Both the position numbers and the translations under genes were made by a program. This document shows, piece by piece, positions 1 through 64,000 of a stretch of DNA of 64,000 bases (position 1 is its first letter; every line of letters begins with the position of its first letter). The stretch lies in NCBI GenBank assembly GCA_017577895.2, contig PKQY02000003.1:27064-91063 (forward strand), in the 5' to 3' direction. Below the pieces are notes generated by a model, which saw only the letters and a list, made by a program, of their open reading frames with translations, was not told where the DNA came from and ran no database searches. The stretch is from Bacillota bacterium (GTDB lineage Bacteria; Bacillota; Bacilli; ZCTH02-B2).

Positions 1-123
1 GAAGAAGCAGCGCAAATGATCGTCATGGGCTTCATTGAGCCGTTCACGAAAGAATTGCCCATGGAGTACGCCGTGGAGATGAACCGGCTGATCAAACTGG
101 AAATGGAAGGCAGCATCGGTTAA
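1..123 (+). CDS. sufB: Fe-S cluster assembly protein SufB, last 40 codons (5' part outside window)
   Basis: Frame 1 reads [40 protein letters not shown]-stop, which is the conserved SufB C-terminus. The frame is open to the window edge. Confidence 0.85.
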
Positions 124-148
124 ACCTGATCCATCAAGGTTTTTTTCC
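122..148 (+). terminator. Weak candidate intrinsic terminator after sufB
   Basis: A 5-bp stem (aacct/aggtt) with a 9-nt loop, followed by a T7 run. The stem is short and AU-rich. Confidence 0.3.
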
Positions 149-396
149 GCCATGTGCATTGCACCGCGTGAATGGTTTCAATGCCGCTGGTACAACTCCA
201 AGCCGTCATCGTCCATAGGGCGGTGACGGCAGAGTCGTACCGGCGGTTTTTTTCTGCCCCTCACAAGAAGTCGTCCATGGACGATGCACAGGGCGATGGG
301 CATGAGAGAGGAGAGGATGGACGGTGGATGCCGGACAACTGTTAACTTGGGCCAACGGTTTTCTCGTGGCGGCTGCGGCGGGACAAATGGACCGGT

Positions 397-1335
397 TTAT
401 GAAAACCACAACCGGGCGGCATATATCACACCGGTCACAGTGATGGCGCTGAATAATGTCGACAGAAGCACCGCCTGAGCAGCGTAGTCGGGGTGACAAT
501 CATACTCGAGTGCATACAGAGCCGTGTTGCGCGAACAAGGATAGGAACTGGCGATGAGCAATGCTTGGGCAGTCACACCGTCGATTCCCAACAGAAAGAT
601 GAATGTCATAGCCAACAACGGCGAAAAAAGCAGGCGGCCCAACACGCTCACATATAACAGTGGCGGCAAAGCGGTAAAACGGGTATAGGCAATTTGCGCT
701 CCTAATGCAAAGAGGGCGATGGCTAAAAATGCATCGGCGATGCGCTGAAGCGGCGTCCATAAAAAGGATGGTATAGGGACATGAAGCCAACGACAAACCA
801 CACCGAGCAACAATGCATGAAGAACTGGATTTTTCCAGAACTCTGCAGTCCATTTTCCTTTTTTCCCGTTTCCCGAAACAAACTGATAAACGCCATATGT
901 ATTGGTGAGAAAGTTTTGGAATATGGTCACGACAATTTGAATTGCCGCCCCAAGCGGCTGTTGATGAAACACCAGTTGGCTGACAGGAATGCCAAAATTG
1001 CCGGAATTGTTGAGTACAATCGTATTTTGAAACACGGCCGCCATGCTTCGTTCGAGTTTGAACCATTTGGCCATCAACATGCTCATGACGATCAATCCAC
1101 TGCTTTGCAAAAGAAGAAAGCCGAATACGACCGCCAATACCTTTCCGTTCAATTCGCTGTCATACACGTTGGTAAACGCCACAGCCGGCAACAACACGTA
1201 CATATTCAGCTTGGATAATGTATTCATGTCAAAATGAAATCGGCGATGCAACAGCGCCCCTATCCCGACAATGAACAGCATTGGGACCATGATTTGAAGC
1301 AAAATGCCGCTAAACACAGCCAACGCTCTTCCCAC
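397..1335 (-). CDS. AEC (auxin efflux carrier) family transporter, possible organic-acid/malate permease type
   Basis: 312-aa polytopic membrane protein. The N-terminus MGRALAVFSGILLQIMVPMLFIVGIGALL and the overall pattern are typical of AEC family permeases. Confidence 0.8.
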   Translation of the reverse strand: MGRALAVFSGILLQIMVPMLFIVGIGALLHRRFHFDMNTLSKLNMYVLLPAVAFTNVYDSELNGKVLAVVFGFLLLQSSGLIVMSMLMAKWFKLERSMAAVFQNTIVLNNSGNFGIPVSQLVFHQQPLGAAIQIVVTIFQNFLTNTYGVYQFVSGNGKKGKWTAEFWKNPVLHALLLGVVCRWLHVPIPSFLWTPLQRIADAFLAIALFALGAQIAYTRFTALPPLLYVSVLGRLLFSPLLAMTFIFLLGIDGVTAQALLIASSYPCSRNTALYALEYDCHPDYAAQAVLLSTLFSAITVTGVIYAARLWFS

Positions 1336-1356
1336 GCTTTCTCTTGCGTATTTGTG

Positions 1357-1542
1357 TCATCGTATCTTCTTATAAATCCTTTCCGGACGGCCCACCGATC
1401 CATAGGAAATGTCGGCGCTCACTTGGCCGATGGAAACAAGATACTCCAAATAGCGGCGGACCGTCGTTCGGCTGATGCCGATATGCCGTCCGACTTCTTC
1501 GGTTGTCAAGCCGTCTCGGCACTGTTTTGCAACCATGAGCAC
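1357..1542 (-). pseudogene. Remnant of a CitT/DctR-type response regulator (C-terminal HTH only, receiver domain absent)
   Basis: The translation LPKGIQPQTLDKVLMVAKQCRDGLTTEEVGRHIGISRTTVRRYLEYLVSIGQVSADISYGSVGRPERIYKKIR matches the DNA-binding end of CitB-family regulators. The frame is closed by a stop at 1603-1605, so no receiver domain can be encoded. Confidence 0.6.
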
Positions 1543-1737
1543 CTTGTCCAGGGTCTGCGGCTGAATGCCTTTCGGAAGCGCCGATTGGTCAATTACATAT
1601 CTTCATTGACAATCACATTTTTTCCTCTTCGTTTCAAAACAAACGGCACGACAATCCATAAAACGGCAATGATCGACAAAATGAGCGAAATCGGTTTTTG
1701 AACAAAAATGAGATGGGCAATCGGCCCTACACTTTCT

Positions 1738-1767
1738 TTCATGAATGATGTTCATTTTGTTCATGAA
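1738..1767. repeat. Two copies of the 8-bp palindrome TTCATGAA (1738-1745, 1760-1767) flanking a third TTCAT
   Basis: Read directly. The start-to-start spacing is 22 bp. The repeats sit in the divergent intergenic region between the regulator remnant and the VOC gene. Confidence 0.5.
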
Positions 1768-1819
1768 TCACGGATAATGTAAGATAGTGCAAATTATGAA
1801 TTTTAGGAAGTGGCCAACG

Positions 1820-2597
1820 ATGATGCGCCTCGATCATTTTGTCGTACATATCGACGGCGATCAGACCAAATTAGAAACGCTCAAAAACACCATTGAGCCG
1901 ATGGGTTTTCCGTTCAATCCGAATGCAGGGAAAAGGACCAAAGGATTTCAGGTCGCCAACATTTGGATCGGAAACATACTTAGAGTTGGTTTGGTTGAAG
2001 ACGAAAGACGGCGGGGGTTGGCGCAAAGAGTGGGTGGAAAAATACAACCGAGGTTTGCGGGGCATTTTCGGGTTGTGTTTGATGACGGATCAGCTGGATT
2101 CGTTGGAAAAGGAATTGCGAAAACGGTGCATTGACGCCAGTCCTCCAGAACGGATCACATTTAAGATGTTGTTTGGGCTTTTGAAAAAGACATTGCCGTT
2201 TCGTCTGGTTTTTACTCCACCCATTCCGGGGACGGATCTGCAAGTTTTCTTTTTGGAAATGGACAGTCAAGAGAAATATGAATTCATGAGAAAATATTTC
2301 ATGAAACCGAATGCCCGGGAGAATGGAATTACCGGGATTACAGAAGCCGTGGTGCGGTGTCCATTTTCGAAAGAAGCCTGGGAGTATATCGGCGCGATTT
2401 TTCCGGACATGACGGGCGATGAGCAAAGGGCCACGTACGATATGGGGGAGACCAAATTGCATTTTGTTCATTCGGATGAAAGAGGGTTAGATAAAAGAAG
2501 ATTAAAAGTCGAGCTGCTGGCCTCGACGATCCATGACGACTTGGCGAACCAAAGTTTTGAGGTGGAGAATGTTCGTGTAACCACCGGGACCGTGTGA
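1820..2597 (+). pseudogene. Glyoxalase-like (VOC superfamily) protein interrupted by a 1-nt frameshift near 1971-1977
   Basis: The frame of ORF 1787..2134 gives MRLDHFVVHIDGD...GFQVANIWIGN. The frame of ORF 1893..2597 continues YLELVWLKTKDGGGW.... Skipping one A after codon 1973-1975 restores a single protein. Confidence 0.6.
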
Positions 2598-2665
2598 AAG
2601 CGGCGCACCGGTGCCTTTCCCTGGACATAACATGAGAGGGAGAAGTTCAGAAGGGAGGGCCCGTA

Positions 2666-2968
2666 GTGGTTGTGGTCAAGCCGCTGATGATTGACGGCCA
2701 TGCCTTTGTCGGCACGGTTGTGCAACTCCCAAAGACGAACTTGATCGCCATCTCCAACGAGAAGGGATATATCATGTGCGGGGCGCTGGACGTGGATTTG
2801 CTCGATGAAAGGCTGGCCCACCGGGGCATCATCGCCGGACGGGCGGTGGGTGTGCGCAGTTTGGACGACTTGTTGGAAGCGCCATTGGAAAAAGTGACGG
2901 CGCAGGCGCGGGCGTTGGGCATCATGCCGGGGATGAAAGGGAAAGAAGCGTTGTTGAAAATGGTATAA
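2666..2968 (+). CDS. yunC: DUF1805 domain protein (YunC family)
   Basis: 100 aa. VVVKPLMIDGHAFVGTVVQLPKTNLIAISNEKGYIMCGALDV is typical of YunC, and the gene sits in the yunB neighbourhood. Confidence 0.8.
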   Translation: MVVVKPLMIDGHAFVGTVVQLPKTNLIAISNEKGYIMCGALDVDLLDERLAHRGIIAGRAVGVRSLDDLLEAPLEKVTAQARALGIMPGMKGKEALLKMV

Positions 2969-2978
2969 CAGCAGTTTG

Positions 2979-3018
2979 AAAAAAATGGCACGGGACCGAT
3001 AGGCCCCGTTTTCGCTTT
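2979..3018. terminator. Bidirectional terminator between yunC (+) and the thyX-like gene (-)
   Basis: Hairpin acgggacc-gata-ggccccgt with one mismatch. It is flanked by an A7 run on one side and TTTCGCTTT on the other. Confidence 0.5.
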
Positions 3019-3041
3019 GGCGGTATTGTTTTGCAGGCGTC

Positions 3042-4571
3042 TTACGGGCGCCGCTTGGCAAACTCGGCGATGACCGGATGGGTTTGCGCCAATTGCCGGT
3101 GGATGTGTTCGAACGTCCCCCGGATGTCCCACTGGGCTTCTTGCGATGTGCGCAAGTTGATTAAATGGTACAGTTCCCAGAGGCTGAGGTCGGCGACGAT
3201 TTGCCGACGGTGGGCGTTGGTGACGCAGTAAGGCGCAGCGGTCGGTGCGTATGCCGCAATTTGTCGGTACAACCGGGCCGCTTTTTCGGTCACTTGTAGG
3301 AGCACCGTCGTCAAACCCGCCTCTTGGATGTGCGGCGGAACGGTGATGCCTCCGTGGGGACTGGGCGGTTGGAAGATGAAGGCCGTCCGCCGGTTGTGCC
3401 GCAACAGTTGATGCCAGTTAGCTTCGGAAACCGTCAGGAACAGTTTTAACCGCACTTGATCGAATACCGGATGGGGGTTGTCGTACGGCCCTAACGTGAC
3501 CAAAGCGGTGCGCAGCATCTCTTCTTTTTGCGTCACCGACATTTGTTTTGCGAGTTGTTGGGATTCTTCGTAATCGAGATGCCGGTAGCTGAACAACCAG
3601 CCGGCGCACAGTTGGTTCAGCACCGTTTCATAATCGGCCATCTGGATGCGCGGCGGCCGGGCGTTCGGTTCGCAGGCGCTGTCTGCTTCCGCCGGCGGCT
3701 GGCCGCAGCTCGCTTCCCTGCCGGCATCGGGAGCTGCGTCTTGGTGGAATTGCCGGAAACATTGTTGAAGATGGCGGGATGCTTCCACGTGCCGGAGCAA
3801 GGTCGGGATGACCTTGCTGATTTCTTCTTCCATCTCTTTTGCCAGGCGGACGCATTCCGGGTACGGACTGGCCAAGAGCACCACCAAGGTGTCCCGCAGC
3901 GCCCGGCCGTTGCCGGTCATGCCCAAGTTGGTCAACGTGGCCAGCGTCAGGACGTAGCGGGCATCTTCAAAGGCCAGTTTTTCGATCCGCGTGTCATATG
4001 CTTTTTCCGTCTCGTTTTCACGGCGTGGGAATTTGTTTCTCAAATACGGGATCAAGTGTGCCAGCAACGTTTCATAGGCGTCATACGCTTCGTGTTGAAA
4101 ACGGATGTATGCATCCCGTAACTGCGGGTGTCGTTCCAATTCGACCGGTATGTAAAAATCGCCCCGCTGCGGCCGTTGATAACGCTGGCTATATTCGGTG
4201 AAGCTGTTGAAGCGGTTGGCCAATTCCAGTTCAGCGGAGGCGAGGCGGCTGATTTTTTCGATGCCGACGTGGGCCACGGCGTGCTCGGCGACGCTGGAAT
4301 GGCCGTACCCGACGACCCAACGTTCGTGAAACCGGCGGGCGGTGTCGGAGAGGAGCAATTGATTCCCGGGCTGGGCCAAAATTTCTTCTTTTTCCAGCAA
4401 CGTGCGCAAGTTTTCACGAAAGCTTTTCGGACTGCGAGAAACATAGGCGAAAATGACGGCGATGACTTCTTCCGGAAGGTTAAAAATCGTGTACACGTTT
4501 TTATCAGTATTCGATACGTAATTTGTCAGGTCTACAGGCTGTCGGGTGGACAACGTTCTCTCCTCCTGCAT
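3042..4571 (-). CDS. Fused two-domain ThyX-like (FAD-dependent thymidylate synthase family) protein
   Basis: 509 aa. The N-half carries GHSSVAEHA and ANRFNSFTEYSQRY (compare ThyX RHRxxSxxxxSxRY). The C-half carries LLRHNRRTAF and NLRTSQEAQWDIR. A low-complexity linker joins them near residues 275-315. Confidence 0.7.
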   Translation of the reverse strand: MQEERTLSTRQPVDLTNYVSNTDKNVYTIFNLPEEVIAVIFAYVSRSPKSFRENLRTLLEKEEILAQPGNQLLLSDTARRFHERWVVGYGHSSVAEHAVAHVGIEKISRLASAELELANRFNSFTEYSQRYQRPQRGDFYIPVELERHPQLRDAYIRFQHEAYDAYETLLAHLIPYLRNKFPRRENETEKAYDTRIEKLAFEDARYVLTLATLTNLGMTGNGRALRDTLVVLLASPYPECVRLAKEMEEEISKVIPTLLRHVEASRHLQQCFRQFHQDAAPDAGREASCGQPPAEADSACEPNARPPRIQMADYETVLNQLCAGWLFSYRHLDYEESQQLAKQMSVTQKEEMLRTALVTLGPYDNPHPVFDQVRLKLFLTVSEANWHQLLRHNRRTAFIFQPPSPHGGITVPPHIQEAGLTTVLLQVTEKAARLYRQIAAYAPTAAPYCVTNAHRRQIVADLSLWELYHLINLRTSQEAQWDIRGTFEHIHRQLAQTHPVIAEFAKRRP

Positions 4572-4707
4572 TTGTCAGTCACTTTTTCGATTGTATCACA
4601 CGTTTCGTGCCCTTTGGGAAAAAATTGAACGGGTGTGGTCTGTATAGCCGAAGAGTGGCGGGCATAGGTATGGTCAATGAAGAAGATGCGGAGGAGGCGG
4701 GCACCGA

Positions 4708-5481
4708 ATGTTCCGACTGAGGCGTCGAAAGGGCAGCGGGTGGATAGGGAGAAGACGATGGGCCCGCTACGGCTGGCCGCTGGTGCTGTTGTTCGTGGTC
4801 TTCCTTGGCGTTCAACTGTTCAATTACATCGAACGGAACATTCGGGAACCTTTAATCAACATTGCCCGGGTGCATGTCCACCAACTGGCCTCGGAAGCGA
4901 TCAGCGAGACGATTTCCAATAAAATCGTCCAACAGACGGACATTCGGGAATTGATCACGCTGCAATACAACCGACAAGGGGAAATTCAAAGCGCGGTGTT
5001 CAATTACTCGGAATACGCCCGCATTCAGACGGAAACGACCAAAGGGGTCTTGGAGGCGTTGCACGCGCTGGAGGAGGCCGAGATTACCATTCCTTTGGGG
5101 CAAGCGTCAAAAAGCACACTCTTGGCCCACTTGGGCCCGCGGTTGCCCATCCGGCTTCGTCCGATGGGTTCGGCGACGGTCGACTTGTCCTTTGACATGC
5201 AGACTGCCGGCATCAACATGGTCATGATTACGGTATATGCGGTCATCAAAGCCCATGTGGCCATCGTCATGCCGTTTTCCGTCGATTCGGGGGAAGTGTC
5301 GCTCCGGGTTCCCCTCTCCAACGCCGTCATTGTCGGCCAAGTACCGGACTTTTATTACTCGGGAGGCGGACGCACGGGAAGCGGCCCAACCCAAGCAACC
5401 CCGTCGGAGGATGGAAGGGAGTCGCCTTCCGGTGAAGGGTTGCTCCCGGTCGTGCCCGTCATTCCCCCCGTCGAATTTTAA
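4708..5481 (+). CDS. yunB: Sporulation protein YunB
   Basis: 257 aa with an N-terminal TM segment followed by NYIERNIREPLINIARVHVHQLASEAISETI, typical of YunB. The gene lies next to an M23 peptidase and lipA, as in B. subtilis. Confidence 0.85.
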   Translation: MFRLRRRKGSGWIGRRRWARYGWPLVLLFVVFLGVQLFNYIERNIREPLINIARVHVHQLASEAISETISNKIVQQTDIRELITLQYNRQGEIQSAVFNYSEYARIQTETTKGVLEALHALEEAEITIPLGQASKSTLLAHLGPRLPIRLRPMGSATVDLSFDMQTAGINMVMITVYAVIKAHVAIVMPFSVDSGEVSLRVPLSNAVIVGQVPDFYYSGGGRTGSGPTQATPSEDGRESPSGEGLLPVVPVIPPVEF

Positions 5482-6530
5482 CGGCGGCGGTCGGCCCGTT
5501 CCCACACTTTCAAGGAAGGATACGGATTAAAGGCCCATTGCTGGCGGCCGTCAAACTTGTACATGCCGTAATGCAGATGGGGCGGAAATTTGCCTTGCGT
5601 ACCCGGTTTGCCGTAACCGGAGTTGCCCACATAGCCGATGACTTGACCGGGTTTGACCACCACTCCTGGCCGGATGGATTTCTCAAATCCCGACAAGTGG
5701 GCGTAATAGTGATAGACGTTTTTCAGATCCCGGATGCCTACGCGCCAACCGCCGTATTTGTTCCAGCCGACGACTTCCACATAGCCGTAACTGACGCTGC
5801 GGACCGGCGTCCCATAGGCGGCAAAAATGTCCGTGCCTTCGTGCATGCGGCGGCCGCCCCAACCGCGGGAGTGCCCCCACGTGTTGTGATACGTATAGTT
5901 GTATCCCCACGGGATCGGAAACGTGTATTCGTCCAAATCCAGCCGCCGAAACGTCCCGTAAATGGCTGAAAACGCGCGAATGTGTTGCACGGCGTAGTCC
6001 GTCCCGTAATATTCCCACAAGCCGTGCATGAAATCTTCTTCCGAACCGGTATAGGGAGCGAAATAACTTAAAAACGTGACCATGACATCGTCGTCGTTCG
6101 CCGGGTCGGCCTTGCCGTCGCCGTTGCCGTCTTGGCCGATGCCGCCGAAAAACCGAATCGTGTCCGGGTTTGTGTCTTGGGGATTCGGGTTCAGCCAACC
6201 GGCCCACAAAGACGGCGGGATGGTGATGGCCAAAACCCGACCCGGTGCCTTCTCTTTCCGAAAGGCTTGAATCGAGCGTTCAAATTGGTCGACGGCCGCA
6301 AACCAATTCCACGGCAGCCGGGTCCATCCGGCCATTTGGACGTAATACGCCATTCGGCGGCTGTATAAGAGCTGCTTGTCCTCTTCCGGTGAAGCGGCAG
6401 CCGTCGAATGCGGAGAATGGGCGGCCGATGCTGGGGCGGCTAACGCGCCCGGCTGTGGCAGTCCGGTTCCGGCCAGCATCCATGCGGCTGCCAGGATGAA
6501 GACCAAACGAGCAGCAAGTGAGCGGCGCAT
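5478..6530 (-). CDS. Secreted M23 family metallopeptidase (occupies the lytH/yunA position)
   Basis: Signal peptide MRRSLAARLVFILAAAWMLAG. M23 motifs HEGTDIFAAYGTPV, GYVGNSGYG and PPHLHYGMY are present. The stop overlaps the yunB stop by 4 nt (convergent genes). Confidence 0.85.
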   Translation of the reverse strand: MRRSLAARLVFILAAAWMLAGTGLPQPGALAAPASAAHSPHSTAAASPEEDKQLLYSRRMAYYVQMAGWTRLPWNWFAAVDQFERSIQAFRKEKAPGRVLAITIPPSLWAGWLNPNPQDTNPDTIRFFGGIGQDGNGDGKADPANDDDVMVTFLSYFAPYTGSEEDFMHGLWEYYGTDYAVQHIRAFSAIYGTFRRLDLDEYTFPIPWGYNYTYHNTWGHSRGWGGRRMHEGTDIFAAYGTPVRSVSYGYVEVVGWNKYGGWRVGIRDLKNVYHYYAHLSGFEKSIRPGVVVKPGQVIGYVGNSGYGKPGTQGKFPPHLHYGMYKFDGRQQWAFNPYPSLKVWERADRRR

Positions 6531-6733
6531 CGTTTCTTCACCTCAAGCCGAAACTCAAAAAAGCGTCATCCTTCATTGTTTGCTTTGCCAGCGAATCTTT
6601 GCACGCCAATTGTTGGGATGAACCGATGTGTGAGGGCTGATACGAGATAGTGTTTTTGCCGCAGGAAAACGGTATAATGGGATCAATCGGGGAGCATTCC
6701 ACGGTTACGATGAACCGGGGCGGAGGTGTGTAC

Positions 6734-7624
6734 ATGCCCGTCTACGATCTCGAGCGAAAACCAGAATGGCTCAAAATCCGGCTGCAAACCGGTGGCCATT
6801 ACGCGGAACTGAAACAATTGATGCGCCACCAGACGTTGCACACCGTCTGTGAAGAGGCGCGTTGCCCCAATATTTATGAATGTTGGTCCCATCGGACCGC
6901 GACGTTTATGATCTTGGGAGATATATGTACCCGGGCTTGCCGTTTTTGTGCGGTGAAAACCGGCCAGCCCACGGAATTGGACTGGGCCGAGCCGGAACGG
7001 GTGGCCGATGCGGTGGAAGCCATGGGCCTCCGATACGTGGTCATCACATCCGTGGCCCGGGATGATTTGCACGATGGCGGTGCATCCATCTTTGCGGCCA
7101 CCATTCGGGCCATCCGTCAACGGATGCCCGACTGCCAGGTGGAAGTGTTGATTCCCGATTTTCGCGGCAATTGGGATGCCCTGCGGGTGGTGATGGATGC
7201 CGAGCCGGATGTGCTCAATCACAATGTGGAGACCGTGCGCCGTTTGTCCAATGCGTTGCGCCGGACGGCCAAATACGATCGGTCGTTGGAATTGTTGCGG
7301 CGGGCCAAAGAGATGCGGCCGCACATTCCGACCAAATCCGGCATCATGGTCGGCGTCGGCGAGACGTGGGAAGAAATTTTGCAGACGATGGACGATTTGC
7401 GGTCCGTGGGCTGTGATATATTGACCATCGGGCAGTACTTGCAGCCGACGAAGGAGCATTATCCGCTGGTGGCGTACTACACCCCCGAAGAGTTTGCCCA
7501 ATTGAAAGAGGAAGGATTGAAGCGGGGGTTTCGCCACGTGGAATCGGGCCCCCTCGTTCGCAGTTCGTATCATGCCCATGAACAAGCTCAAAACGCGCAA
7601 AGATTGGTGCAGACAACCCAGTGA
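6734..7624 (+). CDS. lipA: Lipoyl synthase
   Basis: [22 protein letters not shown] and radical-SAM CRFCAV motifs. ATG at 6734 is preceded by GGAGGTG. The upstream part of ORF 6650 lacks an RBS. Confidence 0.95.
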
Positions 7625-7968
7625 TGAAGATGGAGAATCAGGTCATCGTCGTTCAAGGTCAACAGTATGAAGTGGTGGAAAATTACCGCAACGGTTGGCA
7701 AGCAGAGGCGTTTCGCCAGCGCTACGTCGACATCTTGGCGCGATACGACTACATTGTCGGCGATTGGGGTTACGGACAATTGCGATTGCGGGGATTTTAC
7801 GAAAACAACCGCCCCAAAGTCAACTTTGACCAAAAGATCGCCAGTTTAGGCGAGTATTTGCAGGAGTATTGCAATTTCGGGTGTCCGTACTTTGTTTTGA
7901 AAAAAATCACCCCCGACAAGGGGACGAACCGGGAAGGGCGAAACAAAAAAAGAAACGAAGAGGTGTAG
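7621..7968 (+). CDS. yutD: YutD family protein (DUF1027)
   Basis: [45 protein letters not shown] matches the YutD pattern. The start overlaps the lipA stop. Confidence 0.85.
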
Positions 7969-7990
7969 CCGCGTACAGGCTACACCTCTT
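7958..7990. terminator. Bidirectional terminator hairpin containing the stop codons of both convergent genes
   Basis: Perfect 13-bp stem aagaggtgtagcc / ggctacacctctt with a 7-nt loop. The T-run lies on the minus-strand side. The yutD TAG (7966-7968) and the minus-gene stop (7980-7982) both sit in the arms. Confidence 0.7.
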
Positions 7991-8231
7991 CTGTTTCCGA
8001 ATGCGTCGGATGGGAGTCGGGATGATCCCGTTCCAATCCTGCGTGGAACGTCCGGTTTTCGTATGTGAATGGCGACACGGCATGCATGCCTGGTTCCCAT
8101 GGCGTCGATTTTCCCAACGGTCCGTCAAACGGCGCCCCATACGCTCCTTCCGGAAACTCTTCGGGGATGATTTCTCTGCGCTGGGAAATGACGGTTTCCA
8201 ACTCACGGTATCTGTTCTTGCGTCGGAACAA
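7980..8231 (-). CDS. Hypothetical 83-aa acidic protein
   Basis: TTG start preceded by AAAGGAGG at 7-nt spacing. No family recognised by eye. Confidence 0.55.
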   Translation of the reverse strand: MFRRKNRYRELETVISQRREIIPEEFPEGAYGAPFDGPLGKSTPWEPGMHAVSPFTYENRTFHAGLERDHPDSHPTHSETEEV

Positions 8232-8287
8232 GGGGCAAACCTCCTTTTCTTGAAGGTTGCCCCTGTTTTGTTGCCGTTATGTGCCAT

Positions 8288-8566
8288 TCAGATGGCCAAA
8301 TATAAGAACTCGGTCAATTCTTCCGCCTCTTCGTCGCTCAAGTCGAAGGCGTAAGCGATGTAACCTTCCTCTTCCAAATCGTCCTGTCCGACAATGGCGC
8401 AGCGGCCATTTTGCAGAGAGATGACCAATGATTTACCATAAAACCGGTCGGTCCGGACAATGGCCAAGTCGAACCGGTGGTGCTTGCCGACGAAACTGAC
8501 AAAGCGGGTCCGCGTCTGTTCCGTCTCATCGTAGAGATAAAACGTTTGATCGTCCATCGTTCCCAT
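8288..8566 (-). CDS. DUF3055-like small cytosolic protein
   Basis: MGTMDDQTFYLYDETEQTRTRFVSFVGKHHRFDLAIVRTDRFYGKSLVISLQNGR resembles the DUF3055 pattern of Bacillus. The start (8566 or 8557) is uncertain. Confidence 0.65.
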   Translation of the reverse strand: MGTMDDQTFYLYDETEQTRTRFVSFVGKHHRFDLAIVRTDRFYGKSLVISLQNGRCAIVGQDDLEEEGYIAYAFDLSDEEAEELTEFLYLAI

Positions 8567-8669
8567 CCCGTCCTGTTCGTTTTTCGTTTGCTTCACACAT
8601 CGTCTCAACTTAACATTATATACGAGCCGATGTCTTTTGACAGCACACGGACATCAAAGGAGATGGGGT

Positions 8670-9482
8670 ATGTCCATGGACTGGGGACAACAAGTGGCGG
8701 CCTTGCGCCAACAAGTGCGGAAACAAGTGCCGCTCATTCATCATATGACCAACGTGGTGGTCACCAACTTTACCGCCAACGGCACGTTGGCCATTGGGGC
8801 TTCGCCGGTCATGGCGTATGCCCGGGAAGAAGTGGCGGAAATGGTCGGTCATGCCCATGCCCTTGTGTTGAACATCGGCACGTTGACCGCCGAAGAATTG
8901 GCGTCCATGATCGTGGCGGGTCAGGAAGCCAATCGCCGGGGTATTCCGGTCTTGTTGGACCCGGTAGGGGGCGGGGCCACCGAGTTTCGATTGGAAGCGG
9001 CAAAACGCATCTTGCGCGAAGTCAACGTGACGACCGTACGGGGGAACGCTTCCGAAGTGGCGGCCCTCATCGGATGGCGTTGGCAGAGCCGGGGCGTCGA
9101 TTCGGTCGGGGAAGCCGGCGACCGAATTCAGCTGGCCAAGTCGGCGGCGGCTTCGTTAGGCGTGACGGTGGCAGTGACGGGGCCGGTGGACGTGGTGGTC
9201 GGTCCCAACGGCGGATTTGCGGTAGAAAACGGCCATCCGATGCTCGGACTGGTAACCGGCACCGGTTGTTTGGCGACCGGTGTCGTGGCGGCATTTACCG
9301 CAGTGGCAACCGACCCTGCATGGGCTGCCGCTGCAGCATTGGCCTTCTACGGAGTGGCGGCGGAGCAGGCGATGGCCGATGCTCGGGGCCCCGGCAGTTT
9401 TCAAGCGGCTTTTTTGGACGAACTGTATCGGTTGCCCGATGCGGTGTTGTCCGAGCGCGTCCGCATCAAGAGCTTGGACTAG
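8670..9482 (+). CDS. thiM: Hydroxyethylthiazole kinase
   Basis: PLIHHMTNVVVTNFTANGTLAIGASPVMA and TGTGCL motifs. ATG 8670 follows AAGGAG. Confidence 0.9.
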   Translation: MSMDWGQQVAALRQQVRKQVPLIHHMTNVVVTNFTANGTLAIGASPVMAYAREEVAEMVGHAHALVLNIGTLTAEELASMIVAGQEANRRGIPVLLDPVGGGATEFRLEAAKRILREVNVTTVRGNASEVAALIGWRWQSRGVDSVGEAGDRIQLAKSAAASLGVTVAVTGPVDVVVGPNGGFAVENGHPMLGLVTGTGCLATGVVAAFTAVATDPAWAAAAALAFYGVAAEQAMADARGPGSFQAAFLDELYRLPDAVLSERVRIKSLD

Positions 9483-9493
9483 GGGGGAGAGAT

Positions 9494-9943
9494 GTGCTTT
9501 ATCCGCTGGACGAAAAAAAAGTGGAAGAGGTGCTGCAGTTTATCGAGGGGCATGTGCCGACGCTGTTGCAGATGGCCGAAGCGGGCGCGGCCCCGATGGA
9601 ACAAGACGTCGTTCATCGGCTGGCGGTGGAGCGGCTGATTCAACTGCTGACGGAGGCCATGACCGACGTCTGTGCGCTCATCATCGACGGGCTCATGTTG
9701 CGGGATCCGGGGAGTTACCAGGATTTGGTCGAAATTGTGACCCAAGAAGGCGCTTTTCCTGCCGAATACGGGGAACGGCTGAAGGAACTGGTCGCTTTTC
9801 GCACCCGCCTGATGCGGGAATACTTGTCCGTCACGGTTCCTGAATTGAGCGACACGCTGCGCTTGGCCGGCGAACTGCTGCCCTCTTTCACCGGATATGT
9901 CCGCAAATTTTTGGCAGATGAACTATTTAAGGAGAATTTCTAA
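9494..9943 (+). CDS. yutE: DUF86 (HepT-like fold) protein, YutE family
   Basis: GTG start after GGGGGGAGAG. The sequence AVERLIQLLTEAMTDVCALII...LVAFRTRLMREY is a DUF86 pattern. Only the last 149 codons of the 488-aa ORF 8477..9943 are credible. Confidence 0.8.
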   Translation: MLYPLDEKKVEEVLQFIEGHVPTLLQMAEAGAAPMEQDVVHRLAVERLIQLLTEAMTDVCALIIDGLMLRDPGSYQDLVEIVTQEGAFPAEYGERLKELVAFRTRLMREYLSVTVPELSDTLRLAGELLPSFTGYVRKFLADELFKENF

Positions 9944-9978
9944 CTAAATACTGGCGTAAGTTTACTTCCTCTCGGGAT

Positions 9979-10010
9979 TACAGTAGAATATACAGTAACG
10001 ATCTACGGTA
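9979..10010 (+). promoter_or_regulatory. Three direct copies of TACNGTA (TACAGTA, TACAGTA, TACGGTA), a candidate operator
   Basis: Copies at 9979, 9991 and 10004, spaced 12 and 13 bp. Each copy is an internally palindromic TAC-N-GTA. They overlap a TAGAAT -10-like hexamer just upstream of the regulator gene. Confidence 0.35.
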
Positions 10011-10014
10011 GAGG

Positions 10015-10659
10015 GTGATCCCCGTGGCGGTAAGCGTCGGCAATACACGCGAGGAAATCCTGACCTTGTTGAAACAGACCCCGAATTTGTCCGTCGGTGA
10101 AATTGCCCAAAAGTTAGGCATCACCGAAATGGCGGTGCGCCGTCATTTGAACAATTTGGAACGGGATCAGCTGCTGTCTTCCCACTTGGTCCGTCAGTCC
10201 ATGGGCCGTCCGAGCCGGGTGTACCATTTGACCGAGAAAGCGGACGACTATTTCCCGAAAGCGTACATGACGTTTGCCATTGAACTCATGGAAGACTTGG
10301 GACACCTCCAGGGTCCCGAAGTGGTCAATCGGCTGTTCCAGCGGCGGGCGGAGCGGTTGTATGGGCAATACAAGGAAGAAGTGAACGGAGCGACGTTGGA
10401 GGAAAAAATCCAGCAGCTGGTGCGGGTGCAAAATCGCAAAGGGTATATGGTGGAGCTGGAAAAACAGGGTGAGCAATTCACGTTGAAAGAGTACAATTGC
10501 CCCATCGCACAAGTGGCTAAACAGTTTCCGCAAGCCTGTGACGGGGAAATCCAATTGTTTCAACGGCTGCTCGGATGTCGGGTGGAACAAATTCAGTGTA
10601 TGGCCAAAGGAGCGCCTCATTGCGCCTTCGTCTTTACGGAAGATGAGCCGAAAAGTTAA
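10015..10659 (+). CDS. Winged-HTH transcriptional regulator (COG2345/SufR-like architecture) with a C-terminal Cys cluster
   Basis: N-terminal REEILTLLKQTPNLSVGEIAQKLGITEMAVRRHLNNLERDQLL. The C-terminus has C-x12-C-x12-C-x6-C-x7-C. The start may instead be the GTG at 10024. Confidence 0.75.
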   Translation: MIPVAVSVGNTREEILTLLKQTPNLSVGEIAQKLGITEMAVRRHLNNLERDQLLSSHLVRQSMGRPSRVYHLTEKADDYFPKAYMTFAIELMEDLGHLQGPEVVNRLFQRRAERLYGQYKEEVNGATLEEKIQQLVRVQNRKGYMVELEKQGEQFTLKEYNCPIAQVAKQFPQACDGEIQLFQRLLGCRVEQIQCMAKGAPHCAFVFTEDEPKS

Positions 10660-10677
10660 ATGGCTGGAGGAAATCGT

Positions 10678-11193
10678 ATGAGTGTGCTCCAATTTCCTGC
10701 AGCCGGCGGAGGCGTCATCCGACTGACGTTTGACTTGGAGCATGCCGATGTGGAAGCCGCGAAGCACGTGCTGATCTTTCCCAATTACAATCATCGGTTG
10801 CTGATGGTGCACCATCAGACGAGAGGATGGGAACTGCCGGGCGGAAAAGTGGAGAAAGGCGAGCATCCGATGGCCGCAGCGGTCCGGGAAGTGTACGAAG
10901 AATCGGGAGCGGTGCTCAAAGGGTTGCAGTGGATTGGCCAATATTCATTGCGGAGCAAGCGGTATCAGTTGACGAAAAACATTTATTACGGGGAAGTGTT
11001 GCGGCTTGATCCGTTGCCGAAAGGTTTCGAAACCGATCAAATCCGTCTGTTCGAGAAGCCGCCCTACCCGGTGAACGGCGAACAGTTCAGTTACATCTTG
11101 CAAGATCGTGTGTATCCATTGAGTTTGCAATACATTGCCCAGCATTTTGAATCCCGTTGGTTGCCGGAAAAAGGCGTCGCTCATCTGGATTAA
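10678..11193 (+). CDS. ytkD: Nudix hydrolase, YtkD-like nucleoside triphosphatase
   Basis: Nudix box [29 protein letters not shown]. The overall match to the YtkD pattern includes the [14 protein letters not shown] tail. GGAGG lies 7 nt before ATG 10678. Confidence 0.85.
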
Positions 11194-11228
11194 AAAAACC
11201 CGTCCCAGAGCTTTCGGGACGGGTTTTT
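11194..11228. terminator. Bidirectional terminator between ytkD (+) and yutI (-)
   Basis: aaaaacccgtccc-agagctttc-gggacgggttttt, a perfect stem flanked by A- and T-runs. Confidence 0.8.
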
Positions 11229-11240
11229 GGCTTAATTGGA

Positions 11241-11486
11241 TTAAAGCACTTGTTCCACTTCGACGACGCCCGGGACTTCTTCAATGAGCGCCCGTTCCAC
11301 GCCGGCTTTCAACGTGATGGTCGATGCGGGGCAACTGCCGCAAGCACCCATCAACCGCACTTTGACGACGCCGTTTTCCACACCCACCAACTCGATGTCA
11401 CCGCCGTCCCGTTGGATGAAGGGACGCAGTTTATCGAGCACTTCTTGCACTTGTTCTTCAATGGTCGGGTTATGGGCTTGCTCCAT
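11241..11486 (-). CDS. yutI: NifU C-terminal-domain Fe-S scaffold/carrier protein (YutI)
   Basis: [43 protein letters not shown] with the CxxC motif. ATG 11486 lies 9 nt after AAAGGAG. Confidence 0.9.
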
Positions 11487-11508
11487 GTTTCCCAACTCCT
11501 TTCACCAT

Positions 11509-11523
11509 TTATTATAATTATAA
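11509..11523. promoter_or_regulatory. PerR/Fur-family-type 7-1-7 box TTATTATAATTATAA
   Basis: Matches 13 of the 14 specified positions of the B. subtilis PerR box consensus TTATAATNATTATAA. It overlaps the -10 of the predicted yutI promoter. Confidence 0.4.
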
Positions 11524-11545
11524 ACCAAGATTGTCGAGAATCCAA
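11517..11545 (-). promoter_or_regulatory. Sigma-A-type promoter for yutI (TTGGAT-17-TATAAT)
   Basis: Minus-strand -35 TTGGAT (11545-11540), a 17-nt spacer, then -10 TATAAT (11522-11517). A second TATAAT follows immediately. Confidence 0.5.
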
Positions 11546-11564
11546 TTGTTGATTGTGCTGTACT

Positions 11565-11593
11565 CTTGCCAGCCGGTAGGGATGGTCGTATAC
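11565..11593 (+). promoter_or_regulatory. Sigma-A-type promoter for sufA/yutM (TTGCCA-17-TATACT)
   Basis: Hexamers at 11565-11570 and 11588-11593 with a 17-nt spacer, 36 nt upstream of the start codon. Confidence 0.5.
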
Positions 11594-11628
11594 TGTATAT
11601 TATAACGTAACCGAAAGGAGGGGGCCTC

Positions 11629-11982
11629 ATGTTGACATTGACGGAACCGGCCTGCGAAAAAATTAAAGAAATGATGGAAAAGGACGGCAATCCGAACCTT
11701 TATTTGCGGATTGGCGTTCATCCGGGCGGTTGCAGCGGTTTTTCGTACGGCATGGGGTTTGACGATCAGAAACATGAGGACGATATGGAATTGGAGCAAC
11801 ACGGCGTGCGCATTTTGGTCGATGCGAAAAGCGCTCCGTTTTTGCAAGGCGTCGAGATTGATTACAAGGAAACCTTGATGGGGGGCGGATTTACGATCCA
11901 CAACCCCAACGCCATCAGCACGTGTGGTTGCGGTCATTCGTTCCGGACGAAAGACGCGGCCGGCCAACCGGAACAGTGCTGA
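11629..11982 (+). CDS. sufA: HesB/IscA-family Fe-S cluster insertion protein (SufA/YutM)
   Basis: LRIGVHPGGCSGFSYGMGFD and the C-terminal CGCGHSF motif. AAAGGAGGGGG RBS. Confidence 0.9.
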   Translation: MLTLTEPACEKIKEMMEKDGNPNLYLRIGVHPGGCSGFSYGMGFDDQKHEDDMELEQHGVRILVDAKSAPFLQGVEIDYKETLMGGGFTIHNPNAISTCGCGHSFRTKDAAGQPEQC

Positions 11983-11998
11983 GACCGTGCTGAGGATG

Positions 11999-12041
11999 AC
12001 GGGCTGTCCAACCGAGAGGGAGGACAGCCCGTTCGTTTTTG
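11999..12041 (+). terminator. Intrinsic terminator after sufA
   Basis: 11-bp stem acgggctgtcc / ggacagcccgt followed by TCGTTTTTGTTG. Confidence 0.7.
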
Positions 12042-12045
12042 TTGA

Positions 12046-13062
12046 TTACAGGTTCAGGCTGCTGCTGTGGCCCGGCTGCAACCGTGCGCTTGGATCGATG
12101 TACAGTTTGGCGTTGCTGACGGCCATCGGCGCCTCGCCGAAGCCAGTGGCGATGAGTTTGATTTTGCCCGGATACGTTGCGATGTCCCCCGCGGCGAAAA
12201 TGCCCGGAATGTTGGTCTCCATATGGGAGTTGACCTTGATGGAACCGCCCTCAATTTCCAAACCCCAGTCTTTGATGGGCCCGAGGGAAGATACGAAACC
12301 AAAATTGACGATGACGGCATCCACGTCTACCGTGGTTTGTTCTTTCGTCTTGTTGTCCTGCAAAATGACTTGGCGAATCTCCGTGTCGCCTTCCAAGGCG
12401 ATGATTTCCTTGGGGGTCATAATGCGGACCGATGATTTTTTCAAGTTTTCGACACTGTGTTCATGGGCCCGGAACGTATCCCGCCGGTGCACCAAAGTAA
12501 CTTCTTTTGCCACCGGTTCCAGCATCAATGCCCAATCCACCGCCGAGTCTCCGCCGCCGGCGATGAGCACTCTTTTGCCTTTGAATAAATTCATATCGCG
12601 CACGAAATAATACAAATTGGTTTTCTCAAAGTGCTCAATGTTGTCTAAAGGCAGTTTGCGCGGTTCAAAGGCACCGACGCCGGCGGTGATGATGACCGCT
12701 TTGCTGTAATGCACCCCTTTGTTCGTGGTGAGCCGGAAGGAACGTTCTTCCAGCTTTTCGACCTTGAGGACTTGCTCTTCCAAGCAGACGGTCGGGTTAA
12801 ACAAGTTCATTTGTTCGATGAGCTGATCCACGAGTTTCTGCGCCCGTACTTTCGGGAAGCCGGCGACGTCGTAAATGTATTTTTCCGGGTACAGTGCGGC
12901 CAATTGTCCTCCCAATTGGGGCAAGCTTTCGATGAGCTTGACGCTGCAGTTGCGAATACCGGCGTAAAAGGTCGCAAACAGCCCTGCGGGACCACCGCCG
13001 ATGACCGTGATGTCATATACTCGTTTATCCACATGTCCTGCAGGATTTTCTGACATTTTCAT
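12046..13062 (-). CDS. yumC: Ferredoxin-NADP+ reductase, thioredoxin-reductase-like type (YumC)
   Basis: [30 protein letters not shown] and [11 protein letters not shown] motifs. 338 aa. Confidence 0.9.
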
Positions 13063-13221
13063 TTACACCCCCGATAAATCATGAAAAGACCACATTTCGC
13101 GTACATTATAAGCCGAATCGGCTATTTTATAAACCCCATGATTGGACAAAAACATATGTCTGAAAAATTGGTGTAATTGCCTCTTTTGGACATTTCGACG
13201 TTTGAATGGCCGATTTCTGTC

Positions 13222-13250
13222 TTGAAAATTGACGGGGAAAAGCATATCAT
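13222..13250 (+). promoter_or_regulatory. Candidate sigma-A promoter for ndh (TTGAAA-17-TATCAT)
   Basis: Hexamers at 13222-13227 and 13245-13250 with a 17-nt spacer. Confidence 0.4.
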
Positions 13251-13297
13251 GGAAAAAGATTCATGGACTGCGGGCGGACTGGACAGAGAAAGAAAGG

Positions 13298-14491
13298 ATG
13301 TATGCCGTGGCAAAAAAGATATTGATTCTTGGTGGCGGATATGGCGGAATGATGACGGCCGTCACGTTGCAGAAAAAACTGCATTACAACGAAGCGGAAG
13401 TCACCTTGGTCAATGAAAACAGCTACCATTACTTCACGACCGAGTTGCACATGCCGGCTGCCGGCACGGCCCATCACGACCGTTTTCGGGTGCCGATTTC
13501 CTCGTTGTTGAACGAGAAAAAAATCCGGTTTCTCCAAGGACGGGTCACGGCCATCGATGTTTCAGCCCAGCAAGTGGAATTGGCCGAAGGGGACAAGCTG
13601 GATTACGATTATTTGGTCATCGCTTTAGGCAGCGCGCCGGAGACGTTCGGCATTCCGGGCTTGGGCGAATACGCTTTCGGCATCCGGAATATTAATACAG
13701 TGCGGATGATTCGCCAACACATTGAATACATGTTCGCCAAATTCGCCAATGATCATCGGCCGGAACTGTTGACCATCGTCGTCGGCGGCGCCGGCTTTAC
13801 CGGCATCGAGTTTGTCGGTGAACTGGCCGATCGGGTGCCGGAATTGTGCCGGGAATACGACGTGGACCGGAATTTGGTGAAAATTTACGTCGTCGAAGCC
13901 GCGCCGCAGGCGTTGCCCGGGTTTGACCCGGAATTGGTGGAATACGCCGTTCGCGTATTGGAAAACAAAGGAGTCACGTTTTTGATCAATACGCCCATCA
14001 AAGAATGCACGCCCGAAGGCGTCATCTTGGGCGACGGCCAGGAGATCAAGGCGGGCACCGTCGTCTGGACCGGCGGTGTGCGGGGCAATCCCGTCGTGGA
14101 AAACAGCGGCATCGAGACGATGCGGGGCCGGGTGAAAGTGGACGAATATCTCCGGGCGCCCGGGTTGGAAAACGTCTTTGTCATCGGCGACTGTTCGTTG
14201 GTGTTCAACGAAGAAGGCCGGCCCTATCCACCGACAGCCCAGATGGCGACGCAACAAGGTAAGGCTTTGGGCGCCAATTTGGTCGCCTTGTTGCGGGGCG
14301 GTTCCATGACGCCGTTCCGTTACATTCACCGCGGGACTGTGGCTTCTTTGGGCAAAGGCGAAGGCATCGGCATGGTTGGCCGCCGGAAGCTGTTTGGTGG
14401 CCAGGCCGCGTTCATGAAAAAAATCGTCGACAACCGGGCGTTGTATTTGATTGGCGGCTTGCCGCTGGTCTTGAAAAAAGGAAAGTTTTAA
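13298..14491 (+). CDS. ndh: Type II NADH dehydrogenase (NDH-2; YumB/YutJ-like)
   Basis: KKILILGGGYGGMMTA, IVVGGAGFTGIEFVGELA and VIGDCS motifs. ATG 13298 is favoured over the ORF-track start 13229. Confidence 0.9.
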   Translation: MYAVAKKILILGGGYGGMMTAVTLQKKLHYNEAEVTLVNENSYHYFTTELHMPAAGTAHHDRFRVPISSLLNEKKIRFLQGRVTAIDVSAQQVELAEGDKLDYDYLVIALGSAPETFGIPGLGEYAFGIRNINTVRMIRQHIEYMFAKFANDHRPELLTIVVGGAGFTGIEFVGELADRVPELCREYDVDRNLVKIYVVEAAPQALPGFDPELVEYAVRVLENKGVTFLINTPIKECTPEGVILGDGQEIKAGTVVWTGGVRGNPVVENSGIETMRGRVKVDEYLRAPGLENVFVIGDCSLVFNEEGRPYPPTAQMATQQGKALGANLVALLRGGSMTPFRYIHRGTVASLGKGEGIGMVGRRKLFGGQAAFMKKIVDNRALYLIGGLPLVLKKGKF

Positions 14492-14506
14492 GCCAGGGGT
14501 GAGCCC

Positions 14507-14770
14507 ATGAACATCGCCCAGTTGATCATCTCCATCCTGCTGTTCTTGGTCTTGGCCTTTGGCATCGGATTCATCCTCAACATGCTGGCCAAAACGACCT
14601 GGTTGCCCATTTTGTTGTACGTGTTGTTAGTGGCGTATTTGTTTTTCTTCAAAACGCAACGGCAGTTTGCCTGGGTCGATTGGCTCGTGTTGTCGGCGGG
14701 TTTGGCCGGATGTATTCTCAGCGGTGTCGTCATTCGGTCGTTGCGACAGAAAGGTTTTCGCATGTTTTAG
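14507..14770 (+). CDS. yuiB: YuiB family small membrane protein
   Basis: 87 aa with two or three TM segments. The position after ndh and near yuiC/yuiD matches Bacillus. Confidence 0.75.
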   Translation: MNIAQLIISILLFLVLAFGIGFILNMLAKTTWLPILLYVLLVAYLFFFKTQRQFAWVDWLVLSAGLAGCILSGVVIRSLRQKGFRMF

Positions 14771-14788
14771 ATGGGGCCGGTAGCACGA

Positions 14789-14817
14789 TTGACCCGTTTT
14801 TTCGCTTGTGTTACAAT
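14789..14817 (+). promoter_or_regulatory. Sigma-A promoter of the ilvA leader (TTGACC-17-TACAAT, preceded by TGT)
   Basis: -35 at 14789-14794 and -10 at 14812-14817 with a 17-nt spacer, immediately upstream of the T-box leader. Confidence 0.6.
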
Positions 14818-14825
14818 GGCAGGCA

Positions 14826-15115
14826 AAAGCGAATTGCATAACGGTAGCAACATCGATGAACAGGACAGTAGCAGACGGATGTGCTTTTCAGAGAGCCGGT
14901 GGCGGTGGGAATCCGGTAAGCAGCCGTTTGCGAAGATCACCTGGGAGATGGGAGCTGAACGTCACGGACCTGGCGGTTCGTGATCAGTAAGTGTCTCCGG
15001 GTTTTCCCGTTACAGAAGCGAGGCGTGGATGGCGCCTCCATGAGTGCCGGCGACAGGCCGGAAGAAGGGTGGTAACACGGGAACCTCTCGTCCCTTAGGG
15101 CGAGAGGTTTTTTTG
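14826..15115 (+). promoter_or_regulatory. T-box leader (tRNA-sensing riboswitch) with terminator, probable Ile (AUC) specifier
   Basis: Stem I elements GATGAA, AGTA, CAGAGAG and CCGGTGGCGGTGGGAATCCGG. Specifier-loop context GAAG-ATC-A at 14936-14938. T-box sequence AAGGGTGGTAACACGGG at 15064-15080. Terminator cctctcg...cgagagg plus T7 at 15082-15115. Confidence 0.85.
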
Positions 15116-15146
15116 ATATTGGCGGAATCCGTGAACGAACAAAGAG

Positions 15147-16190
15147 GTGATGCGAGATGGGGATTGGGTACAATACAGCGATGTGGTGGACGCATTAAAT
15201 ATCGTCAGTACCGTCGTACACCGGACGCCCTTTTTGTACTCAAAAACGTTCAGTCGCTGGAGCGGCTGCGAGGTGTATTTGAAACTGGAAAACTTGCAGC
15301 GCACCGGGGCGTTTAAAATCCGGGGCGCCTACAATATGATTGCCCATTTATCGCCGGAAGAACGGCAAAAAGGGGTCGTTTGCGCCTCGGCGGGCAATCA
15401 CGCCCAAGGGGTGGCCCTTTCGGCGTCATTGTTCGGCATTCCGGCGACGGTCGTCATGCCGGAACAAGCCCCCCAAGCCAAAATCGAGGCGACGGAAGGG
15501 TATGGGGCGAAAGTGTTGCTTCGAGGCAATACGTACAACGATGCCTATGAATACGCCATGCAGTTTTGCCGCTTGACCGGCGCCACCTTTGTTCACGCCT
15601 TCGATCATCCGCATGTCATCGCCGGTCAGGGGACAGTGGCCCTGGAAATGTTACAAGATCGCTTAGATCTGGATGCCATTTTAGTGCCGATTGGCGGCGG
15701 CGGTCTCATCGCCGGGGTCGGCGTGGCGGTCAAAGCCGTTCAGCCGCAAATTCAAGTCATCGGCATCGAACCGGCCGGGTCGCCGTCCATGCTCCTCTCC
15801 TTGCAGAACGGCCGGCGGACGACGTTGTCTTCCATCCAGACCATCGCCGACGGTTTGGCGGTTAAAACACCCGGGGAATTGACGTTTTCCATCGTCCAAA
15901 AAGTGGTGGACGATGTCATTACGGTGACGGAAGAGGAAATCAGCGAGGCCATGTGGCTCTTGCTGGAACGGAACAAAAGCTTGGTGGAAGGGGCAGGGGC
16001 CGTGGGGGTGGCGGCGCTGTTGTCCGGTCGGTACCCATGGCTGAAAGGGAAAAAGGTGGCGGTCATTGTCAGCGGCGGCAACGTGGATATGAACCGGCTG
16101 TTGGCATTGCCGCGGAAAGAACAGAACACGTCCTTTTCCCGGGAAGCCCGGAAACCGAAAAAACTGTTGGCCCATGCCTCCAGCCGTTGA
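15147..16190 (+). CDS. ilvA: Threonine ammonia-lyase (threonine dehydratase), short form without a C-terminal ACT-like regulatory domain
   Basis: YLKLENLQRTGAFKIRGAYN (PLP lysine) and SAGNHAQGVA motifs. 347 aa ending in a short basic tail. Confidence 0.9.
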   Translation: MMRDGDWVQYSDVVDALNIVSTVVHRTPFLYSKTFSRWSGCEVYLKLENLQRTGAFKIRGAYNMIAHLSPEERQKGVVCASAGNHAQGVALSASLFGIPATVVMPEQAPQAKIEATEGYGAKVLLRGNTYNDAYEYAMQFCRLTGATFVHAFDHPHVIAGQGTVALEMLQDRLDLDAILVPIGGGGLIAGVGVAVKAVQPQIQVIGIEPAGSPSMLLSLQNGRRTTLSSIQTIADGLAVKTPGELTFSIVQKVVDDVITVTEEEISEAMWLLLERNKSLVEGAGAVGVAALLSGRYPWLKGKKVAVIVSGGNVDMNRLLALPRKEQNTSFSREARKPKKLLAHASSR

Positions 16191-16223
16191 GATCGGCATT
16201 CAGAACAAGACATCCATCACATT

Positions 16224-16292
16224 AAAAAGAGCTTCCACAAAAAGAGCCTTTACCCGCGTATGGCGAAAAAGAGCCTCCACCCGCGTATGGCG
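16224..16292. repeat. Tandem direct repeats of AAAAAGAGCYTYYAC(CCGCGTATGGCG): one partial unit plus two 27-bp units
   Basis: Units at 16224-16238 (partial), 16239-16265 and 16266-16292. The two full units are 25/27 identical. The last unit forms the 5' arm of the terminator hairpin. Confidence 0.7.
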
Positions 16293-16304
16293 GTGTGGAG
16301 GCTC
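16262..16304 (-). terminator. Intrinsic terminator of thiG
   Basis: 10-bp stem gagcctccac / gtggaggctc (16271-16280 / 16295-16304), followed on the minus strand by TTTTT (16270-16266). Confidence 0.65.
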
Positions 16305-16317
16305 GGCTTTCTTACGG

Positions 16318-17109
16318 TCATGCCGAGGGGGCCGCACTTCCCCAAGGCAGTCCGGTGGTGGGACTGGAAGGAGAAGCGGTCATTTTTTTCGGGATGCGGC
16401 CGGCCAAATACCCTTTTCGGCCGGCGATAATCGCGTCCCGCATGGCTTCGGCCATCAATACCGGGTCCTTGGCCTGCGAGACGGCCGTGTTCAGCAAAAT
16501 GGCGTCGGCCCCCAACTCCATGGCCAGACACGCGTCGGCCGGCGAGCCGATGCCGGCGTCGACGATGACCGGCACCCGGGCCTGTTCCACAATGATTTGC
16601 AAATAATACGGATTGAGGAGACCAAGTCCGCTGCCGATGGGGGCAGCCCCCGGCATGACAGCGGCGGCGCCGGCTTCTTCCAGTTTTTTGGCCAGCACCG
16701 GATCGTCGGAACAGTAGGGCAAGACGATGAATCCTTCTTTGACCAATTGCTTGGTGGCTTCCAACGTGGCGACCGGATCGGGCAGCAAATATTTCGGATC
16801 GCCGATGACTTCGACTTTGACCATGTCGCACAAACCGGACGCCCGGGCCAGGCGGGCGATGTGCACCGCTTCTTCCGCTGTTCTGGCTCCGGCCGTGTTG
16901 GGCAACAGTTTAAACTTGCTCAAATCCAGCGTTTCCAAAAAGTTCGGTTCGTTCGGTTGGTCCAAGTTCAGACGACGGACGGCAAAGGTGAGAATTTCGG
17001 CCTGAGAGGCTTCCACAGCTTTGCTTTGAATGTCCAGCGATGAGAATTTGCCGGTTCCCAACAGCAGACGGGAACGAAACGTATACGGGCCGATGTTCCA
17101 AGTATCCAT
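16318..17109 (-). CDS. thiG: Thiazole synthase
   Basis: [29 protein letters not shown] and [13 protein letters not shown] motifs. ATG 17109 follows GAAGGAGG. Confidence 0.95.
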
Positions 17110-17152
17110 GAAGCGGTCCTCCTTCAATGAAAGGTCAGTGTTCGGCGGCGTT

Positions 17153-17356
17153 TCATCCGCCACCGACAAAATGGATTAATTCGATGCGATCGCCTTCCCG
17201 CAGAATGGCACTGGCATAGTTTTCGGGCGATACGATCTGGTCGTTGTGCTGGATGATGAGGATTTTCCGTTGAATGTTCAAATGCCGCAGCAGTTTTTCA
17301 ATGTTGTCTACTTCCTGTGGGACGTGACGGTTTTCGCCGTTGATGGTGAGCAGCAT
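17153..17356 (-). CDS. thiS: Sulfur carrier protein ThiS
   Basis: 67 aa, MLLTINGE...[13 protein letters not shown], with the C-terminal GG. GAAAGGAGG RBS. Confidence 0.9.
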
Positions 17357-17393
17357 GTTGGCTCCTCCTTTCTCGGTTCGATCGGTTTGCCCG

Positions 17394-18014
17394 TCATGGG
17401 GAACAGGCGGCATGGAGACGTTGGCGGATGGTCTGGGCCGCTGCCAGCGGATTGGGCGCTCCCAGAACGGCCGAAATGACGGCAATTCCTGCACAACCGG
17501 TTTCCATGACGGCGGCGACGTTGTCGGCATGAATGCCGCCGATGGCCAAGACCGGAATCGAAAGCCGGACCACCAATTCCTTTAAGGATGGGAGGCCCCG
17601 GGCGGGCAAGCCGGGTTTGGACGGCGTGGGGAAAATGTGCCCAAAAAGGACGTAATCGGCCCCTTCGTCGGCGGCTTGGAGGGCTTCGTCCAAGGAGTGG
17701 ACCGAGACGCCGACTTTCATCGGAGGAGTGACGCACGCTCGGGCGGCGGCCACCGGAAGGCTGTGGCCCGCCAAGTGTACGCCGCCGGCAGAAAGGGCCA
17801 AGGCGACGTCAAGGCGGTCATTGATCCACAGTTTTTCCGGGGGAAAACCGGCCTCTAAGAGCGCCTTACCCCACTCCCACATTTGCCGCGCCGTCCACTG
17901 TTTTTCGCGCAACATGAAACCGTCAATGACGGGCGCCAGTGTCATTGCCGTCTGCAGCAGGCGCTCTGCATTTCCTTTCCCGTCACTGATGACGAACAAG
18001 GCAGGTCGTTGCAA
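17394..18014 (-). CDS. Thiamine-phosphate synthase family protein (ThiE or TenI thiazole tautomerase)
   Basis: TIM-barrel ThiE/TenI pattern (DRLDVALALSAGGVHL, IGGIHADNVAAVMETGCAGIAVISAV). TTG start 7 nt after AAGGAGG. It is the first gene behind the TPP riboswitch. Confidence 0.85.
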   Translation of the reverse strand: MQRPALFVISDGKGNAERLLQTAMTLAPVIDGFMLREKQWTARQMWEWGKALLEAGFPPEKLWINDRLDVALALSAGGVHLAGHSLPVAAARACVTPPMKVGVSVHSLDEALQAADEGADYVLFGHIFPTPSKPGLPARGLPSLKELVVRLSIPVLAIGGIHADNVAAVMETGCAGIAVISAVLGAPNPLAAAQTIRQRLHAACSP

Positions 18015-18043
18015 ATCGGTTCCTCCTTGGCCATGGGTTGATC

Positions 18044-18205
18044 AAAAAACGCCGCTGAACCAGCGGCGTACCGATTGTTTTTCCATCACCGTGGTGCGAT
18101 GGCCGGCTACACTCCCTACGCTGGCATGACCCAGAACAGGTTCAGACGGTCGATGCTTCAGGCAGCATCCTCTCAGTCGGACCATGGATACCGACTCCCG
18201 CGAGC
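18044..18205 (-). promoter_or_regulatory. TPP (THI-box) riboswitch with terminator expression platform
   Basis: The minus strand reads GGGAGTCGG...CCGACTGAGAGG...ACC...TGAACCTGTTCTGGGTCATGCCAGCGTAGGGA. A hairpin gtacgccgctg-gttc-agcggcgt plus T6 follows at 18044-18070. Confidence 0.9.
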
Positions 18206-18367
18206 CTGGCGTGATGCACTTTTCTCATGTCCAGTCTATCAAATCTCCTCCGCCATTAAAAGAGATCGTGGGGCGAACGGTGCCTTGTATGTTTTTCGGC
18301 AAACGGGGAACGCTATGTTTCGGTTTCGCTACCTATCACTTTCCTTGCATGGCGGAGGTGGGGGCTT

Positions 18368-19033
18368 GTGCCCCATTTGGTCAAGCGAAAACGGTGGTTG
18401 TTGGTCTTGAGCGGTTTCGTTTGGTTACAGCTGTTTGCGATGGAAACCGGATGGCTGTTGCCGATAGCCAACGAACAGACCGCATCGGCCCGTTCGGCCA
18501 TGTCGACCGCCGATGAAGCGGAGCAACCGGAGCGTTCCAAACAACCGTTGCCCGCACGTCAACAGTCGGTTTCAGCCTGGAGCTTGGAGACGGTCAAACA
18601 AATCCATAATGTCCGGGAATATTTGCGCGGTTTGCCGACAGTGAAAGTCATCGCCACCGGATATACGGCCGGAGTGGAGTCGACGGGAAAAACGCCGGAT
18701 CATCCGGCTTATGGCATTACGGCCTCCGGAGTTCGGGTCCGTCGGGACGTGTATTCCACCATTGCCGCCGACCCGAACGTATTTCCCATGGGGACCATCC
18801 TTTACATTCCCGGTTACGGCTACGGGGTGGTGGCGGACACCGGTTCAGCCATTCGAGGTTACATGATTGACTTGTACTATGAAACGGTGGAACAAATATA
18901 TGACGAATGGGGCAAAAAAGAAGTGACCGTGTACGTTGTCAAAAAAGGAGACGGCACTGTTACCGAACATATGCTGGACGAGTTGAACCGGCAGCCGGCC
19001 ATTCCGGTGAACGCCGATCAGCCGACGGAATAA
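18368..19033 (+). CDS. yuiC: 3D-domain protein (YuiC-like, MltA/RlpA-type fold)
   Basis: N-terminal TM/signal segment. C-terminal [28 protein letters not shown]...[20 protein letters not shown] is the 3D domain pattern. Confidence 0.85.
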
Positions 19034-19036
19034 GCG

Positions 19037-19504
19037 TCAAAAAGGCGACCATGCGTTGACGGCCAGGGCGGTGAAAAATCCGAGCCAACCGCCGGCGAAG
19101 ACTTCCGTCGGCTTGTGCCCCAGCAGTTCTTTCAGTTTTTCTTGACCTTTTTCCGGATGGCTCCAATCGATTTGGCTGATGTTTTTCAACTCTTCCAAAA
19201 GTTGGTTGAGGACAACGGCATGTTCACCGGCGTGGCGCCGGATGCCCGCCGCATCGAACATGGTAATCATGCTGAAAATGACGCTGATGGCAAAAAGGGG
19301 CGATTGCAGCCCTTCTTGGATGCCGATGCCGGTGGTCAATGCGGCAACGGCGGCCGAGTGGGAACTCGGCATGCCGCCGGTGCTGACCAGCAAATTCCAG
19401 TTCCATTCCCGCAGAGCTAACCAGTGCAAGATCACTTTAATGCTTTGGGCCAAAACGATGGCGGCCAGGGCCGCCCAAAGTGGATAATTATACAATAAGT
19501 CCAT
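19037..19504 (-). CDS. yuiD: Divergent PAP2-family membrane protein (YuiD)
   Basis: GGMPSSHSAAVAALTTGIG and FDAAGIRRHAGEHA motifs. ATG 19504 follows GAAAGGA. Confidence 0.85.
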   Translation of the reverse strand: MDLLYNYPLWAALAAIVLAQSIKVILHWLALREWNWNLLVSTGGMPSSHSAAVAALTTGIGIQEGLQSPLFAISVIFSMITMFDAAGIRRHAGEHAVVLNQLLEELKNISQIDWSHPEKGQEKLKELLGHKPTEVFAGGWLGFFTALAVNAWSPF

Positions 19505-19590
19505 GGTAACCGTCCTTTCTGCCAACTCTATTGTATCGGTTGTCGTGGAAGCCGTCTATGGTTTTTGATGCCGGTTGGGAGGGAGAAGCG

Positions 19591-19998
19591 GTGGAGAAAA
19601 AATACCCGGAACTTTATTATCAATTTTTTGAACAGTTCAACCAAGGTGAGTATTACGCCTGTCACGATTTGCTGGAAGAGTTGTGGATGGAAGACCGGAC
19701 GAACACCTTTTTAAAGGGGCTTTTGCAGATGTCGGTGGCCATTTACCACTACCAAAACGGCAATTGTGCCGGAGCACGGCGCCTGTTCCATTCGGCCCGG
19801 AATTATTTGACGCCGTATTTGCCCCGCTTTTGGGATGTCGATGTGGCGTTAGTGGTGTCTTATATCGATGCGTGTTTGACCCGCGTGCCGCCGGAAGACA
19901 AAATCCCGCCGGAAGTAGTGCGGCAACGGCCGCTGCCGAAACTCGTCCTCCACGTCGAGGAGTCGCCGGACAGCCCCAAGTCGTTCATCCAGTGGTAA
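19591..19998 (+). CDS. DUF309 domain protein
   Basis: YYQFFEQFNQGEYYACHDLLEELWMEDR...LQMSVAIYHYQNGNCAGARRL is the DUF309 signature. GTG 19591 follows GGGAGGGAG. Confidence 0.8.
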   Translation: MEKKYPELYYQFFEQFNQGEYYACHDLLEELWMEDRTNTFLKGLLQMSVAIYHYQNGNCAGARRLFHSARNYLTPYLPRFWDVDVALVVSYIDACLTRVPPEDKIPPEVVRQRPLPKLVLHVEESPDSPKSFIQW

Positions 19999-20117
19999 AC
20001 AAGGGATGCATCCGGTGGTTCAATCGCGGAATTTTCCTCATGAATCGTTCAGGGTTGAAAACTTTCGCACGGTGAATACTAACGCTAACAAATCGGGGAC
20101 ATGAAGGAGGGGTTGGG

Positions 20118-20891
20118 GTGTTGTCCGAAGCGCAGCTGGCCCGGCTGAAATCGATGGTGGTTCAGCGTTTGAAAGAGGCGCGGCGCCAGTTGGAACAAAA
20201 CGAGCATTTCGGCTTGCGCCAGGCCATGGCTAAAGACTCGTTGGGGGAGTTGTCCAATGTGGACAACCATCCGGCCGATCAGGGCTCGGAATGGTTCGAA
20301 CGGGGAAAAGACTTGGCCTTGGCCGAGCATTTGCAGCGGGAAATTGCCGATTTGGAACGGGCGTTACAAGCGATGGAAGAAGGCCGGTACGGCCGGTGTG
20401 TCGTCTGCCGGCGGCCCATCCCCATGGAGCGGTTGGAAGCAATGCCGACGGCGATGACGTGTGTCGAACACGCACCGGCGGCGGTGTCCGAATCACGGCC
20501 CGTGGAAGAACAAATCATGCGCCCCCTCTCGGGCCGGGACGGGGATGAACGAGAAGATGCGTGGCAAGACGTGGCAAGGTATAATGAGCTTGTCGGAGTG
20601 GACGAGGAGGCCATCGAGGCCGACGAAGTCCGCGGGTATGTAGAAGAGATCGAAGGGTTTCTTTCAACGGACATGCACGGACGGAAACGGGGCTACGTGG
20701 ACAATCGCTTGCGGGTCGAGTATCAACAGCGGCTGGACGAAGCGGGGGTCATGTCCATTCTCGGCAATCCCCGCGCCAATGACTTTACGATTTGGGAAGG
20801 GTATGTCGATGTCGAAGAAGAACGGGCCCGCTTGCGCCGAGAACGCCAGTCCCATCGCCCGCCGGGAGGAGAACCGACGGAAGGGGTCTGA
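20118..20891 (+). CDS. yteA: DksA/TraR C4-type zinc-finger protein (YteA family)
   Basis: The coiled N-terminal part is followed by GRYGRCVVCRRPIPMERLEAMPTAMTCVEH. GTG start after GAAGGAGGGG. Confidence 0.85.
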   Translation: MLSEAQLARLKSMVVQRLKEARRQLEQNEHFGLRQAMAKDSLGELSNVDNHPADQGSEWFERGKDLALAEHLQREIADLERALQAMEEGRYGRCVVCRRPIPMERLEAMPTAMTCVEHAPAAVSESRPVEEQIMRPLSGRDGDEREDAWQDVARYNELVGVDEEAIEADEVRGYVEEIEGFLSTDMHGRKRGYVDNRLRVEYQQRLDEAGVMSILGNPRANDFTIWEGYVDVEEERARLRRERQSHRPPGGEPTEGV

Positions 20892-21340
20892 TGCATCGGT
20901 TGACCACGAAACTGCCGCAAGAAAAAACGAAACCGGCCCGTAGGCCGGGCCGCGGGAAGCCATGGCTGAAAGGAGTGACGGCGGCCGTATTGGTGGCGGC
21001 GGCCAGTGGGATGCTGCTGTTTTTGCCGCCGTTATCCCTTTGGCCGCTGTATCCAGTGACTTTGGTGTTGCATGCGTGGCTGGGAATACTGGTGGCAGTG
21101 CCTTTTTTGTTGGTCCTCGTCTTGCACGGCGGCCGGCGGCGAAGACCGGCGGCGCCAAGAGGTTGGACGTGGTCGGGCATCGGCTTCGGCCTGTCTTTTT
21201 TGACGGTGTTGGCTACCGGCATCGCCCGCATGGGGCAGCCGCAGTTGCCGGTCGGGTGGCTCATTCTGCACATGGTGACCGGCGCTTTGACCATTTTGTT
21301 CGGCTTGTGGCACGGCGCCCGGATGCGGCTGGATCGGTAA
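20891..21340 (+). CDS. Hypothetical membrane protein (about 4 TM segments)
   Basis: The ATG overlaps the yteA stop (TGATG). Hydrophobic segments separated by Arg-rich loops. No family recognised. Confidence 0.55.
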   Translation: MHRLTTKLPQEKTKPARRPGRGKPWLKGVTAAVLVAAASGMLLFLPPLSLWPLYPVTLVLHAWLGILVAVPFLLVLVLHGGRRRRPAAPRGWTWSGIGFGLSFLTVLATGIARMGQPQLPVGWLILHMVTGALTILFGLWHGARMRLDR

Positions 21341-21355
21341 ATGTCAAGCCCATAC

Positions 21356-21384
21356 TTGACAGACTATAGACCGGCTCTTATAAT
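21356..21384 (+). promoter_or_regulatory. Sigma-A promoter of the metY leader (TTGACA-17-TATAAT)
   Basis: Consensus hexamers at 21356-21361 and 21379-21384 with a 17-nt spacer. Confidence 0.7.
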
Positions 21385-21416
21385 GTGTGTATCGCATGAC
21401 AATTGAAAATCCCGGA

Positions 21417-21578
21417 TACTCTTATCCAGAGCGGTGGAGGGACTGGCCCGATGAAACCCGGCAACCGGCAGCATGTGCTGCAAGGTGCTAATTCCAGCAG
21501 GATCTTTTATGGATTCTGGAAGATAAGAGTAAGAGAGTGAATCCAAAGCCCTCTTCTCTTATGAAGAGGGCTTTTTTG
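21417..21578 (+). promoter_or_regulatory. SAM-I (S-box) riboswitch with terminator
   Basis: CTCTTATCCAGAGCGGTGGAGGGACTGGCCCGATGAAACCCGGCAACC...GGTGCTAATTCCAGCAG...GAAGATAAGAG. Terminator agccctcttc-tcttat-gaagagggct plus T6 at 21545-21578. Confidence 0.9.
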
Positions 21579-21582
21579 ATAA

Positions 21583-22908
<1,326 letters not shown>

Positions 22909-22967
22909 AGCACGAGACCGCATGCGCTCGAACGTTGACAGCGCATGACCACTCACAATAACAAGAG

Positions 22968-24110
22968 GTGAAAGGGCATGGGGATGAAGTGGTGTTGAAG
23001 ACGAGAGAACAGGAAGAGGTCGGTGACGGCCTGCAGTTCGCCAACATTGGCGATTTGCGCATGGAGAACGGCGCGTTGTTGCCGGAAGTGAAAATTGCCT
23101 ACAAGACGTATGGTCGGTTGAACGCCAAGAAGGACAACGCAGTTTTGATCTGCCATGCGCTGACGGGCAATGCCCACGTCTGCGGCACGACGGAACGTCC
23201 TGGATGGTGGGACGGTTTGGTTGGCCCGGAAAAGTGGCTGGACACCGATGAATATTTCGTCATCTGTTCCAATGTGCTCGGCGGATGTAACGGCAGCACC
23301 GGGCCGGCCAGTATCCCGCCCGGGGAAGATCGGCCGTACGGTCTCCGTTTTCCGACGGTGACCATCCGGGATATGGTCCGGGCGCAAAAGGCGCTGTTGG
23401 ACCAATTGGGCATCCAACATTTGCGCTGTGTGCTGGGAGGCTCCATGGGGGGGATGCAAGTGTTGGAATGGGGCATCCTCTACCCCGACTTCATGGATTG
23501 CCTCATCCCGATGGCCACCGCGGCCCGCTTTACGCCCATGGCCATTGCATACAACCACGTGGCTCGGGAAGCGATCATGAACGACCCCGCCTGGCAGGGT
23601 GGCGATTATTACCCCGGTCCGGGACCGACGAAAGGCCTGGCCATCGCCCGGGCCATCGGCATGATCAGCTACCGGACGGCGGAACTGTTTGAAGAACGGT
23701 TTGGCCGGCGGTTGCAGCAGACGGATCCGCCGCAGCGGGAGTTGGACTTTCATTCCACATATGCGGTGGAAAGCTACTTGCGCTATCAAGGTGAAAAGCT
23801 GGTCCGGCGATTTGACGCCAACAGTTACCTGTACTTGTTGAAGGCCATGGATACCCATGACATTTGCCGCGATCGGGGTAGTCTGGCGGAAGTGTTGAGT
23901 GCCATCGAAGCGGAAGTGCTGATCATCGGTGTGGAAGAAGATCTCCTCTACGAAGTGTCCCATTTGCGCAATTTGTACCAGATGCTGAAGAGTTTGTACA
24001 AGAAGGCGAAAATGCTGACCTTCAGTTCGCCTTTCGGTCACGATGCTTTTCTGGTCGAGACCGACTTGATCGGCCCCATCGTCCGACAAGTGTTGAAACA
24101 AGGCGTGTAG
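22968..24110 (+). CDS. metX: Homoserine O-acetyltransferase
   Basis: AYKTYGRLNAKKDNAVLICHALTGNAH and GGSMGGMQVLEW (nucleophile elbow). The true start may be the GTG at 22989-22992. Confidence 0.9.
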   Translation: MKGHGDEVVLKTREQEEVGDGLQFANIGDLRMENGALLPEVKIAYKTYGRLNAKKDNAVLICHALTGNAHVCGTTERPGWWDGLVGPEKWLDTDEYFVICSNVLGGCNGSTGPASIPPGEDRPYGLRFPTVTIRDMVRAQKALLDQLGIQHLRCVLGGSMGGMQVLEWGILYPDFMDCLIPMATAARFTPMAIAYNHVAREAIMNDPAWQGGDYYPGPGPTKGLAIARAIGMISYRTAELFEERFGRRLQQTDPPQRELDFHSTYAVESYLRYQGEKLVRRFDANSYLYLLKAMDTHDICRDRGSLAEVLSAIEAEVLIIGVEEDLLYEVSHLRNLYQMLKSLYKKAKMLTFSSPFGHDAFLVETDLIGPIVRQVLKQGV

Positions 24111-24121
24111 CCCTTTGTCGT

Positions 24122-24157
24122 CCACTGCCGGTGGTTCCGGCAGTGGTTCATTTTTTT
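24122..24157 (+). terminator. Intrinsic terminator after metX
   Basis: 10-bp stem ccactgccgg / ccggcagtgg with loop tggtt, followed by TTCATTTTTTT. Confidence 0.8.
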
Positions 24158-24172
24158 CTGGGGGGAATGGAC

Positions 24173-24652
24173 ATGGAATGGGTTTTGTGGCTGGTGGTGT
24201 GGGCTTGTTTTTTGTTGAGTTTCGTCGGTTTGTTGGTGCCGGTCATCCCGTCCACGCCGTTGGTGTTGCTCGGTTTTCTCGTGTTTGAATGGTTTATCGG
24301 CGACGGCTTCTTGGGATGGGGGTTTTGGGTGACGATGGTGCTGTTGACGGCCGTCAGTTTGGTCATTGATGTGGCGGCCAGCGGCCTGTTGGTCAAGCGG
24401 GCCGGCGGCTCGCGAGCGTCGTTTTGGGCGGCGGTTTTAGGGGCGTTGTTTGGTCCGTTCGTCCTCGGGCCTTTGGGGCTGTTGGTCGGCCCGTTTTTGG
24501 CCGTGGTGGCGGTGGAGTGGTGGCGGCATCAACATTTGCCGAAGGCGGTTCGGATTGGCTTCGCCTCCCTCGTTGGTCTGTTGGGCGGCAGTTTATTTCG
24601 GGGATTCATCCATGTGGTGATGATCGTGTGGTTTTTGTTCGTCGTGTTTTGA
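24173..24652 (+). CDS. DUF456 family membrane protein
   Basis: MEWVLWLVVWACFLLSFVGLLVPVIPSTPLVLLGF matches the DUF456 pattern. The start is placed after the metX terminator, 7 nt downstream of a G6 run. Confidence 0.75.
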   Translation: MEWVLWLVVWACFLLSFVGLLVPVIPSTPLVLLGFLVFEWFIGDGFLGWGFWVTMVLLTAVSLVIDVAASGLLVKRAGGSRASFWAAVLGALFGPFVLGPLGLLVGPFLAVVAVEWWRHQHLPKAVRIGFASLVGLLGGSLFRGFIHVVMIVWFLFVVF

Positions 24653-24867
24653 ACGATTCATGGTTGCTGTAAGTAACTTCGGCCTCCTCTCGGCATAAAA
24701 TTAAGGTACAGCATGGTTTTCAACCCGTGTTGTCTCGGGAGAATATCTCTTTTACTTCGGCCATATATTTGAATTATCGACATTCTCTTATCAAAATTTT
24801 GTTTTTCGTCAATGAACCGTCGGGTTTGGATACATGATATACATGTATGGCCATGGGGGGAGGCTCT

Positions 24868-26763
24868 ATGGATATCATCAAACGCATTGCGGAATACCGG
24901 AGCCAGGAAGAGAAATTGCGATGGGAAGGGACCTTCGCCGAATATTTGGAAATTGTTCGGGAAAAGCCGTACGTGGCCCAGACGGCCCATGCCCGTGTCT
25001 ACAATATGATTGCCGATGCTGGCATCGAAGAAGTCGACGGACGGCGTCGTTATCTGTTTTTCAGCGATGAAATTTTCGGCTTGGACCGGACGTTGGAACG
25101 GTTGGTGGAAGAATATTTTCATTCGGCGGCCAAGCGCCTGGATGTCCGCAAGCGCATTTTGTTGTTGATGGGACCGGTCAGCGGAGGGAAATCGACCATC
25201 GTGAACTTGCTGAAACGGGGGCTGGAGAAATATTCGCGCACCGAGCGGGGTGCGTTGTACGGCATCAAAGGATGCCCTATGCACGAAGAGCCGTTGCATT
25301 TGATCCCCCACGAGTTGCGGCCGGAAGTGGAAAAAGAACTGGGAGTCAAAATTGAAGGCGATCTCTGCCCGTACTGCCGCCTGATGGTGGAGCAGGAATA
25401 CAACTGGCGGGTGGAGGAAGTGCCGGTGGAACGGGTGCTTCTGTCCGAGAGCCAGCGCGTCGGCATCGGCACCTTCAGCCCGTCGGATCCGAAGTCCCAA
25501 GACATTGCCGACTTGACCGGCAGTATCGACTTTTCCACCATCTCCGAATACGGTTCCGAATCGGATCCGCGGGCGTACCGGTTTGACGGCGAACTGAACA
25601 AGGCCAATCGGGGCATCATGGAATTCCAGGAAATGCTGAAGTGCGACGAAAAATTTCTGTGGAATTTACTGTCCTTGACGCAAGAAGGAAATTTCAAGGC
25701 GGGGCGCTTTGCGCTCATCTCGGCCGATGAGGTCATTATCGCCCATACGAACGAGGCGGAGTATAAAGCTTTTATCAGCAACAAGAAAAACGAGGCGTTG
25801 CAGTCGCGCATCATTGTCATGCCCGTTCCGTACAATTTGCGGGTGTCGGAGGAAGAAAAGATTTACCAAAAACTGATTCGGCAAAGCGACCTCGGACATG
25901 TCCACATTGCTCCGCATGCGCTGATGGCGGCAGCCATTTTTTCCGTCCTCACCCGGCTGAAAGATTCCAAAAAACAAGGTATGGATCTGATCAAAAAAAT
26001 GCGCCTGTACGACGGAGAATCGGTAGAAGGGTTTAAAGATTCAGACGTGGAAGAGTTGCGCAACGAATTTCCCGAAGAAGGGATGGACGGCATCGATCCC
26101 CGTTACGTCATCAACCGCATTTCCAGCGCCTTGATTCGCCGCGATACCGAGTGCATCAACGCCTTGGACGTGCTGCGGGCGTTGAAGGACGGCCTGGATC
26201 AGCATCCATCCATTACCAAGGAAGAGCGGGAAAAGTATTTGAATTATATCGCCATGGCGCGGAAAGAGTACGATGAATTGGCCAAAAAAGAAGTGCAAAA
26301 AGCGTTTGTCTATTCTTACGAAGAGTCGGCGAAAACGCTGCTGGAAAACTATTTGGACAACGTGGAAGCGTATTGCAACTGGACGAAGATTCGCGATCCG
26401 TTGACGGGCGAAGAAATGGATCCCGATGAAAAACTGATGCGTTCCATTGAAGAGCAAATCGGCATTTCGGAAAACGCGAAAAAGGCGTTCCGGGAAGAAA
26501 TTTTGATCCGCATTTCCGCCTATGCCCGGAAGGGGAAAAAGTTTGACTACAATTCCCATGAACGGCTGCGGGAGGCCATCGAGAAGAAGCTGTTTGCCGA
26601 TTTGAAAGACGTCGTGAAAATCACGACATCCACCAAAACACCCGATGAAAATCAATTGAAAAAAATCAACGAGGTGACGGCGCGGCTCATAGACGAATAT
26701 GGCTATTGTCCGATTTGTGCCAACGAATTGCTTCGCTATGTCGGCAGTCTATTGAACCGATGA
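24868..26763 (+). CDS. prkA: PrkA family serine protein kinase / AAA+ protein
   Basis: 631 aa. GPVSGGKST Walker A and overall PrkA/YeaG pattern (NRGIMEFQEMLKCDEKFLW). ATG 24868 follows GGGGGAGG. Confidence 0.95.
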   Translation: MDIIKRIAEYRSQEEKLRWEGTFAEYLEIVREKPYVAQTAHARVYNMIADAGIEEVDGRRRYLFFSDEIFGLDRTLERLVEEYFHSAAKRLDVRKRILLLMGPVSGGKSTIVNLLKRGLEKYSRTERGALYGIKGCPMHEEPLHLIPHELRPEVEKELGVKIEGDLCPYCRLMVEQEYNWRVEEVPVERVLLSESQRVGIGTFSPSDPKSQDIADLTGSIDFSTISEYGSESDPRAYRFDGELNKANRGIMEFQEMLKCDEKFLWNLLSLTQEGNFKAGRFALISADEVIIAHTNEAEYKAFISNKKNEALQSRIIVMPVPYNLRVSEEEKIYQKLIRQSDLGHVHIAPHALMAAAIFSVLTRLKDSKKQGMDLIKKMRLYDGESVEGFKDSDVEELRNEFPEEGMDGIDPRYVINRISSALIRRDTECINALDVLRALKDGLDQHPSITKEEREKYLNYIAMARKEYDELAKKEVQKAFVYSYEESAKTLLENYLDNVEAYCNWTKIRDPLTGEEMDPDEKLMRSIEEQIGISENAKKAFREEILIRISAYARKGKKFDYNSHERLREAIEKKLFADLKDVVKITTSTKTPDENQLKKINEVTARLIDEYGYCPICANELLRYVGSLLNR

Positions 26764-26783
26764 TGCATGGAACATTCCGGGGG

Positions 26784-26811
26784 GCGGCACTGGAACAGTG
26801 TCGCTTTTCTT
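26784..26811 (+). terminator. Hairpin plus T-tract between prkA and yhbH (possible attenuating terminator)
   Basis: 9-bp stem gcggcactg / cagtgtcgc with one G-U pair and loop gaa, then TTTTCTT. Confidence 0.45.
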
Positions 26812-26855
26812 GACTTTATGAGCATGATTGTTGTTGAAGAAGGGGGGACTGGCTG

Positions 26856-28028
26856 ATGGGCGGATCGTTTACCATTTCACGGGAAGATTGGTCCCTTCAT
26901 CGTAAAGGGTATCAAGATCAAATGCGCCACCAAGAAAAGGTTCGGGAAGCCATCAAGAACAATTTGCCGGAGCTTATCAGTGACGAAAGCATCATCATGT
27001 CCGACGGCAAACAGATTGTCAAAATTCCGATTCGTTCACTGGAAGAATACCGTTTCCGGTTCAATTTTAACAAACAGCAACACGCCGGCCAGGGCAACGG
27101 CAAGACGAAAGTGGGGGATGTTCTGGCACAGGATGCGTCGGGGGGCTCGGGAGCCGGTGCCGGTAGCGGCGGGGCGGGAGACCAGCCGGGCATCGATTAC
27201 TACGAGGCGGAAGTGACGCTGGATGACATTGAAGAAATGCTGTTTGCCGAGCTGGAGCTGCCCTTCTTGCAGCCGAAAGAGCAAGAACAGATGGTCGTGG
27301 AAGACATCCGCTTCAATGACGTCCGGAAAAAGGGTCTGATGGGCAACTTGGACAAAAAGCGGACGATTCTCGAGGCGATGAAGCGAAATCTGATGCAGGG
27401 CGGCAAAGGCATGGGCCGCATCACGCCGGAAGACTTGCGGTTTAAGACGTGGGAGGATGTGGAACAACCCCGTTCCAATGCTGTCGTCATCGCCATGATG
27501 GACACCAGCGGCAGCATGGGGACGTTTGAAAAATACGTGGCCCGCACGTTCTTTTTCTGGACGGTCCGGTTTTTGCGGACCAAATATGAAAAAGTGGACA
27601 TCGTCTTCATTGCCCATCACACGGAAGCGAAAGAAGTGGGGGAAGAGGAGTTTTTCACCCGCGGGGAAAGCGGCGGCACCATCTGTTCGTCGGCGTACCG
27701 GAAGGCGCTGGAGATCATCCACGACCGGTATCCCAGCTCACGTTACAATATTTACCCGTTCCACTTTTCCGACGGCGACAATTTGACGTCAGACAACGAG
27801 CGGTGTGTGCAATTGGTCAACGAGCTGTTGAAACATTGCAACATGTTTGGTTATGGCGAGGTGAATCAATACAACCGGACATCGACCTTGATGTCCGCGT
27901 ACCGGCACATTAAACATCCTCGGTTCATCCATGTGTTGATTCGCGAAAAAGGAGATATTTATCAAGCGTTGAAGACGTTTTTCCGCGCCCGTGGTCGGCT
28001 AGGGGGGGATGGACGTGAAGCCGGATGA
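26856..28028 (+). CDS. yhbH: YhbH/YeaH family sporulation protein (DUF444, vWA-like)
   Basis: [25 protein letters not shown] and AMMDTSGSM motifs. 390 aa. Confidence 0.9.
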
Positions 28029-29442
28029 GATCAAAGCGTTTGAAAAAGCCACGGCCGAAATTATGGAAGTGGCTAAGGGGTTTGGGCTCGATTTTTACGA
28101 CATGCGTTTTGAAATCGTGCCGGCCGATATTATGTATATGTTCGGCGGGTACGGCATGCCGACCCGGTACAGCCATTGGAGTTTTGGAAAAGCTTTCCAT
28201 AGGATGAAAATGGATTACGACCTCAATTTAAGCCGGATTTATGAGTTGGTCATCAATAACGATCCGTGTTACGCCTTTTTCCTGGAAGGTAACACGCTCA
28301 TCCAAAACAAGATGATCGCGGCCCATGTGCTTGCCCATTGTGACTTTTTCAAGAACAACGTCTACTTCAGCCGAACCAACCGGCAGATGGTGGAAAGCAT
28401 GGCTGCGTCGGCCGAACGCATCCGGCAATACGAGCTGGAATACGGAGCGGAGGAAGTGGAAAAATTTCTCGATGCTGCATTGGCCATCCAGGAACATATT
28501 GACCCGTCTTTGATTCAACCGCCCCGCCGCCAGAAGGAGTCCAGCCGCAAAGAAGAAAAACGGCCGGTCCGAAAAACTCCCTATGACGATTTATGGAAGC
28601 TGGACGAAAGGACCGACGAGCCAAAGGAGAAGAAACCGGAGCCGGAAGAACGGCGGCGCCGTTTTCCCGAGAAGCCGCAAAAAGATGTGTTGTTGTTCAT
28701 CTTGGAACACAGTGAAGAGTTGACCGACTGGCAGCAGGATATTTTGACCATCGTCCGCAACGAAATGCTTTACTTTTGGCCGCAAATCGAGACGAAAATC
28801 ATGAACGAAGGCTGGGCCACGTACTGGCACTTGCGCATCATGCGGGAGTTGGATTTGACGGAAGAGGAAACCATCGAGTTTGCCAAGCTCCACAGCGCGG
28901 TGGTGCAGCCGTCGCGGCATACCATCAATCCGTATTACTTAGGTTTGAAAATTTTTGAAGACATTGAAAAGCGTTGGGACAATCCGACGGAAGAAGAACA
29001 GCGGCGTTATGGCCGCAAGCCCGGGCAAGGACGGCAAAAAATCTTTGAAGTGCGGGAGTTGGATTCGGATATTTCTTTCTTGCGCAACTATTTGACGAAA
29101 GAACTGGTGGAAGAGACCGATTTGTATTTGTATCAAAAAGTGGGGCACGATTGGGTGGTCGTGGAAAAAGACTGGGAAAAAGTACGGGATCGGCTCGTCA
29201 TGTCCAAAGTCAACGGCGGCTTTCCGTACATTGTCGTGGAAGACGGCGATTATTTGCGCAACGGCGAGTTGTATTTGAAACATCGATATGAAGGCGTGGA
29301 GCTGGACTTGAAGTACGCGGAACGGACCTTGCCCTACGTCTACAAGTTGTGGGGGCGGACCGTCCATTTGGAAACGGTGGTCGAAGATCGGCCGGTGTTG
29401 TTTACGTACGACGGCAAGCGTTGCCATCGCCGGTTTCTTTAA
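28009..29442 (+). CDS. spoVR: Stage V sporulation protein R (SpoVR/YcgB family)
   Basis: [38 protein letters not shown] is the SpoVR signature. The start overlaps yhbH by 20 nt. Confidence 0.95.
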
Positions 29443-29451
29443 CGACAAGAT

Positions 29452-29501
29452 GAGGCTACCCGCTTCGGCCTTGGGTTAGGCCGAGGGCAGCCTCCTTTTT
29501 T
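29452..29501 (+). terminator. Intrinsic terminator after spoVR
   Basis: Long imperfect hairpin gaggctaccc...cggcc-ttgggtta-ggccg...gggcagcctc followed by T6. Confidence 0.6.
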
Positions 29502-29555
29502 GATGTTTTTTAGATTTTAGATGCCTTTTCGATGCCGTCTACTCGCCAACTTTCT

Positions 29556-30020
29556 TTAAATGACTTCGTCTTTTCGCCAGTTTCCTTTGCCGATCCAGAG
29601 GGTCGGCTTGCCGGTCGGGCCTTTGTCCATGGCAAAGGCGACGAAGCCGGCTTGCAGGCACATGGACAAGCTCGGAATGTTGTCGATGGCGACGCGGCCG
29701 TAGACTCGATCCAGACGCCGGACAATCTCATCTACCAGCGCCAGAGCGACGCCTTGGCGGCGGTATTGGGGATGGACGACGATAAGCGACTCCTTTCGCC
29801 CGTAGTCGGCCACAGCCACCAGGCCGATGAGTCGCCGCCCGTCGACGGCGGCCAAGATGAGGGTGCCGTCTTTGGTCAATTCAGTGCCGGGAACGGTTTT
29901 CAACCAGTGGATGGCACTGGCGGTGATGCGCCGCTCGCCGCACCGGCGGATAAATTGGAGCAAGGTCCGACGGGAACGCTGCAACAGGTTGGTGTCAATT
30001 TCGCGAATTTTTACACTCAT
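29556..30020 (-). CDS. GNAT family N-acetyltransferase, last gene of the yheCD-like module
   Basis: LIGLVAVADYGRKESLIVVHPQYRRQGVALALVDEI (acetyl-CoA motif A). ATG 30020 follows AAAGGAG and overlaps the upstream stop (ATGA). Confidence 0.85.
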   Translation of the reverse strand: MSVKIREIDTNLLQRSRRTLLQFIRRCGERRITASAIHWLKTVPGTELTKDGTLILAAVDGRRLIGLVAVADYGRKESLIVVHPQYRRQGVALALVDEIVRRLDRVYGRVAIDNIPSLSMCLQAGFVAFAMDKGPTGKPTLWIGKGNWRKDEVI

Positions 30021-31120
30021 GTCGAAAACTCCTTTTTCGCCGTCCGTGATAAATAATGGCAATACTCGAAAAACCGCCGGATGGACATTTTGCGAATGTG
30101 GGGTTCGTCAAATTTCATCGGTTTGGCGTTGGCTTCAAAAAACCACGGTTGACCGGTGCGGTCGATTCCGATGTCCATGGACAATTCCCCGAGCAACCCG
30201 CAGCGGGCTTCCAGCGATTGGGCGACGTGGAGGGCCAGCTTTCGAACGGCTTTGAGAATCGCGTCCGCCTGTTGGGGACCGAAGAAAGCGGCTAGCCCCG
30301 TTTCTGGCGAAATGATGAAACCGCCTTGCGGGACGTGGGTCGTGATGGCCTGTGGGCCGGCCAGGCGGGCGCCGACCCCCGTGACGGCCCATTGGCCGTG
30401 GCCGTTTTTTTGGACCAACAGCCGCAGATCGAACGGTCGCCCTTGGTACGTGGTCAGCGGAATGGCTTGTTGGATAATATAGGGCCGTTTCGGGATGTGT
30501 AAGGACAAATGGCGGTGCAAGGCTTTCCAGTCGGGAAACACAGTTCGTTTTTGTCGCCCGTACAATTGATGCGTCAGTTGAATGCCGGTGTTGACCGGTT
30601 CGATTTTATAAAAGTGAATGCCGGCTTTGCCGTAGACCGGCTTCAAATAAAGTGCGCCGTGGGCTTTGAACATCGTATGCAGCGCTTCCCAAGAGAAGCG
30701 GCATGTGACGGGCAGATGCCGGCTCAATTCCGGCTCGTCCCGCAGCCAGCGATACAGTTCCCATTTATTGAAAAAGGCCGGATTAAACAGCGGAATATGC
30801 CATTGCTGCAGCTGCCCCAACGCCTGCTGCACATGCGGTTTGTGTTCATCGGCGCGGCGGGGGATGCGGTTGTACACAACGTCGGGAAACGGCATGCGCA
30901 CCTTCAACCAGCACCTCTTTTTCGGGTCATATCGAAAGCCTAGAATGCGCCGATGTTTTTCGTCGATGCCTTCGGGCGTAAAGACGAAGACCCGTCCGCC
31001 GAGCCGATATGCAGCCATACTCAGGTCCCGAAAATTTTGCCGGTTTCCGGAAAATGTGCCTCGTTGGTTGGCCGTCGTCAAAATGCCGATGAGAGGTCGG
31101 CCTTTTCCATTGGGTACCAT
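30017..31120 (-). CDS. YheC/YheD-family ATP-grasp protein, short form (paralogue 4)
   Basis: Motifs LYLKPVYGKAGIHFY, PFDLRLLVQKNGHGQW, ITTHVPQGG and ELSMDIGIDRTGQPWFFEANAKP. ATG 31120 follows AGGGAGGG. Confidence 0.85.
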   Translation of the reverse strand: MVPNGKGRPLIGILTTANQRGTFSGNRQNFRDLSMAAYRLGGRVFVFTPEGIDEKHRRILGFRYDPKKRCWLKVRMPFPDVVYNRIPRRADEHKPHVQQALGQLQQWHIPLFNPAFFNKWELYRWLRDEPELSRHLPVTCRFSWEALHTMFKAHGALYLKPVYGKAGIHFYKIEPVNTGIQLTHQLYGRQKRTVFPDWKALHRHLSLHIPKRPYIIQQAIPLTTYQGRPFDLRLLVQKNGHGQWAVTGVGARLAGPQAITTHVPQGGFIISPETGLAAFFGPQQADAILKAVRKLALHVAQSLEARCGLLGELSMDIGIDRTGQPWFFEANAKPMKFDEPHIRKMSIRRFFEYCHYLSRTAKKEFST

Positions 31121-32478
31121 GATGTCCCTCCCTGATGTTGTTCCCCTGCAAAACCGCTTAAATAGATGGCGTAATCGACAATGGCCTGCGCCGATTCCCG
31201 GGCGGCTTTTTTCAGCCAAGGATTGTGGAAGATGTGGCGGCCGGGTTTGGCGTTGATTTCGAACAGCCACGGATGGCCGTGAATGTCAATGCCCATGTCC
31301 AGCCCCAGTTCGCCGATGGGACCGGCTTCGCTTTGGGCCACTTGTTCAGCAAAAAGAAGGGATGTGCGGCGCAACGATTCCAGAATCGTCGCTGCTCTTT
31401 CGCCGAAGGCCGCCTGGAGGACGGTTTCGGCAGGCATAAAAGTGCCGCCGGTTCGCACGTGGGTGGTGATGCTCTGCCGATGGTGGGCCACTTTAGCGCC
31501 CACGGCGATGACCTGCCATTGGCCGTGGCCGTCCCGATGCAGATGCACGCGGAAATCGACCGGGGCTTGCCGGTATTGAATCAACGGAATGGCCGGCTGA
31601 ACCAAGTAACGGGTCGGCGCGATGGCGTACTCCTGGCAAAGACGGAAACTGTTGGCGACGAGACGGGAGCGGACGACTCCCCCCCGTTGGTAGTCGCATT
31701 GAATGGCGCCGTTCCTCACCTGATGGGCTCGGACGATGCCGAGGCCGAGACTGCCGTGAATGGGCTTGATATACACGGTTGGGTAACGGGACAGGAATGT
31801 GTCAATGTGCGACGGATAAGCTAAGGCCGTTTCCGGAAGATGAGGACGCAACGACGGACTTTTTTCCAACCGCCGATAAATGTCCCATTTGTTGTAAAAT
31901 CCTTGGTTGAACATGTGCAGGTTCGGCATTCGGCGCAACTTTTGCAGACAAAGCTGGACGTCCTTCCGTTTTTCGCTTTGGCGGTTTGGAATGCGTTCGT
32001 AAACGACGTCCGGCAGCGGCAGTTTAAGCCGTTTCCAGTACACTTTTTGTTGGTGTCCGTTCATCCGCTCGATGACGGTGGCCAACACCTTTTTTTCACT
32101 CCATTTGATATCCTCCGGACGAAAAAAATAAAAGACCGCTCCTTTGTCCTGAGCTGCTGCCAGAAACGACGTGAACATGGGCAGACGCCAGTTGCTCAAC
32201 AGGCCGATGAGCGGCCCCAACCGAAGTTGGTTTTGCTCGGTGAGGCGAATGTGCAATTGACAGCTCGGCAAGCACAACGGTTGGGCCAGCGCATGGCTTG
32301 CGTACACCCGGCCGGGATGAGGCGAGCGAAGTACGTGGGCGGGGCTTTGTTGTTGCCCAAAACGGACGATGACGGTTTTTCCCGGGGACAAGGCAAACGA
32401 CTCCAGCAACTCATCGGGTAACCATATGCATGGCGTGTCGTGTCGGTTGATGGTGATGGGCATGACGAAAGTTTTCAT
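31078..32478 (-). CDS. YheC/YheD-family ATP-grasp protein, long form with an N-terminal extension of about 88 aa (paralogue 3)
   Basis: Motifs VYIKPIHGSLGLGIV, PVDFRVHLHRDGHGQW, ITTHVRTGG and ELGLDMGIDIHGHPWLFEINAKP. It overlaps both neighbours (68 nt and 43 nt). Confidence 0.85.
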   Translation of the reverse strand: MKTFVMPITINRHDTPCIWLPDELLESFALSPGKTVIVRFGQQQSPAHVLRSPHPGRVYASHALAQPLCLPSCQLHIRLTEQNQLRLGPLIGLLSNWRLPMFTSFLAAAQDKGAVFYFFRPEDIKWSEKKVLATVIERMNGHQQKVYWKRLKLPLPDVVYERIPNRQSEKRKDVQLCLQKLRRMPNLHMFNQGFYNKWDIYRRLEKSPSLRPHLPETALAYPSHIDTFLSRYPTVYIKPIHGSLGLGIVRAHQVRNGAIQCDYQRGGVVRSRLVANSFRLCQEYAIAPTRYLVQPAIPLIQYRQAPVDFRVHLHRDGHGQWQVIAVGAKVAHHRQSITTHVRTGGTFMPAETVLQAAFGERAATILESLRRTSLLFAEQVAQSEAGPIGELGLDMGIDIHGHPWLFEINAKPGRHIFHNPWLKKAARESAQAIVDYAIYLSGFAGEQHQGGTSWYPMEKADLSSAF

Positions 32479-33592
32479 CGCGGTGTTTTTCCCTCACCTT
32501 CCAGTCTTTTGCTTTCAGGAGGTAACAGGCGTAATGGACGATGTTTTGAACGGAACGCATTTGCACGTCTTTTTCGCCGGTCCATGCAAACAACGAGCGC
32601 CCCGGTTTTGAATTCACTTCGATGACCCAGACGTTTCCGTGTCGATCCACGCCGATGTCGATGCCGAGTTCCACCAAGGGGCCGTGCGACTTTTCCAACA
32701 GCGGCGGGATTTTGAGGCTCAATTCGTCGATTTGTCGTGCGATGCGCTCGACTTGATCGGGAAAATGCCGCTGCATGAACGGAATGAAACCGATGCCTTG
32801 CCCGCCGCCGTGCAAGTTGGCGGTCAGGCCCCCAGGCTGCCCTTGCCGGATGGCTTTGCCCACGATTTCCCATTCCCCTTGGCCGTTTTTTTGCACGAGG
32901 ACCCGGATGTCAAACGGCCGTTGGTCCGGAGTGCTGAGTTCAAGATACGGCTGGATGAGCCACCGGGCGGTGGGCAGCTGTTTTCTCAACCAAAGGTCCA
33001 GTTGAGAGGCGGGGATGGTGGCCGAAAAGGGCCGGTTGTAGCCGTCTCGCCCAGACAGGTGCACCGTGTTGGCGGATCCTTTGGTGATGCGGATGACTTT
33101 CCGGCCCAAGCTTCCGCCCAGAGGTTTGATGACAACATCGCCGATGCGGGCGAGATGAGCCAACACATCTTGGGAAACATACACGCGGTCCGTTTCCGGT
33201 AAATGCGGCCGAATGTCCGGGTAGCGGGACAAGATGGTGTACACTTCCCATTTCCCCGCCAGTCCGTGTCCAAGGAACTGAACCTTCGGATGGCGCTGCA
33301 GTTGTTTGAGATACGGAGCGACGGACCGGTAATGGGCCGAAGAGAGGAAAAAGCACCGGTCATAGACGAGAACGGGCAGCGGCGTGATGATGGCTTTCCA
33401 CTTTTTTTGTTCCTCGGACCACGTGTAGGCACGGATCCATGGTTGGGACGGCTGCCACGTCTGTGGGGAAAAGACGACGGTCTTCAGACCGCACGCGGTG
33501 GCTTGAAGTGCAATTTGCCGGAAAAAAGGGTGTTCTGCATAAGGCGGATGCATCTGACAGGTGAGGATGCCCAACGTGTGCCGGACAGTCAT
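32411..33592 (-). CDS. YheC/YheD-family ATP-grasp protein, short form (paralogue 2)
   Basis: Motifs VVIKPLGGSLGRKVI, PFDIRVLVQKNGQGEW, LTANLHGGG and ELGIDIGVDRHGNVWVIEVNSKP. Confidence 0.85.
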   Translation of the reverse strand: MTVRHTLGILTCQMHPPYAEHPFFRQIALQATACGLKTVVFSPQTWQPSQPWIRAYTWSEEQKKWKAIITPLPVLVYDRCFFLSSAHYRSVAPYLKQLQRHPKVQFLGHGLAGKWEVYTILSRYPDIRPHLPETDRVYVSQDVLAHLARIGDVVIKPLGGSLGRKVIRITKGSANTVHLSGRDGYNRPFSATIPASQLDLWLRKQLPTARWLIQPYLELSTPDQRPFDIRVLVQKNGQGEWEIVGKAIRQGQPGGLTANLHGGGQGIGFIPFMQRHFPDQVERIARQIDELSLKIPPLLEKSHGPLVELGIDIGVDRHGNVWVIEVNSKPGRSLFAWTGEKDVQMRSVQNIVHYACYLLKAKDWKVREKHRDENFRHAHHHQPTRHAMHMVTR

Positions 33593-33628
33593 GGCACAGT
33601 CTCCTTCATTCCAGTCATTGGCAGTCCG

Positions 33629-35011
33629 TCATGAGCCCCGTTGGTGTTTGGAGGCATACAAGACGTATTGCAGCAAATACCGCACCGATGGACGGTTTTG
33701 GTCTTTGCCCAGGAAGCTGTTTTCGTCTTTCGACGGCTTGGCGTTGACTTCCAACAGCCATAAGTTGTCGTAAATGTCCATGGCCACGTCGATGCCGAAT
33801 TCGGCGTAAGTCCCGTCCAACTGGGCTTCCAATTCCCGGGCCACGGCGATGGCCAGCTGACGCAAACGCTGTTGGGCGTATTGGACGGAATGATGGGTCA
33901 TATAGGGCAACACCGTTTTGACGTTGTAAATGTCGCCGCCCCGGGCGACATTGGTCACGACGGTGTTGTTTTGAGCGGCGCGGGCCACCATGGAAGTGAC
34001 GCGCCATTGGTTGTTGCCGTCTTTTTGTGTTAGGATCCGAAAATCCACCGGTCGCCCCTGGAAGCTGGCCAGCTTCAAACCTTCCTGAATCAAGTACGGT
34101 TGACGGCTGAGGCGGGGTTGGAAAAATTGGAGCAGTTGGCGGGACGAGGTGATTTTTTTGTGGACGATGGCACTGACGGTGGCGTATTGGCAATGGATGG
34201 CGTCCGATTGGCGGACGAGACGGATAATCCCCCGGCCCAAACTGCCGTTGGCCGGCTTCAAGTACAGGATGCGGTATTTTTGCACCATGTCTTTCAAGTC
34301 GGCCAACGTTTCGTACAGACGGGTTTCCGGCAAAACATGGCGCATCGCTTCGGAGCGGGAGAGTATTTGATGGACTTGCCACTTGTTGAGAAATTGTTTA
34401 TTGAAAAAATGACAAGAGCGGTCGAGGTATTGTAAAATGGCCTGGGTTTCTTGCGCCTGTTCAATGGTGCGGGAAGAAATGCGGTTATAGCAGACGTCGG
34501 GCAGGGGAAATTCTCCTGCTTTCCACGTCTGATGACGGAGGTGCCAGCCGCTGATTTGATGTTGTTCCGGTTTGACGCCTAAGGGGCTAGCGACAAAGAC
34601 GAGAATACCTCTTTTTTGACCGTAACGGGTGACGGTTTTCAGGAACGGGAGCATGGGGCGCAACAGGCCGACGGTCGGGCTGTCGACCGGATCGATGAGA
34701 ATGCAAAACAACGGTCCAAGAGTGAGGGTGTTGATTTTCGGATCGTAACGGAGATTCAACTGGTAGCCGTCTTCGAGACAGAGCTGTTGGGCGGTGGCTG
34801 CGTCGACGAGCACGAGCTGTTTGTGATGATGACTGGCGGCGATATGGACTTTCGTCTGCCGCTGTCCAAATGCCAGCGCCACGAGGGCGCCGGGACGCAA
34901 GTTCAACTTCTTGAGCAGTTGGGGATTGATGCTCAGGACGCCGTTCATCAGCGGCTCGGGGTAGGCTTTCGTTTGTACGGTCACGACGGCACTCGTTTGG
35001 GATCTTTTCAC
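33629..35011 (-). CDS. YheC/YheD-family ATP-grasp protein, long form with an N-terminal extension of about 98 aa (paralogue 1)
   Basis: Motifs LYLKPANGSLGRGII, PVDFRILTQKDGNNQW, VVTNVARGG and EFGIDVAMDIYDNLWLLEVNAKP. GTG 35011 lies 6 nt after GGGAGGAA. Confidence 0.85.
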   Translation of the reverse strand: MKRSQTSAVVTVQTKAYPEPLMNGVLSINPQLLKKLNLRPGALVALAFGQRQTKVHIAASHHHKQLVLVDAATAQQLCLEDGYQLNLRYDPKINTLTLGPLFCILIDPVDSPTVGLLRPMLPFLKTVTRYGQKRGILVFVASPLGVKPEQHQISGWHLRHQTWKAGEFPLPDVCYNRISSRTIEQAQETQAILQYLDRSCHFFNKQFLNKWQVHQILSRSEAMRHVLPETRLYETLADLKDMVQKYRILYLKPANGSLGRGIIRLVRQSDAIHCQYATVSAIVHKKITSSRQLLQFFQPRLSRQPYLIQEGLKLASFQGRPVDFRILTQKDGNNQWRVTSMVARAAQNNTVVTNVARGGDIYNVKTVLPYMTHHSVQYAQQRLRQLAIAVARELEAQLDGTYAEFGIDVAMDIYDNLWLLEVNAKPSKDENSFLGKDQNRPSVRYLLQYVLYASKHQRGS

Positions 35012-35062
35012 GCTGATTCCTCCCGTTCCCCTGGACGGGTGTCCATCTATCAACGTTTAACG

Positions 35063-35090
35063 TATTGTATGAAGGAGTGGCAGGCCGGGT
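35063..35090 (-). promoter_or_regulatory. Sigma-K-like promoter motif (AC-17-CATACAATA) upstream of the ATP-grasp module
   Basis: The minus strand reads AC (35090-35089), a 17-nt spacer, then CATACAATA (35071-35063). It lies about 50 nt upstream of GTG 35011. Confidence 0.35.
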
Positions 35091-36264
35091 GCATGCGCTA
35101 GAGCCAGGATGGGCTGTTCTCATCAGCATGGTGGTGGGGGCGTTGATCGGCGGCTTGACCAACCTGTTGGCCATCGTCATGCTGTTCCGTCCCCACCGGG
35201 CGTGGAAAATCGGCAAATGGACGGTGCCTTTGACCCCGGGACTCATCCCGAAACGGCACGCGGAACTGGCCCGGCAATTAGGGAGGGTCGTGGAAAAACA
35301 TCTCCTTTCGCCGGAAAGTGTCTCGGGATTCATCCAAAACTCCCTCGCGCCTGGCTGGCTTCGGCGGCTCGTGATGGACGGGTTGGAACGCCTCCGCCAT
35401 TGGGAAAAAACGCCCTTGGAATGCCTGCAGGCCATAGGCTGGAGTGCGTCCTTTTCACCCGCTGATGCCTCCGGAAAAGGGCCGGCGTGGTTTGCCCACG
35501 GATGGTCGGTGCTGCGGCAACGGGTGCTGGCCATACCGGGCCGGACGTTGGCGGACTGGTTGGGAGAAGATGGGGTGGCCATCGTTCGGGCGCAGATGCC
35601 TGCCTTGGCCCGCCGGTTGTGGGTGGCCGCCAATGATCTGCTCGGCCGTGAAGAGGGCCGGCAGTCCGTTTTGCGTTTTACCCGCGATTTGCTCCAGACC
35701 AATTTGCCCGGCAGCCGGATGTGGGTTGCCTTGGCGTTCCGCTTCGTGGACGAGGAACGGTTGGCGGCATGGCTCGCCCAACGGATGCAAGAATGGCTGG
35801 CACGACCCAGGACGAAAGAACTGTTGAGCCGGTGGTTGGAACGCCAGTGGGAAGCGGTGGCCCATCGGCCGCTGGCAGACTGGTTGAAGCCGTGGGAAGA
35901 AGAGGGGAACGATGTGGCCAAGATCGTGGGCATGGTGGCCGAGCGGGGGGCCGGTGAACTGTTGAACACGCCGCTCAACCAACTGTTGGCGCCGTTCGAA
36001 GAGGAAGCGTTCCGGCAGTCCTTGGCGGCGGCGCTCGACAGCATGGAGCAAAAGCTCGCCCACCGTTTGCCGGCGCTGTTCAGCCGGCTGCCGGTGGGGC
36101 CCATGGTGGAACGGCAAGTGCTGGCGTATCCGCTTCCCCAATTGGAAAAACTAATCGTTGAAATCGCCTATCGGGAATTAAAAATGATCACGCTGTTGGG
36201 GGCCGTCATTGGCGGGTTGGTCGGGTTGATTCAGGGAGGATGGTTGGTGTTCATGCTCGGTTGA
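35089..36264 (+). CDS. yheB: DUF445 family membrane protein (YheB)
   Basis: GALIGGLTNLLAIVMLFRPHRAWKIG...LTPGLIPKRHAELARQLGRVVEKHLL is the DUF445/YheB signature. GTG 35089 follows GAAGGAGTGG. The ORF-track start is 35065. Confidence 0.85.
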   Translation: MHALEPGWAVLISMVVGALIGGLTNLLAIVMLFRPHRAWKIGKWTVPLTPGLIPKRHAELARQLGRVVEKHLLSPESVSGFIQNSLAPGWLRRLVMDGLERLRHWEKTPLECLQAIGWSASFSPADASGKGPAWFAHGWSVLRQRVLAIPGRTLADWLGEDGVAIVRAQMPALARRLWVAANDLLGREEGRQSVLRFTRDLLQTNLPGSRMWVALAFRFVDEERLAAWLAQRMQEWLARPRTKELLSRWLERQWEAVAHRPLADWLKPWEEEGNDVAKIVGMVAERGAGELLNTPLNQLLAPFEEEAFRQSLAAALDSMEQKLAHRLPALFSRLPVGPMVERQVLAYPLPQLEKLIVEIAYRELKMITLLGAVIGGLVGLIQGGWLVFMLG

Positions 36265-36383
36265 GCGAGGGGAAAATGGGAACGAGAAAATGAGAACGAT
36301 TTGTAAACGTTGTGTCATGGTTTTGTAATCTCTGTTCAGTACAATGAAAGCAGTAAAACCCCCTTTTAATATAGATGGATTTC

Positions 36384-36410
36384 GGCAGTCGGTAGACTGC
36401 CCTTTTTTTT
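36384..36410 (+). terminator. Intrinsic terminator 120 nt downstream of yheB
   Basis: ggcagtc-ggta-gactgcc followed by C and T8. Confidence 0.8.
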
Positions 36411-36466
36411 GTGTACTATAATGTGCATGATAAGTTTGTATCACAGGTCGGGACAGGGGGGCAGTC

Positions 36467-37777
36467 ATGACGACCAAACATCATCAAATCATACGCTATA
36501 TTGAAGGGTTGGATGTGGGGACGAAAATTTCCGTCCGCCAGATTGCCAAAGAGTTGGACGTCAGTGAAGGTACCGCGTACCGGGCCATCAAGGAAGCCGA
36601 AAACCGGGGGCTCGTCAGCACCATCGAGCGGGTCGGCACGATCCGGATCGAGACGAAAGCGAAAGAAAACATTGAGCGGCTGACCTTTGCGGAAGTGGTG
36701 AACATCGTCGACGGGCACGTGTTGGGCGGACGCAACGGATTGCACAAGACGTTGCAGCGCATGGTCATCGGCGCCATGAAGTTGGAAGACATGATGAAAT
36801 ACGTGGACCCGGGCAGTTTGCTCATCGTCGGCAACCGGGACCGGGCCCATCTGTTGGCCATGCAGGCCGGTTCGGCCGTGCTCATTACCGGCGGCTTCGA
36901 CGCCAAGGAAGAAGTGAAGCGCCTGGCCGATGAAAAGGGGTTGCCGCTCATCTCCAGCGCCTACGACACGTTTACGGTGGCCTCCATGATTAACCGGGCC
37001 ATCTACGACCGGTTGATCAAAAAAGACATCGTGATGGTCGAAGATGTCATGACGCCCCGGGAAAAAATTCACGTCTTGACGGAACACGACACGGTCAAGG
37101 ATTGGCAACACTTGGTGGAAAAAACGCGCCACAGCCGTTACCCGGTCATCGACGACGAAGGGAAAATCATCGGTGTCGTGACCTCCAAAGACGTGGTCGG
37201 CATGCCGGTGGATACACCGATCACGGAAGTGATGACCCGCAATCCGATTACGACCCTGCCCCAGACGTCCATCGCCTCGGTGGCGCACCGGATGGTTTGG
37301 GAAGGGATTGAAATGATCCCGGTGGTCAACGAGGAGCGGCGCCTGCTCAGCGTCATCAGCCGGCAAGACGTGCTGAAAGCCTTGCAGTTGCACCAAAATC
37401 AGCCGCAAGTTGGGGAGACGATTGAGGACATTGTCCGCTCCGCACTGCAGGAAATTCGGGAGGAGAAGGAAACCCGTTACCGGTTGGTGGTCACGCCGCA
37501 GATGACCAATCCCCTGGGCATGTTGTCCAACGGCGTGATGACGACGTTGCTGGAGGAGACGTCCATTCGCTCGTTGCGTCGACACCGGAAAGGTGAGATG
37601 ATTGTCGAAAACTTGACGATTTATTTTATGAAACCGATTCCATTGGAAAGCCACATTGAAGTGCGGCCGACGGTGTTGGAAGTGGGGCGGCGATTTGGCA
37701 AGGTCGATTTGGAAGTGATGATGCAAAATCAATTGATGGCCAAAGCTTTGTTGACGGCCCAAGTGTGGGAGCGTTGA
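36467..37777 (+). CDS. ytoI: YtoI-type protein: HTH + DRTGG + CBS pair + thioesterase-like domain
   Basis: N-terminal ISVRQIAKELDVSEGTAYRAIKEAE. LLIVGNRDRAHLLAMQAGSAVLITGG is the DRTGG region. Two CBS repeats follow, then a hotdog-like tail. Confidence 0.85.
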   Translation: MTTKHHQIIRYIEGLDVGTKISVRQIAKELDVSEGTAYRAIKEAENRGLVSTIERVGTIRIETKAKENIERLTFAEVVNIVDGHVLGGRNGLHKTLQRMVIGAMKLEDMMKYVDPGSLLIVGNRDRAHLLAMQAGSAVLITGGFDAKEEVKRLADEKGLPLISSAYDTFTVASMINRAIYDRLIKKDIVMVEDVMTPREKIHVLTEHDTVKDWQHLVEKTRHSRYPVIDDEGKIIGVVTSKDVVGMPVDTPITEVMTRNPITTLPQTSIASVAHRMVWEGIEMIPVVNEERRLLSVISRQDVLKALQLHQNQPQVGETIEDIVRSALQEIREEKETRYRLVVTPQMTNPLGMLSNGVMTTLLEETSIRSLRRHRKGEMIVENLTIYFMKPIPLESHIEVRPTVLEVGRRFGKVDLEVMMQNQLMAKALLTAQVWER

Positions 37778-37789
37778 AGGAGTTGTGCG

Positions 37790-38260
37790 TCACTCGATAC
37801 CCGTCGGATCCGGTTGGATGCGGACGGTCAGCCACAGTCGGGTCACATGGCTGATGCTGACGGCTTTCGTCTGGATTTTGAGCCAACGGTCGTTGACGAA
37901 CAACAGACGATTGTCGAAAAAGTAAAAGACTAATTCGGGGTTTTCGGCCATCGGTCGGATTTCCTTGCCGATGAAGTATTTGCCCATCTCCTGCAGGCGC
38001 CGGACGATTTCCGTCTCGCTGAATCCGTCGGGCGCCCCTTCAATCGTGAATTGCAGTTTTTCGATGACTTGACGCGGTTGGCCGTTTTCCAACTGACTGG
38101 CCAACGAGTGCAATTCTTCCTTCAAGGTGGCGATTTCTTGTTCCAATTGGGTTTTTTCCAAGTAGAGCATGTCCATTTGCTTACCGGTCCATCCGACGAT
38201 GGCCACGGCGCCGCACAAAACGCCGAGGATGAACCAGGCCCATTCCTTTAACCGTCTCAT
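37790..38260 (-). CDS. ytrI: Sporulation membrane protein YtrI
   Basis: MRRLKEWAWFILGVLCGAVAIVGW is followed by a coiled segment and a conserved C-terminal domain. It is coupled to ytrH (ATGA overlap). Confidence 0.8.
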   Translation of the reverse strand: MRRLKEWAWFILGVLCGAVAIVGWTGKQMDMLYLEKTQLEQEIATLKEELHSLASQLENGQPRQVIEKLQFTIEGAPDGFSETEIVRRLQEMGKYFIGKEIRPMAENPELVFYFFDNRLLFVNDRWLKIQTKAVSISHVTRLWLTVRIQPDPTGIE

Positions 38261-38589
38261 GAAGCCGATTCTCCTGCCAGCCAACGGATGATGACCATGC
38301 CGGTGTTGGCGCCGAGAAAGGCGCTGAAGATGTAAAGCAGCTGTTTGATGGTCGGTGACAGTTGTCCGCTGAGGACGCCGGATTCGAGAATGCGAAAGGC
38401 ATCGAGCGCACCGCCGATGGCAGCCACAATGGCCCACAGCTTCAGCTGTTCCGCCAGACGCAGCATGCTGTCCATGGGCGGTTGTCCCATCAATAAGGCA
38501 CCCAGCCCCCCAGTGAGGGTGCCGCCGATGAGGATGCCGAAGGCGATGAAAAAATGATAGACGAGGGTGACGATGAATCGATCTTCCAC
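38257..38589 (-). CDS. ytrH: Sporulation membrane protein YtrH
   Basis: FGILIGGTLTGGLGALLMGQPP...LKLWAIVAAIGGALDAF matches YtrH. GTG 38589 follows AAAGGAG. The ORF-track start is 38634. Confidence 0.8.
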   Translation of the reverse strand: MEDRFIVTLVYHFFIAFGILIGGTLTGGLGALLMGQPPMDSMLRLAEQLKLWAIVAAIGGALDAFRILESGVLSGQLSPTIKQLLYIFSAFLGANTGMVIIRWLAGESAS

Positions 38590-38682
38590 CTTATGCCCGC
38601 TCCTTTGCCGACCGTGAAGAATGGTCCAAGCCATTTGCTGATATATATGAGACTGTCCGGGGCGCTTATGCCACGGCCAAGG

Positions 38683-38704
38683 CGATTCAGTATCGATTCA
38701 GTAT
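38683..38704. repeat. Perfect tandem duplication of the 11-mer CGATTCAGTAT
   Basis: Units at 38683-38693 and 38694-38704. The second unit runs into the TATAAT at 38702-38707, in the ytrH/dnaE divergent region. Confidence 0.8.
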
Positions 38705-38737
38705 AATGGAACATAGCTTGTGACGGAGGGAAAAACC

Positions 38738-41700
38738 GTGCGGCCATCGGTGGTTCACCTGTTTGTCCAATCGGAATACAGTTTGCTGCAAAGTGCCGCG
38801 CGACTGGAGCCGTTGGTGGAACAGGCCCGCCAGCTGGGCTTTACCAGTTTGGGGCTGGCCGACGACAGCGTCATGTACGGCGTGGTGCCCTTCTATCAGG
38901 CGTGCAAGAAGGCCGGCATTCATCCGGTCATCGGCTTGCAAGTGTGGATGCAGCCGGAAGGGTCCGCCGAAATGCCGGCGGGTCGGGCCGCCCGTCTGGC
39001 CCACCGCCTGGTTCTGCTGGCGGAAAATCAGGCTGGTTACCGCAGTTTGGTGCGGCTTTCCACGCTGGCCCAGATGGAAGGGGCAGCAGGCCGGCCGGTG
39101 TTGACGTTCGACCAATTGGTAGCCCATGGCGAAGGGATCATCGTCTTGAGCGGCGGCAACGACGGAGAAATCGCTTACCGATTGGCACGGGGAGAAGAAG
39201 AACAAGCCTTGGCCGTGCTGCGCCGATATCGGGAAGCCTTTGGCCCGGACCATTTTTTCTTGCAGTTGGAAGACCACGGAAAAGCCGACGGCCAGTTCCG
39301 GAAAGTGCGGTCCATGTTGACGTCCTTGAGCCGAAAAGAAGGGATTTCTCTTGTGGCGGCCAACCGGGTGTTGGCGGTGGAGGCGCGGGACACCCGGCTC
39401 ATTCCGGTGCTGGAAGGCATCCGGGAAGGGAAAACGTGGTCGGAGGTGGAAAAAGATTGGTCCGGCTACGAACTGACGCCGCCGGATGTCATGCGGGAAC
39501 GGTTTGCCGACGTGCCTTGGGCGCTGGAAAACGCCCGGGTCATTGCCGAGCGGTGCCAAGTCACCTTTGATTTTGATCAACTCATTCTGCCCCGTTTTCC
39601 CCTTCCGGAAGGCGTTCAGGCGGCAGATTATTTGCGGGCGTTGTGCGAAAAAGGTGCGGTCAAACGATACGGCCGTATACTTCCGGAAGTGCGTCAGCGG
39701 CTGGAAAAAGAGTTGGCCGTCATCGAATCGATGGGGTTTGTCGATTACTTTCTCATCGTTTGGGATTTCATGCGGTACGCCCGCAAACAAGGGATTTTGA
39801 CCGGCCCTGGACGGGGATCGGCGGCCGGCAGTCTGGTGGCGTATTTGTTGGGGATTACGAAAGTCGATCCGCTCAAATACAATTTGTTGTTTGAACGGTT
39901 TCTCAATCCTGCCCGCATCAGCATGCCGGACATCGACATCGATTTCAGCACGGAACGGCGGGACGAAGTGATTCGCTATGTGGCAGAAAAATACGGGACC
40001 GATCGGGTGGCGCAAATCATCACCTTTGGTACCATGGCGGCCCGGGCCGCCGTACGGGATGTGGGGCGAGTATTCGGCGTGCCCCCCGGCAAGATCGACC
40101 GGCTGGCAAAGTTGATTCCAGCCCACACCAGCTTAGAACAGTTGGAGCAAGAGGACGGGCCGTTCCGCCGCCTCATCGACAACGATCCAGAGCTGGCCCA
40201 TGTGGTGGCTTGGGCAAAACAAATTGAAGGATTTCCCCGCCACACGTCGACCCATGCGGCGGGTGTGGTGCTGGCACCCGGTCCGCTGACCGATTGGATT
40301 CCGTTGCAGCCCGGAGGCGACGGGTTGGCGCTGACCCAATACCCGATGGACGTGTTGGAATCGCTGGGCTTTTTGAAAATGGATTTTCTCGGCCTGAAAA
40401 ACTTGACGATTATCGAAAAGACGCTCCGTTCCATGGCCCGGCAAAACCGGCCGCCCTTGGATATGGACCGCTTGCCTGACGACGATCCGAAGGTGTACCG
40501 CATGTTGTCGGCCGGCGACACCTCCGGCGTCTTTCAGTTGGAGTCGGCCGGGATGCGGCGCGTGTTGCAGGAGATGCGGCCCAGTTGTTTTGAAGACATC
40601 GTGGCGGTGTTGGCGTTATACCGCCCCGGCCCGATGGAATTTATTCCCCATTACATTCAGGCGAAGCACGGGCGGAGGGCCGTCACGTACCCCCACCCAT
40701 CTCTGGAGCCGATTTTGAAGGACACGTACGGGATCATCGTCTATCAGGAGCAGATCATGCAAATTGCGGCCCGCATGGCCGGATTTTCTTTGGCCGAAGC
40801 CGATTTGTTGCGCCGGGCAGTGTCCAAAAAGCAGCGGGACGTGCTGGACGAACAGCGGCAACATTTTGTGGATGGCTGTGTGCGGATGGGGTACGACCGC
40901 CAAGTGGCGGAACAAGTTTACGACATGATTGTGCGATTTGCCTCGTACGGTTTTAACCGCTCCCATGCTGTAGCCTATGCGGTCATTGCCTACCAGACCG
41001 CCTATTTGAAAGCCCATGTGCCGGAACATTTCATGGCGGCGCTGATGAGCGAGTCCATCGGCCAGGCTGACAAGTTGCACGAATACAGCCGACAGTTGCG
41101 GCAACAAGGCATCCGCCTCTTGCCGCCGGACATCCAAAAAAGCGGGCTGGAGTTTACGGTAGAAGGCCGGGACATTCGCTATCCGCTGAGCGGCATCCGG
41201 CAAGTGGGGACCCAGGCGGTGCAGGCCATCTTGGAGGCGCGGAAAGAAGGGCCGTTTGAAGATTTGTTCGATCTGTGTGCCCGGGTGGACTTGCGGGTGT
41301 GCAACCGGCGGGTGCTGGAAGCGCTCATCCAAGTGGGCGCCATGGACTCGCTTCCCGGGCACCGGGCGCAACTATTGATGATTCTCGATGAGGCCATGGC
41401 TTGGGGAGCGCGCATGCAAGAAGAAAAAACTCAGCCCCAACTCTTGACAACGGCGATACCGAAACCGGATTATCCAAATGTAGCGCCGTATTCGCCAGCG
41501 GAAGCATGGCGCATGGAAAAAGAATATCTCGGATTTTACTTGACCGGACACCCGTTGGACCCGTGGCGGGAGCGGTTGCGGGCACGGGGGATACCAACCA
41601 TTGGCGAACTACAGTCCTCAAGGACGGAAAAGGCCGGGCCAGTGGCCGGTGAGCTCCAACAATTGCGCATCGTGCGGACGAAAAAGGGAGAGCCGATGGC

Positions 41701-42136
41701 CTTTGCCGAACTGGAGGATGCCACCGGTTCCATTCGTTTGACGTTGTTTCCTTCCGTTTTTAAAGACTGGCTCGGCCAACTTCAAGAAGGACAACTGTAT
41801 CTAGTTGAAGGTCGCTGGGACAATCCGGAGAAACGGACGATGATCGTGGAACGTATCATGCCCCTCGAAGAAGTCGCCATGAACTGGCCGGCTCCGGTGT
41901 ACATCCGGATTCCAGGTCCGCGTTCTTCTCCCCACGCCCTGCGGCAGCTGAAACAATTGCTCCTTCAACACCGTGGGCAACAACCGGTCATTTTGTATTA
42001 CGAAGAACAAGGACGAGCCATCCAGTTGGGCGAAGCGTACCGGGTGAACGATTCCCAGCCCTTGCGGGAAGCGGTGGAACGCTTGCTGGGAGCTGGCACG
42101 TATGCCTCTGGAACCAAGGGTGGGGCGTCGATGTAA
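38738..42136 (+). CDS. dnaE: DNA polymerase III alpha subunit (DnaE type)
   Basis: N-terminal PHP domain FVHLFVQSEYSLLQS and GSAAGSLVAYLLGIT motifs. 1132 aa. GTG 38738 follows GGAGGG. Confidence 0.95.
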   Translation: MRPSVVHLFVQSEYSLLQSAARLEPLVEQARQLGFTSLGLADDSVMYGVVPFYQACKKAGIHPVIGLQVWMQPEGSAEMPAGRAARLAHRLVLLAENQAGYRSLVRLSTLAQMEGAAGRPVLTFDQLVAHGEGIIVLSGGNDGEIAYRLARGEEEQALAVLRRYREAFGPDHFFLQLEDHGKADGQFRKVRSMLTSLSRKEGISLVAANRVLAVEARDTRLIPVLEGIREGKTWSEVEKDWSGYELTPPDVMRERFADVPWALENARVIAERCQVTFDFDQLILPRFPLPEGVQAADYLRALCEKGAVKRYGRILPEVRQRLEKELAVIESMGFVDYFLIVWDFMRYARKQGILTGPGRGSAAGSLVAYLLGITKVDPLKYNLLFERFLNPARISMPDIDIDFSTERRDEVIRYVAEKYGTDRVAQIITFGTMAARAAVRDVGRVFGVPPGKIDRLAKLIPAHTSLEQLEQEDGPFRRLIDNDPELAHVVAWAKQIEGFPRHTSTHAAGVVLAPGPLTDWIPLQPGGDGLALTQYPMDVLESLGFLKMDFLGLKNLTIIEKTLRSMARQNRPPLDMDRLPDDDPKVYRMLSAGDTSGVFQLESAGMRRVLQEMRPSCFEDIVAVLALYRPGPMEFIPHYIQAKHGRRAVTYPHPSLEPILKDTYGIIVYQEQIMQIAARMAGFSLAEADLLRRAVSKKQRDVLDEQRQHFVDGCVRMGYDRQVAEQVYDMIVRFASYGFNRSHAVAYAVIAYQTAYLKAHVPEHFMAALMSESIGQADKLHEYSRQLRQQGIRLLPPDIQKSGLEFTVEGRDIRYPLSGIRQVGTQAVQAILEARKEGPFEDLFDLCARVDLRVCNRRVLEALIQVGAMDSLPGHRAQLLMILDEAMAWGARMQEEKTQPQLLTTAIPKPDYPNVAPYSPAEAWRMEKEYLGFYLTGHPLDPWRERLRARGIPTIGELQSSRTEKAGPVAGELQQLRIVRTKKGEPMAFAELEDATGSIRLTLFPSVFKDWLGQLQEGQLYLVEGRWDNPEKRTMIVERIMPLEEVAMNWPAPVYIRIPGPRSSPHALRQLKQLLLQHRGQQPVILYYEEQGRAIQLGEAYRVNDSQPLREAVERLLGAGTYASGTKGGASM

Positions 42137-42160
42137 TGTGCGAAATGGGGAGGAGAGAGC

Positions 42161-42637
42161 ATGTCGTTTGAGCTCGTTTGCCGTATGTTGGAAGACCGCG
42201 GTGTCACCGTGGAACAAATCGCCGAAATCGTCCATGCGTTGCAATTGCCGTTTAATCCGAATCTGACTCTCCAAGAATGCATCGAAAGTGTGGAATCCGT
42301 CTTACGGAAGCGGGAAGTGCAATATACGTTGATGACCGGTATCGCCCTCGATCAACTGACGGAAGAAAAGAAGCTGCCGGAGCCGTTGCAAACCATTTTG
42401 GAAAAAGACCACCCGTTGTACGGCGTGGACGAAATTTTGGCCTTGGGGATCACGAACGTCTACGGTTCCATCGGACTCACCAGTTTTGGCTACCTGGACA
42501 AACTCAAAATGGGCGTTATCGGACGTCTGAACCAACACGGCACCGGCAGCGTGCACACGTTTTTGGACGATTTGGTAGCCGGGATCGCCGCCGCTGCGTC
42601 GGCCCGATTGGCGCATCAACAAGAAGAGTGGCCTTAA
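42161..42637 (+). CDS. yutG: Phosphatidylglycerophosphatase A-like protein (YutG family)
   Basis: YGVDEILALGITNVYGSIGLTSFGYLDK...HTFLDDLVAGIAAAASARLAH matches the B. subtilis YutG pattern. Confidence 0.85.
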   Translation: MSFELVCRMLEDRGVTVEQIAEIVHALQLPFNPNLTLQECIESVESVLRKREVQYTLMTGIALDQLTEEKKLPEPLQTILEKDHPLYGVDEILALGITNVYGSIGLTSFGYLDKLKMGVIGRLNQHGTGSVHTFLDDLVAGIAAAASARLAHQQEEWP

Positions 42638-42741
42638 AGCCGGTGGCCACGGCCTTTGCTTGTCAGCCCTATAAGGCTATGTTATCATAATTCTGAAAAA
42701 TTACGGATGGGCCGGACAGTCATGAGAAGGAGGTCCAAGGC

Positions 42742-42933
42742 ATGTGGACGGTGATATATGTCACCCACGCGGAAAAGCAAGCGCGCCGCATCGAAGCAGC
42801 GTTGACGGAAGAAGGCTTTTTGGTGCAAGTCCGACCCAGCGTCTCCAAACAGTATGAAATTCAAGTGCCGGCGTCCGAGGCCCGGGATGCGCAAGAAGTG
42901 TTGAACCGGATTTTGCAATCTTCCATGGAATGA
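42742..42933 (+). CDS. Hypothetical 63-aa protein
   Basis: Strong RBS AAGGAGG 8 nt before the ATG. The predicted beta-alpha-beta-like sequence is [32 protein letters not shown]. No family recognised. Confidence 0.55.
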
Positions 42934-42998
42934 AACATAATACAGGATATGGCGCTTGCGTGCAGGAAAAAGCTGGAGCCCATGCGAGGTGTTGGTGG

Positions 42999-43914
42999 AT
43001 GTTCAAAGATTTTTTTCCGAAAAAACGCAAATACGCCACGTTGCCGCAAGAAGCGCGCCAGCGGCCGGCTGAAGTGAAAAAAGAGATCCCTGAAGGGCTG
43101 ATGGTCAAGTGCGACGTTTGCGGCACCATCATGTATGCCAAGGAACTGGCCAACAACTTGAAAGTGTGCAAAGGGTGCGATTTTCATTTTCCCATGAGTG
43201 CACCGGAACGGCTCGACCTCATTTTAGACAAAGGTTCTTTTGAAGAATGGGATACCGAATTGCGGTCGGCCGATCCGTTAGGATTTCCCGGTTATAAGGA
43301 AAAACTGGCACAAATGATGGAGAAAACCGGCTTGGCGGAAGCGGTGGTCACGGGCAAAGGCCGCATTGGAGGATGCCCGGTCGCCATTGGGGTGATGGAT
43401 TCCCGGTTCATCATGGGCAGCATGGGCTCGGTGGTCGGCGAAAAAGTGACCCGGGCCATCGAACGGGCACATCAGCAACGTCTGCCTCTGATCTTGTTTT
43501 CGGCATCCGGCGGTGCACGCATGCAGGAAGGCATTTTTAGTCTCATGCAAATGGCGAAAACGAGTGCCGCGTTGGCACACTTCCAAAAGGCTGGCGGTTT
43601 GTTCATTTCTGTGTTCACCAATCCGACGACCGGAGGCGTATCCGCCAGCTTTTCCTCTTTGGGGGACATCAACTTGGCCGAACCGGGAGCGTTAATCGGT
43701 TTTGCCGGTCGGCGCATCATCGAGCAGACCATTCGCCAAAAACTGCCCGATGATTTTCAGACCGCGGAATTTTTGCTGGCCCACGGGCAACTGGACGCAG
43801 TGGTCCATCGCAAACATTTGCGGGATATGCTCATCAATTTGCTGGATCTCCATCAAGTCCATGGGGCGTGTTCGGACAACCATGCGGAACAGGCAGTGAC
43901 GAAGGAGGCTTCCC

Positions 43915-43922
<8 letters not shown>
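42999..43922 (+). CDS. accD: Acetyl-CoA carboxylase carboxyltransferase beta subunit
   Basis: Zn-ribbon [26 protein letters not shown] and GGARMQEG motifs. ATG 42999 follows GAGGTG. Confidence 0.95.
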
Positions 43923-45862
<1,940 letters not shown>

Positions 45863-45899
45863 GTCCGTCCGTCACGTTCACCGAAAGGGGTTTTCGCGC

Positions 45900-47651
45900 A
45901 TGCGCAAGACGAAAATCGTGTGTACCATCGGGCCAGCCAGCAACAATTTGGAGACGTTGAAACAACTCATCGCCGCCGGCATGAACGTGGCCCGACTGAA
46001 CTTTTCTCATGGCACCCACGAGGAACATGCGGCCGCGATTGCGACCATTCGGCGGGCGGCGGCGGAAATGGGGAAGACCATCAGTATTTTGTTGGATACG
46101 AAGGGCCCGGAGATTCGTACGGGCGTGCTGGAAACCGGCGAGGTGGAGTTGCGCGAGGGACAGACGTTCATTTTGACGACGGAAGACGTGGTGGGCAATG
46201 CAGAACGGGTCAGCATCACGTATCCCGGGCTGGTGAACGAACTTCGGCCCGGCGATCGGGTGCTGTTGGATGACGGTTTGATTGAGTTGGAAGTCGAGGC
46301 GATTCGGGGCCCCGACATTGTATGCCGGGTGAAAAACAGCGGCCGGTTGCGGGACCGCAAAGGGGTGAACGTGCCGGGCGTGTCCATCGGACTGCCGGGC
46401 ATTACGGAAAAAGATGCGGCCGACATCCGATTCGGCGTGGAGCAGGGCGTCGATTTTATTGCGGCGTCGTTTGTGCGGAAACCAGCGGACATCCTCGAAA
46501 TTCACCGCATTCTCGACGAGATGAATGCCGACATACCGGTCATCGCCAAAATTGAAAACCGGGAAGGCGTGCAAAACTTGGACGCCATTTTGGAAGTGGC
46601 CGACGGGCTGATGGTGGCCCGCGGCGATTTGGGCGTGGAAATTCCCGTCGAAGAAGTGCCGCTGTTGCAGAAAATGATGATCGAAAAATGCAACCGGGCG
46701 GGCAAACCGGTCATTACCGCCACCCAAATGCTCGACTCCATGCAGCGTCAGCCCCGGCCCACGCGGGCAGAGACGACGGACGTGGCCAACGCCATTTTGG
46801 ACGGCACCGATGCGGTCATGCTGTCCGGCGAGACTGCCTCAGGGTTATATCCAGTGGAGTCGGTCCGGATGATGGCCAAAATCGCCGAGACGACAGAAAA
46901 AGCGCTGAATTACCGGGAAATGTTCCGCAAACACCGGCAAGCAGGACAGACGACCATCACCGATCAAATCAGCCAGGCAGTGGCGGGGACCGCATTGGAC
47001 TTGAAAGTGGCCGCCATTATCACCCCGACCGAAAGCGGCTATACCGCCCGGCTCATTTCCAAATACCGGCCTTCCTGCCCCATCGTGGCCGTTACGTACA
47101 ACGAGAAGACGTTGCGGCGCCTGACCTTGTACTGGGGCGTGCAACCGCTCCTCGGAGATAAAGCCACCTCCATCGATAAGATGTTGAATTCGGCGGTGGA
47201 GCGGGCGTTGGCGGAAGGATACATCAGTTATGGCGATCTGGTCGTTATTACCGCCGGCGTGCCGGTAGGGGAAGTGGGGACTACCAACATGATGAAAATT
47301 CACGTGGTGGGCGACGTCATTGCCCACGGTCAAGGCATTGGCCATCAGGTGGTGACCGGCCGCGTCGTCAAAGGGCAGAGCGTCGAGGAAATTTTGGCAA
47401 AAATGACGCCGGACGCCATTCTCGTCACCGTCAGCACCGACCGGGAGATGGTACCGGCCATGGAAAAAGCCGCTGCCATCATAACCGAGCAGGGCGGCTT
47501 GACATCCCATGCGGCCATTGTCGGGTTGGAATTGGGCATCCCGGTCATCGTCGGCGTGCAAAACGCCATGCAACTGTTGGAAGACGGTATGGTGGTCACT
47601 ATCGATTCGGAACGGGGTTACATTTACAACGGGAAGGCCAAAGTGCTTTAG
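45900..47651 (+). CDS. pyk: Pyruvate kinase with a C-terminal PEP-utiliser (swivelling) domain
   Basis: [14 protein letters not shown] and [12 protein letters not shown] motifs. The C-terminal [21 protein letters not shown] is typical of Bacillus-type Pyk. Confidence 0.95.
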
Positions 47652-47667
47652 GGAGAGGAGACAGGAC

Positions 47668-48120
47668 ATGTCCATCGTGACCGAAACGCGCCTGGCCGTT
47701 CGCTACCAGGAAACGGACCAAATGGCGATTGTGTACCATACGAACTACTTGGTGTGGTTTGAGATCGGCCGGACCGATTTTGTGCGGCAGGTGACGGGCC
47801 GGCGGTATGCCGAATGGGAAAAGCAGTACGGCATCTTGTTGCCTGTCCTGCACGCCCATGCCGACTACCACGCGCCGGCCCGATACGGCGACGACATTGT
47901 GGTGTGCACCCGGCTCATTCAATTGAGCAAAGTGCGCATCCATTTCGGGTATGAGATCTATCGGGAAGACAAATCCGGCCGCACGTTGTTGACGACGGGC
48001 GAGACTCACCACGCGTGGGTCAACCGGGACATGAAACCGGTGCGGCTGGACCGCATGGCTCCGGAGTTGTTTGAACAATTGCAGGAAGCTTACAGCAATA
48101 AGGCAGCCGTCAGCAGTTGA
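47668..48120 (+). CDS. Acyl-CoA thioesterase, YbgC/4HBT hotdog family
   Basis: VRYQETDQMAIVYHTNYLVWFEIGRTDF is the YbgC-type motif. ATG 47668 follows GGAGAGGAG. Confidence 0.85.
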   Translation: MSIVTETRLAVRYQETDQMAIVYHTNYLVWFEIGRTDFVRQVTGRRYAEWEKQYGILLPVLHAHADYHAPARYGDDIVVCTRLIQLSKVRIHFGYEIYREDKSGRTLLTTGETHHAWVNRDMKPVRLDRMAPELFEQLQEAYSNKAAVSS

Positions 48121-48142
48121 CGCGGCTGCCTGTTTTGTTTTT
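48102..48142 (+). terminator. Terminator between the thioesterase gene (+) and ytvI (-)
   Basis: ggcagccgtca-gcagt-tgacgcggctgcc (one bulge) followed by TGTTTTGTTTTT. Confidence 0.65.
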
Positions 48143-48148
48143 GGACGG

Positions 48149-49324
48149 TTATTTTTGGGTGGATGAGTGAAGCGGCCGGGTGATGTAGGCCCACAAATCG
48201 TGAAAGACGTCGGCTTTGTGAAACGACACCAAAATGACCAACGCCACGGGGCCGATGACGGCGCCGGCGACTCCGAACAATTGAATGCCGACGTACAAGG
48301 CGATCAACGTCAATAATGGATCCATGCCCACGTTGTCGCCGACAATTTTCGGCTCCAGCAGTTGCCGCGAGACGGCAATGATGAGATACAAAATGGCCAG
48401 GGCGATGCCGAGCCGGTAATCGCCGACGATGAGGCAATACCCTGCCCAGGGGATGAGGATGGTGCCGACGCCCAAGTAAGGCAGCAAATCGAACAGCGCC
48501 ATCACCAGGCCGATGGTCATGGCGTACTCGACGCCCAAAATCATCAAATAACCGATGACGATGGCGCCGGTCACGCTGATTAAAATGACTTGTGCCCAAA
48601 TGAACCCAAAAGTCGCTTTGCGCAAATACCCCCAGATGCGATGGCAGCTTTCTGCCAAACGGGGCGGCATTATTTTCAATAGCTGGTCTTTCAGGCGATA
48701 CCAGTCTTTACTGATGAACAACGCGGCGGCAAACGAGATGATTAACAACAAGGCCGTCGAGGGCAAGGAGGTGAAAAAGCCGAGCAGCGCATTGAGCAAG
48801 AAGAGAAACAGCTGCGTCGCCGCGTCGGTGATGTAATCGATACCGGTGCGGATCGTTTCGTTGATCCGGGCCTGGTACACCGGATCCAGATTGGCCACCA
48901 TCGATTCCAGCTGATTAAAGATGTTCAGGACGACTTCTTGCGTGAGAAAATGGCTGATGTAAATTTGCACCTGATTCAAGTAGACGGGCAAAATGTTGAC
49001 CAATTGGGTCAGTTCGATGATGATCTTGGCCGTCAATAAGGTCAACAAAGAAAACAACAGCAGCACAAAAAGGGCCAATGTCAACATGACGGCCAATATC
49101 CTGGGCATTTTTGCTTTCTTTTCTAACAGGTTGACCGCCGGATTGATGATTAAAGCGATCAGCCAGGCAATAATAAATGGTGTCACCAGAGGGACGAGCC
49201 ATTTGATGAGCAAAAAAAGTCCGGCAACGGCACCGAGGACAATGGCAAGTCGCAGCAACACTTGTGCTTGCGCCTTTGTCAAGTTGTCAAGCCTCCAAAT
49301 CTCTTTTTTGGCATTGTACTCCAT
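48149..49324 (-). CDS. ytvI: Sporulation integral membrane protein YtvI (AI-2E/PerM transporter family)
   Basis: Polytopic protein lying between pyk and citZ, as in B. subtilis. The start is uncertain: ATG 49324 has no RBS, while TTG 49282 lies 9 nt after GGAGG. Confidence 0.8.
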   Translation of the reverse strand: MEYNAKKEIWRLDNLTKAQAQVLLRLAIVLGAVAGLFLLIKWLVPLVTPFIIAWLIALIINPAVNLLEKKAKMPRILAVMLTLALFVLLLFSLLTLLTAKIIIELTQLVNILPVYLNQVQIYISHFLTQEVVLNIFNQLESMVANLDPVYQARINETIRTGIDYITDAATQLFLFLLNALLGFFTSLPSTALLLIISFAAALFISKDWYRLKDQLLKIMPPRLAESCHRIWGYLRKATFGFIWAQVILISVTGAIVIGYLMILGVEYAMTIGLVMALFDLLPYLGVGTILIPWAGYCLIVGDYRLGIALAILYLIIAVSRQLLEPKIVGDNVGMDPLLTLIALYVGIQLFGVAGAVIGPVALVILVSFHKADVFHDLWAYITRPLHSSTQK

Positions 49325-49502
49325 TTTGGTACAAATCTCAATTCTATCGGCAATCGAAGGATTTTTGGGCCAACGTTCACAAAATGTTCCTTTTAATTTA
49401 TAATAAAAACGAAAACGGGATCCCGATTGATACCTTGTGCTATAACAGTATTGAAACAAGGATAAACAGAAACAGAATTTTCACAGGAAAGGAAGCGATA
49501 GG

Positions 49503-50621
49503 ATGACTGCGACCCAAGGGCTAGAAGGTGTGATTGCGGCGCAATCGGCCATCAGCTCCATCATTGATGACACTTTGACGTATCGGGGCATCAACATCGA
49601 CGAATTGGCTGAAAACGCCAGCTTTGAAGAAGTCGTCTATTTGTTGTGGCACGGCAAATTGCCGAACCGCACCGAGTTGGCAGAACTGGAAAAGGCGTTG
49701 CGTGAAAATGCGGCTTTGCCGGAAGAAGTGTTGAACCAGCTGAAAGCGTATCCGAAAACCGCGACGCCGATGGAAATGTTGCGGACAGCCGTTTCGGCTT
49801 TAGGTATGTGCGATCCCGAGGCTAATGTCAACACGCCGGAAGCGAACTTGCGCAAGGCCATCCGGTTGACGGCGCGGGTGTCCACCATCGTGGCCGCCAT
49901 TCACCGCGTTCGCCAAGGGCTGGAACCCATCGCTCCCCATCCGGAATACGGATTCGCCAAAAATTTCCTGTACATGTTGAACGGCGAAGAACCGCCGGCC
50001 ATTGCTGTTGAAGCGTTTAACAAAGCATTGGTGTTGCACGCCGACCACGAATTCAACGCCTCCACCTTTGCTGCCCGCGTGACGGTCGCCACGTTGTCCG
50101 ACATGTATTCGGGGGTTGTCTCCGCCATCGGTGCGTTGAAAGGACCGTTGCATGGCGGCGCCAACGAGCAAGTGATGCGGATGTTGGAAGAAATCGGCAC
50201 GCCGGATCGGATCGAAGCTTACATAAGAGATAAGTTGGCGAAAAAAGAGAAAATCATGGGCTTCGGCCATCGCGTCTACCGCAAGGGCGATCCGCGGGCC
50301 AAACATCTCCATCGCATGTCCAGCGAGTTGTCCAAGCTCCCCAACAACGATCCGAAGTGGTTTGAAATGTCGGAGAAAATCGAGGCCATCGTCACGAAAG
50401 AAAAGGGCTTGCCCCCCAACGTCGATTTTTATTCGGCGTCGACCTACACGTATTTAGGCATCCCGAAAGAATTGTTCACGCCCATCTTTGCCCTCAGCCG
50501 GGTGTCGGGATGGACGGCCCACATTCTCGAACAATATGCCAACAACCGCCTCATTCGGCCGCGGGCAGAATATGTGGGGCCGAAGCACGCATCCTACATT
50601 CCGATCGATCAGCGGAACTAG
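49503..50621 (+). CDS. citZ: Citrate synthase
   Basis: GLEGVIAAQSAISSI, HADHEFNASTF and GFGHRVY motifs. Confidence 0.95.
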   Translation: MTATQGLEGVIAAQSAISSIIDDTLTYRGINIDELAENASFEEVVYLLWHGKLPNRTELAELEKALRENAALPEEVLNQLKAYPKTATPMEMLRTAVSALGMCDPEANVNTPEANLRKAIRLTARVSTIVAAIHRVRQGLEPIAPHPEYGFAKNFLYMLNGEEPPAIAVEAFNKALVLHADHEFNASTFAARVTVATLSDMYSGVVSAIGALKGPLHGGANEQVMRMLEEIGTPDRIEAYIRDKLAKKEKIMGFGHRVYRKGDPRAKHLHRMSSELSKLPNNDPKWFEMSEKIEAIVTKEKGLPPNVDFYSASTYTYLGIPKELFTPIFALSRVSGWTAHILEQYANNRLIRPRAEYVGPKHASYIPIDQRN

Positions 50622-50668
50622 ATGCTCCGACGTGGAACTGGATTCTCCTGCGTCAAATGAAGTAAGAT

Positions 50669-50696
50669 TAGAAGTGGCGATGTAGAAGTGGTGATG
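50669..50696. repeat. Tandem 14-mer TAGAAGTGGCGATG / TAGAAGTGGTGATG in the citZ-icd spacer
   Basis: Units at 50669-50682 and 50683-50696, 13/14 identical. Confidence 0.7.
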
Positions 50697-50820
50697 CCCA
50701 TCAGAGCGCTTGTCTTTGGTGGGCGTTCCCATGTCCATGCCGGTGGATAGACAGATAGAAAAGAGAGACATAAAGATCAAAAGGGGCAAGGTTTGCAAAA
50801 AGCACAAGGAGGGTGCAAGC

Positions 50821-52119
50821 ATGGCATTGTTCCAAAAATACGAAATGCCGAAAGAAGGAGAAAAAATCCGCCTGCAGGACGGCAAGCTGTACGTGCCGGA
50901 CAACCCCATTATCCCTTTCATCGAAGGGGATGGCACCGGTCCTGACATTTGGGCGGCTGCTTCCCGCGTGCTCGATGCGGCGGTCAAAAAAGCGTACAAA
51001 GGTCAACGGAAAATTGCCTGGTATGAAGTGTATGCCGGTGAAAAAGCGTATCAAAAGTTTGGTGAATGGTTGCCGGAAGATACGTTGACGGCATTGCGGG
51101 AATACATAGTCAGCATCAAGGGGCCGTTGACCACACCAGTCGGTGGCGGCATCCGTTCCCTCAACGTGGCGGTGCGGCAAGAGCTGGATTTGTACGTCTG
51201 CTTGCGGCCGGTCCGTTATTTCCAAGGGGTGCCGTCGCCGGTGAAGCACCCGGAACTGGTGGATATGGTCATTTTCCGCGAAAACACGGAAGACATTTAC
51301 GCCGGTGTGGAATGGGCGGCAGGCACGCCGGAAGTGAAAAAGGTCATCCGTTTCCTCCAAGAAGAAATGGGCGTCAATAAAATCCGCTTCCCGGAAACGT
51401 CGGGCATCGGCATCAAACCGGTATCCAAAGAAGGGACGACCCGTTTGGTCCGGGCGGCCATTGAGTACGCGCTGCAGCGGGGCCGCAAGAGCGTGACGCT
51501 GGTGCATAAAGGCAACATCATGAAGTTCACCGAGGGCGCCTTCAAAAACTGGGGTTACGAAGTGGCAGAAAAAGAGTTTGGCGACCGCGTTTTCACGTGG
51601 GCACAATATGATCGGATCAAAGAATCCGAAGGCGTGGAGGCCGCTAACCGGGCCCAGGCCGAGGCGGAAGCGGCGGGCAAACTCATCGTCAAGGATGTCA
51701 TCGCCGACGCGTTCCTGCAACAAATTCTCACCCGGCCAGCGGAGTATGACGTCATTGCCACGCTCAACCTCAACGGGGATTACATTTCGGACGCCTTGGC
51801 CGCACAAGTGGGCGGCATCGGCATCGCACCGGGGGCCAATATCAACTATGAAACCGGACATGCCGTCTTCGAAGCGACCCACGGCACGGCGCCTAAGTAT
51901 GCGGGTCTGGACAAAGTCAACCCCGGTTCGGTGATTCTGTCCGGCGTCATGATGCTGGAGCATCTCGGTTGGCAAGAAGCGGCCGACATGATCATCCGTG
52001 CCATGGAAAAAACCATCTCGCAAAAAATCGTCACCTACGACTTTGCCCGTCTCATGGAAGGCGCGACGGAAGTGAAGACCTCGGAGTTTGCCGATCATCT
52101 GATCAAAAACATGGAATGA
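50821..52119 (+). CDS. icd: NADP-dependent isocitrate dehydrogenase
   Basis: [31 protein letters not shown] and [17 protein letters not shown] motifs. ATG 50821 follows AAGGAGGG. Confidence 0.95.
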
Positions 52120-52164
52120 GATAAGGCCCATCTGTAAGTCCATCAAACGGAGGGGACAACGAAC

Positions 52165-53109
52165 ATGTCCATGAAACGGAAAAAAATCAGCATCATCGGC
52201 GCCGGGTACACTGGCGCCACCACGGCCCTGATGCTGGCCCAAAAAGAGTTGGGGGATATCGTGCTGTTGGACATTCCCCAATTGGAAAATCCGACCAAGG
52301 GCAAAGCCCTGGACATGCTGGAAGCCGGTCCGGTCGAAGGCTTTGACGTCAACATTGTCGGGACGAGCCGATACGAAGATACCGCAAACTCCGACCTGGT
52401 CATCATTACGGCGGGCGTGGCGCGCAAACCCGGCATGAGCCGGGATGACTTGGTCCACACGAATGCCGGCATCATGCGCTCGGTGGCCGAACAGGTGGCC
52501 AAATACTCGCCGGACGCCATTGTGCTGGTGCTGTCCAACCCGGTGGACGCCATGACGTATGTGGCCTTTAAGACGACCGGTTTTCCTAAAAATAGGGTCA
52601 TCGGCCAGTCGGGCGTGTTGGACACGGCCCGCTTCCGGACGTTTGTCGCTCAGGCGTTGAACGTTTCGGTGGAAGATGTGACCGGCGTGGTGCTGGGCGG
52701 TCATGGCGACGATATGGTGCCGCTCATCCGTTATTCGTACGTAGGCGGCATTCCGTTGGAGAAATGGTTGCCGAAGGATCAATTGGACGCCATTGTCGAG
52801 CGGACGCGAAAAGGCGGCGGGGAAATCGTGAACCTGTTGGGCAACGGCAGCGCCTATTACGCCCCGGCCGCTTCCTTGGTGCAGATGGCGGAAGCCATCA
52901 TCAAGGACAAAAAACGCATTTTGCCGGCCATTGCCTACTTGGAAGGCGAGTACGGCTATCATGACATTTATTTGGGCGTGCCGACCATCCTCGGCGGCAA
53001 CGGCATCGAACGGGTCATTGAACTGGAGTTGACGCCGGAGGAAAAGGCGGCCCTGGACAAGTCGGCCCAATCGGTGGAAAACTTGCTCCAGATTGTCCGG
53101 AATATGTGA
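52165..53109 (+). CDS. mdh: Malate dehydrogenase (LDH-like family)
   Basis: [31 protein letters not shown] and GGHGD motifs. Confidence 0.95.
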
Positions 53110-53113
53110 CACG

Positions 53114-53147
53114 AAGCGGCGGAGTTCGATTCCGCCGCTTTTTCTTT
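53114..53147 (+). terminator. Intrinsic terminator after mdh
   Basis: 10-bp stem aagcggcgga / tccgccgctt with loop gttcgat, followed by TTTTCTTT. Confidence 0.8.
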
Positions 53148-53223
53148 CGCGGTTGTATTCCCGAGGGGACTAGTTTAAGATCGAACCAAAGACGGTTGGC
53201 GCGCAAAACAAAGGAGGAACGGC

Positions 53224-53913
53224 ATGGCTCAGTCCGTCCTGGTGGTCGATGATGAAGAAGCCATTTTGACGCTGGTGGAATTCAACTTGAAAAAGGCGGG
53301 CTTCTCCGTCAGCAAAGCCACCGATGGATATCAGGCGTTGCAGATGGTGTATGAAACGCAGCCGGATCTCATCATCTTGGACATCATGTTGCCTTCGATG
53401 GACGGCTTGGAGGTGTGCAAACAACTTCGCCAAAAAGGCCTCCGCACGCCGGTGTTAATGTTGTCGGCCCGGGACGAGGTGGCGGACAAAGTGATCGGAC
53501 TGGAACTGGGTGCCGACGACTATATGACGAAACCGTTCAGTCCCCGGGAGCTGGTGGCGCGGGTGAAGGCGTTGCTGCGCCGGGTTCAATCGGAACCGGC
53601 GGAAAGAGCAGTCATTTCCGTCGGCGACTTGACGTTGAACCGGGAAAAATACGAAGTCCGTTTTCGAGGTCGGCCGTTGGAGTTGACGCCCAAGGAGTTT
53701 GAAATTTTGTCCTATATGATGCAACATTGCGGGCGCGTGTTGTCCCGGGATCAGCTGCTCAATGCGGTGTGGGATTACGAATTTACGGGGGATACGCGCA
53801 TCGTGGACGTGCACGTGAGCCATTTGCGGGAGAAGATCGAGCCGGATCCGAAACAGCCGGTGTACATCAAAACCGTGCGCGGCATCGGCTACAAATTTGA
53901 GGGACCCTCATGA
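53224..53913 (+). CDS. phoP: OmpR-family response regulator (PhoP by position)
   Basis: VLVVDDEEAILTL...DLIILDIMLPSMDG receiver domain plus a winged-helix C-terminus. It lies between mdh and polA, as B. subtilis phoPR does. Confidence 0.85.
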   Translation: MAQSVLVVDDEEAILTLVEFNLKKAGFSVSKATDGYQALQMVYETQPDLIILDIMLPSMDGLEVCKQLRQKGLRTPVLMLSARDEVADKVIGLELGADDYMTKPFSPRELVARVKALLRRVQSEPAERAVISVGDLTLNREKYEVRFRGRPLELTPKEFEILSYMMQHCGRVLSRDQLLNAVWDYEFTGDTRIVDVHVSHLREKIEPDPKQPVYIKTVRGIGYKFEGPS

Positions 53914-55346
53914 AGCGCATCGCCCGGCGAATTTTTGGGGGCGTGATGGGTGTCTTGGCCGCGGCGGCTGTCCTCACGGCCTGGCTTTACCCGAAAGTTT
54001 CCGGCTGGCTCCTCATCTTGGTTGGGCTGCCGGCATTGTGCGCCAGTGTATACGGTGTCATCATGTGGGGATTAGCGCCCCATCAACGGACGATGAACCA
54101 GTTGACCGCGTTTTTACAACATGTCCCCGCTCAGCAATTCTCCCGACGGTTTTACCACGATCCGTTGAACGAGATGGCCCCCTTTGTCCAGGCCCTCAAC
54201 CATCTGTTGGATCAGGTGGAAATTGAGCGGAACTTGGGCGAGGAATATCGCCAGCGGTTCATCAGCCTGTTGGAAAACATGGCCAGCGGCGTCTTGTTGC
54301 TGGATGCCCGGGGCAAGATTTTGCTCATCAATTCCATGGCCGCCCAACTGTTGGGCCGCCCCCGGGAGGAGCTGATCGGGCAAACCCACTTGGCCGCCAG
54401 CCATCATTACGAACTGGGTGAACTCATCGAACAGTGTCGTCGAAGCGGACAGCGGCTGCGGCAGGAGCTGACCGTCTACTATCCGCAGGAACGGGTGCTG
54501 GATGTCCACCTGTCGCCTGTTCCGAGCCGCGCCGGAATGGGCGGCGTGGTGGTCGTGATGCACGACATCACGGAAATTCGCCGCTTGGAACAGTTGCGGC
54601 GGGAATTTGTGACGAACGTCTCCCACGAATTGCGGACGCCGTTGACGGCGGTCAAAGGGTTTGCCGAAACGTTGCTGGACGGCGCGGCGGAAGACCCGGA
54701 AACGCTGCGGAACTTTTTGACCATCATTTGGCGGGAAAGCGACCGGATGCACCGCATGATCGGCGAGCTTTTGGATTTGTCCAAAATCGAATCGGGGCAA
54801 GTCAAACTCGATTTTCAAACCATTTCCGTCAAAGAACAGGCGGAAGACGTGTTGCGGCTCATCCGGCCGACAGCCCATGAACGGCAGTTGACGGTGCAAC
54901 TGGTCGCGCTGCAAGACTGTGCCATTGAGGCGGATCCGGATCGGTTTCGCCAAATTTTGCTGAACTTGCTCACCAACGCCTTGACGTATACGCCTCCCGA
55001 CGGACTGGTGGAACTGCGCATCGAATGTGTGGACGGCGGGGTATGGGTGCGGGTGCGCGATACGGGCATCGGCATTCCCAAAAACGATTTGCCCCATTTG
55101 TTCGAGCGGTTTTACCGGGTGAACAAAGACCGCTCCCGGGAATCGGGGGGAACCGGTTTGGGATTGGCCATTGTCAAGCAATTGGTGGAATCCCATCACG
55201 GCAGCATTGAAGTGGAAAGTGAGCTGGGAAAAGGTTCCCAGTTTTCTGTGTTTTTGCCGCGTCGCCAGCCGACCGCCGGTGACGCCCCGTCGGAGCCCAT
55301 GTCCAAGACAAGAGGTGACGGTGTTGAAAAAACTGATCTTGCTTGA
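53910..55346 (+). CDS. phoR: Sensor histidine kinase (PhoR by position): two TM segments with a minimal loop, PAS, HisKA, HATPase
   Basis: H-box FVTNVSHELRTPLT plus N/G boxes (LLTNALTYT, DTGIGIP, GGTGLGLAIV). The start overlaps the phoP stop. Confidence 0.85.
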   Translation: MKRIARRIFGGVMGVLAAAAVLTAWLYPKVSGWLLILVGLPALCASVYGVIMWGLAPHQRTMNQLTAFLQHVPAQQFSRRFYHDPLNEMAPFVQALNHLLDQVEIERNLGEEYRQRFISLLENMASGVLLLDARGKILLINSMAAQLLGRPREELIGQTHLAASHHYELGELIEQCRRSGQRLRQELTVYYPQERVLDVHLSPVPSRAGMGGVVVVMHDITEIRRLEQLRREFVTNVSHELRTPLTAVKGFAETLLDGAAEDPETLRNFLTIIWRESDRMHRMIGELLDLSKIESGQVKLDFQTISVKEQAEDVLRLIRPTAHERQLTVQLVALQDCAIEADPDRFRQILLNLLTNALTYTPPDGLVELRIECVDGGVWVRVRDTGIGIPKNDLPHLFERFYRVNKDRSRESGGTGLGLAIVKQLVESHHGSIEVESELGKGSQFSVFLPRRQPTAGDAPSEPMSKTRGDGVEKTDLA

Positions 55347-57987
55347 CGGCAACAGTCTGGCCAACCGGGCCTTTTACGCCCTTCCTTTGCTGAGCACCGA
55401 ACAAGGGGTCTACACGAATGCGGTGTACGGATTTACGACCATGTTGCTGAAATTGCTGGAAGAAGAGCGGCCAACCCACATGCTGGTGGCGTTCGACGCC
55501 GGCAAACGCACCTTTCGCCACGACACGTACGGCGAGTACAAAGGCGGACGGCAGAAGACGCCGCCGGAGTTGTCGGAACAATTTCCGCTGTTGAAAGAGT
55601 TGCTGGCTGCGCTGTCGATTCCGCAGTTCGAAATGGAGTTGTATGAAGCCGATGACATCATCGGCACGTTGGCCGATCAGGCGGTGGCCGAAGGATATGA
55701 CGTGTTGGTGGTCACCGGTGACAAAGACTTGCTGCAACTGGTGTCCCCGGACGTGAAAGTGATGTTGACCCGCCGGGGCATCACCGATGTGGAGGTCTAT
55801 GACGAGGCGGCGGTGGAGCGCAAGTACGGACTGAAGCCGGCCCAAATCGTCGATTTGAAAGGGTTGATGGGGGATGCCAGCGACAACATTCCGGGTATCC
55901 CCGGCGTCGGTGAAAAGACGGCCTTGAAATTGCTGCATCAATACGGCACGGTGGAAAACATCGTCGCCCATGCCGATGAACTTCCCGGAGCCAAGTTGCG
56001 GGAGCGGGTAAAGGAACACGGGGAAATGGCGATGTTGAGCAAACGACTGGCCACCATTTATCGGGAAGTGCCGCTCCCGTACGACGTTTCGGCGCTGGCG
56101 TTGCCACCGATGGACCCGGAACGGGCGGTGCCCGTGTTCCGCAAATTGGCCTTTCACTCGCTTCTGGATCGGTTGCCGGCGGCCATGGAGAAACCCGAAG
56201 GAGAGCGCCCGGCCGACGCGCAAGCGGCGGAGACAGAACCGCTGTCTTACCGGTTGCTCGACCAGGCTGCGGCTGAGGCGTTGGTCGACGTGTGGCGCAA
56301 GAGCCGTCCGGCCATCTGGTTGGAATTGGAACCGGCGCCATGGCAGCCGGAAATTTTGGGCCTCGGTGTGAGCTGGGACGATGAGACGGCCTTTATTCCG
56401 GTTTCGGTCTTGCGCGGCTCGGAGAAACTGTTGGCGTGGTTGGCCGACGCAGACGCGAAAAAAATTGTCTACGACGGCAAACAAGCCAAGGTGGCTTTGG
56501 TCCGCCACGGCATGGATTTGGCGGGCATCGATTTTGATTATTTGTTGGCTTCGTATTTGCTCAACCCCTCGTCCAACCAACACCAGCTGTCGGACGTGGC
56601 CCGTATGTTCGGAGAGACGCTGGAAGAGGACGAAGCCGTGTTTGGCCGGGGCGCCAAGCGCCAACGGCCGGCCGAGGACGTGTGGCAACGGCACGCGGTC
56701 AAAAAATGCGCGTTTATGGTTCGGCGGGTTGCCGATGTGACGGACCGCCTGAAAGAAGACGGGTTGTATTCCTTGTATCAAGATTTGGAAATGCCGTTGT
56801 CCATGGTGTTGGCGGCGCTGGAAATTCGCGGGTTTAAAGTGGACGGGGAAAAACTGAAAGAAATGGGCGCCCAATTTCAAGCCCGGCTGGAGCGCTTGAC
56901 GGAAGAGATCTACGCCTTGGCCGGAACCGAGTTCAACATCAATTCGCCGAAACAACTGGGCGAAATTTTGTTCGACAAACTGGGATTGCCGGTCATCAAA
57001 AAGACGAAAACCGGTTATTCCACCAGTGCCGACGTGTTGGAAAAACTGGCGCCCTATCACGAGATCGTCGAAAAAATTTTGTATTACCGGCAGTTGGGCA
57101 AACTCTTGTCCACTTATGTCGACGGGCTGTTGAAAATGATTCACCCCAAGACGGGCAAAATCCACACCTCGTTCAACCAAGCCATCACGGCCACCGGGCG
57201 GCTCAGCAGCACGGAACCCAATTTGCAAAACATCCCGATCCGGTTGGAAGAAGGGCGGCGCATCCGGCAAGCCTTCGTGCCTTCCCAACCCGGGTGGACG
57301 ATCTTGTCCGCCGATTACTCGCAAATCGAGCTGCGCATTCTGGCCCATTTGTCGCAAGATGAGCGGCTCGTGGACGCTTTCCGGAAGGGCATGGACATTC
57401 ATACGAAAACGGCCATGGACATTTTCGGCGTCCCGCAAGAGGCGGTCACGCCGGAGATGCGGCGGCAGGCAAAAGCGGTCAATTTCGGGATTATTTACGG
57501 CATCAGCGATTACGGCCTGTCGCAAAACTTGAACATACCCCGCAAAGAGGCGGCAGCGTTCATCGAGCGCTATTTCGAAACGTTTCCCGGCGTCAAAAAA
57601 TACATGGACCAAGCCGTCCAGACGGCTCGGGAAAAAGGGTATGTGACCACCATCCTCAACCGGCGCCGCTATTTGCCGGAAATCAACAGCCGCAACTACA
57701 ATTTGCGGAGTTTTGCCGAACGGACGGCCATGAACACGCCCATTCAGGGCAGCGCCGCCGACATCATCAAATTGGCCATGATTCGCTTGGAGGAAGAGAT
57801 GCGCCGGCGGGGGATGGCCAGCCAAATGTTGTTGCAAGTCCACGACGAATTGATTTGCGAGGTGCACCCCGATGAACGGGAAGAGATGTACGCGTTGGTG
57901 CGGGAGGTCATGGAGCAGGCGGTTCCGCTGAAGGTGCCGTTGAAAGTGGACGTCTCCGACGGCCCGACGTGGTATGACGCCAAGTGA
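55321..57987 (+). CDS. polA: DNA polymerase I
   Basis: LILLDGNSLANRAFYAL 5'-nuclease domain. Pol motifs DYSQIELRILAHL and QVHDELI. GTG 55321 follows AGAGGTGA and lies 26 nt inside phoR. Confidence 0.95.
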   Translation: MLKKLILLDGNSLANRAFYALPLLSTEQGVYTNAVYGFTTMLLKLLEEERPTHMLVAFDAGKRTFRHDTYGEYKGGRQKTPPELSEQFPLLKELLAALSIPQFEMELYEADDIIGTLADQAVAEGYDVLVVTGDKDLLQLVSPDVKVMLTRRGITDVEVYDEAAVERKYGLKPAQIVDLKGLMGDASDNIPGIPGVGEKTALKLLHQYGTVENIVAHADELPGAKLRERVKEHGEMAMLSKRLATIYREVPLPYDVSALALPPMDPERAVPVFRKLAFHSLLDRLPAAMEKPEGERPADAQAAETEPLSYRLLDQAAAEALVDVWRKSRPAIWLELEPAPWQPEILGLGVSWDDETAFIPVSVLRGSEKLLAWLADADAKKIVYDGKQAKVALVRHGMDLAGIDFDYLLASYLLNPSSNQHQLSDVARMFGETLEEDEAVFGRGAKRQRPAEDVWQRHAVKKCAFMVRRVADVTDRLKEDGLYSLYQDLEMPLSMVLAALEIRGFKVDGEKLKEMGAQFQARLERLTEEIYALAGTEFNINSPKQLGEILFDKLGLPVIKKTKTGYSTSADVLEKLAPYHEIVEKILYYRQLGKLLSTYVDGLLKMIHPKTGKIHTSFNQAITATGRLSSTEPNLQNIPIRLEEGRRIRQAFVPSQPGWTILSADYSQIELRILAHLSQDERLVDAFRKGMDIHTKTAMDIFGVPQEAVTPEMRRQAKAVNFGIIYGISDYGLSQNLNIPRKEAAAFIERYFETFPGVKKYMDQAVQTAREKGYVTTILNRRRYLPEINSRNYNLRSFAERTAMNTPIQGSAADIIKLAMIRLEEEMRRRGMASQMLLQVHDELICEVHPDEREEMYALVREVMEQAVPLKVPLKVDVSDGPTWYDAK

Positions 57988-58027
57988 AGGCACAAAGGAA
58001 GCCAGCATGTAGAAAGGGTCGAAGCAC

Positions 58028-58867
58028 ATGCCGGAACTGCCGGAAGTGGAAACGTTGCGCCGGGCGTTGGAGCACCGCCTTCAAGGCAAGACGGTCCAGA
58101 CGGTGGTCATTCATTATACCCCATTGGTGCGGCAGCCGTCGGCCGAGGCATTGTCGCAAGTCCTGCCCGGGCAACGGCTGGAAGCGGTCCAGCGGCGAGG
58201 CAAGTATTTGCTCTGGCAATGGACCGACTATACGTTGGTCGTTCATCTGCGCATGGAAGGAAAATTTTGGTTTGGATGGAGCGAGCACGTTCAGGCCAAG
58301 CACGTCCACGCGGTGTTGACGTTCACCGACGGCACGGTCTTGTTGTACCAGGACGTGCGGAAGTTTGGCACGTGGGATTTGGTACCGAAAGGGAAGTTGC
58401 ATTTCGTGCCGGGCCTGGAAAAGCTGGGACCCGAGCCGCTGGCCACCGACTTTACCCCTGAACGGTTGGCTCGTCAACTGGCCGGGCATGCCCGCAGCAT
58501 GATCAAGTCGGCGTTATTGAACCAGCAAGTGGTGGCCGGTCTCGGGAACATTTACGTGGACGAGGCGTTGTTTTTGGCCAAGATTCATCCCGAGCGGCGG
58601 GTGGGCACGTTGCAACGGCGGCACGTGAAGTCCCTTCATGCGGCCATGGTCGACGTCTTGCAGCGGGGATTGGCTGCCGGAGGGGCATCGGTGCGCACCT
58701 ACCGGCATAGCAATGGGGAAGAAGGGGGGTTCCAGCATCAGTTGTCGGTGTACGGACGGGAAGGGGAACCGTGCCGGCGTTGTGGACAGCCCATCCGGCG
58801 CATCGTCGTGGCCGGCCGGGGAACTCACTTTTGCCCCCGTTGCCAGCGGTTGCCAAGAAGCCGGTAA
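58028..58867 (+). CDS. mutM: Formamidopyrimidine-DNA glycosylase
   Basis: MPELPEVETLRR N-terminus and the C-terminal zinc finger CRRCGQPI...GRGTHFCPRCQ. Confidence 0.95.
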   Translation: MPELPEVETLRRALEHRLQGKTVQTVVIHYTPLVRQPSAEALSQVLPGQRLEAVQRRGKYLLWQWTDYTLVVHLRMEGKFWFGWSEHVQAKHVHAVLTFTDGTVLLYQDVRKFGTWDLVPKGKLHFVPGLEKLGPEPLATDFTPERLARQLAGHARSMIKSALLNQQVVAGLGNIYVDEALFLAKIHPERRVGTLQRRHVKSLHAAMVDVLQRGLAAGGASVRTYRHSNGEEGGFQHQLSVYGREGEPCRRCGQPIRRIVVAGRGTHFCPRCQRLPRSR

Positions 58868-58925
58868 CCACACCGCCCACTCCTTCATACGATGGGGAGA
58901 ACATCGGTATGAAGGAGGCAAAGCG

Positions 58926-59630
58926 GTGGCGCTGTTATCCGTCTTTTTGTTGTCGCTGGCGGTCAGCTTGGACAGCTTTACGGTCGGGGCCACGTACGGC
59001 TTGCGGCACATCCGCATTCCGGTGCGCTCGGTGTTGGTGATTGCCGCTTGTTCGTTTGGCATGGTGCTCGCCATCATGACCGTCGGCGGCTGGCTGGTGG
59101 GATGGATGGCACCGGTGTGGGGGAAACGCATCGGGGCTTTGATCTTGTGTCTCATCGGGTTATGGTCTCTGTGGAACGTGCGGCGGGCCGTACAGGAAGA
59201 ACGGGAACCGTTAGCCTCGGTGACGCCGGAGCAGCTGCCGTCGGCGTTGTCGACCCCGTCGCCAAATACCCATCGTCGGGATGACCGTCGCTGGCGCCCC
59301 TTGTGGGAAATTCAATTGTTCGGCTACGTCATTCGCGTGTTGAAAAAACCGGACATGGCCGATATGGATCGCTCTGGGACGATTTCCGCCGCCGAGGCGC
59401 TTTTGCTCGGATTGGCCTTGTCCCTCGATGCCATGGGGGCCGGCATCGGGGCCGTCATGGTCGGGTTTTCGCCGTGGCTGACCGCCCTTTGCATCGGCGG
59501 TTTCTGCTGTCTGTTTTTGTTGGCCGGATTGCGGACCGGATTGCGGCTGGCGGACTGGAAGTGGATGCGGCAGGCGTCGTTTTTGCCGGGCGTGTTGTTG
59601 CTGTTGCTCGGCTTTTCCAAATTGTTTTAG
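58926..59630 (+). CDS. ytaF: Sporulation membrane protein YtaF (MntP-like fold)
   Basis: LLSLAVSLDSFTVGATYGLR and LLLGLALSLDAMGAGIG repeats. GTG 58926 follows GAAGGAGG. The upstream part of ORF 58638 is not credible. Confidence 0.8.
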   Translation: MALLSVFLLSLAVSLDSFTVGATYGLRHIRIPVRSVLVIAACSFGMVLAIMTVGGWLVGWMAPVWGKRIGALILCLIGLWSLWNVRRAVQEEREPLASVTPEQLPSALSTPSPNTHRRDDRRWRPLWEIQLFGYVIRVLKKPDMADMDRSGTISAAEALLLGLALSLDAMGAGIGAVMVGFSPWLTALCIGGFCCLFLLAGLRTGLRLADWKWMRQASFLPGVLLLLLGFSKLF

Positions 59631-59639
59631 GAAGGATGG

Positions 59640-60275
59640 ATGCGTGTGATCTTTGGCATCACCGGCGGCATTGCCACAGGCAAGAGCACCGTTTCCGCCA
59701 TGTTGCGGAAACGGGGAGCCGTCATCGTTGACGCGGACTACTGGGCCCGGGAAGTGGTGAAACCGGGGAGTGAAGGATGGGCGGCGATACGGCAAGCGTT
59801 CGGCGAGGAGTATTTCCATCCCGACGGCACGTTGAATCGGGAAAAACTCGCGTCCCTCGTCTTTTCTGACGAAGAAGCACGGCAACGACTGAATGCCATC
59901 ACCCACCCTTTGATTCGCCAAAAAATGGACGAGCAGGTGCAGGCGGCCTTGGCGGCCGATCCGGAGGCCGTCGTCGTGTTGGACATCCCCTTGCTCATCG
60001 AATCGATGGTGCAGGAAGGACAACGGCGCGTGGACAAGCTCATTTTGGTGTATGTGCCGCCCTCGATCCAATTGGAACGGTTAATGCACCGCAACGGATT
60101 GAGCCGGGAAGAGGCCGAGAAACGTATTCGGGCCCAGATGCCCATTGATGAGAAACGGCAGTATGCCGATTTTATCATCGATAATTCAGGTTCGTTGGCC
60201 GAAACCGAAGAGCAAGTGGAGCGCCTGATGGGCCAGTTGCGGACCTTGGTGCACCATGCGCGTGGTCAAAAATAA
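59640..60275 (+). CDS. coaE: Dephospho-CoA kinase
   Basis: IFGITGGIATGKSTV P-loop. 211 aa. Confidence 0.9.
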   Translation: MRVIFGITGGIATGKSTVSAMLRKRGAVIVDADYWAREVVKPGSEGWAAIRQAFGEEYFHPDGTLNREKLASLVFSDEEARQRLNAITHPLIRQKMDEQVQAALAADPEAVVVLDIPLLIESMVQEGQRRVDKLILVYVPPSIQLERLMHRNGLSREEAEKRIRAQMPIDEKRQYADFIIDNSGSLAETEEQVERLMGQLRTLVHHARGQK

Positions 60276-60903
60276 GCGGTTTTGGGTGGCGGTCGCTCTC
60301 CTGGCCGGTCTTTTGTTGGTGTATTCGGCGACGTATCAACGGCTGGCTTTTCCTATGCACTACCGGGATGAAATATGGCAAGCGGCCGCCAAATACGACG
60401 TCAGTCCGTACTTGGTGGCGGCCATCATCCAGTCGGAGAGCCGGTACAACAAAGATGCCCGTTCCAAAAAAGGGGCCTTAGGTTTGATGCAATTGATGCC
60501 GGAAACCGCCAAGTGGGCGTTGCTGCAAATGGGTTACTCGGAAGCGGCTGAGGAGTTTTTGCACGATCCGTCGTTGAACATCGAAGTCGGCACTTGGTAT
60601 TTGCGCTGGCTGTTGGATTATTACCAGGGAAATTGGCCCTTGGCCATCGCCGCTTACAATGCGGGCCAAGGCGTTGTCGACCGGTGGCTTCGGGAAGGGC
60701 AGTGGGACGGCCGAGCGGATACCGTGGACCAAATTCCGTATCCGGAAACCCGCCGCTATGTCCGGAAGGTGCTTTACTATTATCAAAAGTACCGGCACAT
60801 TTATCGCGATGCGTCTGTCACACCGGATTATTCCGCCAAGCCCGTGGATGGCGAAAAGGTTGGTTTGCAATATACCGTTAAAGGAGAAAATGTGCTATAC
60901 TAA
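60256..60903 (+). CDS. Lytic transglycosylase (SLT domain) with an N-terminal membrane anchor
   Basis: AAIIQSESRYNKDARSKKGALGLMQLMPETA and AYNAGQG motifs. Confidence 0.85.
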   Translation: MRVVKNKRFWVAVALLAGLLLVYSATYQRLAFPMHYRDEIWQAAAKYDVSPYLVAAIIQSESRYNKDARSKKGALGLMQLMPETAKWALLQMGYSEAAEEFLHDPSLNIEVGTWYLRWLLDYYQGNWPLAIAAYNAGQGVVDRWLREGQWDGRADTVDQIPYPETRRYVRKVLYYYQKYRHIYRDASVTPDYSAKPVDGEKVGLQYTVKGENVLY

Positions 60904-60958
60904 ATGTGCCTTTCATAGGATTTAGTGTGTAATAATTGGTGAGGGGTGTAAATCGGAG

Positions 60959-62014
60959 ATGGGGATCAGGGTAGCGATCAACGGGTTTGGGCGGATTGGA
61001 CGGATGGTGTTCCGGCGGGCACAAGCGTTTGACGACATTGAAATCGTGGCCGTCAATGCCAGTTATCCGGCCGAAACGTTGGCTCATTTAGTGAAGTACG
61101 ATTCGGTGCATGGCACGTGGGACCGCACGATCCGGGCCGATGGCGACGCCTTGGTGGTGGAAGGGCGGCGGGTGCAATTGGTGTCCGAACGGGATCCGAG
61201 CCGCCTGCCGTGGCGCGAGCTGGATATTGACGTGGTGGTGGAAGCGACCGGCAAGTTTCGCGATCGGGAAGGAGCGGGCAAGCACCTGGAGGCCGGAGCG
61301 AAAAAAGTGCTGATTACCGCCCCGGGCAAGGACGAAGACTTTACGTTGGTCATGGGGGTCAACCACCAACTGTACGATCCCGAGCGCCATCACATTGTCT
61401 CCAACGCATCGTGCACGACGACGTGTCTGGCGCCGGTGGCCAAGGTGCTGCATGAAGCCTTCGGCATCCGGGAAGGCCTGATGACGACGGTGCATAGCTT
61501 TACCAACGACCAAAAACCTTTGGACAACCCCCACAAAGATTTGCGGCGGGCGCGGGCTTCCGGACAGTCCATCGTGCCGACGACGACCGGAGCGGCAAAA
61601 GCGGTGGCCAAAGTGTTGCCGGAGTTGAAAGGGAAGTTGAACGGTTTGGCGTTGCGGGTGCCGACGCCCAACGTTTCCGTTGTCGACCTGGTGGTTGATT
61701 TAGAAAAGCCGGCCACGGCGGAAGACGTCAATCGCGTGCTGAAAGAAGCGGCCGAGACGACCATGAAAGGGTACATTGAATACACGGAAGAGCCCCTCGT
61801 TTCCGTCGACTTTATCGGCAACCCCCATTCGGCCATTGTGGACGGCCTTTCGACCATGGCCATCGGCGAAAGCAAAGTGAAAGTGTTGGCGTGGTACGAC
61901 AACGAGTGGGGTTATTCCTGCAGGGTGGTGGAAGCGGTCCAGCACATCGCGCGTCACTTGGCCAATGCGGCGGGCTCGGAAACGGCGGCAGTGGCTTCCA
62001 CGGGCGCACGTTAA
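60959..62014 (+). CDS. gapB: Glyceraldehyde-3-phosphate dehydrogenase (GapB by position)
   Basis: INGFGRIGR and SNASCTTTCLAP motifs. It lies between coaE and nrdR, as B. subtilis gapB does. Confidence 0.9.
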   Translation: MGIRVAINGFGRIGRMVFRRAQAFDDIEIVAVNASYPAETLAHLVKYDSVHGTWDRTIRADGDALVVEGRRVQLVSERDPSRLPWRELDIDVVVEATGKFRDREGAGKHLEAGAKKVLITAPGKDEDFTLVMGVNHQLYDPERHHIVSNASCTTTCLAPVAKVLHEAFGIREGLMTTVHSFTNDQKPLDNPHKDLRRARASGQSIVPTTTGAAKAVAKVLPELKGKLNGLALRVPTPNVSVVDLVVDLEKPATAEDVNRVLKEAAETTMKGYIEYTEEPLVSVDFIGNPHSAIVDGLSTMAIGESKVKVLAWYDNEWGYSCRVVEAVQHIARHLANAAGSETAAVASTGAR

Positions 62015-62058
62015 CGAGAGGTCGAACTGTTGTTCAGAAGGTTGTTCAAAAGATGACT

Positions 62059-62088
62059 GGCGGGCGTTTCAGTATGCCCGCCTTTTCT
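62059..62088 (+). terminator. Intrinsic terminator after gapB
   Basis: ggcgggc-gtttcagtat-gcccgcc followed by TTTTCT. Confidence 0.7.
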
Positions 62089-62155
62089 GTCCTATTGACG
62101 GAATCGACGGGATCAGACAAACTATACCCATGAAACGAGATGGAGCTGACGGGTC

Positions 62156-62653
62156 ATGCGCTGTCCGTATTGTCAACACATGGGAAGCCGAGTTCTCGAT
62201 TCCCGTCCGTTTAACGACGGCAAGTCCATTCGCCGCCGCCGCGAATGCGAAAAGTGTCATCGCCGCTTTACCACTTTTGAAACAGTGGAAGAGGCGCCGT
62301 TGTACGTTATCAAAAAGGACGGGTCACGGGAAGAATTCAGCCGGGAGAAATTGCTGCGGGGGATTTTAAAGGCCTGCGAAAAACGCCCCATCCCGATTGA
62401 ACAGCTGGAAACGCTGGTGGACGAGATTGAAAAAGAACTGCGCAGCGTCGTCCAGTCTGAAGTGCCCAGCCGGGAAATCGGTGAAATGGTCATGGAGCGA
62501 TTGTACGACCTGGATGAAGTGGCGTACGTCCGGTTCGCATCGGTGTACCGTCAGTTCAAAGACATTCACGTGTTCATGCAGGAGTTGTCCGAAATGTTGA
62601 ACAGTCCCCGCAAAGGCAAACGAAAAAAGGATGCCGATGTCCGTGAAGAATGA
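62156..62653 (+). CDS. nrdR: Transcriptional repressor NrdR
   Basis: [17 protein letters not shown]...[12 protein letters not shown] zinc ribbon plus an ATP-cone domain. Confidence 0.95.
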
Positions 62654-62680
62654 CCACAGCGACGGGGAGGAGAGCCGGGC

Positions 62681-64000
62681 ATGTGGTCGGTATTTCCGAA
62701 AGATCCGTTTCGCCTGTATGTGGAACGGCCGTTACATTCCGAGGAACAGCAGTCCCTCCTCTTCCTTTACCAACCGTTGGCCGGTGCCGAAGCCATCAAT
62801 TTGTATTTGCTCATGCACGCGCTGGCCGAACGGGAACCGGATGCCCAGTGGCGGCACCGTTTGCTCTTGTCCCTCACCGGGTGGACGATGGACGTGTGGT
62901 TGCAAGCCCGTCATCGGCTGGAAGGACTGGGGTTGTTGCGGTCGTATGCGGAAGAAGGGGAAACGCGGTGCATGCATTACCGATTGCAACTGCCGCTTTC
63001 GCCGCGGCAATTTTTTGCCAGCGATGTGCTGGCCGTCATGTTGTTGAACCGCCTGGGGGAGCCCCAGTATCAGCAGCTGCAGCAGATGTTGTGCCGCCGC
63101 TTTCCGGACGTGCCGGCTTCTTTAAAAGAAGTGAGCCGGGCGTTTCACGACGTGTATTCCCCCTTGTCGCCCAACGATTTGCGACAAGCCGAGACGTTGA
63201 CTACTCCACCACCCGATGACACGGAACCGGAGGTACCGCTGGGGGACTGGTCCTTTGACGTCACGTACATGCGCAGCCGGGTCGGGGCGGTGTTTGGGTT
63301 GGACAAGCATTGGAACCGGCAGACGGAAACCCGCCTCCTGCAACTGGCCCGGCTGTACCGGCTGACAGAAGACGAATTGGCCCGGCTCATCCAAGAGCAT
63401 TTGTTTGCCCGGGATGCCTTTGATTGGGAGCAGTTCCGTCGGGAAGTCGTACGGTGGGCGCAAAGCCGGGCAGCGGTGGCAGCGGAATCGCAAGTCCAGG
63501 ACCAGCCGCCGCAAGAACAAGAACTTGCGGGACTGACGGACGCCCAACGGCACATGCAAGATCTGGAGACCATTTCCCCTTACGCGTTGTTGTACGCATA
63601 CAGTGACGGCGCCAAGGTGGCCGACAGCGACTTGCGGCTCGTCCACAGCCTGCTGGAGGAATACAAGCTGAAACCCGGGGTCGTCAACGTTCTCATCGAA
63701 TACGTCATGTTCACCAACAATTACAAACTGCCCAAGGCGTTGGTGGAAAAGATTGCTAGCCACTGGAAGAGATTGCGCATTGAAACCGTGGCCGATGCCC
63801 AGGCGCTGTGCCGCAAGGAACATCAAATGTACCGCAACTGGCCGTCCAAGGGCAGCGAACGCAAACGGACAGCGCCAGCGGCGGGGACTGAGCCCCGAAC
63901 TCACCGCCGTGTCCAACCCCTGCCCCAGTCGGTGCGCGAACAGTTGATGGCTCCGGACACCCCCCCTCCCTTGAGCGATGAACAACGGCGGCTGCAACAG
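62681..64000 (+). CDS. dnaB: Replication initiation / helicase-loading protein DnaB (Bacillus type), 3' end outside window
   Basis: The frame is open from ATG 62681 (after GGGGAGGAG) to the window edge, so it is not in the ORF track. It reads MWSVFPKDPFRLYVERPLHSEEQQSLLFLYQPLAG...GVVNVLIEYVMFTNNYKLPKALVEKIASHW. It follows nrdR, as in B. subtilis. Confidence 0.8.
   Translation, partial: MWSVFPKDPFRLYVERPLHSEEQQSLLFLYQPLAGAEAINLYLLMHALAEREPDAQWRHRLLLSLTGWTMDVWLQARHRLEGLGLLRSYAEEGETRCMHYRLQLPLSPRQFFASDVLAVMLLNRLGEPQYQQLQQMLCRRFPDVPASLKEVSRAFHDVYSPLSPNDLRQAETLTTPPPDDTEPEVPLGDWSFDVTYMRSRVGAVFGLDKHWNRQTETRLLQLARLYRLTEDELARLIQEHLFARDAFDWEQFRREVVRWAQSRAAVAAESQVQDQPPQEQELAGLTDAQRHMQDLETISPYALLYAYSDGAKVADSDLRLVHSLLEEYKLKPGVVNVLIEYVMFTNNYKLPKALVEKIASHWKRLRIETVADAQALCRKEHQMYRNWPSKGSERKRTAPAAGTEPRTHRRVQPLPQSVREQLMAPDTPPPLSDEQRRLQQ

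Follow-up and report, generated by a model that had tools for sequence, protein, structure and literature searches.

Five co-directional genes lie on the minus strand at positions 29556-35011 of the 64-kb window, i.e. the whole stretch of DNA that was analysed, in the order A-B-C-D-E. Together with their flanking elements, the locus comprises the following features:

33629-35011, minus strand: gene A, 460 aa, predicted long ATP-grasp ligase of the YheC/D family
32411-33592, minus strand: gene B, 393 aa, predicted short ATP-grasp ligase, orthologue of B. subtilis YheC
31078-32478, minus strand: gene C, 466 aa, predicted long ATP-grasp ligase, orthologue of B. subtilis YheD
30017-31120, minus strand: gene D, 367 aa, predicted short ATP-grasp ligase, sister to C
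29556-30020, minus strand: gene E, 154 aa, predicted GNAT acyltransferase
34712-35011, minus strand: N-terminal domain of A (approximately residues 1-100), predicted double-psi beta-barrel (DPBB)
approximately 32200-32478, minus strand: N-terminal barrel domain of C, predicted to be the same domain as in A
35065-36264, plus strand: DUF445 membrane protein of the yheB type (PF04286, E = 2e-42), divergent from gene A
35063-35090, minus strand: predicted mother-cell promoter of the sigma-K type, ACCCGGCCTGCCACTCCTTCATACAATA, i.e. AC-N17-CATANNNTA, 52 nt 5' of the start codon of A
29452-29494, no strand assigned: GC-rich hairpin between the convergent stops of the GNAT gene and spoVR, candidate bidirectional terminator

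A and B are separated by a gap of 36 nt, while the junctions B/C, C/D and D/E are overlaps of 68, 43 and 4 nt; these values had been given in a first-pass annotation of the sequence, and the coordinates of the open reading frames agree exactly. Every chosen start codon of genes A-E is preceded by a Shine-Dalgarno sequence at a distance of 6-13 nt. Public gene callers place the start of C 15 nt later, which shortens the B/C overlap to 53 nt. Six metagenome contigs, independent of one another, carry the identical locus, which excludes an assembly artefact. The neighbourhood of a yheB gene, as in B. subtilis, had also been recognized correctly: the DUF445 gene is located divergently upstream in both organisms. 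Geobacillus and 14 of 65 sampled loci also have a yheB-type gene at this position. At the 3' end of the operon, spoVR is convergent with gene E.

The sigma-K consensus (Helmann and Moran) is AC-(16-17 nt)-CATANNNTA. The element at 35063-35090 is the sole exact match to AC-N17-CATANNNTA in the window, and its spacing to the start of A is appropriate for a promoter. When up to one mismatch is allowed, 61 of 64 related loci have the element 5' of A, compared with 81 of 620 control windows (13%), and all exact matches bear the AC at a spacing of 17 nt. By this consensus match, a sigma-K-type promoter is predicted upstream of A. The yheCD genes of B. subtilis are reported to be expressed in a mother-cell specific manner, dependent on sigma-E and SpoIIID (PMC517825). 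The B. subtilis operon is thus assigned to sigma-E, whereas the element described here matches sigma-K. The hairpin at 29452-29494 folds with -33.1 kcal/mol in the minus-strand transcript (z = -5.5) and with -30.4 kcal/mol in the plus-strand transcript (z = -3.6), and is followed by a run of six U on the plus strand. Within the operon, a search of the minus strand for terminator-like sites resulted in only two weak pattern matches, no more than expected from shuffled sequences. The organization of A-E as a tight operon, as proposed in the first-pass annotation, is supported by one conserved sporulation-type promoter and one hairpin at the operon end.

The proteins A-D all match the family PF14398 (ATPgrasp_YheCD) over profile positions 2-255 of 255 with scores of 245-264 bits (gathering score: 26.8 bits) and E-values of 6e-78 (A), 1.2e-72 (B), 9.7e-73 (C) and 2e-78 (D). 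They possess the Gly-loop motifs LKPANGSLG, IKPLGGSLG, IKPIHGSLG and LKPVYGKAG, the D-x-R motifs VDFRIL, FDIRVL, VDFRVH and FDLRLL, and the Mg-site motifs EFGIDV..LEVNAKP, ELGIDI..IEVNSKP, ELGLDM..FEINAKP and ELSMDI..FEANAKP (in the order A, B, C, D). All motif strings quoted previously, including RRQGVA of the GNAT protein, were recovered from the translations. In profile alignments, the family segment YlKPvnGslGrgI falls onto ILKPLDGMGGASI of E. coli GshB, which contains K160, the ATP-binding lysine ahead of the flexible Gly-rich loop. The segment gELGiDLalD..WllEvNaKPs falls onto EILGFDILLD..WLLEVNHSPS of TTLL6 and onto residues 304-338 of TTL, i.e. the Mg site. The residues K252, D323, R325, E404, D408, E421 and N423 (numbering of A) are invariant in the orthologous groups A, B, C, D and an additional paralogue group F among 65 genomes, and P253, G256 and G259 are likewise invariant in all groups. 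A-D therefore contain both the ATP-binding Lys with its Gly-rich loop and the Mg-coordinating triad (D ... E-x-N) of the ATP-grasp superfamily. The alignment of the ligand positions to those of GshB and TTL/TTLL6 and their invariance among the 65 genomes support the view that A-D are ATP-grasp enzymes in which the ligands for the nucleotide and for Mg are intact, as had been suspected from the motifs. The earlier statement that none of the four looks like a dead duplicate also holds, the ligands being invariant in every orthologous group.

The AlphaFold2 model of A (pLDDT 89.4, pTM 0.88) displays the three-domain ATP-grasp fold. A Foldseek search of this model against the PDB yielded 516 matches with E ≤ 0.001, and the best 50 of the 516 are all ATP-grasp enzymes. 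Among the matches listed, the top ones are RimK with RpsF (5zk6, E = 1.3e-14), ArgX/LysW (3vpb, E = 2.2e-13), Ddl, GshB and TTL, and the graspetide ligases PsnB (7dro) and 7mgv follow with E ~3e-11. A-D do not reach the RimK family model TIGR00768 (17-19 bits vs a cut-off of 143 bits), and in the case of PF08443, A stays under the 21-bit cut-off (20.3 bits), while B obtains 23.8 bits but with a partial match. Gene A has in addition a weak match to PF03133. A-D are thus RimK-like in fold without being members of the RimK family.

The relationship of the four paralogs was analysed in a sample of 80 Bacillales loci, with 65 genomes used for residue and group comparisons. The order A-B-C-D is found in 65 of the 80 loci, as well as in Geobacillus and metagenome loci, and comparison of the neighbourhoods thus confirms that the arrangement is conserved beyond this genome. 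Protein identity is 26-31% between orthologous groups and 40-52% within groups. In a neighbor-joining tree of the groups A, B, C, D and F with 300 bootstraps, C clusters with D (84%) and B with F (98%), while A+C occurs in 7% and B+D in 0 of the 300 bootstraps; group A is monophyletic in 299. These values do not support the origin from a duplicated long/short pair that the first-pass annotation had assumed. YheC of B. subtilis belongs to group B (279 bits vs 204 bits for the next group HMM) and YheD to group C (404 vs 303 bits; the HMM of the N-domain is matched as well). A and D have no B. subtilis ortholog. Group D is characterized by a lysine in the Gly-rich loop (GKAG): of 66 D orthologs, 63 have K at position 257 of the alignment, where the other groups have S or T. 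The D proteins of Brevibacillus, Thermoactinomycetaceae and Tepidibacillus are extended at the N-terminus by about 75 aa, which are missing here. As judged from the sequences, D of this lineage is a long-type protein minus its N-terminal extension. A, B, C and D appear to be ancient and non-redundant, each group holding its own place in the A-B-C-D order. The locus is not an undescribed module in the sense of an unusual one, as had tentatively been supposed, but the full ancestral form of the yheC/yheD operon, of which B. subtilis retains the two middle genes only. This four-gene form is common in spore-forming Bacillales, and NCBI already annotates proteins of the A-D type as 'YheC/YheD family endospore coat-associated protein'.

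Gene E matches the GNAT models PF13673 (32.8 bits, cut-off 23.6), PF00583 (29.1 bits, cut-off 20.7) and PF13508 (29.1 bits, cut-off 27). The acyl-CoA pyrophosphate-binding motif R/Q-x-x-G-x-G/A is present as RRQGVA and is conserved in the orthologs, in line with the R-x-x-G-x-A motif described as intact before. The motif block aligns to phosphinothricin acetyltransferase (1yr0), and the PDB matches are weak and generic (E ≥ 1e-4). A C-terminal GPTGKPTL motif is invariant in the family. Of 65 genome loci, 22 have an E-type gene immediately 3' of D. When metagenomes were searched reciprocally, starting from the GNAT, a D-type gene was located directly upstream in 47 of 47 testable loci. The E family is found only in the yheC/D operon. 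The GNAT, which had been counted as a regular part of the module, does belong to the unit, but as an accessory and not as a core component.

A and C can be aligned with each other in their N-terminal regions, and an HMM built for this domain matched all A and C orthologs and none of B, D and F. AlphaFold2 predicts the isolated N-domain of A with a pLDDT of 85.2 as a DPBB fold. Its best Foldseek match in the PDB is 7dg9, the DPBB of an archaeal VCP-like ATPase (E = 3e-5, TM 0.62/0.72, rmsd 2.6 Å), followed by p97/CDC48 N domains; taken together, 7dg9, designed DPBBs and p97-N match with E = 3e-5 to 1e-3 and TM 0.57-0.73. The predicted fold resembles the N barrel of CDC48/p97/VAT over approximately 80-86 residues (TM 0.6-0.7, rmsd 2.3-2.6 Å). 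However, the barrel is attached to an AAA+ ATPase in those proteins and fused to an ATP-grasp ligase in A and C, and the sequence similarity is marginal (Pfam CDC48_N: E = 0.02 for the N-domain of A). The barrel fold is also known from glycan-binding and cofactor-binding proteins. Geobacillus A is without the barrel.

Since B and C are the orthologs of YheC and YheD, the operon can be linked to sporulation. YheD is located at the basement layer of the coat in a SpoIVA-dependent manner (PMC7725329). We found no biochemical or phenotypic study of the YheC/D family in the searchable literature. On balance, we lean towards the interpretation that the locus is the ancestral yheC/yheD sporulation operon and encodes mother-cell amidoligases, which attach amino acids to the carboxylates of some spore-coat substrate, with optional N-acetylation. 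One sigma-K-type mother-cell promoter would drive the five translationally coupled genes. A, B, C and D would each convert a carboxylate to an acyl-phosphate with ATP and Mg and then couple it to an amine. The acceptors would be carboxyls, either at the C-terminus or in Asp/Glu side chains, of a coat protein or peptide of the developing spore, to which amino acids are added. The barrel of A and C might dock these two ligases to the substrate or to the coat scaffold, and in about a third of the lineages the dedicated GNAT would transfer an acyl group to an amine on the product. The addition of amino acids to carboxyls is the likeliest chemistry, because the fold is closest to RimK, LysX/ArgX, GshB and TTL. 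The pI values of the five proteins, all between 9.8 and 10.4, would be compatible with a substrate that is acidic. The earlier idea of a stepwise peptide assembly by the ligases with N-acetyl capping by the GNAT is a reasonable hypothesis.

There are both similarities to and differences from known systems. The yheC-yheD operon of B. subtilis shares the genes B and C, the divergent yheB (DUF445), the ATP-grasp core and the N-domain of YheD, and its mother-cell specific expression (PMC517825) is also predicted here. It is, however, without the ancient paralogs A and D and without a dedicated GNAT, all three of which are present in this locus; Geobacillus has A-D but no GNAT. RimK and LysX/ArgX, the best structural matches among those listed, have the Lys, Gly-loop, D-x-R and D/E-x-N motifs in common with A-D. 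They attach amino acids to protein carboxylates (RimK: poly-alpha-glutamate on ribosomal protein S6; LysX/ArgX: LysW carrier), which is the chemistry proposed for A-D. In contrast to A-D, RimK and LysX lack an N-terminal barrel, are single enzymes instead of a set of four paralogs and are not sporulation genes. The TTL/TTLL enzymes share an alignable Mg-site block and the idea of a structural protein lattice that is modified by several paralogs of one ligase family, but they are eukaryotic, carry other accessory domains and are only distantly related to A-D (E ~1e-3 to 1e-2). It is conceivable, and we propose this only tentatively, that A-B-C-D(-F) constitute a bacterial analogue of the TTLLs and the tubulin code: distinct amino-acid or peptide branches would be placed on spore-coat carboxylates late in the mother cell, two of the ligases being docked via the CDC48-like barrel and the GNAT capping the new amines.

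The fold is silent on whether the acceptor is a protein or a small molecule, since the Foldseek E-values of Ddl, GshB, PsnB and TTL are only a few orders of magnitude from that of RimK. The ligases could instead amidate uronic or other acidic sugars in a polysaccharide of the spore surface or in a precursor of it, an activity that has been proposed for TupA-like and ATPgrasp_ST proteins, or build a small soluble peptide like L-amino-acid ligases or glutathione synthetase, with the GNAT N-acetylating the product according to the MshC/MshD logic of mycothiol. GshB and Ddl, both strong structural matches, act on small molecules, the top NCBIfam match of the GNAT, a weak one, is MshD, and the second-best Pfam match of the ligases is the sugar-associated PF14397 (ATPgrasp_ST), with scores below or near the cut-off (A: 33.3 vs 31.4 bits). 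DPBBs of the expansin/RlpA type bind glycans. However, in about 130 loci the array has no conserved neighbor among genes for glycosyltransferases, sugar nucleotides or export; the genes beside it are yheB, ytoI, dnaE and spoVR. The leading structural matches are the protein-modifying RimK with S6 and ArgX with LysW, the barrel is nearest to the protein-binding CDC48/VAT-N type, and YheD sits physically in the coat (PMC7725329). We therefore consider a non-protein acceptor unlikely.

It is still less probable that A-D are structural or morphogenetic coat proteins recruited from enzymes, in which catalysis is dispensable and the four paralogs form a hetero-oligomeric scaffold. The ATP-grasp relatives RimK and GshB are oligomers, which would fit such a role. 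The same is true for the localization of YheD, which forms rings and later a shell around the forespore (PMC7725329), and a survey of sporulation genes calls many conserved coat proteins, including YheC and YheD, '(not necessarily active) enzymes' (bioRxiv 10.1101/2022.02.25.481979). A dead scaffold is not expected, though, because every ATP/Mg ligand is invariant across five groups and 65 genomes in spite of a between-group identity of 26-31%, and the ligases are accompanied by a GNAT of their own, whose acetyl-CoA motif is conserved.

The microviridin cluster contains the ATP-grasp ligases MdnB and MdnC and the GNAT MdnD. A graspetide (microviridin-like) RiPP system, in which the ATP-grasps macrocyclise a ribosomal precursor and the GNAT acetylates its N-terminus, would share this joint occurrence of several ATP-grasps and a small GNAT in an operon, the structural similarity to PsnB and 7mgv and a barrel that could serve as leader-binding element, but it is highly improbable, since no precursor-peptide gene was found (no free-standing open reading frame of at least 20 aa exists in or beside the operon, whose intergenic spaces measure 36, 113 and 116 nt, and all such frames overlap genes), linked genes for a transporter or a protease are missing, the ATP-grasp subfamily is a different one, the chromosomal site is fixed amid housekeeping and sporulation genes in several families, and RimK and LysX outrank PsnB in the structure search.

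A-D belong to a known family. For some twenty years, YheC and YheD have figured among the conserved proteins of the spore coat, to our knowledge without an assigned chemistry. The present comparison indicates that B. subtilis retains half of an ancestral four-ligase set, all members of which appear to be catalytically intact and under strong constraint. As point mutants, the time of expression and models better suited than B. subtilis (Geobacillus, Brevibacillus, Paenibacillus) are identified, the question becomes tractable. If the substrate is a coat protein, the ligases would modify the spore surface in a new, ATP-dependent way, with a bearing on resistance, adhesion and germination. If the analogy to the TTLL enzymes is true, the endospore surface would carry a so far undetected class of post-translational modification.

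The operon comprises five genes, A to E, of which A to D encode ATP-grasp proteins (A and C long, with a predicted N-terminal barrel domain; B and D short) and E encodes a GNAT. Each start codon chosen here has a Shine-Dalgarno sequence in front of it. On these starts, A and B are separated by 36 nt and the genes that follow overlap by 68, 43 and 4 nt, just as the first-pass annotation had described for this five-gene unit, and the genes show tight translational coupling.

Genes of the operon (window coordinates)
33629-35011, minus strand: gene A, ORF of 460 aa
32411-33592, minus strand: gene B, ORF of 393 aa
31078-32478, minus strand: gene C, ORF of 466 aa
30017-31120, minus strand: gene D, ORF of 367 aa
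29556-30020, minus strand: gene E (GNAT), ORF of 154 aa

Public gene callers essentially agree with these calls, and six independent metagenome contigs carry the same locus. The entry 'MAG: YheC/YheD family protein [Bacillota bacterium]' is 100% identical to protein A, and the closest named relative comes from a 'Bacillus thermozeamaize' MAG (66% identity). In Pfam, A to D cover PF14398 (ATPgrasp_YheCD) end to end with E-values of 1e-72 to 2e-78, and E lies above the cut-off for three GNAT models. By their sequences, A to D are clear members of the YheC/D family; membership in the RimK family was rejected, since the curated cut-offs were missed. B ends in a His-rich tail (…HRDENFRHAHHHQPTRHAMHMVTR) whose coding sequence lies wholly within or beside the 68 nt that B shares with the beginning of C (32411-32478), and the length of this tail varies among B orthologues. 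An Rfam scan of the window revealed no element near the operon and gave matches only at 14.8, 18.1 and 21.4 kb. These are a T-box leader (14847-15098, plus strand), a TPP riboswitch (18096-18211, minus strand) and a SAM riboswitch (21419-21529, plus strand), all above the Rfam gathering threshold and unrelated to the operon.

The motif strings previously quoted for the four ligases and the GNAT are all present in the ORFs of the window. The YheC/D family profile was run against PDB sequences. The K-P-x-x-G-x-x-G block aligns to ILKPLDGMGG of E. coli glutathione synthetase, the segment with K160 and the flexible glycine loop, and the E-L-G-x-D ... E-x-N-x-K-P block is matched with the block at the Mg site in TTLL6 and TTL, so that the quoted residues do correspond to catalytic ligands. 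Across 65 genomes, K252, P253, G256, G259, D323, R325, E404, D408, E421, N423 and P426 (numbering of protein A) are invariant in every orthologous group, despite an identity of only 26-31% between the groups. This counts against dead duplicates, in line with the earlier reading that none of the four is one, and the conservation pattern shows four (five in other taxa) predicted ATP-grasp enzymes that are catalytically intact and non-redundant. Eight further positions (257, 327, 344, 346, 352-354 and 428 in A) are at least 85% conserved within each group but different between groups, for instance Ser/Thr versus Lys at 257 in the glycine loop and V/T-S-N versus T-T-H at 352-354; they are candidate specificity determinants.

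Scanning a single genome for each GTDB species yielded 80 loci with 31-38% identity, which belong to Paenibacillus, Cohnella, Brevibacillus, Aneurinibacillus, Ammoniphilus, Thermoactinomycetaceae, Tepidibacillus and Vulcanibacillus. The gene order A-B-C-D is kept in 65 of the 80, every gene being the best match of its window counterpart, and in 46 of these 65, many of them from Paenibacillaceae, a fifth, short paralogue (F) follows D. The array is conserved outside this genome, and it extends to Geobacillus sp. YF-1, where four tandem genes beside yheB and yheA match the group HMMs of A, B, C and D best, in the same order; the A protein of this strain is without the N-terminal domain. B. subtilis has two of the genes only. 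According to the group HMMs, YheC is the orthologue of B (279 bits versus 204 for the next group) and YheD that of C (404 versus 303 bits). The occurrence of A-B-C-D across taxa and the assignment of YheC and YheD to B and C imply that the window represents the ancestral four-gene state, of which B. subtilis keeps the middle pair. Judged from these comparisons, the arrangement is ancient and widespread and no peculiarity of this genome.

The relationships among the paralogues were examined with a neighbor-joining tree (52 sequences, 355 columns, 300 bootstraps).

Bootstrap support for groups of YheC/D paralogues
A monophyletic: 99.7%
B monophyletic: 92%
C monophyletic: 66%
D monophyletic: 71%
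F monophyletic: 96%
B+F clade: 98%
C+D clade: 84%
{A,C,D} versus {B,F} split: 98%
A+C clade: 7%
B+D clade: 0%

The first-pass annotation had regarded the array as a duplicated long/short pair, and this has to be rejected, since the C+D and B+F clades are recovered, as against the negligible support for A+C and B+D. The C+D clade and the {A,C,D} split place D in the 'long' lineage. An N-terminal extension of about 75 residues is still present in D of Brevibacillus, Thermoactinomycetaceae, Tepidibacillus and Vulcanibacillus and absent from D of the window and of Paenibacillus. The long-short-long-short pattern is specific to the lineage of the window.

Some Paenibacillus genomes and metagenome contigs carry a second array, whole or partial, in convergent orientation; L029 and L075 have A-B-C-D in full, and L112 and L114 carry D and C at their contig ends. 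That the array was duplicated as a block suggests that its genes work as a unit. Extra YheC/D loci of other organisation occur in Paenibacillus (L020, L036, L042, L065, L068, L069), one layout being a minus-strand B-type gene, then an A-like ORF truncated to about 250 aa, then an A-type gene of full length; L069 is labelled 'Candidatus Udaeobacter' and may be a binning contaminant. In the window, prkA (AAA_PrkA/PrkA), yhbH (DUF444) and spoVR lie together at 24847-29442 on the plus strand and converge on the operon, and this triad also adjoins the array in several loci of Brevibacillus and Thermoactinomycetaceae. Beyond yheB follow a ytoI-like regulator gene (HTH-DRTGG-CBS-4HBT), ytrI and ytrH (minus strand) and dnaE (36467-42136); the synteny dnaE-ytoI-(yheB)-array is kept in most sampled Paenibacillaceae and Brevibacillaceae.

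Within the 116 nt in front of A lies ACCCGGCCTGCCACTCCTTCATACAATA (35063-35090, minus strand), an exact match to the sigma-K consensus AC-N17-CATANNNTA and the only one in the 64-kb window. Such an element with at most one mismatch precedes gene A in 61 of 64 related loci, compared with 13% of control windows, and in Paenibacillus it is nearly invariant (ACCAAGGG..TCATATGATG). A scan with the sigma-70 consensus gave no convincing site upstream of A, its matches falling within coding sequences. The conserved element upstream of A marks one predicted sporulation-type promoter for the operon. At the other end, downstream of the GNAT gene, there is a stable hairpin (29452-29494; -33 kcal/mol, z = -5.5) between this gene and the convergent spoVR.

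The AlphaFold2 model of A is confident (pLDDT 89.4, pTM 0.88). Its best PDB matches are RimK with ribosomal protein S6 (5zk6, E = 1.3e-14) and ArgX with LysW (3vpb), followed by D-Ala-D-Ala ligases, GshB, the graspetide ligase PsnB and TTL. The first 100 or so residues are homologous between A and C, and an HMM of this domain finds YheD and every A and C orthologue but no B, D or F protein. Modelled alone (pLDDT 85.2), the domain matches double-psi beta-barrels, namely that of an archaeal VCP-like ATPase (7dg9; E = 3e-5, TM 0.62/0.72, rmsd 2.6 Å), designed ones and the N domain of p97/CDC48; Pfam gives a marginal CDC48_N match (E = 0.02). Against Pfam and NCBIfam, this domain and the GNAT have only marginal or generic matches. 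A phmmer search of 1.84 billion representative proteins with the domain alone returned three YheCD long forms and repetitive proteins and gained no other domain context; the domain is too divergent for a search with one sequence. Since the N-terminal barrel of CDC48/VAT binds adaptor or substrate proteins, a docking role for the predicted barrel of A and C is plausible by analogy.

The GNAT is generic by sequence, its best PDB profile matches (phosphinothricin acetyltransferase, Ard1/RimI-type N-terminal acetyltransferases, YpeA) being weak (all E ≥ 1e-4). Its family conserves the R-x-x-G-x-G/A block, and the C-terminal GPTGKPTL motif is invariant. It directly follows D in 22 of the 65 genome loci. 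In a reverse metagenome scan seeded with the GNAT alignment (52 loci, limited by the pattern GPTGK[PS]TL to GNATs with this motif), a D-type ligase gene lies immediately upstream in all 47 loci with room upstream, and every contig of sufficient length has the full A-B-C-D array. Among GNATs bearing GPTGK[PS]TL, this shows an accessory part that is dedicated to, and found only in, the YheC/D operon.

We infer that each ligase would form an acyl-phosphate on a carboxylate and then couple an amine, and that the GNAT would acylate a resulting amine. Because RimK and LysX/ArgX have the nearest folds and YheD resides in the coat, where its place in the basement layer depends on SpoIVA (PMC7725329), the acceptor is most likely a carboxylate of a protein or peptide on the nascent coat, which is assembled in the cytoplasm of the mother cell, where ATP is present. 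The pI of the five proteins, uniformly high at 9.8-10.4, is weak evidence for an acidic substrate. In a rival reading, the ligases act on a glycan or on a small molecule as acceptor. The invariant active sites disfavour a purely structural role of the YheC/D proteins. A graspetide RiPP system is also disfavoured, as a precursor gene is absent: the ORF search found no free small ORF as a candidate precursor in the operon.

Novelty was judged by Pfam, NCBI annotation and the searchable literature. The last yielded no biochemical study of the YheC/D family, its scope not including Iyer et al. 2009, reportedly the study that defined the family. Given the clear family membership and the blank biochemistry, the locus is an ordinary member of a widespread, computationally known system, which is not confined to this genome and is no surprise in kind. 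Four points appear worth reporting: the orthology of the four groups and how YheC and YheD fit into it, the barrel domain predicted for the long forms, the conserved sigma-K-type promoter and the dedicated GNAT family. The YheC/D system is a good experimental target.
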